24,208 bases of DNA from a virus. Lineage: Duplodnaviria; Heunggongvirae; Uroviricota; Caudoviricetes. Shown one piece after another: positions 1 to 24,208 of this stretch. The position numbers were made by a program, and so were the translations under genes. How positions within the stretch are numbered: position 1 is the first letter of the stretch; the number at the start of each line of letters is the position of its first letter. The notes under the pieces are model-generated. The model saw nothing but the letters and a program-made list of their open reading frames with translations. It was not told the DNA's origin and ran no database searches. The stretch spans positions 1 to 24,208 of IMG/VR virus record IMGVR_UViG_2579778956_000001; one strand, given 5' to 3'.

Positions 1-1053
1 TTACGGGGTAATGCCAACCGCTGCCGCCACTTTGTCGCCACTTGGCAGCGTTGCCAGAGGATTGAAACGGAGCGCCGTTTCCAGATGATCCGGTGCCAGA
101 TGTGCGTAACGCATAGTCATTTTTATATCGTGGTGTCCGAGAATTTTTTGTAAGGCCAGAATGTTTCCACCCGACATCATGAAGTGCGCCGCAAACGTAT
201 GGCGCAGAACGTGTGTGAGTTGACCGCGAGGGAGCACGATAGACGTTTTTTCCATCACGGATAAAAATTGAAAATAGCAGTCTGTGAAGAAATTGAACCC
301 ATCAAGCGCCATGATCTCTTCGTAAAGCTCTTTACTGATAGGGATGCTTCTGTTTTTCTTCCCCTTCGTTCTTACAAAGGTAATTCGGTATTTGGTCACC
401 TGTGAACGAGTAAGATTTACGGCTTCTCGCCAGCGTGCGCCTGTGCTTAAGCATATCTTAACTACCAGTGCCAGAATTGGGTCCTGACGTTTGCAATCAG
501 CCAGTAATTCAACAATCTGCTCATGGGTAAGCCATGCCATCTCTTTTTCTGCGATGGTGAATTTTCGCATGTTCTCCAGTGGGTTCGGATACGACCATTC
601 GCCCAGGCGGGATAGTTCGCTAAAAACACTACTTAGATAGCTTTGCTCCAGGTTAATGGTGACCGGGCTTGCTCCTTTCTTCCATTTCTCGCTGAAGTAG
701 ATCTCACCTGTCAGGCGTTTATCTCGATAGTGGGCAAACATTTTAGAGGTTAGATCAGTTGCAAGGGGATTGCCCAGAGCGTCAACCATCAGCAGCAATT
801 TGTCATAGACATGCTGCCCAGCTGTCAGTGATTTACCATGTAGTTTGAACCATAGCTCAACCACGTCTTTCAGTGTTCGACGATCCACTGATTCACCTAG
901 CCAGGGCTTTGCTTCGGTTTCTTCCATCGTGTGACGCTCAAAAGCCAGTGCTTCGCCTTTGGTGGCGAATTGTTTACGCACACGACGTCCACTACGTCCG
1001 GCGGGGTAACATTCGCAAAGCCATTTTCCTGTGGTGAGTTTTCGTACTGCCAT
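1..1053 (-). CDS. int: P2/186-family tyrosine integrase (site-specific recombinase)
   Basis: 350-aa ORF with the stop codon at window positions 1-3. Contains LSTGARWREA, FVRTKGKK, HVLRHTFAAHFMMSGG, LQKILGHHD and MRYAHL motifs typical of P2-type integrases (catalytic R..HxxR..Y). Sits at the prophage end next to the repressor, as in P2/186. Confidence 0.9.
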   Translation of the reverse strand: MAVRKLTTGKWLCECYPAGRSGRRVRKQFATKGEALAFERHTMEETEAKPWLGESVDRRTLKDVVELWFKLHGKSLTAGQHVYDKLLLMVDALGNPLATDLTSKMFAHYRDKRLTGEIYFSEKWKKGASPVTINLEQSYLSSVFSELSRLGEWSYPNPLENMRKFTIAEKEMAWLTHEQIVELLADCKRQDPILALVVKICLSTGARWREAVNLTRSQVTKYRITFVRTKGKKNRSIPISKELYEEIMALDGFNFFTDCYFQFLSVMEKTSIVLPRGQLTHVLRHTFAAHFMMSGGNILALQKILGHHDIKMTMRYAHLAPDHLETALRFNPLATLPSGDKVAAAVGITP

Positions 1054-1078
1054 AAAAAAGCCCTCATATCAGAGGGCT
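1054..1078 (-). terminator. Hairpin plus T-run (minus-strand sense) between the DUF4041 gene and the int start codon; possible intrinsic terminator or attenuator
   Basis: Stem AGCCCTC (1059-1065) / GAGGGCT (1072-1078) with a 6-nt loop, preceded on the plus strand by AAAAAA (1054-1059), which is a U-run after the hairpin on the minus-strand transcript. The right arm GAGGG also lies 7 nt upstream of the int ATG and could act as its SD. Confidence 0.4.
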
Positions 1079-1136
1079 AAATTTAACTGTATATACAACC
1101 AGTAATCAATGTGTGATTGCTATGAAACATACATTG

Positions 1137-2813
1137 CTAAGCAACATGTAGTTCATCGTTGGCGGAAGTGGCTGCTTTGCGTTCCTGCTCAATAGCTAGT
1201 GACTCTCTATATTCTTTCGCCTCTGCAAACATTGTCCAGTGGGCATTGATGTTCATATCTTCAATAACCGATTTAATTTCTTTAATATTTACGTTAAAAA
1301 ACTCTTTTCGTGAGTTAATTTTATTGACCTGCTTTTCGTTGAAGACTTTATGCAGATGATTTTCTAATGACGGTGCATCATCACTATAAATCATCGCATG
1401 AACATCGAACGAAAAAGGAACACTAGCATCCCCAAGTTCACGAACACGATCAAGTGGTTCAAGGCGGCGTGTCATTCCAATTTTATATACATCTTCGCCA
1501 AATGAGCCAATATTGCTAATTATATAAACATGGCCTGATCTAGTTTGTTGAGCCATAGAAATAGCTCGTTGGTTTTTAGCTTCAGCTTCTTCATATTTTA
1601 ACTGTAGTTCAGCTATTTTTTGCTCTAAAGCTAAGCGTTGTTCTTCATTTGCAAGCATAAGCTCTTTCGTTGCTTTATTTATAGCTTGCTGAATAGCTTT
1701 TTCTTCTTTTTCGGCTTCTTTTATCGCTTTTTCATACTCTCTACGAGCTCTTTCCTCTTCACGAAGCTGTTCTTTAATCCTTCTTTGCTCCTCTTTTTCT
1801 TCGAGCATAATTTCATTAACTGCAACTCCCCATTTTAGCTCGTTGAGTCGTGCCTGAAGATAGATGTCACTTATTTTTGCGGATCTAAAAGCAGAGCCAT
1901 TATAATTTACAAGTTGAAATGCATCTTTTATTTCTTGGGAAAGTTTTCCAAAATTGTTGTGTTTGACTTTTGATAAAATACTGTCAACTCTTCCATTGAA
2001 GGCATCCAAAACAAAGTTGATAGCAGTATTACGCCTGTTTTGCTCAACATAATCACACGAAGCTGCTTTATTAGTTTTTATTAATGATTTTGTTAACTCC
2101 CTGGCTTTTTGTAATTCCTTGCCTGCATCTGTAAACTCATAATTTTCTGCCAATTCATCAAGTACACTACGGTTAGGGATGATCCATTCATCGCCATAAC
2201 CTTCAATTTTATTTTTCATTGATTTGGCAACTGCTTCATATTTTTCTGCAAACTCTTTAGCTTCATATGCTGAACCAGCAATCTCTTTTGCTCTTTCTTC
2301 TGCATCGGAAATAATTTTTACTGCGTTGTCATTAGCATTTGAGATCAGCTCATTTGCTTTACTGTTGGCATTATCAAGACGTTCTTTGGCTTTCAGGCGT
2401 GCATCGCGAGCGTCTTTGGTGATTGCTATAGCTTCGCTATTAGCGTTGCTTATTGTTATCTGAGCTTGATAACTTGCTTCGTTTACTGTCTTAGCTGCCT
2501 TTATTTGGGCTTCTTCTATTTTTTGCCTAGCTATTGAGTCTGCATTTTTTATCTTATTCTCTGCCTCCATCACTGCGCTGTGCAATTCTTCGTATTGCCA
2601 TAATGGTGCTGCTCGCCCTTCAAGCTCTGATAGATCTCGTGCAGTCTGTGCTAACTTTTCTTGATTTTCACTCAGTTGGCTGGAAAGGGCTATGTTGTTA
2701 GCCGTCAGATTATCTATGGCGGCTTTGTGTTCTTTACTTTGCTTAAATAATATTATAGCTAGAACAGGGGCGAGAAATGCTAATAAGAATATAACGATGG
2801 AAAATGAATTCAT
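1137..2813 (-). CDS. Membrane-anchored coiled-coil protein with DUF4041 and C-terminal T5orf172 (GIY-YIG-like, MUG113) domains; candidate defence/abortive-infection moron
   Basis: 558-aa ORF. N-terminal hydrophobic helix (FSIVIFLLAFLAPVLAIILF), long E/K/A-rich coiled-coil region, and C-terminal GHVYIISN...YKIGMTRRLEPLDRVRELG...PFSFDV...LHKVF...REFF, which matches the T5orf172 pattern from memory. AT-rich relative to the phage backbone. Starts 20 nt after the cI stop with AAGGA as SD. Confidence 0.8.
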   Translation of the reverse strand: MNSFSIVIFLLAFLAPVLAIILFKQSKEHKAAIDNLTANNIALSSQLSENQEKLAQTARDLSELEGRAAPLWQYEELHSAVMEAENKIKNADSIARQKIEEAQIKAAKTVNEASYQAQITISNANSEAIAITKDARDARLKAKERLDNANSKANELISNANDNAVKIISDAEERAKEIAGSAYEAKEFAEKYEAVAKSMKNKIEGYGDEWIIPNRSVLDELAENYEFTDAGKELQKARELTKSLIKTNKAASCDYVEQNRRNTAINFVLDAFNGRVDSILSKVKHNNFGKLSQEIKDAFQLVNYNGSAFRSAKISDIYLQARLNELKWGVAVNEIMLEEKEEQRRIKEQLREEERARREYEKAIKEAEKEEKAIQQAINKATKELMLANEEQRLALEQKIAELQLKYEEAEAKNQRAISMAQQTRSGHVYIISNIGSFGEDVYKIGMTRRLEPLDRVRELGDASVPFSFDVHAMIYSDDAPSLENHLHKVFNEKQVNKINSRKEFFNVNIKEIKSVIEDMNINAHWTMFAEAKEYRESLAIEQERKAATSANDELHVA

Positions 2814-2833
2814 TTTTAAATCCTTTTACTATA

Positions 2834-3430
2834 TCAATTTGAAACTATTGTACTTCTTATACAAGCAACCACTTCAATATCAGAAAATGCACATTCAAAG
2901 CTATTCTCTGTAGTTGTAATTTTAATCATACCTTTTGGAAGCTTTGTGATTTTTCGAATGGAATAGGTTCCGTCGATGTTGATTAACCAGTGTCCATCAA
3001 GTACTTCAGAAAATTTTTGATCACAAATGTATGTGACAAGCCCATCCTGAATAACAATTGGTGATGAAAGATTTGCAGGAAGAAATGATGAATCGAATAC
3101 ATATGAACCATCTTCAATCATTTTGCCTGCGGTAAGGCGAAACTTGGGAAGCTCTTCTGTGGCTACTGTCAGCGAGCTTTGCTTAAGTCCTTGCCCGGTG
3201 GTTAACCATTTCAGTGAGGTTCCTGTTTCAAGAGCACATTGGATTATCCAGTCTGCAGGAAACGTATCCCGCAAATACCTGTTCGCCAGAGTGCTTTTTG
3301 ATACTTCCAAGTGATCAGCTAAAGCCTGTCGTGTCGTAAAGCCATAAGCTTCGACTAATCGCTCAATCGCAGCCTTACCACCTTTATTGGGATTTATTTT
3401 GATCTCACTTGGGTACTTTGATGTTGACAT
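2834..3430 (-). CDS. cI: 186-type CI immunity repressor (N-terminal HTH, C-terminal oligomerisation domain)
   Basis: 198-aa ORF. N-terminal LVEAYGFTTRQALADHLEVSKSTLANRYLRD...ALETGTSLKWLTTGQG resembles the phage-186 CI HTH domain. Divergent from the apl/cII genes and adjacent to int. No LexA/S24-type Ala-Gly cleavage site or G-D-S-M motif seen. Confidence 0.75.
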   Translation of the reverse strand: MSTSKYPSEIKINPNKGGKAAIERLVEAYGFTTRQALADHLEVSKSTLANRYLRDTFPADWIIQCALETGTSLKWLTTGQGLKQSSLTVATEELPKFRLTAGKMIEDGSYVFDSSFLPANLSSPIVIQDGLVTYICDQKFSEVLDGHWLINIDGTYSIRKITKLPKGMIKITTTENSFECAFSDIEVVACIRSTIVSN

Positions 3431-3525
3431 ATCTCTTTTGCGATCCTAGTATCAGTTTTGTCCCCATTTGGGTACTTGTCACGATTACTACAGGCTCACC
3501 ACAAGCCAATAGGAGATGTTGCATC
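3431..3525. promoter_or_regulatory. Lysis-lysogeny switch region between divergently oriented cI and apl (expected face-to-face pL/pR promoters and CI/Apl operators)
   Basis: 95-bp intergenic region between the cI start (3430, minus) and the apl start (3526, plus). Contains TTGTCA/TTGTCC-like hexamers and a good SD (AGGAG 3511-3515) for apl. Exact -35/-10 elements and operators not resolved by eye. Confidence 0.4.
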
Positions 3526-3747
3526 ATGACCCCTAACATTTCAATAACTCTGAATACGCCACATGTCACAATTGAGCGTTATAGCGAACTTACTGGTCTT
3601 TCAATCGACACAATTAACGATATGCTGGCTGACGGTCGCATCCCTCGGCATCGCCTTCGGAAAGACAAGAAAAGAGAAAAGGTGATGATCAACCTTGCTG
3701 CTCTTACCGTTGATGCACTTACTGATTGCAATGTTGTATTCAACTAG
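3526..3747 (+). CDS. Apl/Cox-like small HTH DNA-binding protein (excisionase / lytic-switch regulator)
   Basis: 73-aa ORF starting at ATG 3526 behind SD AGGAG; the ORF-track upstream extension from 3409 overlaps cI and is unlikely. HTH-like [24 protein letters not shown]. First gene of the rightward early operon, in the Apl/Cox position. Confidence 0.6.
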
Positions 3748-3779
3748 TTCCATTTTGGGATACATCAGGGGTGTCGACC

Positions 3780-4289
3780 ATGTTTGATTACCAAGTTTCC
3801 AAACATCCACATTTTGATGAAGCCTGTCGTGCATTCGCATTGCGCCACAACCTGGTGCAACTGGCAGAACGTGCTGGCATGAATGTGCAGATTCTGCGGA
3901 ACAAGCTGAACCCATCTCAACCTCATTTATTAACCGCACCAGAAATCTGGCTGCTTACCGATCTGACTGAAGATTCAACGCTGGTAGATGGTTTTCTGGC
4001 ACAGATTCACTGCCTGCCATGTGTACCGATTAATGAGGTTGCAAAAGAGAAACTGCCGCATTACGTCATGAGCGCAACTGCAGAGATCGGACGTGTTGCA
4101 GCAGGTGCGGTATCTGGTGATGTAAAAACTAGTGCCGGTCGTCGTGATGCTATCAGCAGCATTAACTCTGTAACACGACTGATGGCGCTGGCTGCTGTTT
4201 CATTGCAGGCCCGTTTACAGGCTAATCCTGCGATGGCGAGTGCAGTTGATACCGTGACTGGCCTCGGTGCTTCATTCGGTTTGCTGTGA
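3780..4289 (+). CDS. cII: Phage regulatory protein CII (186/P2-family)
   Basis: Start chosen at ATG 3780 ([45 protein letters not shown]...) after the apl stop, with a GGGG SD upstream. Sequence recalled as 186 CII-like; position after apl. Confidence 0.7.
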
Positions 4290-4296
4290 GGTGCTT

Positions 4297-4497
4297 ATGC
4301 TGACGAAAGAACCATCATTTGCATCGCTGCTGGTAAAACAAAGCCCGGCAATGCACTACGGTCACGGCTGGATCATGGGTGAGGATGGTAAACGCTGGCA
4401 TCCGTGCCGTTCACAAGATGAATTGCTGGCAGAACTATCTACGAAAAAACGGGGGAACAAATGGCTATTGAAGGCGCTGCGGCGACTGTTCCATTAA
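4297..4497 (+). CDS. Early-region hypothetical protein
   Basis: 66-aa ORF from ATG 4297 with SD GAGG 5-6 nt upstream, directly after cII. No recognisable domain. Confidence 0.45.
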   Translation: MLTKEPSFASLLVKQSPAMHYGHGWIMGEDGKRWHPCRSQDELLAELSTKKRGNKWLLKALRRLFH

Positions 4498-4802
4498 GCC
4501 CCGGTGAACGCCTGAATGGACTTAATCACATAGCGGAATTAAGGGCGAAAGTTTTTGGCCTGAATATTGAGTCAGAGCTTGAGCGGTTTATTAAAGATAT
4601 GCGTGATCCACGGGATATCAATAACGAACAAAATAAACGAGCACTGGCAGCCATATTCTTTATGGCAAAAATTCCGGCTGAACGTCATAGCATCAGCATT
4701 AATGAGCTGACCACTGACGAAAAGCGGGAGTTGATTAAAGCAATGAATCATTTTCGTGCAGTGGTGAGCTTATTTCCCAGACGGCTAACCATGCCGAATT
4801 AA
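4461..4802 (+). CDS. Early-region hypothetical protein
   Basis: 113-aa ORF with SD GGGGGA upstream of ATG 4461. Overlaps the previous ORF in a different frame, as is common in phage early operons. Confidence 0.5.
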   Translation: MAIEGAAATVPLSPGERLNGLNHIAELRAKVFGLNIESELERFIKDMRDPRDINNEQNKRALAAIFFMAKIPAERHSISINELTTDEKRELIKAMNHFRAVVSLFPRRLTMPN

Positions 4803-4869
4803 CCAACCAATGAAATTAATGGCGTAAACCCGCCGGGCATCCCTTTATCTAAATTCAGGAGAATTGATT

Positions 4870-5103
4870 ATGCGTAATATTGAAACCCTCTCGACCAAAA
4901 CCGGACCGGATGACGCAGGGCTTAATATTTTACTGACAGAGGCTCGTCTGGAAGAACGCCGGGCAAGGGCTGAAGCAATGGCAGCTCGCCTTGATAGCCT
5001 GGCGTGTCATATCACATCCCGCCAGCTAACCCACGTCGAAGCGGCAGAACTGCTTCGTGTGACTGCTGAAGCAATCCAGAACGAAGCGCAGGAGATCCAC
5101 TAA
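4870..5103 (+). CDS. Early-region hypothetical protein
   Basis: ATG at 4870 preceded by AGGAG (4856-4860); the ORF-track start at 4864 is a TTG. Stop overlaps the next gene's start. Confidence 0.5.
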   Translation: MRNIETLSTKTGPDDAGLNILLTEARLEERRARAEAMAARLDSLACHITSRQLTHVEAAELLRVTAEAIQNEAQEIH

Positions 5104-5330
5104 TGGCTGATGCAATGGATCTCGTACAGCAGCGCGTTGAAGAAGAACGCCAACGCCATATCCGTGCTGCCCGTGCCAAAACGCCGGGCGTGTCCCGCGT
5201 GCTTTGCATTGAGTGTGAAGCGCCAATTCCGCCAGCACGCCGCCGTGCCATTCCGGGTGTGCAGCTTTGCATTACCTGTCAGGAAATCGCAGAGCTGAAA
5301 GGCAAACATTACAACGGAGGTGCTGTATGA
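5103..5330 (+). CDS. TraR/DksA-family C4 zinc-finger protein
   Basis: 75-aa ORF with CxxC...17 residues...CxxC (CIECEAPIPPARRRAIPGVQLCITCQ). Start overlaps the upstream stop (TAATG). This family commonly sits upstream of replication genes in P2-like phages. Confidence 0.7.
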   Translation: MADAMDLVQQRVEEERQRHIRAARAKTPGVSRVLCIECEAPIPPARRRAIPGVQLCITCQEIAELKGKHYNGGAV

Positions 5331-6184
5331 GCACCATCCTGAAATGGGCGGGAAATAAAACTGCCATAATGTCCGAACTGAAAAAACATCTTCCTGCTGG
5401 CCCGCGACTGGTTGAACCTTTCGCGGGTTCCTGTGCTGTGATGATGGAGACGGATTATCCCAGCTATCTGGTTGCGGATATTAATCCTGATTTAATCAAC
5501 CTCTATAAAAAGGTTGCCGCTGATTGTGAATCGTTTATATCTCGCGCCAGAGTTTTATTTGAGATCGCAAACAGGGAGGTGGCTTATTACAACATAAGGC
5601 AGGAGTTTAATTACTCAACTGAAATTACTGATTTCATGAAAGCGGTATATTTCCTGTATCTCAATCGTCACGGTTACCGTGGTTTATGTCGCTATAACAA
5701 GAGCGGGCATTTCAACATTCCCTACGGTAATTATAAAAATCCGTATTTTCCTGAAAAAGAAATTCGTGCATTTGCAGTAAAAGCCCAGCGGGCAACGTTT
5801 ATCTGCGCCAGCTTTGATGAAACGCTGGCGATGTTGAAGGCGGGGGATGTGGTGTATTGCGATCCGCCGTATGACGGTACGTTTTCCGGCTATCACACTG
5901 ACGGCTTCACTGAAGATGACCAGTATCACCTGGCATGTGTTCTTGAACATCGGTCATCAGAAGGACATCCGGTCATTGTTTCTAACAGTGACACATCCCT
6001 GATCCGTTCGCTGTATCGCAATTTTACTCACCACTACATCAAGGCAAAACGCAGCATCGGTGTGGCAGCTGGCGAGGGTAAATCAGCAACAGAAATCATT
6101 GCTGTTTCCGGGCCGCGCTGCTGGGTGGGATTTGATTATTCGCGTGGCGTGGATAGTTCTGCCGTGTACGGAGTACGTGCATGA
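5327..6184 (+). CDS. dam: Dam-family N6-adenine DNA methyltransferase (orphan, phage-encoded)
   Basis: Start at ATG 5327 (SD GGAGG 5315-5319; ATGA overlap with the TraR stop). ILKWAGNK near the N-terminus, [23 protein letters not shown] and the catalytic DPPY motif closely parallel E. coli Dam. No restriction gene adjacent. Confidence 0.9.
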
Positions 6185-8595
6185 GTCATGCCGATATGAA
6201 CAACTGCTGCGGCTTTAACGAAGCTGCCGCATCGTTCTCATGGAACAGCCCGAAAAAGGCCATTAACCCTTATCTGGACCCGGCGGAAGTTGCGCCGGTT
6301 TCTACGCTTTCAAACCTGATCACTCTGTACGCTGCCGATAACGAGCAGGAACAGCTGCGCCGCGAGGCACTGAGTGATCAGGTCTGGGAGCGTTATTTCT
6401 TTAATGAATCCCGTGATCCTGTCCAGCGCGAAATGGAGCAGGATAAGCTCATTAGCCGGGCAAAGCTGGCGCATGAGCAGCAGCGTTTTAATCCAGACAT
6501 GGTCATTCTGGCTGACGTCAACGCCCAGCCTTCCCATATCAGCAAGCCGCTGATGCAACGTATTGAATATTTCAGCAGCCTGGGCAGGCCAAAGGCTTAT
6601 TCCCGCTATTTGCGTGAGACGATTAAGCCATGTCTGGAACGACTGGAGCATGTCCGCGACTGTCAGCTATCCACTTCTTTTCGCTTTATGGCAAGCCATG
6701 AAGGGCTGGATGGCCTGCTTATCCTGCCTGAAATGAGTCAGGATCAGGTGAAGCGCCTGTCTACCCTTGTCGCTGCGCATATGAGCATGTGCCTTGATGC
6801 AGCTTGTGGCGATTTGTATGCCACCGATGATGTTAAGCCAGAAGAAATCCGCAAGACATGGGAAAAGGTGGCAGCAGAAACCCTGCGTCTGGATGTCATC
6901 CCGCCTGCGTTTGAGCAACTCCGTAGGAAAAGAAACCGCCGTAAACCAGTGCCCTATGAACTCATTCCGGGTTCGCTGGCGCGTATGCTGTGCGCCGACT
7001 GGTGGTATCGGAAATTGTGGAAGATGCGTTGCGAATGGCGGGAAGAGCAGTTGCGTGCTGTCTGCCTGGTCAGCAAAAAAGCATCTCCCTATGTCAGCTA
7101 TGAAGCCGTGATGCATAAACGTGAGCAGCGCCGTAAGTCGCTGGAGTTTTTCCGTTCTCATGAACTGGTGAACGAAGACGGCGACACGCTGGATATGGAA
7201 GATGTGGTAAACGCCAGTAGTAGCAACCCGGCGCATCGCCGCAATGAGATGATGGCATGTGTTAAAGGTCTGGAGCTTATCGCGGAAATGCGCGGTGACT
7301 GCGCCGTTTTCTACACCATCACCTGTCCGTCACGTTTCCATTCCACGCTAAATAACGGCAGGCCCAACCCGACCTGGACAAATGCGACGGTAAGACAAAG
7401 CAGTGATTATCTGGTCGGCATGTTTGCTGCATTTCGTAAGGCGATGCACAAAGCCGGATTGCGCTGGTATGGCGTGCGGGTGGCTGAGCCGCATCATGAC
7501 GGTACAGTTCACTGGCACCTGTTGTGTTTTATGCGCAAAAAAGATCGCCGCGCCATTACTGCTTTGTTGCGTAAGTTTGCCATTCGTGAAGACCGCGAGG
7601 AACTGGGTAATAACACAGGACCACGCTTTAAGTCTGAGTTGATTAACCCGCGCAAAGGTACGCCAACAAGCTACATCGCGAAATACATCAGTAAGAACAT
7701 TGACGGGTGTGGTCTGGCTGGCGAGATCAGCAAGGAAACGGGTAAATCCCTGCGTGATAACGCTGAATACGTTAATGCCTGGGCGTCTCTGCATCGTGTT
7801 CAGCAATTCCGCTTCTTTGGCATTCCGGGGCGTCAGGCTTACCGTGAACTGCGATTGCTGGCTGGTCAGGCGGCAAGGCAACAGGGGGACAAAAAAGCAG
7901 GTGCGCCGGTACTGGATAACCCGCGCCTTGATGCCATTCTGGCTGCTGCTGATGCTGGTTGTTTTGCCACCTACATCATGAAGCAGGGTGGCGTACTGGT
8001 TCCCCGCAAATATCACCTCATCAGAACTGCTTATGAAATCAACGAAGAGCCGACCGCCTATGGCGATCACGGCATTCGTATTTATGGCATCTGGTCACCT
8101 ATTGCAGAGGGCAAGATCTGCACTCATGCCGTGAAGTGGAAAATGGTTCGTAAGGCCGTTGACGTTCAGGAGGCGGCAGCCGACCAGGGCGCTTGCGCCC
8201 CTTGGACTCGTGGCAATAACTGTCCCCTTGCTGAAAATTTGTACCAACAAGGGAAAGACAAATCAGCTGATGGAGATACCAGAACGGATATCACCCGCAT
8301 GGATGACAAGGAGTTGCACGATTACCTGCACAGTATGAGCAAAAAAGAGCGCCGGGAACTGGCAGCAAGGTTACGCCTGGTGAAACCGAAACGGCGTAAA
8401 GACTACAAACAACGAATTACAGACCATCAGCGACTGCAGCTCGTGTATGAACTGAAGTCCAGGGGATTTGATGGCAGCGAGAAAGAGGTCGATTTACTGC
8501 TTCGCGGCGGCAGTATTCCGTCAGGAGCAGGCCTGCGTATCTTCTATCGGAACCAGCGTTTGCAGGAAGATGATAAGTGGCGAAACCTGTATTAA
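6181..8595 (+). CDS. A: Replication initiation protein gpA (rolling-circle replication endonuclease, HUH family)
   Basis: 804-aa ORF. HUH-like VHWHLLCF and twin-tyrosine SYIAKYISK motifs. ATGA overlap with the dam stop. Size and position match P2 gene A. Confidence 0.9.
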
Positions 8596-8687
8596 TTACG
8601 CGGGTTAACAATTCGTGCTCTTAATAATACCAGGCATATCAGGGTGATGAGCGTAAAAAAACGTTTTACATCAGTAAGATTATTATA

Positions 8688-8707
8688 TACTGTAAATATA
8701 AACAGTG
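8688..8707. promoter_or_regulatory. LexA (SOS) box overlapping a putative promoter upstream of the small ORF at 8748
   Basis: taCTGTaaatataaACAGtg (CTGT 8690-8693, 8-nt AT-rich spacer, ACAG 8702-8705) matches the consensus CTGT-N8-ACAG. Embedded in an AT-rich region with a TTTACA -35-like hexamer upstream, and about 45 bp before an ORF with a strong SD (AGGAGG 8738-8743). Confidence 0.6.
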
Positions 8708-8747
8708 GTTATGTATACAGTATTGCTTTGGTGTCATAGGAGGAAAG

Positions 8748-8936
8748 ATGCAGGACTATTTTTTGGAGTCTTTGAAGCTCCAGCGCATTGATTTTTTTCT
8801 TAAGCTTGTAGCGGCTAGTGAGTGTAGTGATGAAGAGAAGGGGCTGGCTCTGCAGTGGGTTTCAGAGCTGACTGATGAGTTGATGGCGAAAATTCGTGCC
8901 CATGAATATAACCGTGTAATGGATCTTCCCGGTTAG
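8748..8936 (+). CDS. Small hypothetical protein under putative LexA control (possible antirepressor-like or SOS-induced factor)
   Basis: 62-aa ORF with strong SD AGGAGG and an upstream LexA box. Position corresponds to the 186 tum / P2 tin-old region downstream of gene A. No confident homology recognised. Confidence 0.5.
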   Translation: MQDYFLESLKLQRIDFFLKLVAASECSDEEKGLALQWVSELTDELMAKIRAHEYNRVMDLPG

Positions 8937-8949
8937 CAGCAGGGGCGTT

Positions 8950-8980
8950 GCTGGCGTGAGAACTAGATTCTCGCGTCAGC
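8950..8980 (+). other. Long imperfect palindrome / RNA hairpin downstream of the small ORF
   Basis: GCTGGCGTGAGAA (8950-8962), 5-nt loop, TTCTCGCGTCAGC (8968-8980): a 13-bp stem with two G-U wobbles in RNA. No U-tract follows, so not a canonical terminator. Confidence 0.35.
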
Positions 8981-9106
8981 AAGGTCAACTAAGGATTGAA
9001 ACAGAAAGCCCTTGAAAACAGTAGCAAGTTGCCTATTATCTACGCTGTATTTAATCGATGTCATTGGCTGTAATACCTTAAGTGATATTGAAAGGCGGTG
9101 TGGGGA

Positions 9107-10267
9107 ATGGATCTGGCTAAAGTTGAAGAACGCGTCCGAAGAGTCATAGGGACAATGGAGTCTGCCGAGCTTGATGAATATTTTTGGGGTAAGCGCTCGG
9201 GTTTGGGAGACTCATTACCTCCGTATTATCTCGTTTATTTTCTTTTGGTAGATTTACTGAAATTTAAAAATCGTGGGGTTGATGAGAAGATTTCTTTTTC
9301 TATCCCAGTCCGGATTGATGGGACTGTCGTAATTATAGAACATCGTAAACTTGGTTTAGATATATTTATCAAGAGTGATGATGATATAGAGCAAGCTAAA
9401 ACTGTTTTGAGACATATTTGCGCAGGGGTTAAAGCTGCTACGAAATTTTTTGACTCGCTTGCAGACAATGCAGCAAAGACTTCAAATCTAAATGTTAATA
9501 ACAATGCTAATTCTCTTTATGATAGGTTTTGCTATTTTTTAGAGCTATATAAACAGAAGCTTGATGAAGTTGCTGCTGGCCAAGAGTCTAAACTGGAAGT
9601 TGATAGTGAGTTTAAGTCTGATAATTTTTTCAGCCTGTTACAATCCACTTTTGAACAATCAAATAAGATAATTGAACTCCGAAGAGAGGCTATGTGGTTA
9701 GCAACGTCTGCAATTGAGTCATTTTTCAATTGGACCGAGCATGTTTTCATTCTTATTGCAATCTTGAAGGGTGAGATAAAAAATGGGAATGATGTGGCTG
9801 ATAAAGTTGGGAAAGAATGGGGGGAGAAATTCAAATTAGCCATTGATATTAACTCTTCCAGTCTAAAATCATTCTATGATCGTTTACTTATACTCAGAAA
9901 ACAGGTGCGTAATTTTGTAGCCCATGGCGCCTTCGGTAAGGATGGGCAAGCATTGGAATTTCACTCAAGTGTAGGGGCTGTGCCACTATTGCTGCCTCAT
10001 CGAGAAAATAAAGAACGTTTCAAGTTTGGAAATGGTGTGCATTTTTTGGCACCTGAAGCAATGCAATTAATTAACGATTTTCTTGAAAATTTGTGGCAGG
10101 GAGAACTGTCCCCAGCAAAAATTTATATTGAATCTGGATGTCCTTTAATACTATCTTACGTAACTAATGGAACCTATGCGGAGGCGATGAAATCAGAAAG
10201 GAATATGGACTTATTGGTTAATTACTTAACTCGTGAGATGGATAATGCCGCAAACATGGATTGGTAA
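9107..10267 (+). CDS. Hypothetical protein with HEPN-like R-N-x3-H motif (candidate RNase-type defence/abortive-infection effector)
   Basis: ORF with ATG at 9107 (alternative GTG at 9098; SD-like AAGG at 9092-9095, about 11 nt upstream). AT-rich codon usage. Contains LRKQVRNFVAHG, which fits the HEPN consensus R-[NSH]-x3-H. No other domain recognised. Lies in the gpA-Q hotspot. Confidence 0.65.
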   Translation: MDLAKVEERVRRVIGTMESAELDEYFWGKRSGLGDSLPPYYLVYFLLVDLLKFKNRGVDEKISFSIPVRIDGTVVIIEHRKLGLDIFIKSDDDIEQAKTVLRHICAGVKAATKFFDSLADNAAKTSNLNVNNNANSLYDRFCYFLELYKQKLDEVAAGQESKLEVDSEFKSDNFFSLLQSTFEQSNKIIELRREAMWLATSAIESFFNWTEHVFILIAILKGEIKNGNDVADKVGKEWGEKFKLAIDINSSSLKSFYDRLLILRKQVRNFVAHGAFGKDGQALEFHSSVGAVPLLLPHRENKERFKFGNGVHFLAPEAMQLINDFLENLWQGELSPAKIYIESGCPLILSYVTNGTYAEAMKSERNMDLLVNYLTREMDNAANMDW

Positions 10268-10594
10268 ACTCTAGGTGCGGGTTACAAACACACAAAAAAT
10301 CTTCCTGAGTTAGGTGTTATCCCAACCCAAGGCTGTGTCAGGAAAACTTCATATGGCGCATGAGATCGCATGATAGTATGACGATCGTTTTCGCTGATGC
10401 CAGCCTGAGCTGGCGGGCTGTTGCATATGTCATGCAGGCGCATGAAAACCACTGCATAAAGCGGGTAGGCGTGGCGGGGATACGAGCGCGCGCTTGTGGC
10501 TTTGAATACTCAAATCATGTAATGTTAATTGTCCAAGCTCAGATGTTATTTTAGAATCGTAGTTCACTAGAACTGTGTTAATTGGGAAGTATTC

Positions 10595-11845
10595 ATGGAT
10601 AAACAACGTGCTTCACAAGTTTTTGTGCCTGGCGGTATGCCGAAATTGACTTATGTTGAGCGCTCTGAAGGAGAGGTTCATGGAAAACTGGAGAGTGCTA
10701 AAGATAATTTATGTAAGTTAGTGACTTTAACTGGGCAAACAAAGTCTGGTAAGACTGTAATTACAAGAATGGTATTCCCAGTCATGGACGATGATGTTGT
10801 ATGGATTGACGGTGGGAGTATTACAACTGAAGATGATATTTGGGAGCAGGTATTAGAAAAACTAAATGGCTACCATAGTATTGAAGTTAATTCTGGAGAA
10901 AATAGTGCTATTGCAGTTAGTGGTAAGGTATCGGGGACCGCAAGTGCATTCGTTGTTAAAGGTACAGGTGAGGCTGGTTTAGTTCAGACGGATGGAAAGT
11001 CAAATGGTAATAAAAAATCGCGAACGATATCCGCAAAAAGTTCTGCACTAAAAGTTCTCTCTCAAACCAAGTCTAGTCTTATAATTGATGACTTTCATTA
11101 CCTTGATCGTGACCTACAAGGTAACTTTATTAGAGCGATAAAACCATTAGTTTTTGATGGAGTACCAGTTGTACTGATAGCCATTCCACATCGAAGATAT
11201 GATGCTGTAAAAGTTGAAAAAGAAATTACCGGACGGCTAGAAAATATTTCCATGCCTTCGTGGGAAATGGATGAACTAAAACAAATAGCAAAAGTGGGAT
11301 TTCCTCTGTTAAACATGGAAGTTAGTGATTCAGTAATTGATAAAATTGCCAATGAATCATTGGGAAGCCCTCATTTAATGCAAGAGTTTTGCAAGGCTAT
11401 ATGCTTAGCAAATAATGTTAAAGAAACTTTGCCGAGTAAGTTAGTTATTAATTCTTTAGATGATGATATTTTTAGAAAGGTTGCAGAATCCACTGGGAAA
11501 ATAGTATTTGATAAGTTAGCTAGTGGCCCTAATCAGCGAACTGACAGAATTCCTAGAAAACTGAAAAGTGGTGAGGAAGTAGATATATATAAAGTTGTAT
11601 TATATGCATTGTCACATATGAAACCAGGAATGCAAAGTATTCAGTATGAGGAGTTAAGATCAGCCATACGCGAACTGGTGCAAGATGCTCCTCCACAAGC
11701 TCATGAGGTTACTCGTGTTATAGAAAAAATGGCTAAAATAGCTGCTACGGAAGAAGCTTCAACTCCTGTAATAGATTGGGATAAGGAGGACCGAAAGTTG
11801 CATATTACTGATCCATTTTTTGCTTTTTATCTAAAATGGCGATAA
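10595..11845 (+). CDS. P-loop NTPase (Walker A/B ATPase), candidate defence-system ATPase
   Basis: 416-aa ORF with SD GGGAAG upstream. Walker A LTGQTKSGKT (about residue 45) and Walker B-like hhhhDD (SLIIDDFHYLD). AT-rich. No nuclease (Toprim/HNH) motif recognised, so not an obvious Old/Gabija-type protein. Confidence 0.8.
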   Translation: MDKQRASQVFVPGGMPKLTYVERSEGEVHGKLESAKDNLCKLVTLTGQTKSGKTVITRMVFPVMDDDVVWIDGGSITTEDDIWEQVLEKLNGYHSIEVNSGENSAIAVSGKVSGTASAFVVKGTGEAGLVQTDGKSNGNKKSRTISAKSSALKVLSQTKSSLIIDDFHYLDRDLQGNFIRAIKPLVFDGVPVVLIAIPHRRYDAVKVEKEITGRLENISMPSWEMDELKQIAKVGFPLLNMEVSDSVIDKIANESLGSPHLMQEFCKAICLANNVKETLPSKLVINSLDDDIFRKVAESTGKIVFDKLASGPNQRTDRIPRKLKSGEEVDIYKVVLYALSHMKPGMQSIQYEELRSAIRELVQDAPPQAHEVTRVIEKMAKIAATEEASTPVIDWDKEDRKLHITDPFFAFYLKWR

Positions 11846-11852
11846 AGGTTCT

Positions 11853-11871
11853 GGCTGCCAAACTGGCAGCC
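11853..11871. terminator. GC-rich hairpin between the convergent ATPase gene (+) and portal gene (-); putative bidirectional terminator
   Basis: GGCTGCC (11853-11859), loop AAACT, GGCAGCC (11865-11871). Located in the 32-bp gap between two convergent stop codons. Flanking T/A runs are weak. Confidence 0.45.
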
Positions 11872-11877
11872 TTAAAG

Positions 11878-12915
11878 CTAATTTGAATGAAGTTTATATT
11901 CTTCGAACTGTATCACTTTTTCTTTTAACCAAACATTTAACTCTTCAAATCTTTTTTGCAATGGTATTAGTTCATTGCGTACAAATACATTACTTGCCTT
12001 CTCCACATCCCCAAACCCCCCAACATTATTTGGCATTATCCCCATCATCTGTGGCGGCACGCGGTGTGCCGCCATCATGTCATCGCGACTAACATTTTTG
12101 ATATTCAGAAATTCATCCTTCGCTGCGACTTCTGACAACGGGATAATCTGAAGTCCGTCTTTTTTACCATTAGGCGAGTACATAAACAGATTGCGGAAGT
12201 TACCCGGACCTTTGGCGCTTTTCATTGCGTTGCGGAGGTTGTTCACATCCTCCTGGTTCTGCGCGGCATCGGTCATGTACATGATGAAGCCGGCATGACT
12301 GCCGTTAATGTAATACTTGCGGCGGAACAGCGTGGCGGACTCGTTGAGCAAAGCGGATGGGATGGCAGAAAGATAGCCGGGCAGGCCGTAGATCTCCTGG
12401 TTGATGTCCGGTTCCATCAGATGAAAAATGCTGCCTTTCGTGAACTGATACGGCTGGGTTGTCATACCGTATTGCACAAACCAGTAGGTATCCAGGTCTA
12501 ACCCGCGTCGGGTGTATTTTGCCAGCGCAGGCTCAAGGGCGATAACTTCACCGAATCGGTTCGTGCGTTTCTCCAGGTAGGCGTTACCAAATACCAGATA
12601 GTCCTGTACAAAACGCGAAAAAGCCTGTTGGCTGAGCAGCGGATGAGGGATATAGGTACTGGTCAGAATGTTGCACTTTACTGCAATCGGGGAACTGTGA
12701 TGCACGGCAGCCCGGAAGGTGCGCGCCAGTCCGTCAAAACTTACGGGTGGCTCGTACCAACACTCCATCTGTACGCATTCCACATAGTCCAGCAGTTCGC
12801 GGCGGTCCAGAACAGGAACGGGATCACCGAAGCTGAATGCTTCGGCTGAAGTCTGGCTTTTATGCTGGATCTGTTTCGTCGACGCAGCGCGGTTCTTCTT
12901 ACTCTTTCCCATCAA
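11878..12915 (-). CDS. Q: Portal vertex protein gpQ
   Basis: 345-aa ORF; size and position (upstream of and translationally coupled to the terminase gene) match P2 gene Q. Start overlaps the terminase stop. Confidence 0.85.
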   Translation of the reverse strand: MMGKSKKNRAASTKQIQHKSQTSAEAFSFGDPVPVLDRRELLDYVECVQMECWYEPPVSFDGLARTFRAAVHHSSPIAVKCNILTSTYIPHPLLSQQAFSRFVQDYLVFGNAYLEKRTNRFGEVIALEPALAKYTRRGLDLDTYWFVQYGMTTQPYQFTKGSIFHLMEPDINQEIYGLPGYLSAIPSALLNESATLFRRKYYINGSHAGFIMYMTDAAQNQEDVNNLRNAMKSAKGPGNFRNLFMYSPNGKKDGLQIIPLSEVAAKDEFLNIKNVSRDDMMAAHRVPPQMMGIMPNNVGGFGDVEKASNVFVRNELIPLQKRFEELNVWLKEKVIQFEEYKLHSN

Positions 12916-14678
12916 AAAATCTCCACAATATTGCTGGTATTGGCGGACTCGCCCTGCAGCGGTTCGTTAAACAGTGCGTGCATTGTTGCCCAGGCCAGAT
13001 CGGCATGGCTGGCTTCTTCGCTGCGGCTGGCTTCATAGGTCGGGCGGTTGCCACTGGCAGTGGTAGCGCGACGGATTGCCATAAATGACTGCGCAATGTC
13101 GGTGTGCCCGGCGTCAAACTCCAGACGGCGGTGGCTGATAATGTCGTAGGCCTTGAGTACCAGGGCGTTTTTAACATTGGGGTTGTAGACAAACTCCCGG
13201 ACGGCAGGAAAGAACGCTTTCACGTTCTCATAAACCCCGTGACCAACGCCGGTTGAGTCGATACCGATATAGGTCACGTTGTACTGTTCGGTCAGTTTTT
13301 TGATGGCGTCAGCCTGGGCGCGGAAGTCCATCCCGCGCCACTGGTGACGCTCAAGAATGCGGAACTTACCACCAGGCACGGCTGGCGGTGCCACCACCAC
13401 GCATCCGGCGCTGTCGCCGTTTTGCGTACCTTTTGCCGGGTCATAACCGATCCACACTTCGCGCCAGCCAAACGGGCGCAGAGCCAGTGCATGAAAGTCG
13501 GTCCAGACTTCCCAGCTGTCCACCATGCACGCCTGCAGCTCGCTGAGCGGAAATACGGACGCGAGATCGTCCACAAACTCGCACATCAGCAGGTTCTGGT
13601 ATTCGTCCGGGCTGTACTCCATGCGCAACTGGTCAAGGTCGAACAGGTTACAGCCGCCGCGCACCGCATCTTCCACGGTGACTATCTGGCGGTATTGCCC
13701 GTCTGCGCACAGCAGGCCGGGGGCCAGATTGCTGTGGGACAGGTCGATGTCCACCTTGTCGGCCTTGTTGCGCCCACGGTTGAACAGCGCACCGGACCAG
13801 AACGGATAAGCACTGTGTGTCAGGCTGGATGGCGTGGAAAAATAGGTTTGTCGCCATTTTTTGTGAATAGCCATACCGGAAGCCACTTTGCGCAGCTCCT
13901 GGAATTTCGGTATCCAGAAATATTCATCCAGATACAGGTTGCCGTGATAACTCTGGGCCGTGCGGGCATTGGTGCCGAGGAAGTAAAGCGTGGCCCCGTT
14001 AGGAAGCACCATCGGATCGCCTTTCAACTCCACCCCCACTTCTTTGGCGAAGTCGATGATGTACTGCTTAAAGACGTGGGCCTGTGCCTTGCTGGCGGAA
14101 AGGAAAATCTGGTTACGTCCGGTAAGCAGGGCGTCAATCAGGGCTTCACGGGCAAAGTAAAAGGTCGCGCCGATCTGGCGTGACTTCAGCAGGTTGCGGA
14201 TGCGGTTGGTTTTTCCGGCTTCCCACCAGTGGCGCTGGTAGTTGAACATGGAGGAATGGAAGATTTCTTCCAGCTTCTCAATCTGCTCATCGGTGAAAAC
14301 ATTCTTTTCCGGCTGACGGCGTGGGCCTTTATTGCGGTTGGCGACGTTAGGGTTTAAGTCGGCTTCGTTGCCGCCATTGTTAAACTTGCCGATCCGCGCG
14401 TGGCGCTCCGACTGGCGCGCCAGCAGGTCAATCTCTTTGAAATCTTTCCCTTCTTTGTGCTCCTTCATGATGAGCTGGCAGTAGCGTGCGGCGGTGGTGA
14501 GCTGCATCTGATCCAGCGGCCCATAGTCACCCCACTTGTCGCGTTTTTTCCAGCTGTGAACGGTTGCAACTTTCTCGCCCAGCATTTCAGCAATGCGGGC
14601 TACGCGGTATCCCTGAAAGTACAGCAGCATGGCCTGCCGACGGGGATCGAGATCTGCGGGTGTCAGTGTGGTGTTCAT
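12912..14678 (-). CDS. P: Terminase large (ATPase) subunit gpP
   Basis: 588-aa ORF (P2 gpP is about 590 aa), divergent from the scaffold gene O, with the Q gene immediately downstream in the same orientation. Confidence 0.9.
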   Translation of the reverse strand: MNTTLTPADLDPRRQAMLLYFQGYRVARIAEMLGEKVATVHSWKKRDKWGDYGPLDQMQLTTAARYCQLIMKEHKEGKDFKEIDLLARQSERHARIGKFNNGGNEADLNPNVANRNKGPRRQPEKNVFTDEQIEKLEEIFHSSMFNYQRHWWEAGKTNRIRNLLKSRQIGATFYFAREALIDALLTGRNQIFLSASKAQAHVFKQYIIDFAKEVGVELKGDPMVLPNGATLYFLGTNARTAQSYHGNLYLDEYFWIPKFQELRKVASGMAIHKKWRQTYFSTPSSLTHSAYPFWSGALFNRGRNKADKVDIDLSHSNLAPGLLCADGQYRQIVTVEDAVRGGCNLFDLDQLRMEYSPDEYQNLLMCEFVDDLASVFPLSELQACMVDSWEVWTDFHALALRPFGWREVWIGYDPAKGTQNGDSAGCVVVAPPAVPGGKFRILERHQWRGMDFRAQADAIKKLTEQYNVTYIGIDSTGVGHGVYENVKAFFPAVREFVYNPNVKNALVLKAYDIISHRRLEFDAGHTDIAQSFMAIRRATTASGNRPTYEASRSEEASHADLAWATMHALFNEPLQGESANTSNIVEIF

Positions 14679-14724
14679 GGCACAAACCTACAACCTTGAA
14701 TGAAGGCTTTCCCCGCCTGCGGTT

Positions 14725-14742
14725 TGTGTGGTTGTCGGTACA
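14725..14742. promoter_or_regulatory. TGT-N12-ACA dyad (Ogr/Delta-type late-promoter activator site) in the divergent P/O promoter region
   Basis: TGTgtggttgtcggtACA at 14725-14742 within the 142-bp P-O intergenic region, centred about 88 bp upstream of the O start codon. P2 late promoters carry a TGT-N12-ACA element near -55. Confidence 0.45.
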
Positions 14743-14820
14743 AATACCGCGCATTGTTTCACTGCCCCCATCACCGCAACCATAAGGCTCCAGTAAGTTT
14801 TTTCTAACGGAGCACGGCTC

Positions 14821-15459
14821 ATGACAGTGAAAGCAAAGCGTTTTCGCATCGGGGTGGAAGGTGCCACCACCGACGGACGCGAAATCCAGCGTGAATGGCT
14901 GGAACAGATGGCAGCCAGCTACAACCCGGCGGTGTATACCGCGCTGATTAACCTTGAGCACATCAAGTCTTATCTGCCGGACAGCACCTTTAACCGCTAC
15001 GGCAAGGTGACGGCGCTGTTTGCTGAAGAAATCAAGGAAGGTCCGCTGGCAGGCAAGATGGCGCTGTATGCCGACGTTGAGCCAACGGAGTCCCTGGTGG
15101 AACTGGTGAAAAAAGGCCAGAAATTATTCACATCTATGGAAGTTAGCCCGAAGTTCGCTGATACGGGCAAAGCCTACCTGGTCGGCCTGGCTGCCACTGA
15201 TGACCCTGCCAGTCTGGGCACTGAAATGCTGACATTCAGCGCCAGTGCAGCCCATAACCCGCTGGCAAACCGCAAGCAGAATCCCGCCAATCTTTTTACC
15301 GCTGCAGAGGAAACGGTGATCGAACTGGAAGAAATCCAGGATGACAAACCGTCCCTGTTTGCCCGTGTCACGGCGCTGTTCACCAAAAAAGAGCAGTCCG
15401 ATGACGCCCGGTTCTCTGATGTGCATAAGGCCGTGGAACAACTGGCAGGGGATCGTTGA
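14821..15459 (+). CDS. O: Capsid scaffolding protein gpO, C-terminally truncated at a deletion junction (likely nonfunctional)
   Basis: 212-aa ORF with an N-terminus of gpO type (FRIGVEGATTDGREI...YLVGLAATDDPASLGTE). P2 gpO is about 284 aa as I recall. The ORF ends in a short non-homologous tail (QLAGDR*) exactly where tail-tube homology begins in another frame. Confidence 0.75.
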   Translation: MTVKAKRFRIGVEGATTDGREIQREWLEQMAASYNPAVYTALINLEHIKSYLPDSTFNRYGKVTALFAEEIKEGPLAGKMALYADVEPTESLVELVKKGQKLFTSMEVSPKFADTGKAYLVGLAATDDPASLGTEMLTFSASAAHNPLANRKQNPANLFTAAEETVIELEEIQDDKPSLFARVTALFTKKEQSDDARFSDVHKAVEQLAGDR

Positions 15460-15904
15460 GTCGCTGACGCTGCCGAAATTTACCCGCAAATATGAGAAGT
15501 ATCGCGGCGGCGGAATGCCGGGTGCGGTGGATGTGGATCTGGGGCTTGATGACAGTGCGCTGGACACAGAATTTTCCATTGGTGGTACTGAATTGCTGCT
15601 GTTTAAACAGATGGGTAAAGCCACGGTGGATGGCATCCAGCTGCGCTTTACCGGCTCTATTCAGCGTGACGATACCGGGGAAGTGCAGGCCGTGGAGCTT
15701 GTCGTGCGTGGACGTCACAAAGAAGTGGATTCCGGCGAGTGGAAGACGGGCGAAAGCAACACCACCAAAGTGACCAGTACCAACAGCTACGCGAAGCTGA
15801 CCATCAATGGTGAGGTGCTCTATGAAGTGGACCTTATCAACATGGTGGAAATTGTGGACGGTGTGGACCTGATGGAAGCGCACCGCAACGCCCTCGGCCT
15901 CTGA
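15446..15904 (+). pseudogene. FII: Tail tube protein FII, 5'-truncated fragment fused downstream of gpO
   Basis: Frame of ORF 15341..15904. Homology to the P2 major tail tube protein begins about at QGIVESLTLPKFTRKYEKYRGGGMPGAVDVDLGLDD and runs to the C-terminus (...EAHRNALGL). About 25 N-terminal residues and any start codon/SD are missing; the upstream part of the ORF overlaps gpO out of frame. Confidence 0.7.
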
Positions 15905-15958
15905 TATATCTGAACGGCGCGGGATACCGCGCCAGAACCCAATTGACAGGACAGCAAA

Positions 15959-16261
15959 ATGAGCGATAAGCAGACTGAAAAGACCATTCAACTGGATACC
16001 CCCATCAAGCGCGGTAAAACAGAAATCACCGAAATTGTGCTGCGTAAACCGCAGTCCGGTGCGCTGCGCGGTACACGCCTGCAGGCCATTATGGATATGG
16101 ATGTGAACGCGATGATGACCGTGATCCCCCGCATCTCCAGTCCGGCACTGACTGCACAGGAAATTGCAGAGATGGACCCGGCAGATCTCACTGCCATGTC
16201 GGTTGAGGTTGTCACTTTTTTGTTGAAGAAGTCGGTGCTTGCCGGTTTACCGACAGCCTGA
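15959..16261 (+). CDS. E: Tail assembly chaperone gpE
   Basis: 100-aa ORF directly upstream of the tape-measure gene, containing a slippery heptamer near its 3' end, as in P2 E/E' (analogous to lambda G/GT). Confidence 0.8.
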   Translation: MSDKQTEKTIQLDTPIKRGKTEITEIVLRKPQSGALRGTRLQAIMDMDVNAMMTVIPRISSPALTAQEIAEMDPADLTAMSVEVVTFLLKKSVLAGLPTA

Positions 16262-16395
16262 CGGTTGACGATCTGGTGGCAGATATCGCCACCATTTTTC
16301 ACTGGCCGCCATCCGTTACTGACGTTATGCCGCTGACCGAAGTGCTGGAATGGCGGTATAAAGCGATTCAGAGAAGCGGGGCCAACGATGAGTGA
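15959..16395 (+). CDS. E': gpE+E' extended chaperone produced by programmed -1 ribosomal frameshift
   Basis: After a -1 slip at T TTT TTG (16216-16222) the reading frame stays open to TGA at 16393-16395, overlapping the T start codon (16388). Translated by hand: ...FVEEVGACRFTDSLTVDDLVADIATIFHWPPSVTDVMPLTEVLEWRYKAIQRSGANDE*. Confidence 0.7.
16216..16222 (+). other. Programmed -1 frameshift slippery heptamer (X XXY YYZ = T TTT TTG)
   Basis: TTTTTTG, in frame as ac[T TTT TTG] in gene E. Conserved arrangement upstream of tape-measure genes. Confidence 0.7.
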
Positions 16396-19300
16396 TAACA
16401 ACCTGCGTCTGCGGGTCATTCTTAATGCGGTTGACAAGCTCACCCGCCCATTTCGATCTGCGCAGGCCAGTTCAAGAGAACTGGCTGCTGCTGTCAAAAA
16501 ATCCCGCGATGCAATAAAGCAGCTTGATCAGGCCGGGAGCAGTCTGGACAGCTTCCGAAAGCTGCAGGCAGAAAATCAGAAATTAGGCGACAGGCTGAAC
16601 TATGCCCGCCAGCGTGCAAATTTGCTCAGTCAGGAACTGGGAGCGATGGGGCCGCCTTCGCAACGTCAGGTTGTTGCTCTGGGCCGTCAACGGCTGGCTG
16701 TTCAGCGCCTGGAAGAACGCCAGAAAAAGCTGCAGCAGCAGACGGCGCTTGTGCGTGCTGAACTGTACCGGGCGGGAATTTCTGCGAAAGACGATGCGGG
16801 AGCAACTGCCCGTTTAGCCCGTGAAACATCACGTTATAACCAGGAACTTTCGAAACAGGAGGCGCGGCTGAAGCGACTGGGGGAAGCTCAGCGCAGGATG
16901 AATGCAGCGCGTGCCAGTTATGCCCGTTCGCTGGAGGTGCGTGATCGTATTGCAGGTGCCGGAGCCACCACCACGGCTGCAGGGCTGGCAATGGGTGCGC
17001 CAGTGATGGCGGCAGTAAAAAGCTATACCAGCATGGAAGATGCCATGAAAGGTGTGGCAAAGCAGGTCAATGGTCTGCGTGACGATAATGGCAACCGCAC
17101 TGCACGTTTTTATGAAATGCAGGATGCCATCAAGGCTGCCAGCGAACAGTTGCCGATGGAAAACGGTGCGGTGGACTTCGCTGCACTGGTTGAAGGTGGT
17201 GCGCGCATGAACGTCGCAAACCCTGACGACAGCTGGGAAGATCAGAAACGTGACCTGCTGGCCTTCGCCAGTACGGCAGCAAAGGCGGCAACAGCCTTTG
17301 AGCTGCCAGCGGATGAACTGTCAGAAAGTCTGGGGAAAATCGCCCAGCTCTACAAAATTCCTACCCGCAATATTGAACAGCTCGGTGATGCGCTGAACTA
17401 TCTGGATGATAACGCCATGTCGAAAGGGGCAGACATCATTGATGTCATGCAACGCCTGGGCGGTGTGGCTGATCGTCTGGATTATCGTAAAGCGGCGGCG
17501 CTGGGTTCCACCTTTCTGACACTGGGCGCTGCGCCAGAGGTTGCAGCCAGTGCAGCAAACGCGATGGTGCGTGAATTGTCCATTGCCACCATGCAAAGCA
17601 AGAGTTTCTTTGAAGGGATGAATCTGCTGAAACTCAATCCTGAAGTGATTGAAAAGCAGATGACGAAGGATGCGATGGGAACTATCCAGCGCGTACTGGA
17701 GAAGGTGAACGCACTGCCGCAGGATAAACGTCTGTCTGCCATGACCATGTTGTTTGGTAAAGAGTTTGGCGATGACGCGGCGAAACTGGCAAACAACCTG
17801 CCGGAACTGCAGCGCCAGCTAAAACTGACAGCGGGCAATGATGCGCTCGGCTCCATGCAGAAAGAATCCGACATTAACAAGGACTCACTTTCTGCGCAGT
17901 GGTTGCTGGTCAAAACCGGAGCGCAGAACACCTTCAGCAGCCTGGGCGAAACGCTGCGCCAGCCGCTGATGGATATTCTGTACACGGTGAAAAGCATCAC
18001 GGGGGCGTTGCGCCGCTGGGTGGAAGCTAACCCGGAACTGACAGGCACACTGATGAAAGTAGCCGCTGTGGTGGCTGCGGTTACCGTAGGCCTCGGAACC
18101 TTAGCGGTGGCGCTGGCTGCAGTGCTGGGGCCGCTGGCAGTGATTCATCTGGGATTCTCTGTGCTGGGTATCAAAACGTTACCTTCCGTTACGGCAGCAG
18201 TAACCCGAACCAGCAGCGCGTTGTCCTGGCTGGCTGGCGCACCACTGGCACTGCTGCGACGCGGGCTTGCTTCATCGGGCAACGCCGCAGGTTTACTTAC
18301 TGCGCCGTTGTCGTCTTTGCGCCGCACGGCATTACTGACGGGAAATGTCCTGAAAACTGTAGCAGGTGCGCCGGTTGCACTTTTGCGGTCTGGATTATCC
18401 GGTTTACGTGCTGTTGCTGTGATGTTTATGAATCCTCTGGCGGTACTGCGCGGTGGACTGGCCGCCGCAGGCACGGTGCTGCGAGTACTGGCATCTGGTC
18501 CACTGGCGATGCTGCGCGTTGCCCTGTATGCCGTATCTGGTCTGTTAGGTGCTCTGCTCAGTCCGATAGGTCTTGTGGTTACTGCACTGGCGGGCGTGGC
18601 GCTGGTTGTCTGGAAATACTGGCAACCCATCACCGCATTTCTTGGTGGCGTGGTGGAAGGATTCAAAGCGGCGGCAGGTCCCGTCAGTGAAGCATTCGAA
18701 CCGCTTAAGCCCGTGTTCCAGTGGATTGGCGACAAAGTACAGGCGCTGTGGGGCTGGTTTACTGATCTGCTGACGCCCGTTAAGTCGACCTCTGCCGAAC
18801 TGCAGAGTGCAGCGGCAATGGGGCGACGATTCGGGGAGGCACTGGCGGAAGGGCTAAATATGGTCATGCATCCGCTGGACTCCCTGAAATCCGGCGTTTC
18901 CTGGTTGCTGGAGAAGCTCGGCATTGTCAGTAAAGAGGCCGCAAAGGCAAAACTGCCGGAAAGCGTGACGCGTCAGCAACCTGCGACGGTGAATGCAGAC
19001 GGTAAAGTGATGATGCCATCGGGTGGTTTTCCATCATGGGGATATGGCTTTGCGGGGATGTATGACAGCGGCGGGTATATCCCGCGCGGGCAGTTTGGCA
19101 TCGTCGGTGAAAACGGGCCGGAAATTGTTAACGGCCCGGCAAATGTGACCAGCCGGAGAAATACAGCTGCACTGGCTGCCGTTGTTGCCGGAATGATGGG
19201 AGTTGCTGCCGCGCCAGCAGAGCTTCCACCGTTGCACCCTTTGGCACTTCCCGCGAAAGGTGGAGAAGCAATTGTGAGTCGCGCAGCCACTGTGCCGCTC

Positions 19301-19465
19301 GTTCAACGGATTGAGGCACCGACGCAGATCATCATTCAGACGCAGCCAGGACAAAGTGCGCAGGATATTGCGCGGGAGGTGGCACGCCAGCTTGATGAAC
19401 GTGAACGCAGGCTGAAGGCAAAAGCCAGGAGTAACTACAGCGATCAGGGGGGATACGACGCATGA
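16388..19465 (+). CDS. T: Tail tape measure protein gpT
   Basis: 1025-aa ORF; coiled-coil-rich N-terminal half, Ala/Gly/Leu-rich hydrophobic repeats in the middle. Follows E/E' and precedes U and D. Confidence 0.9.
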   Translation: MSDNNLRLRVILNAVDKLTRPFRSAQASSRELAAAVKKSRDAIKQLDQAGSSLDSFRKLQAENQKLGDRLNYARQRANLLSQELGAMGPPSQRQVVALGRQRLAVQRLEERQKKLQQQTALVRAELYRAGISAKDDAGATARLARETSRYNQELSKQEARLKRLGEAQRRMNAARASYARSLEVRDRIAGAGATTTAAGLAMGAPVMAAVKSYTSMEDAMKGVAKQVNGLRDDNGNRTARFYEMQDAIKAASEQLPMENGAVDFAALVEGGARMNVANPDDSWEDQKRDLLAFASTAAKAATAFELPADELSESLGKIAQLYKIPTRNIEQLGDALNYLDDNAMSKGADIIDVMQRLGGVADRLDYRKAAALGSTFLTLGAAPEVAASAANAMVRELSIATMQSKSFFEGMNLLKLNPEVIEKQMTKDAMGTIQRVLEKVNALPQDKRLSAMTMLFGKEFGDDAAKLANNLPELQRQLKLTAGNDALGSMQKESDINKDSLSAQWLLVKTGAQNTFSSLGETLRQPLMDILYTVKSITGALRRWVEANPELTGTLMKVAAVVAAVTVGLGTLAVALAAVLGPLAVIHLGFSVLGIKTLPSVTAAVTRTSSALSWLAGAPLALLRRGLASSGNAAGLLTAPLSSLRRTALLTGNVLKTVAGAPVALLRSGLSGLRAVAVMFMNPLAVLRGGLAAAGTVLRVLASGPLAMLRVALYAVSGLLGALLSPIGLVVTALAGVALVVWKYWQPITAFLGGVVEGFKAAAGPVSEAFEPLKPVFQWIGDKVQALWGWFTDLLTPVKSTSAELQSAAAMGRRFGEALAEGLNMVMHPLDSLKSGVSWLLEKLGIVSKEAAKAKLPESVTRQQPATVNADGKVMMPSGGFPSWGYGFAGMYDSGGYIPRGQFGIVGENGPEIVNGPANVTSRRNTAALAAVVAGMMGVAAAPAELPPLHPLALPAKGGEAIVSRAATVPLVQRIEAPTQIIIQTQPGQSAQDIAREVARQLDERERRLKAKARSNYSDQGGYDA

Positions 19466-19947
19466 TGATGGTGCTGGGATTGTACGTGTTTATGCTGCGC
19501 ACCGTTCCGTATCAGGAACTGCAGTATCAACGCAGCTGGCGACATGCGGCTAACAGCCGGGTAAATCGTCGTCCGTCCACGCAGTTTCTGGGACCGGACA
19601 ACGACATGCTGACGCTTTCCGGTGTTCTTATGCCGGAGATAACAGGCGGCAGGCTGTCGTTGCTGGCACTGGAGCAGATGGCAGAACAGGGGAAAGCATG
19701 GCCTCTGATTGAAGGCAGCGGCACGATTTACGGCATGTATGTGATTGAGGGACTGAATCAGACTAAAACGGAGTTTTTCCGCGACGGTATGCCGCGCCGG
19801 ATTGAGTTCACCCTGTCGCTCAAACGGGTGGATGAATCCCTGTCCGATATGTTCGGTGATCTCAGTGCGCAGCTGAATAATCTGCAGGGAACGGCAACAT
19901 CAGCCTTAAGCGATATCAGTAAAACGGTGGGAGGGCTTCTGTCGTGA
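19462..19947 (+). CDS. U: Tail protein gpU
   Basis: 161-aa ORF; ATGA overlap with the T stop. Position between T and D as in P2. Confidence 0.8.
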   Translation: MMMVLGLYVFMLRTVPYQELQYQRSWRHAANSRVNRRPSTQFLGPDNDMLTLSGVLMPEITGGRLSLLALEQMAEQGKAWPLIEGSGTIYGMYVIEGLNQTKTEFFRDGMPRRIEFTLSLKRVDESLSDMFGDLSAQLNNLQGTATSALSDISKTVGGLLS

Positions 19948-21044
19948 ATTTCAGCTCTGAACTGCTTAACAAAGGCAACAAAACTCCGGCATTCAGCATC
20001 AGTATTGAAGGCAGAAATATCACCACTGTGCTGGACAACCGCCTGATGGGGCTGACGCTGACGGATAACCGGGGATTTGAAGCGGACCAGCTTGATCTGG
20101 AGCTGGACGACGCCGATGGAAAAATCGTGCTGCCGCGCCGTGGTGCGGTCATTACGCTGGCGCTGGGCTGGAAGGGGCAGCCGCTTTTCCCGAAAGGGGC
20201 ATTCACGGTGGACGAGATTGAACACACTGGCGCACCGGACCGCCTGACTATCCGGGCGCGAAGTGCTGATTTTCGGGAAACCCTGAATACCCGCCGTGAA
20301 AAATCTTGGCACAAGACCACCGTCGGGGAAGTGGTAAAGGAAATAGCCGCGCGTCACAAGCTGAAGATGGCGCTGGGTAAAGACCTGTCGGATAAGCCCG
20401 TGGAACATATAGACCAGACTAATGAGAGTGACGGCAGTTTTCTGATGCGGCTGGCGCGACAGTACGGTGCCATCGCGTCGGTGAAAAATGGCAATCTGCT
20501 ATTCATCCGGCAGGGGCAGGGCAAAAGCGCCACTGGTAAACCACTGCCAGTGATCACTATCACACGCAAGGACGGCGACAGTCACCGCTTTACCCTGGCA
20601 GATCGCGGAGCCTACACGGGCGTAATTGCCAGCTGGTTGCATACCCGCGAACCTGCGAAGAAAGAAAGCACCACGGTGAAGCGTAAGCGCAGAACTAAGA
20701 AGCAGAAGAAAGAGCCAGAAGCGAAGCAGGGCGATTACCTGGTGGGTACGGATGAAAACGTGCTGGTACTTAATCGCACTTATGCCAACCGGAGCAACGC
20801 CGAACGAGCGGCGAAAATGCAGTGGGAACGCCTGCAACGCGGCGTTGCGTCATTCTCGCTACAACTGGCAGAAGGGCGGGCAGATCTCTACACGGAAATG
20901 CCAGTGAAAGTCAGTGGCTTTAAACAGCCGATAGATGATGCGGAATGGACCATTACGACTCTGACGCATACCGTCAGCCCGGATAACGGTTTTACGACCA
21001 GTCTGGAGCTTGAAGTGAGGATTGATGATTTCGAAATGGAATGA
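19944..21044 (+). CDS. D: Tail protein gpD (late control gene D family)
   Basis: 366-aa ORF; GTG start overlapping the U stop (GTGA). Position between U and ogr as in P2. Confidence 0.85.
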   Translation: MNFSSELLNKGNKTPAFSISIEGRNITTVLDNRLMGLTLTDNRGFEADQLDLELDDADGKIVLPRRGAVITLALGWKGQPLFPKGAFTVDEIEHTGAPDRLTIRARSADFRETLNTRREKSWHKTTVGEVVKEIAARHKLKMALGKDLSDKPVEHIDQTNESDGSFLMRLARQYGAIASVKNGNLLFIRQGQGKSATGKPLPVITITRKDGDSHRFTLADRGAYTGVIASWLHTREPAKKESTTVKRKRRTKKQKKEPEAKQGDYLVGTDENVLVLNRTYANRSNAERAAKMQWERLQRGVASFSLQLAEGRADLYTEMPVKVSGFKQPIDDAEWTITTLTHTVSPDNGFTTSLELEVRIDDFEME

Positions 21045-21134
21045 TTCTTCGCAATGGAGAACTTTTAAGTTTGCAAAATGGAATAATACGGTATCATTAT
21101 TGTGAATTTAGCAAAAATGGGGAGAACTCGAAAA

Positions 21135-21353
21135 ATGATGATTTGCCCACTGTGTGGAAGTGCCGCCCATACTCGCAGCAGTTTTCAGGTATCTTCATTG
21201 ACCAAAGAGCGTTACAACCAGTGCCAGAATATTAACTGCAGCCATACTTTTGTAACCCATGAAACTTTTGTTCGTTCGATTGCAACGCCAAAAGAGTCAA
21301 ATCCGGTTCAGCCGCATCCAATGAAATCAGGACAGGTGGCGCTCTCTCTTTGA
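21135..21353 (+). CDS. ogr: Ogr/Delta-family zinc-finger late-gene transcription activator
   Basis: 72-aa product from ATG 21135 (SD GGAGA 21121-21125): MMICPLCGSAAHTRSS...KERYNQCQNINCSHTF..., which has the Ogr C-x2-C...C-x4-C pattern and the same length as P2 Ogr. Last gene before the host junction. Confidence 0.8.
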   Translation: MMICPLCGSAAHTRSSFQVSSLTKERYNQCQNINCSHTFVTHETFVRSIATPKESNPVQPHPMKSGQVALSL

Positions 21354-21433
21354 CGCTGCCGCCATTTTGTCGCCATCGTTAAAAAACAGTGCTTCTAACG
21401 TCATGATTTTAAACGGCATAAATTTCAGGCAAC

Positions 21434-21476
21434 AAAAAACCCATCAACCTTGAACCGAAATGGCGGGGTTGATGGG
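21434..21476 (-). terminator. Putative intrinsic terminator downstream of ybjL (minus-strand sense)
   Basis: Inverted repeat CCCATCAACC (21440-21449) / GGTTGATGGG (21467-21476), preceded on the plus strand by AAAAAA (21434-21439), a U-run on the minus strand. The loop is long (17 nt), so confidence is modest. Confidence 0.4.
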
Positions 21477-21588
21477 CTCCACAAAATGGGGACATCAAAG
21501 AAAAGCAGTGGCACTAATTAAGACTGATGCCCTGCGGAAAAGTTCTGCGGTTGTGCAAAAAAATTTCATTTTCAGGGCAACTTCAGTT

Positions 21589-23274
21589 TTATCCTAATCC
21601 TGGCCATACCATGACGATGATTGTCCCTGCCAGCGTCAGCAGGACGTTGGCGATTGCATAGGTGCCCGCATAGCCCAGCGCCGGGATGTTACTGCGAGCT
21701 GTATCACTGATGATCTCCATTGCCGGCGCGCAGGTACGTGCGCCCATCATTGCGCCGAACAACAGTGCGCGGTTCATTCGCAATACATAAGCACCGAACA
21801 AGAAACAGATAACCACGGGCACCAGACTGACAATCAATCCGGCAATCAACATCTGACCGCCAATCGCGCCCAGGCCGTTATTAATACCGCTACCGGCGCT
21901 CAGACCAACGCCTGCCATAAACACCATCAAGCCGAACTCTTTCACCATGCTTAATGCACCTTGCGGAATGTAACCGAAGGTCGGGTGGTTAGCACGCATA
22001 AAGCCCAGCATAATTCCGGCGAATAACAACCCGGCAGCGTTCCCCATGCCGAAACTGAATGTGCTGAACTGGAAGGTGATCATCCCGATCATCAGCCCAA
22101 TAACAAAGAAGGCGCAAAATGCCAGCAGGTCAGTGACCTGGCTGTGAATCGAGATAAAGCCGATGCGATCGGCGATGGTTTTTACGCGACGGGCATCACC
22201 GCTGACTTGTAAAACGTCACCTTTGTTAAGCACGACGTTGTCATCTATCGGCATCTCAATCTGGCTACGAATGACGCGGTTAAGGAAGCAACCGTGATCG
22301 GTCAACTTCAGTTGTGCGAGACGTTTACCTACAGCGTTATGGTTTTTAACGACCACTTCTTCAGTGACGATACGCATGTCGAGAAGGTCACGATCGAAAA
22401 CTTCTTTACCGTTACGGAAGCTGGGATCGAGTCGGGCATGGGCGTCGGGATAGCCTACCAACGCTATTTCATCGCCCATTTGTAGCACGGCATCACCGTC
22501 TGGATTTGCCAGAATCCCGTTACGTCGAATACGTTCAATGTAGCAGCCGGTTTGTCGATAAATACCCAGTTCACGCAGATTTTTGCCGTCGGTCCAGGCC
22601 ACCAGCTCCGGGCCGACGCGATAGGCGCGGATCACCGGTAAATAAACCTTACGGTTGGCATCAGTGTCCAGGCCACGTTCGCGGGCGATTTGCTGGGCGC
22701 TGGTCTGTAAGTCCTGATGCTGCAATTTCGGCAAGTAACGCGCACCAACAATCAAACTCACCAGACCGATTAAATAGGTTAAGGCATACCCGAGGCTCAG
22801 ATTATCCAGTGCCAGTGAGAGCTGCCTGCTTTCCATGCCGGAATGACGCAGTGTATCGCCAGCACCGACCAGAACCGGTGTCGACGTCATAGAGCCTGCT
22901 AACATACCGGCCGTCAGGCCAATATCCCAGCCAAACAGCTTACCTAACCCTAAGGCGATCACCAGCGCACTGCCAACCATCACCAGTGCTAACATTAGGT
23001 AATTTTTCCCATCGCGAAAAAAAATGGAAAAAAAGTTCGGTCCGGCTTCGACCCCGACGCAGAAAATAAACAGCATAAAGCCAAGATTAAGCGCATCGGT
23101 GTTAATGCTGAAATGTTGTTGGCCTAATAACAGCGATACGACTAAAACGCCAATGGAATTACCCAGTTGGATCGAACCAAGTCGTAACTTTCCGAGACAT
23201 AGCCCAAGCGCGAGGACCACAAATAATAACAGAATGTAATTCCCATTTAACAATTCGGCGACGTTTATATTCAC
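21589..23274 (-). CDS. ybjL: Putative AAE-family transport protein YbjL (host chromosomal gene)
   Basis: 561-aa polytopic membrane protein with central TrkA-C-like soluble domains. N-terminus [38 protein letters not shown] matches E. coli YbjL as I recall. Confidence 0.9.
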
Positions 23275-23543
23275 GGAGGCTAACTTCTTGTTTACTAGTA
23301 AGCTGTTGAAAGAAATGGTAATTTACGATAATGTTTTTTACCAGAATTCAGGGCGCAGATTCATTCAGCGCACCTAAACGATAGTAAAGTAACAATATAT
23401 TTTACTAGTGTAATCACATTAGGTATCAACGGCTATATGAATTGCGTTGGCCTATATTAGCATGGAATGCGAAGCGGCTTTATCTTACTGAACGCCACAC
23501 TGGCGAAAAATGTGTTCGATAGACGCAGTGTCAGGAGGAACGA

Positions 23544-23921
23544 GTGAAACATAAACAACGTTGGGCGGGGGCAATCTGCTGTTTTGTCCTCTTCATTGTG
23601 GTGTGCCTTTTTCTGGCGACGCACATGAAAGGCGCTTTTCGGGCTGCCGGGCATCCTGAAATCGGCTTGCTATTTTTCATTCTTCCTGGAGCAGTGGCCA
23701 GCTTCTTTTCACAGCGTAGAGAAGTCCTGAAACCTCTGTTTGGCGCAATGCTGGCGGCACCCTGTTCGATGCTCATTATGCGGCTGTTTTTTTCACCGAC
23801 GCGCTCATTCTGGCAAGAGCTGGCATGGTTACTAAGCGCGGTGTTCTGGTGTGCGCTGGGGGCACTGTGTTTCTTATTTATCAGTAGTTTGTTTAAACCA
23901 CAGCACAGAAAAAATCAGTAA
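23544..23921 (+). CDS. ybjM: Inner membrane protein YbjM (host gene)
   Basis: 125-aa hydrophobic protein; GTG start behind SD AGGAGG (23533-23538). Conserved neighbour of ybjL and grxA. Confidence 0.85.
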   Translation: MKHKQRWAGAICCFVLFIVVCLFLATHMKGAFRAAGHPEIGLLFFILPGAVASFFSQRREVLKPLFGAMLAAPCSMLIMRLFFSPTRSFWQELAWLLSAVFWCALGALCFLFISSLFKPQHRKNQ

Positions 23922-23940
23922 AGCCCTCAACGCGAGGGCT
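23922..23940. terminator. Bidirectional intrinsic terminator between convergent ybjM and grxA
   Basis: Stem AGCCCTC (23922-23928) / GAGGGCT (23934-23940), loop AACGC; A-run upstream on the plus strand (U-run for the grxA transcript). Confidence 0.55.
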
Positions 23941-23950
23941 TGTCAGACGA

Positions 23951-24208
23951 TCAGGCGTCCAGATTTTCTTTCACCCATGCAGCAAAATCGGTATAGCCGC
24001 CGATATGTTGCTGATCGACAAAAATCTGCGGCACGGTTTCTACGGGTTTACCTGCCTTTTGTTGTAGATCTTCTTTAGTGATCCCTTCCGCACGAATATC
24101 TACATACTGATACTGAAAATCATCGCGTTCATTGCTCAATTTCTCAGCCAGATCTTTTGCACGCACACAGTAAGGGCAACCCGAACGACCAAAAATAACG
24201 GTTTGCAT
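23951..24208 (-). CDS. grxA: Glutaredoxin 1
   Basis: 85-aa ORF MQTVIFGRSGCPYCVRAKDLAEKL... with the CPYC active site. Start codon lies at the very end of the window (24206-24208). Confidence 0.9.
   Translation of the reverse strand: MQTVIFGRSGCPYCVRAKDLAEKLSNERDDFQYQYVDIRAEGITKEDLQQKAGKPVETVPQIFVDQQHIGGYTDFAAWVKENLDA

Follow-up and report, generated by a model that had tools for sequence, protein, structure and literature searches.

A perfect TGT-N12-ACA dyad is present between the divergent genes P and O of a defective P2/186-like prophage in Escherichia coli. Its sequence, its conservation and its position identify it as an orthologue of the Ogr/B activator site of phages P2 and 186, an ordinary and well-understood element. 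At the level of sequence, it has every feature of a P2/186-type late promoter dependent on Ogr, B or Delta. It is predicted to be common to the two divergent promoters, PP and PO, rather than specific for PO. We consider it very probable that the prophage's own activator acts on this shared dyad to serve PP and PO, and that the arrangement has been retained because the deletion in the late region is recent.

The window, that is, the whole stretch of 24,208 nucleotides that was analysed, is part of an E. coli chromosome. Its right flank (21400–24208) matches ybjL-ybjM-grxA at 100% in E. coli genomes, and a P2/186-like prophage of the Peduoviridae occupies positions 1 to about 21444. Among complete phages, Klebsiella phage 4LV2017 (Elveevirus; locus L002) is the closest, with about 96% identity. 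The early region is of the 186 type, with an integrase (1–1053, minus strand), a CI repressor (2834–3430, minus strand), CII, DUF5347, a Dam-type methylase and gpA. The late genes that are left are Q and P on the minus strand and, on the plus strand, a truncated O, a truncated FII, E, T, U, D and a gene of the Ogr/Delta family (Table 1).

The prophage also carries cargo. Between int and cI, a gene on the minus strand (1137–2813) encodes a protein of 558 residues that matches the anti-phage system PD-Lambda-1 (PADLOC E = 7e-120) and contains the Pfam domains DUF4041 and T5orf172/MUG113; this gene is absent from the same place in 4LV2017. Two further cargo genes, both on the plus strand, occupy the tin/old hotspot, from gpA to cos/Q. 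The 389-residue product of the first (9098–10267) has no Pfam or PADLOC match, and the second (10595–11845) encodes a 416-residue AAA ATPase that matches the candidate defence family PDC-S59 (E = 1e-31). At the tin/old position, 4LV2017 instead has a retron St85-type effector and a polymerase. The gene for the small RNA RybB (Rfam RF00110, 105 bits; 21431–21509, minus strand) abuts the prophage end. The core of attR, located at 21426–21444 by comparison with 4LV2017, overlaps the 3' end of rybB, suggesting that integration takes place in the rybB terminator, which the phage then restores.

Table 1. Features of the late region of the prophage, in window coordinates.
Feature	Position	Strand	Evidence
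Gene Q, portal protein, intact, second in PP operon	11878–12915	−	Phage_portal; annotated homologue
Gene P, terminase large subunit, 588 aa, intact, first in PP operon	12912–14678	−	Terminase_5, Terminase_6N, Terminase_6C
Predicted PP −10, TAGGTT	14685–14690	−	Aligns with TAGCCT of P2/186; 6 nt, then predicted start 14678
Ogr/B-type activator dyad, TGT-N12-ACA	14725–14742	.	Sequence, conservation in alignment A1, homologous position in P2/186
Predicted PO −10, AACCAT	14778–14783	+	Anchored alignment with GAAACT of P2/186
O' Shine-Dalgarno, GGAG	14809–14812	+	Direct sequence reading; 8 nt ahead of ATG 14821
O', truncated scaffold/protease, 206 native residues + 6 foreign + stop	14821–15459	+	Phage_GPO profile, positions 2–207 of 268
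Deletion junction, GGA 3-bp microhomology, joining 4LV2017 16373 and 27330	15435–15437	.	Comparison with intact 4LV2017
'FII, tail tube remnant, without first 16 codons and own start	15438–15904	+	Phage_tube profile, positions 14–165 of 165
Tail genes E (end 16261), T, U and D, full length, downstream of PO	15959–21044	+	Lengths equal to 4LV2017
Sigma-70-like promoter ahead of ogr, TTTGCA-16-TATCAT	21070–21097	+	Promoter scan; P2 record has one in the same place
ogr, homologue of 186 B, 72 aa from MMICPLC	21135–21353	+	Ogr_Delta profile, zinc finger; 219-nt gene called in strain H5

The dyad between genes P and O

The gap between P and O corresponds exactly to positions 14679–14820 and is 142 bp long, with the ATG of P at 14678 on the minus strand and the ATG of O at 14821 on the plus strand. 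The dyad, TGTGTGGTTGTCGGTACA, has its centre at 14733.5. The pattern is low in information, and the case for the dyad therefore depends on context, namely on conservation, position and use in the lineage. The bare TGT-N12-ACA pattern is not enriched in the window: it occurs seven times against 5.18 expected, and 22 of 100 shuffled sequences reach seven. Intact 4LV2017 has eight matches against 8.6 expected. These counts are what a chance match without a regulatory role would produce, although for a perfect match in a single gap of 142 bp the chance expectation is about 0.03.

The comparison with relatives, on the other hand, argues strongly against chance. The window was aligned with 4LV2017 (Elveevirus), SopEPhi and SEN8 (both Felsduovirus), ST15-OXA48phi14.1 (Gegavirus) and ST437-OXA245phi4.1 (Gegevirus); in this alignment of the window and five relatives (A1), mean column identity is 89%. 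The TGT and ACA half-sites do not change in any of these sequences, in contrast to the 12-nt spacer and the flanks. This invariance extends to ST15-OXA48phi14.1 and ST437-OXA245phi4.1, which are 78–80% identical across the 401-bp query. The dyad is also in a position homologous to the annotated activator sites of P2 (3057–3087) and 186 (3798–3817). Furthermore, three of the eight matches in 4LV2017 coincide exactly with the three late-promoter positions, including those upstream of V (21569–21586) and FI (26010–26027). The presence of perfect dyads before V and FI as well suggests that the lineage uses the motif at all of its late promoters. Taken with this conservation and placement, a chance origin is extremely improbable.

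A second perfect match, at 14667–14684, was considered and dismissed as a chance occurrence. It spans the start codon of P and is not conserved, with CCA in SopEPhi and SEN8 and a 3-bp indel that breaks the Gegavirus and Gegevirus copies.

An inverted repeat could also form an RNA or DNA hairpin, acting as a terminator or attenuator, or be an operator for another protein such as CI, Apl or IHF. A scan did flag CGGTACAAATACCG (14736–14749) as a weak terminator-like stem. However, the fold, at −12.5 kcal/mol, has a z-score of −0.83 and is equalled by 41 of 200 shuffled sequences, and pairing of the CGGTACAAATACCG stem is disrupted in SopEPhi (CCGTACAAATACAG), among others. The stem is located upstream of both predicted transcription starts and would thus stay untranscribed. 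In the Rfam scan, RybB was the only match, with none in the gap between P and O. We therefore rejected a hairpin or terminator as an explanation of the dyad, given the z-score and the lack of conservation of the flagged stem, and consider this alternative as a whole, operators included, highly improbable.

Divergent promoters PP and PO

Activator sites and transcription starts of P2 and 186 are cited from the GenBank records NC_001895 and NC_001317 and from PMC3931495 and PMC5694545. The P2 record contains one "activator binding site; pO, pP promoters" at 3057–3087, with starts at 3016 for the P operon and 3127 for the O operon. The P2 dyad, TGTGTCAGTGATAAGCCA, is at 3063–3080. It is thus separated by 47 nt from the start on one side (3063 − 3016) and by 47 nt from that on the other (3127 − 3080), with its centre at −55.5 for both promoters. 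This equal spacing implies that one bound activator serves two back-to-back promoters. The 186 record also has a single B-protein site, at 3798–3817, for the activation of pV and p12; the dyad itself, TGTGTGGGCGGTTGTCCA, is at 3800–3817.

The window shares with P2 a dyad of the TGT-N12-ACA type (for the P2-type consensus, as quoted, see PMC3931495) about 55 bp upstream of divergent promoters, a distance of 47 nt from dyad edge to start (for the window, to the predicted starts), similar −10-like hexamers and an activator with a CX2C-X22-CX4C zinc finger. It differs from P2 in the length of the gap, which is 173 bp in P2 and 142 bp in the window, and in the early region, which is of the C/Cox type in P2 and of the CI/CII type in the window. 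P2 has leaders of about 23 nt for P and about 40 nt for O, and it also has the Ogr-dependent promoters PV and PF. With 186, the window shares the location of the site between the genes for the large terminase subunit and the scaffold, the left half TGTGTGG, a distance of 87.5 from the dyad centre to the scaffold ATG, a B/Ogr homologue and an early region with CI, CII, DUF5347, Dam and gpA of the same type. The 186 site is imperfect (TGT-N12-CCA), whereas that of the window is perfect. The terminase ATG is 78.5 from the centre in 186, with a 23-nt leader containing GGCGAGG, whereas in the window it is 55.5 from the centre, with no leader predicted.

In the window, positions 47 nt from the dyad edges are 14678 leftward and 14789 rightward, each behind a −10-like hexamer in the P2/186 register. 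They lie ahead of two divergent operons, that for terminase and portal (P and Q, minus strand) and that for the scaffold (O', plus strand). On the PO side, a CATAAGGC block is invariant in A1. The match of AACCAT to GAAACT is weak (three out of six), making the predicted start uncertain by a few bases, and AACCAT is one base further out than its P2/186 counterpart, so the PO start could be 14790. PO is thus predicted to start near 14789/14790, 47–48 nt from the dyad edge, which would give a leader of about 31 nt. A consensus scan of 14679–14820 found no canonical sigma-70 promoter with −35 and −10 elements, only the −10-like TAGGTT and AACCAT, as expected for activator-dependent promoters.

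The Ogr, B and Delta activators are established to work via contact with RNA polymerase, at its alpha subunit. If the prophage follows P2 and 186, its Ogr/B-family zinc-finger activator (encoded at 21135–21353) would bind the dyad and, positioned about 55 bp upstream of each start, contact the alpha subunit. This contact would switch on two sigma-70 promoters lacking a −35 element. Leftward, PP would start at 14678 and drive P and Q; rightward, PO would be the sole late promoter left, upstream of O'-'FII-E-E'-T-U-D and ogr.

A dyad acting for PO alone, with PP using a separate activator site or being independent of an activator, would account for one peculiarity of the P side, where a start at the −55 distance coincides with the ATG itself, 22–23 nt nearer to the gene than in P2 and 186. 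However, the gap contains no other conserved dyad, as the match at 14667–14684 overlaps the start of P and is not conserved, and the records of both P2 and 186 give one site for both promoters. In addition, a −10-like TA[G/T/C]NNT is present 6 nt before the ATG (7 nt in one phage) in nine phages, that of the window included, and it is in the P2/186 register. A leaderless late mRNA also has a precedent in P2 gene V, whose start site and coding sequence both begin at 10308. A site for PO only is therefore unlikely.

The original prediction had placed an Ogr-type TGT-N12-ACA element at 14725–14742, where PO is expected. The element itself is there, as a perfect match in a gap with exactly the boundaries given, and its position and conserved half-sites agree with its proposed nature. 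Its assignment to PO only does not agree with P2 and 186, in which the site serves both promoters, and we prefer a shared site.

The ATG at 14678 is taken as the true start because the Terminase_5 domain begins at residue 11, because it is the first possible start of the open reading frame (there is none in frame upstream), because the N-terminus is colinear with that of P2 gpP (DPRRQA) and because the 3-bp indel in relatives is in frame. A start at Met17 (14630), as in the annotation of 4LV2017, was rejected given the position of Terminase_5, the colinearity with P2 gpP and the indel. The RefSeq gpP of 4LV2017 (13848–15566 of that phage, 572 residues, starting at Met17) is probably mis-called, the upstream ATG (588 residues) being favoured by domain and homology.

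On the minus strand, the P side reads TAGGTT-TGTGCC-ATG, in register with TAGCCT-TGCCGT-G(+1) in P2 and TAGCCT-TGCCCT-G(+1) in 186. The spacing and the −10 register put the +1 of PP on the A of the P ATG, leading to the prediction that the P mRNA is leaderless. A proper Shine-Dalgarno sequence is absent before P in the window, whereas P2 and 186 have GGCGAGG within their leader of 22–23 nt. A start exactly on the ATG is unusual and is predicted here from spacing only.

The same arrangement recurs in at least eight other P2-like phages, namely SopEPhi, SEN8, the two Klebsiella phages, Yersinia phage vB_YenM_31.17, SEN5, Burkholderia phage vB_FUB26 and Ralstonia phage RSY1 (loci L004–L007, L088, L090, L091 and L096). 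In these eight phages and in the window (14678–14690, minus strand), the dyad centre is 55.5–57 from the ATG, there is no Shine-Dalgarno sequence, and TA[G/T/C]NNT is separated by 6 nt (7 in vB_FUB26) from the ATG. The dyads of vB_FUB26 and RSY1 have a spacer of 13 nt (N13), in agreement with PMC5694545. Six distant P2-like phages (phiT5282H, P88, phiMhaA1, Pmp6, phiO18P and PV94) were excluded from the spacing argument, because a perfect or clearly positioned dyad is absent (any matches have one mismatch) or because their gene starts are doubtful. P2, 186 and SEN1 have an extra 22–23 nt, with the GGCGAGG Shine-Dalgarno sequence, before P.

In P2, the transcription start of V was mapped experimentally and is the start codon, at 10308, whereas the leaderless start of P in the window is predicted. 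In 4LV2017, the V ATG is 47 nt from the dyad edge, the spacing of the P ATG in the window, and V is therefore predicted to be leaderless, like V of P2. As a modest additional proposal, the P mRNA may be leaderless in most P2-like lineages, the leader of P2 and 186 being a derived insertion of 22–23 nt. The only mildly new result of this analysis is the prediction that, in many P2-like lineages, the terminase mRNA lacks a leader.

Two further observations concern the sequences around these starts. The P leader of P2 is flanked by repeated ATGAATAC, which could reflect a short insertion or duplication. The V-promoter dyad of 4LV2017, TGTATCAGCACTGATACA (21569–21586), is a perfect 8+8 palindrome and belongs to the segment that is deleted from the window.

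The deletion and the remaining late genes

In a BLAST comparison with 4LV2017, positions 11944–15437 of the window correspond to 12880–16373 of the phage, and 15435–21544 to 27330–33439. It follows that the window lacks 10,956 bp (16374–27329 of 4LV2017); at the junction, the two aligned segments share the 3 bp GGA. The junction fuses codon 206 of O to codon 16 of FII. O has lost its last quarter and FII its first 46 nt; between them, the lysis genes and the homologues of N, M, L, X, R, S, V, W, J, I, H, G and FI have gone. The dyads of the V and F promoters have disappeared with these genes, as has the terminator hairpin that follows G. With the PF and PV dyads gone, no late promoter other than PO is left upstream of 'FII-E-T-U-D.

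Read-through from PO into 'FII-E-T-U-D-ogr is plausible and would be the natural expectation. All four tail genes are on the plus strand: E at 15959–16261, with an E' extension, T at 16388–19465, U at 19462–19947 and D at 19944–21044. For 'FII, the sole available in-frame start is the ATG at 15341, located within O' and out of frame there. As O' stops at 15459 and 'FII lacks a start, about 500 nt may be poorly translated and open to Rho-dependent polarity. Such polarity after the O' stop may weaken PO read-through into E-T-U-D.

On the way from PO into the tail genes, the only terminator-like match is a hairpin at 16274–16294 (plus strand), in a stretch that transcription has to cross in intact phages too. 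The hairpin is rich in GC and precedes a run of T (TGGTGGCAGATATCGCCACCA TTTTT); it is located just past the E stop and inside the E' extension. This structure might be a frameshift-stimulating or pausing element rather than a terminator.

The activator gene is complete. Its product matches the Ogr_Delta profile (PF04606) with 77.6 bits (cut-off 26.3) over profile positions 2–47 of 47. The zinc-finger motif CX2C-X22-CX4C is intact, consisting of CPLC, 22 residues and CQNINC, and the protein is colinear with P2 Ogr. Alternative starts of the gene are at 21117 and 21102. It is located between D and attR, that is, after D and next to the attachment site, as is characteristic of the family, whose proteins have about 72–80 residues. 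From its gene content, the element cannot make particles, while its late circuit is intact in sequence.

Two statements of the original prediction, that ogr is intact and that a deletion from O to FII removed PF, are thus borne out, the first by the full-profile match and the zinc finger, the second by the loss mapped against 4LV2017, in which the V-promoter dyad has gone as well.

Retention of the late circuit

Among 5,426 complete E. coli genomes, none gave a contiguous match to the exact junction, and the 80 closest IMG/VR viral contigs lack it as well; as these contigs are 99–100% identical in O, they bring no gain for comparative analysis. With a 7.1-kb query spanning the junction, matches were obtained in 1,307 genomes, but a single match covering at least 80% of the query in only three. 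All of the 12 top-ranked records for this query (61–99% coverage) looked deletion-bearing. Bridging deletions are present in only a handful of the 1,307 matching genomes.

Two of these remnants are informative. E. coli H5 (L100 15868–16354) has a prophage at the same rcdA/rybB-ybjL site, and E. coli E1433 (L101 15888–16310) has one at ssrA. The missing segments, in 4LV2017 positions, are 16184–28228 in H5 and 15976–27646 in E1433, compared with 16374–27329 in the window. The dyad is kept in both; that of H5 is the same as in the window, and that of E1433 differs by one change in the spacer. Like the window, both have kept int, CI, the replication genes, Q, P, the dyad, a truncated O, T-U-D and ogr, and both have lost capsid, lysis, baseplate and sheath genes. 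They differ in that E is full in E1433, whereas H5 has only an E' remnant and a frameshifted T. The three deletions may be separate events; that of H5, however, encompasses that of the window and could be a second deletion in the same lineage.

The junction is absent from the genomes and contigs compared, and other remnants have other endpoints; retention of the circuit consequently looks like the result of a recent deletion, part of the ordinary decay of a widespread family, and nothing in these comparisons speaks for selection. The earlier proposal that the late-activation circuit is preserved although the particle genes are not is correct as far as the sequence is concerned, but the retention is best explained by a recent deletion rather than by a demonstrated function or by selection.

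The alternative would be that deletions from O to FII or E have recurred independently and that selection maintains what is left, a reduced module inducible by Ogr, in which the Ogr-responsive PP/PO node drives P-Q leftward and (E-)T-U-D-ogr rightward. Such a module could serve as a sensor or decoy: it would react to Ogr or Delta activators brought in by P2-like phages or P4-like satellites and would hinder these invaders by means of terminase, portal or tail-assembly proteins, in addition to the prophage's defence cargo. We regard this as very unlikely and prefer recent decay.

For annotation, the value of these results is that the P2/186 spacing allows late promoters to be located to the exact base in Elveevirus, Felsduovirus and Gegavirus phages of E. 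coli, Klebsiella and Salmonella. That the terminase mRNA is predicted to be leaderless in many P2-like phages is a minor point, open to testing, on the translation of these operons. In the defective prophage, an intact regulatory node has outlived genes under its control. If ogr is expressed, or if a P2-like phage or P4-like satellite supplies the activator, the terminase, the portal and the four tail genes would probably still be transcribed, making the prophage a possible source of cross-talk rather than an instance of a new mechanism.

Follow-up and report, generated by a model that had tools for sequence, protein, structure and literature searches.

E. coli B carries a defective P2-related prophage whose recombination with P2 yields P2 Hy dis, and in E. 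coli K-12 ogrK-yegZ (D') is a cryptic P2 remnant. The element described here is like these two in being a P2-family prophage killed by deletion and of the kind that can donate genes to incoming P2-like phages, but its integration site is a different one and the decay of the K-12 remnant is far more advanced. Specifically, in comparison with the classical cryptic P2 remnants, the present element keeps more than 60% of the genome and has no second lesion. Defective P2-like prophages that keep intact defense genes have also been described as "uncharacteristic genomic regions" with P2 core markers (PMC13586616), and preferential loss of lytic functions is regarded as the norm (PMC7744054). The elements of the former study are similar to ours in that they derive from P2, have lost mobility or morphogenesis functions, and have intact defense genes as neighbors; however, they were found mostly via pseudogenized core genes in many genomes, whereas the present remnant shows one clean deletion in one assembly.

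The stretch of DNA analyzed here, which we refer to as the window (24,208 nucleotides), comes from an E. coli draft genome and contains a P2/186-like (Peduoviridae) prophage, inserted into the 3' end of rybB with rcdA on one side and ybjL on the other, and then genes of the host. Very probably, this prophage is a recent, strain-private remnant that arose by one internal deletion of ~12.6 kb at the pentanucleotide GGAAC and that makes no particles and causes no lysis by itself. The intact elements with which it can be compared are the L725 and 64EVA prophages, found at the same rcdA-rybB-ybjL site, and the Peduoviridae phages 500465-1, Cartapus and KP12. Gene order and sequence are alike (95–99.8% DNA identity to Peduoviridae records, on both flanks of the junction), but all of these carry a 12.6-kb segment, O(3')-N-M-L-X-lysis-R-S-V-W-J-I-H-G-invertase-FI-FII(5'), that is missing in the remnant. 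64EVA also has the same 416-amino-acid cargo gene adjoining Q. "Intact" relatives such as 64EVA carry small lesions of their own: a small additional gene separates its attL from int, and its invertase and one inverted-fiber gene are annotated as frameshifted (L005 12193–12462, 36738–37149, 37180–37747). P2 itself (NC_001895) shares the divergent pP/pO promoters with one activator site and the arrangement of late genes in an O operon (O to S), a V operon (V to G) and an F operon (FI to D); it is only distantly related in DNA and, unlike the remnant, has C/cox immunity, and its cargo is different. In P2, fun(Z) lies between G and FI and old/tin between A and cos. The landmarks of the element outside the junction are as follows.

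1–1053, minus strand: integrase, intact, 100% identical to L725
1137–2813, minus strand: cargo 1, DUF4041/T5orf172 protein between int and CI; matches PD-Lambda-1 defense models, E 7e-120
2834–3430, minus strand: CI-type immunity repressor, intact
6181–8595, plus strand: A, replication endonuclease, intact
9107–11845, plus strand: cargo 2, in the A-Q (cos-proximal) hotspot; 386-amino-acid protein, cos, 416-amino-acid AAA ATPase
10435–10500, plus strand: cos-like packaging site, core GGCGTGGCGGGGATACGAG, by similarity to the cos annotated in phage Cartapus
11878–12915, minus strand: Q, portal protein, intact, Pfam Phage_portal
12912–14678, minus strand: P, terminase ATPase subunit, intact, 588 amino acids, 99.8% identical to L725
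15959–16392, plus strand: E and E' tail assembly chaperone genes, intact
16388–21044, plus strand: T (tape measure), U and D tail genes, all full length
21135–21353, plus strand: ogr/delta-type late activator gene, 100% identical to L725
21431–21509, minus strand: rybB sRNA gene, intact (Rfam RF00110, 105 bits), at the right end of the prophage

The assignment to the P2 family is based on both halves of the late region. Phage_portal, Terminase_5/6N/6C and Phage_GPO (Pfam) follow each other in P2 order and orientation, with divergent Q-P and O operons, and the tail module runs FII-E-E'-T-U-D and then ogr and att, with int and the repressor at the opposite end, again in the order of P2. The further Pfam matches are Phage_tube, Phage_TAC_7, PhageMin_Tail, Phage_P2_GpU, Phage_GPD, Ogr_Delta, Phage_integrase and Phage_CI_repr, and the immunity region is of the 186 type (CI/apl/CII/fil). 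In L725 a 14-nucleotide repeat, AACAAAAAACCCAT, stands at both ends of the prophage; its right copy corresponds to window 21431–21444, within the 3' end of rybB, and on this match AACAAAAAACCCAT at 21431–21444 is the predicted attR core and right boundary of the remnant. Transferring the L725 coordinates in the same way, the left copy would be expected ~87 nucleotides to the left of the window, and the remnant would measure ~21.5 kb, in comparison with 34.8 kb for the intact L725 prophage. The overlap of the att core with the 3' end of rybB indicates that this phage family inserts into the rybB terminator and regenerates it.

Two cargo loci accompany these phage genes, and both are AT-rich (35–38% GC, versus ~55% in the phage core). 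The first is a single gene of 36% GC that is 97.5% identical to the copy in the intact L725 prophage. The second lies in the hotspot between A and Q known from P2-like phages (Rousset et al., PMC9122126) and includes two genes. The 386-amino-acid protein (9107–10267, plus strand; 38% GC) is 99% conserved in the L725 prophage and has no match in Pfam or PADLOC; it is possibly an uncharacterized defense or accessory gene. The 416-amino-acid AAA ATPase (10595–11845, plus strand), between cos and Q, matches the PADLOC candidate PDC-S59 (E 1e-31) and is present in 7 of 5,426 complete E. coli genomes, always adjoining Q and at 99.9–100% identity. The sequence GGCGAGGCGGGGAAAGCAC, taken as that of P2 cos, has no match in the window within 3 mismatches, and cos was then located via the similarity to Cartapus, which is 84% over 169 nucleotides. 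The site thus divides the hotspot, with a cargo gene to its left and another to its right, so that in this family cargo flanks cos, as it does in phage Cartapus.

The sequence-only reading of this DNA had proposed that a deletion fused the scaffold gene O to the tail-tube gene FII, and alignment of the DNA with intact relatives confirms this and places the junction at 15435–15439. Window 12910–15437 corresponds to P-O of the intact phage 500465-1 (blastn) and window 15435–21042 to its FII-D, with 12,571 bp between the two blocks in the phage; the gap is 12,579 bp in L725 and 12,642 bp in 64EVA, both of which carry intact prophages at the identical chromosomal site. Because the flanks are 95–99.8% identical to intact phages over kilobases, the juxtaposition of O and FII is not a chance similarity. 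The closest relative of the left flank is 64EVA (99.57% over 5,088 nucleotides, with a single mismatch in the final 1.44 kb), whose O gene contains ...GCCGTGGAACTGGTC... and whose FII gene contains ...GACGGGAACAACTGG...; with ...GCCGTGGAACAACTGG... in the window, the crossover falls inside GGAAC. The flanks are collinear with L725 and 64EVA at the same att site, one contiguous block is missing, and no DNA replaces it; there is no IS, no IS end, no filler DNA and no run of Ns at the junction. The features that meet there are these.

14821–15459, plus strand: O', truncated capsid scaffold/protease gene; 206 of 277 native codons, then QLAGDR and TGA
15435–15439, plus strand: deletion junction, 5-nucleotide microhomology GGAAC, from three-way DNA alignments
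15437–15904, plus strand: 'FII, tail-tube gene without its start and first 15–16 codons, in frame 2

The breakpoints lie two-thirds into O and 46 nucleotides into FII. On the P2 proteins they fall close to residue 208 of the 284 in O and residue 17 of the 172 in FII. They were set from DNA alignments only, because tblastn ran the O match through the foreign tail and the FII match into out-of-frame O. The consequences for the two reading frames follow directly. The 212-amino-acid open reading frame at 14821–15459 matches Pfam Phage_GPO over positions 2–207 of 268 (E 1e-100) and, in frame 1, leaves the O sequence at ...DVHKAVE, continues with QLAGDR and stops at TGA (15457–15459), just as had been read from the sequence, which put the end of gpO similarity at about 15435 and the stop six unrelated codons on. 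On the other side, the frame ending at 15904 matches Phage_tube over positions 14–165 of 165 (E 3.5e-53), which establishes that 15446–15904 is tail-tube-related. The earlier claim that tail-tube similarity starts in another frame and without a start codon was correct; its position, about 15446, was not, since similarity begins at nucleotide 15435, with AAC at 15437 as first native codon, although a difference of ~10 nucleotides is immaterial. An intact FII of 171 amino acids (P0018) reads MALPRKLKHLNLFNDGNNWQG..., and the window joins it at ...NNWQG.... Out-of-frame ATGs at 15341 and 15401 open chimeric reading frames, and from the second of these the gene caller of the public record predicts a 167-amino-acid "Phage_tube" protein.

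It is informative to ask how much weight the five shared nucleotides can bear. In a random-breakpoint simulation with 187,954 pairs in the 64EVA prophage, at least 5 nucleotides of junctional identity occurred with P=0.006 and at least 3 nucleotides with P=0.055. The larger number depends on an ancestor with the GAA allele of O, which provides GGAAC; with the other allele, GAG, O and FII have only GGA (3 nucleotides) in common and P is ~0.055. The GAA allele is common, and many genomes match window 15286–15439 at 100%.

The missing block of ~12.6 kb amounts to 21 genes, from N to FI. When L725 prophage proteins were compared with the window (tblastn), no match was obtained for any of the 20 missing genes queried: N, M, L, X, holin, lysozyme, lysA-like, lysB, R, S, V, W, J, I, H, G, the two inverted fiber genes, the invertase and FI; lysC, annotated in the deleted interval, was outside this query set. 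The earlier statement that the genes from N to FI are gone is therefore borne out, with no homolog of those queried elsewhere in the window, and the losses comprise the small terminase subunit and the major capsid protein, the functions of head and tail completion, every lysis gene, and the baseplate, fibers and sheath. The same reading held that the deletion removed the second P2 cargo hotspot, Z/fun. This is right as to position, in that P2 has fun(Z) between G and FI, but in 500465-1, L725, Cartapus and 64EVA this interval holds an invertible tail-fiber segment and a DNA invertase, not defense cargo.

What was kept is int, apl/cox, CI, CII, A/ori, cos, Q, P, the distal tail genes, ogr and the two cargo loci, in agreement with the earlier claim that immunity, replication, integrase and cargo survive. 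Full-length, gapless matches with 95–100% protein identity to L725 (tblastn) were found for int, the DUF4041 protein, CI, the apl/cox-like protein, CII, fil, DUF5347, DUF2732, TraR, Dam, A, two small or unknown open reading frames, Q, P, E, E', T, U, D and ogr. Every retained gene is intact, and the remnant has no second lesion. If the definition of a complete prophage in PMC13586616 is applied, the Q-L capsid and packaging set is incomplete, with O cut and N, M and L without a match. The lysis cassette, tail completion, baseplate, fibers and sheath are missing as well. Judged by its own gene content, the remnant is predicted to be incapable of building capsid, sheath, baseplate, fibers or particles and of lysing its host, although another P2-like prophage in the same genome, if there is one, could complement it. 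With this caveat, the gene content supports the earlier description of a cryptic element that cannot form virions. CI immunity, PD-Lambda-1 and the PDC-S59 candidate presumably work as in an intact lysogen; that the cargo is expressed is something we infer.

Within the collections searched, the deletion is private to one strain. Among 5,426 complete E. coli genomes and 50,697 phage records, none covers more than 51% of a 300-nucleotide query centered on the junction, and every matching genome or phage record has O and FII far apart. The 24-mer that spans the junction, TAAGGCCGTGGAACAACTGGCAGG, is absent from GTDB species representatives and metagenome contigs, and an exact look-up of the truncated O protein leads to one contig, AYKE01000004.1 (224 kb; GCA_000511565.1). 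Among 15 billion collected proteins the two junction proteins are likewise confined to this contig, and draft E. coli assemblies were covered through the exact-protein look-up. A suspected O::W fusion in the 90% cluster of truncated O (window 14821–15456) was rejected, as its representative is a plain partial O fragment without W-derived sequence; the same cluster also lists many unrelated 119-amino-acid GPW/gp25 baseplate proteins, which looks like a clustering or indexing quirk. By flank, the best intact relatives are 64EVA (99.6% left, 98.3% right) and 500465-1 (94.9% left, 98.1% right). Since no intact relative is near-identical on both flanks, the deletion cannot be dated and its true ancestor is absent from the collections. 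A private junction together with full-length retained genes, among them P, Q, T, U and D, from which the host gains nothing, points to a recent private deletion and not to long-term domestication.

The question of domestication, here in the sense said to be that of Bobay et al. 2014, deserves attention in its own right, as the earlier reading considered the pattern consistent with a host that keeps the prophage for its cargo. The deletion would then have been selected or maintained, removing the killing functions and keeping superinfection immunity and two defense loci. Indeed, the whole lysis cassette is gone and int, CI, PD-Lambda-1 and the A-Q hotspot cargo are spared; genes for lytic functions are preferentially lost from incomplete prophages in models and surveys (PMC7744054), and defective P2-like elements with near-identical, apparently functional defense genes have been reported (PMC13586616), although the authors of the latter study leave open whether such remnants are domesticated. 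However, the late region is about half of the genome, so a random deletion of 12.6 kb would in most cases fall on these genes and by chance alone leave the cargo untouched. The same remnant does not recur across a lineage in the collections searched, the junction being found in one assembly and on one contig only, and in the one genome available the cargo is no better preserved than genes without conceivable benefit to the host (P, Q, E, T, U, D); useful and useless genes alike are whole. With no sign of differential decay or of vertical conservation, nothing indicates selection, and on this point the earlier claim is not supported. A recent neutral or mildly beneficial deletion fits the pattern equally well, and a single genome is uninformative on selection in either direction. 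We regard domestication as unlikely.

It is also worth considering that the remnant might be an incipient helper-dependent defense island. A heteroimmune P2-like helper phage would excise, replicate and package it, spreading the defense cargo in the manner of a satellite; by extension, the cargo could be donated to incoming phages by recombination. The parts that such a phage could use for mobilization or recombination are in place, namely the cos-like site at ~10435–10500 described above (core GGCGTGGCGGGGATACGAG), A/ori, intact int, apl/cox-like, CII, P and Q genes and a candidate Ogr-responsive late promoter. If true, this would be a snapshot of the first step by which a temperate phage becomes a satellite-like hitchhiker, spreading PD-Lambda-1 and the PDC-S59 candidate. 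We find the idea distinctly improbable, because the element has no hijacking genes and each of its genes is matched at full length in an ordinary intact prophage, because the event is private with no evidence of spread, and because ~21.5 kb is only ~62% of the 34.8-kb L725 prophage. Stable packaging of so short a genome in a full-size head is doubtful from what is generally known of P2 and P4 packaging. A P4-like or other satellite (with sid, psu, delta and alpha primase, in ~10–12 kb) was rejected on similar grounds in the comparison with intact prophages, given the size of ~21.5 kb and the gene counterparts: between int and ogr, all genes but the truncated O and FII have full-length counterparts in an intact P2-like prophage. 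An R-type tailocin was rejected as well, as sheath, baseplate, fibers and lysis genes are absent and the head genes Q and P are present.

A more prosaic possibility is that the strain has an intact prophage and that the assembly wrongly linked O to FII in this contig. The source, AYKE01000004.1, is a contig of a 2013-era whole-genome draft, and its junction is unique across all collections searched. Yet this junction sits deep inside a 224-kb contig, contains neither Ns nor filler, and belongs to a contig that the look-up lists in two samples. Furthermore, the two sides share 5 nucleotides only, far below the k-mer or overlap length of an assembler, which leaves no substrate for a repeat-induced false join. 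An assembly artifact is therefore very unlikely. Least credible of all, and in our view close to negligible, is a dedicated recombination (by a Gin/Cin-type invertase, by IS-adjacent deletion or by homologous recombination between two prophages), for although the relatives have a DNA invertase and an invertible fiber segment in the deleted interval and phage 500465-1 has IS fragments elsewhere, both ends of the deletion fall within coding sequence, that in O at a distance of 10 kb and that in FII at 1.4 kb from the invertible segment, no IS or inverted-repeat end stands at the junction, each flank follows O or FII without a single deviation as far as the 5-nucleotide overlap, and the two genes have no homology beyond it.

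The single internal deletion removed ~12.6 kb and fused O to FII at GGAAC with nothing inserted. A clean junction with short microhomology, and with no IS or recombinase sites, suggests RecA-independent illegitimate recombination, which may have proceeded by microhomology-mediated end joining or by template switching. Both processes are established in E. coli, which to our knowledge lacks Ku-type end joining.

The deletion also has a potential effect on the organization of the late operons. In the map of P2, the O operon is transcribed from pO, and FI, FII, E, E', T, U and D form an operon transcribed from pF. By analogy with this map, the deletion would have removed pV and pF and placed 'FII-E-E'-T-U-D behind pO, to be reached by read-through. 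A candidate activator site is available for such transcription:

14725–14742, plus strand: TGT-N12-ACA dyad in the P/O intergenic region, candidate Ogr-type activator site by motif and position

This dyad lies ~88 nucleotides upstream of the ATG of O, and the P2 record gives one activator site for pO and pP, ~95 nucleotides upstream; window-wide, the motif occurs 7 times against 5.6 expected, which is not above chance, so that it is the position that is suggestive. P2 pP/pO and the P/O intergenic region of the window differ so much in a global alignment that neither the activator site nor the transcription starts can be carried over from P2. A sigma-70 scan of 14600–16500 returned no promoter-like site, which is expected for activator-dependent late promoters and hence uninformative, and no terminator-like site was found between the stop of O' and E. 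Such an operon fusion is probably without phenotype in a repressed lysogen. Further downstream, at 16274–16294 (plus strand), a strong hairpin with a trailing T-run (TGGTGGCAGATATCGCCACCA TTTTT) sits directly past the stop codon of E and at the start of E', and scores as terminator-like. Being inside the tail operon and near the position of the P2 E/E+E' −1 frameshift, it may stimulate frameshifting or act as an attenuator.

Within the spectrum of P2-like elements, the remnant is an ordinary, strain-private deletion derivative of a common E. coli prophage, that is, a known type of prophage decay that has here been mapped precisely, and it raises no new question. For annotation, it follows that the prophage is defective, that O and FII are pseudogenes and that the predicted 167-amino-acid "tail tube protein" is a chimeric artifact; prophage-prediction tools that count hallmarks such as portal, terminase, tape measure and integrase could mis-score the remnant as intact. 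It is likewise a clean example of E. coli removing 12.6 kb at a 5-nucleotide microhomology. If sister isolates with the intact prophage exist, they would form with this strain a natural isogenic pair in which the fitness effect of "grounding" a defense-carrying prophage could be measured. In terms of the biology of the family, the element provides an example of the first lesion on the way from an active prophage to a cryptic remnant that still carries its defense genes.

What the first reader, a model, noticed from the sequence alone, without database searches (positions are those of the whole stretch)
21354..21588. Right prophage-chromosome junction (attR expected) between ogr and ybjL
Phage sequence ends with ogr (21353) and host sequence resumes with ybjL (21589), so the attR core should lie in this 235-bp interval, which also holds the apparent ybjL terminator hairpin. 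The matching attL lies beyond the left window edge, since the window starts exactly at the int stop codon, so the direct repeat cannot be identified here.
Basis: inference. Interest (0 to 1): 0.35.

Follow-up and report, generated by a model that had tools for sequence, protein, structure and literature searches.

The report
Prophage attR inside the rybB sRNA gene

Summary
The interval 21354-21588 does contain the right prophage-chromosome junction. Comparing four sites (attR in the window, attB in K-12 and HB101, attL in two related lysogens, attP in a phage record) places the crossover in a 14-bp core, AACAAAAAACCCAT, at window 21431-21444.

This is the sigma-E-dependent sRNA rybB (21434-21512), 79/79 identical to K-12 and scoring 105 bits against Rfam RF00110. 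The hairpin is RybB's own terminator, not a dedicated ybjL terminator. Host sequence resumes at about 21431, not at 21589, and phage DNA runs about 77 bp past the ogr stop codon.

The core is the last 5 nt of the RybB terminator stem plus its U tract. It is also the 3' half and U tract of the integrase gene's own terminator, so integration leaves both intact.

Two 186-type arm repeats lie at 21357-21378, with partners at window 22-43 inside the int 3' end.

rybB is a documented P2-like insertion site (Rybb*B, Rybb*W and Rybb*Cr prophages; Sorek-lab hotspot #29; Klebsiella Kpn38RybB). It is occupied in at least 1115 of 5426 complete E. coli genomes.

Verdict: real, correctly placed, already known, low interest.

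The parts
21135..21353 (+). ogr, the late-gene activator and last phage gene before attR
   Evidence: 72-aa ORF matching Pfam PF04606 Ogr_Delta at 5e-22. Annotated as ogr/Delta-like in matching genomes.
21357..21378 (+). P-arm candidate Int arm-type binding sites: two tandem 11-bp direct repeats, TGCCGCCATTT and TGTCGCCATCG
   Evidence: They match the 186-type arm consensus tgccGCCActt of Nilsson et al. 2011 (PMC3448106). Found by pattern search. Conserved in the KP12 attP, 4LV2017, 2014C-3061 and BL21. Binding was not tested.
21396..21408 (-). Weak IHF-like site (AATCATGACGTTA, one mismatch to WATCAANNNNTTR) between the arm repeats and the core
   Evidence: Python scan of the reconstructed attP. 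A consensus match only, so speculative.
21418..21430 (.). Phage-side extension of homology to the host site (ATAAATTTCAGGC against host ATAAATTTTAGAT, 10/13 matches)
   Evidence: The megablast match to empty-site genomes starts at 21418. Binomial P(>=10/13) is about 1.7e-4. The CAGGC part is identical to the Klebsiella attB flank.
21431..21444 (.). attR common core and crossover region, AACAAAAAACCCAT (ATGGGTTTTTTGTT on the rybB strand)
   Evidence: It is the only segment identical in attB (K-12, HB101), attL (2014C-3061, BL21, 813R9), attR (window, 2014C-3061, BL21, 4LV2017) and attP (KP12).
21434..21512 (-). rybB, a sigma-E-dependent Hfq-binding sRNA, intact host gene; its last 11 nt lie within the core
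   Evidence: Rfam RF00110, 105.3 bits, E 2.4e-22. 79/79 identical to the annotated K-12 rybB b4417.
21438..21478 (-). RybB intrinsic terminator hairpin (12-bp stem), followed by U6 at 21434-21439
   Evidence: RNA fold gives -25.2 kcal/mol, z = -3.3, with 0 of 200 shuffles as stable. It matches the Rfam consensus structure.
21519..21545 (-). rybB sigma-E-type promoter: -35 GAACTT (21540-21545), 16-nt spacer, -10 TCTTA (21519-21523), +1 at 21512
   Evidence: Read directly from the sequence and identical to K-12. The sigma-E assignment comes from established knowledge of rybB and was not tested here.
22..43 (+). P'-arm candidate Int arm-type sites (TGCCGCCACTT and TGTCGCCACTT) inside the 3' end of int; the only part of attL visible in the window
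   Evidence: Pattern search and sequence. Same orientation and 11-bp period as the P-arm pair.
1..1053 (-). int, an HP1/186-type tyrosine integrase (350 aa)
   Evidence: Pfam PF24624 and PF00589. PDB 1aih HP1 integrase at 6.5e-58, with the ARW, HxLRH and RY catalytic motifs aligned.
21589..23274 (-). ybjL, a host aspartate:alanine antiporter family gene to the right of rybB
   Evidence: Pfam PF06826 and PF02080. Annotated as ybjL in all matching genomes.

Best explanation
The interval is the attR junction of a P2-like (Peduoviridae, 186/HP1-type integrase) prophage that integrated by tyrosine-recombinase site-specific recombination into the 3' end of the host sRNA gene rybB.

In the free phage, attP lies in the 165-bp ogr-int spacer and extends into the int 3' end. 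Its 14-bp core AACAAAAAACCCAT is identical to the last 5 nt of the RybB terminator stem, the U6 tail and 3 further nt.

Int presumably bridges tandem arm-type repeats on both sides (21357-21378 and window 22-43) to the core. It then exchanges strands within the 14-bp identity. This gives attL (rcdA, core, P', int) and attR (ogr, P, core, rybB body).

Because the core is identical in phage and host, rybB stays 100% intact with its promoter and terminator. The same core also forms the 3' half and U tract of int's own terminator, so that hairpin is kept at attL.

Shown here: the four-way att sequence relationship, the position of the core, the integrity of rybB, and the class of the integrase. 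Inferred: Int catalysis, arm-site and IHF binding, and the exact cleavage points within the 14 bp.
For: - **rybB identity.** Rfam RybB hit at 105 bits. The K-12 rybB annotation maps to 21434-21512 and is 79/79 identical.
- **Empty sites.** K-12 and HB101 are co-linear with the window from 21431 (loosely from 21418) rightward. To the left they continue into rcdA.
- **attL in related lysogens.** 2014C-3061 (99.9% identical to window 1-2900), BL21(DE3) and phage record 813R9 all show rcdA-TAG, 16 nt, the core, then phage P' sequence up to the int stop.
- **Intact attP.** The P arm, core and P' arm are contiguous between ogr and int in Klebsiella phage KP12 clone 3.
- **Core copy number.** The core occurs once in the window and exactly twice, at the prophage ends, in full lysogens.
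- **Independent annotation.** Klebsiella phage 4LV2017 carries depositor-annotated attL and attR of 19-20 bp that contain the same core.
- **Integrase.** Int is HP1-like, with conserved catalytic motifs.
- **Arm repeats.** 186-type arm repeats lie on both arms.
- **Literature.** rybB is listed as a P2-like insertion site (PMC3032704; PMC10121019; PMC4048246).
Against: - The attL of the window's own genome could not be read. No complete RefSeq E. coli genome carries this exact prophage variant, so attL is inferred from close relatives.
- No experiment shows Int activity, arm-site binding or the exact cleavage positions.
- The int terminator hairpin is only modestly stable (-9 kcal/mol, z about -2).
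Confidence: 0.95

Rival explanations
1. The interval is plain phage-to-ybjL spacer, the hairpin is the ybjL transcription terminator, and the attR core is some unidentified 15-30-bp segment unrelated to any gene.
For: ybjL and the hairpin are on the same strand. No other terminator-like structure lies between the ybjL stop and the hairpin, so read-through from ybjL would also stop there.
Against: The hairpin is part of a full-length RybB match with its own promoter, and it is annotated as the ncRNA rybB in K-12. The core overlaps the 3' half of that hairpin.
Confidence: 0.03
2. The phage block is ancestral at this locus, and the 'empty' genomes are precise deletions. On this view the 14-bp repeat is a deletion scar rather than an att core.
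For: The prophage in the window is visibly decaying: it has a 12.4-kb internal deletion. This shows that deletions do occur here.
Against: An intact attP joining the two arms exists in phage records. The same int-attP module (97-99.5% nucleotide identity) sits at rybB in Klebsiella. Occupancy is patchy, at about 20% of E. coli genomes. Prophages at the site differ in cargo.
Confidence: 0.01
3. Integration changes RybB function. The phage P-arm sequence now lies immediately downstream of the U tract and alters termination efficiency or 3'-end formation. Lysogens would then differ in sigma-E envelope-stress output.
For: Sequence 3' of position 21431 differs between lysogen (GCCUGAAAUUUAU) and non-lysogen (AUCUAAAACUUAU).
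Against: The whole transcribed RybB, the U6 tract and 3 further nucleotides are unchanged. The first 13 nt downstream are still 10/13 identical. No expression data are available.
Confidence: 0.05

Closest known systems
Rybb*B, Rybb*W and Rybb*Cr P2-like prophages of E. coli B, W and Crooks (Archer et al. 2011, PMC3032704); the BL21(DE3) locus was examined here
   Same: The insertion site is the same: it is listed as 'rybB ncRNA'. BL21(DE3) has the identical 14-bp core at both ends and the same gene order, rcdA-int ... ogr-rybB-ybjL. Like the window's prophage, Rybb*B is defective through internal deletions.
   Different: The cargo differs: the B prophage carries the retron Ec86/St85 family, while the window carries PD-Lambda-1 and a PDC-S59-like gene. 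The deletions also differ. The window's O-to-FII junction is absent from all 5426 complete genomes searched.
[quoted passage not shown]
   Same: Same locus and same phage group, with defence systems carried at dedicated positions. Occupancy is confirmed here in at least 1115 of 5426 complete genomes.
   Different: That paper gives no base-level att anatomy in the text read here.
Klebsiella phage 4LV2017 (Elveevirus) and related Kp48xx/KP12 records, and the Kpn38RybB island (Hudson et al. 2014, PMC4048246)
   Same: The integrase is 99.4% identical. The P and P' arms are 97-99.5% identical. The annotated attL and attR contain the same core, and rybB lies immediately to the right.
   Different: The host genus differs. 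The Klebsiella attB shares 19-20 bp with attP (GCAGGCAACAAAAAACCCAT), whereas the E. coli attB shares 14 bp plus an imperfect extension.
Coliphage 186 and Haemophilus phage HP1 integration into the 3' ends of tRNA genes
   Same: The integrase lineage is the same: 49% identity to HP1 Int, and PDB 1aih matches at 6.5e-58. The arm repeats are of the 186 type. The strategy is also the same: the target is the 3' stem and tail of a structured RNA gene, and attP carries an identical copy so the gene survives.
   Different: The target is an Hfq-dependent sRNA terminator, not a tRNA. The shared core is much shorter, 14 bp against tens of bp for 186-type tRNA sites as described.
Phage P2 itself (attP between ogr and int; intergenic locI site)
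   Same: The prophage gene order and the position of attP between ogr and int are the same. The mechanism is a tyrosine integrase using a core plus arm sites (established knowledge).
   Different: The closest P2-group integrases listed, WPhi and P88, are only about 37-38% identical. The P2 arm consensus is tgTGGaCa, not the 186-type one. P2 uses a different, non-RNA-gene attB.

Membership tests
RybB sRNA (Rfam RF00110) | Full-length match to the covariance model above the gathering score | tested here: met
   105.3 bits against a gathering score of 40, model positions 1-79 of 79, E 2.4e-22.
RybB sRNA (Rfam RF00110) | Identity and synteny with the annotated E. coli K-12 rybB (b4417), between rcdA/ybjK and ybjL | tested here: met
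   79/79 identical. In K-12 the order is rcdA-rybB-ybjL. In the window ybjL is adjacent, and rcdA is displaced to the far side of the prophage in related lysogens.
RybB sRNA (Rfam RF00110) | Rho-independent terminator hairpin followed by a U tract | tested here: met
   12-bp stem followed by U6. The fold gives -25.2 kcal/mol and z = -3.3.
RybB sRNA (Rfam RF00110) | Sigma-E-dependent transcription and Hfq-dependent repression of omp mRNAs | not testable with these tools
   Only a sigma-E-like GAACTT-N16-TCTTA motif, identical to K-12, can be read from the sequence.
Tyrosine-integrase prophage attachment site (attL/attR of a P2-like phage) | Short identical core in direct repeat at both prophage ends | tested here: met
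   AACAAAAAACCCAT lies at both ends in 2014C-3061 and BL21(DE3). In the window only the attR copy can be seen.
Tyrosine-integrase prophage attachment site (attL/attR of a P2-like phage) | Unoccupied attB carrying one copy of the core, with flanks co-linear to the outer arms of attL and attR | tested here: met
   K-12 and HB101. About 80% of complete E. coli genomes match only from window 21418 rightward.
Tyrosine-integrase prophage attachment site (attL/attR of a P2-like phage) | attP in a phage genome that joins the inner arms of attR and attL around the same core | tested here: met
   KP12 clone 3 has ogr, P arm, core, P' arm and int contiguous.
Tyrosine-integrase prophage attachment site (attL/attR of a P2-like phage) | Adjacent tyrosine recombinase gene with catalytic R, H-x-x-R and Y | tested here: met
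   PF00589 and PF24624. The alignment to HP1 integrase 1aih shows GARW, HVLRH and MRYAH conserved.
Tyrosine-integrase prophage attachment site (attL/attR of a P2-like phage) | Arm-type direct repeats on both sides of the core | tested here: met
   TGCCGCCAyTT and TGTCGCCAyyk pairs lie at 21357-21378 and 22-43 and match the published 186-type consensus. Protein binding was not tested.
Tyrosine-integrase prophage attachment site (attL/attR of a P2-like phage) | Int-dependent integration and excision at this core | not testable with these tools
   This needs in vivo or in vitro recombination assays.
tRNA/tmRNA-gene integration site | A tRNA or tmRNA gene at the junction | tested here: not met
   ARAGORN finds no tRNA or tmRNA anywhere in the window. 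The target is an sRNA.

The most novel reading that the evidence does not exclude
The phage attP may have evolved to mimic the 3' half of the RybB terminator, so that one 14-bp element serves as crossover site, RybB terminator and int terminator. Replacing the DNA just downstream of RybB's U tract with phage sequence would then measurably change RybB termination or 3'-end formation. That would shift sigma-E envelope-stress output in the roughly 20% of E. coli strains that carry a prophage here.
Probability: 0.05. Interest if true: 0.4.

Novelty: already known. Interest (0 to 1): 0.1.

Why it matters
The result mainly matters for correct annotation. The interval should be labelled as rybB plus attR, not as an empty spacer with a ybjL terminator.

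It also gives base-level anatomy for one of the most heavily used P2-like insertion sites in E. coli, occupied in at least a fifth of complete genomes. That anatomy is a 14-bp core, 186-type arm repeats and an overlap with two terminators.

The site is of practical interest because prophages here carry variable anti-phage defence cargo. Nothing here changes current understanding of site-specific integration.

Tried and rejected
- **Window's own genome.** I looked for it to read its attL directly. The best junction match (DETEC-P829, 100% over 21100-22100) carries a different, longer prophage. No complete genome has the window's O-FII deletion junction. attL was therefore taken from 2014C-3061, BL21(DE3) and record 813R9.
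- **Repeat motif in the P arm.** I searched the window for the P'-arm repeat AAACAATAAGTT to see whether it recurs in the P arm. Only chance-level matches turned up elsewhere: 3 found against 2.7 expected. These repeats are therefore specific to the off-window P' side and are not the arm sites shared by both arms.
- **Inverted 10-mer.** A match between P-arm TTTTGTCGCC and the left edge of the core was judged compatible with chance, by my own estimate of about 0.4 expected, and was dropped.
- **Terminator scan.** RNA folding and Rfam were used instead.
- **tRNA target.** Rejected, because ARAGORN finds none.
- **Bobay et al. 2013.** This paper is cited by Hochhauser et al. for rybB, but its main text does not name rybB. 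The named record is in Archer et al. 2011.

Full report
**What is in the interval**

The sequence 21354-21588 lies between two confirmed genes. One is a 72-aa Ogr/Delta zinc-finger ORF at 21135-21353 (PF04606). The other is ybjL at 21589-23274 on the minus strand (PF06826 and PF02080).

An Rfam scan of 20800-22000 gives one hit above the gathering score. It is RybB (RF00110) on the minus strand at 21431-21509, with 105.3 bits against a gathering score of 40 and covering the full model.

The K-12 MG1655 record annotates the ncRNA rybB (b4417) between rcdA and ybjL. That 79-nt gene maps to window 21434-21512 and is 79/79 identical. The whole 161 nt from 21431 to the ybjL stop codon is identical to K-12.

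It has a 12-bp stem within 21438-21478, followed by U6 at 21434-21439. The 82-nt RNA folds at -25.2 kcal/mol with z = -3.3.

Upstream of +1 (21512) lies GAACTT-N16-TCTTA, the K-12 rybB promoter sequence. Its sigma-E dependence is established knowledge and was not tested here.

No tRNA or tmRNA is present in the window.

**Where the prophage ends**

A megablast of window 21100-22100 against 5,426 complete E. coli genomes finds the locus in 5,419. Of these, 1,115 match at least 80% of the query, meaning ogr as well as ybjL. In the spread of hits listed, those that lack ogr all match only from query position 319, which is window 21418, rightward.

In HB101 and K-12 the sequence to the left of that point is the rcdA stop codon.

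Strain 2014C-3061 carries a full-length relative of this prophage, 99.9% identical over window 1-2900. Its attL reads rcdA-TAG, tagataaattttagat, AACAAAAAACCCAT, ttatgtaaacgggtt..., up to the int stop.

A five-way alignment was made of K-12 attB, window attR, 2014C-3061 attR and attL, and the KP12 attP. The only block common to all is AACAAAAAACCCAT, at window 21431-21444.

To the left of the block, attR follows the phage and attL follows the host. To the right, attR follows the host and attL follows the phage. This is the classical BOB', POP', BOP', POB' pattern.

The free-phage arrangement exists in a database record. Klebsiella phage KP12 clone 3 has ogr, P arm, core, P' arm and int contiguous.

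The 14-mer occurs once in the window, against 1.8e-4 expected. It occurs exactly twice, at the two prophage ends and in direct orientation, in 2014C-3061 and in BL21(DE3).

The 13 nt to the left of the core are still 10/13 identical between the phage arm and the E. coli site (P about 1.7e-4). This explains why BLAST started at 21418.

Klebsiella phage 4LV2017 has depositor-annotated attL and attR of 19-20 bp that include the same core. Its host flank, CAGGC, equals the phage arm.

**Anatomy and likely mechanism**

On the rybB strand the core reads AUGGGUUUUUUGUU. That is the last five nucleotides of the RybB terminator stem, the U6 tail and three nucleotides beyond the annotated 3' end.

The same 14 nt form the 3' half and U tract of a small hairpin directly downstream of int, AACCCGUUUACAUAAAUGGGUUUUUUGUU. 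It folds at -9 kcal/mol, both in attL and in attP.

Recombination inside the identity therefore leaves rybB unchanged at attR and keeps the int terminator at attL.

Int (window 1-1053, minus strand, 350 aa) has PF24624 and PF00589 domains. It aligns to the HP1 integrase structure 1aih at 6.5e-58, with the GARW, HVLRH and MRYAH motifs conserved.

Its identities to other phage integrases are as follows:

| Phage | Identity to the window's Int |
|---|---|
| Escherichia phage vB_EcoM-813R9 | 100% |
| Klebsiella Kp48xx prophage records | 99.4% |
| SopEPhi | 55% |
| HP1 | 49% |
| WPhi | 38% |

Nilsson et al. 2011 give tgccGCCActt as the arm-repeat consensus of 186-type P2-like phages (PMC3448106). 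Exactly such tandem pairs occur on both sides of the core:

- TGCCGCCATTT and TGTCGCCATCG at 21357-21378, in the P arm.
- TGCCGCCACTT and TGTCGCCACTT at window 22-43, in the P' arm, inside the int 3' end.

A further exact 13-bp repeat, AAAACAATAAGTT, occurs twice with a 19-bp period between the core and the int stop, off-window. Each copy is one mismatch from the IHF consensus, and a third such site lies at 21396-21408. The roles of these three elements are speculative.

The four-way att relationship and the gene identities are shown by the evidence above. Int catalysis, protein binding and the cleavage points are inferred.

**Comparison with what is known**

rybB is a documented P2-like insertion site.

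- Archer et al. 2011 list 'rybB ncRNA' as the site of prophages Rybb*W, Rybb*B (which carries retron Ec86) and Rybb*Cr (PMC3032704).
- I confirmed that BL21(DE3) has a defective P2-like prophage between rcdA and ybjL, bounded by the identical core.
- Hochhauser et al. [quoted passage not shown]
- Hudson et al. [quoted passage not shown]

The strategy is the one used by 186 and HP1 at tRNA 3' ends, applied here to an sRNA terminator. Nothing about the junction departs from these precedents.

The main inference is right.

The following details are wrong or incomplete:

- Phage DNA continues about 77 bp beyond ogr.
- Host DNA starts at about 21431, not at ybjL.
- The interval contains a complete sRNA gene and its promoter.
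- The hairpin is RybB's terminator and is the integration target. It may also stop ybjL read-through, because no other terminator-like structure was found between them.

**Side observations**

The prophage in the window is defective. The O scaffold ORF (14821-15459) matches only positions 2-207 of 268 in the GPO profile. It runs into an FII tail-tube fragment that matches profile positions 14-165 of 165.

Alignment to the 2014C-3061 prophage shows a 12.4-kb deletion with its junction at 15435-15437. None of the 5,426 complete genomes has this junction.

Beside int lies a PD-Lambda-1 defence gene with DUF4041 and T5orf172 domains (1137-2813).

The segment 8925-11925 is cargo that differs from the retron Ec67 of 2014C-3061. 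It includes a PDC-S59-like ATPase (10595-11845) and a 389-aa ORF with no family match.

**Scores**

The finding is real and correctly placed, but it is already known. Interest is 0.1.

Noticed in passing
window 14821-15904 (junction 15435-15437): The prophage has a 12.4-kb internal deletion that fuses a truncated capsid-scaffold gene O (GPO profile positions 2-207 of 268) to a truncated tail-tube gene FII. The genes annotated across this span in the full-length relative 2014C-3061 (capsid, small terminase, lysis, baseplate, tail fibre and sheath) are missing. None of the 5,426 complete E. coli genomes shares this junction, so it is either a strain-specific decay event or an assembly artefact.
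   Followed up: partly
window 1137-2813 (-): A 558-aa DUF4041 plus T5orf172/MUG113 protein lies directly next to int. It matches the PADLOC model PD-Lambda-1 at 7e-120 and is annotated elsewhere as 'SNIPE associated domain-containing protein'. It is an anti-phage defence gene in a P2-like cargo slot.
   Followed up: partly
window 8925-11925: This 3-kb cargo segment between the replication region and the portal gene has no counterpart in the 2014C-3061 prophage, which carries a retron Ec67 there. It holds a 389-aa ORF (9098-10267) with no Pfam or PADLOC match and a 416-aa ORF (10595-11845) that matches the candidate defence model PDC-S59 (1e-31) and weakly AAA_22.
   Followed up: partly
L004/L005/L006 (Klebsiella phages 4LV2017, KP12) against window 1-1053 and 20950-21445: The int-attP-ogr module is 97-99.5% identical at the nucleotide level between E. 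coli prophages and Klebsiella pneumoniae phages. The phage arm next to the core (CAGGC) equals the Klebsiella attB flank. This suggests recent movement of the module, or of the whole phage, between the two genera.
   Followed up: partly
L003 2949-2980 (off-window, between the attL core and the int stop); also L006 and L010: An exact 13-bp direct repeat, AAAACAATAAGTT, occurs twice with a 19-bp period in the P' arm and is conserved in all relatives examined. Each copy is one mismatch from the IHF consensus. It may be a site for an accessory factor such as IHF or the excisionase, but the function is unknown.
   Followed up: partly
window 16488-16929: A roughly 440-bp stretch inside the tape-measure gene T (16388-19465) gives no BLAST alignment to the otherwise about 97%-identical 2014C-3061 prophage. 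It is a mosaic patch. T is an intact ORF in the window but carries an internal stop in 2014C-3061.
   Followed up: no
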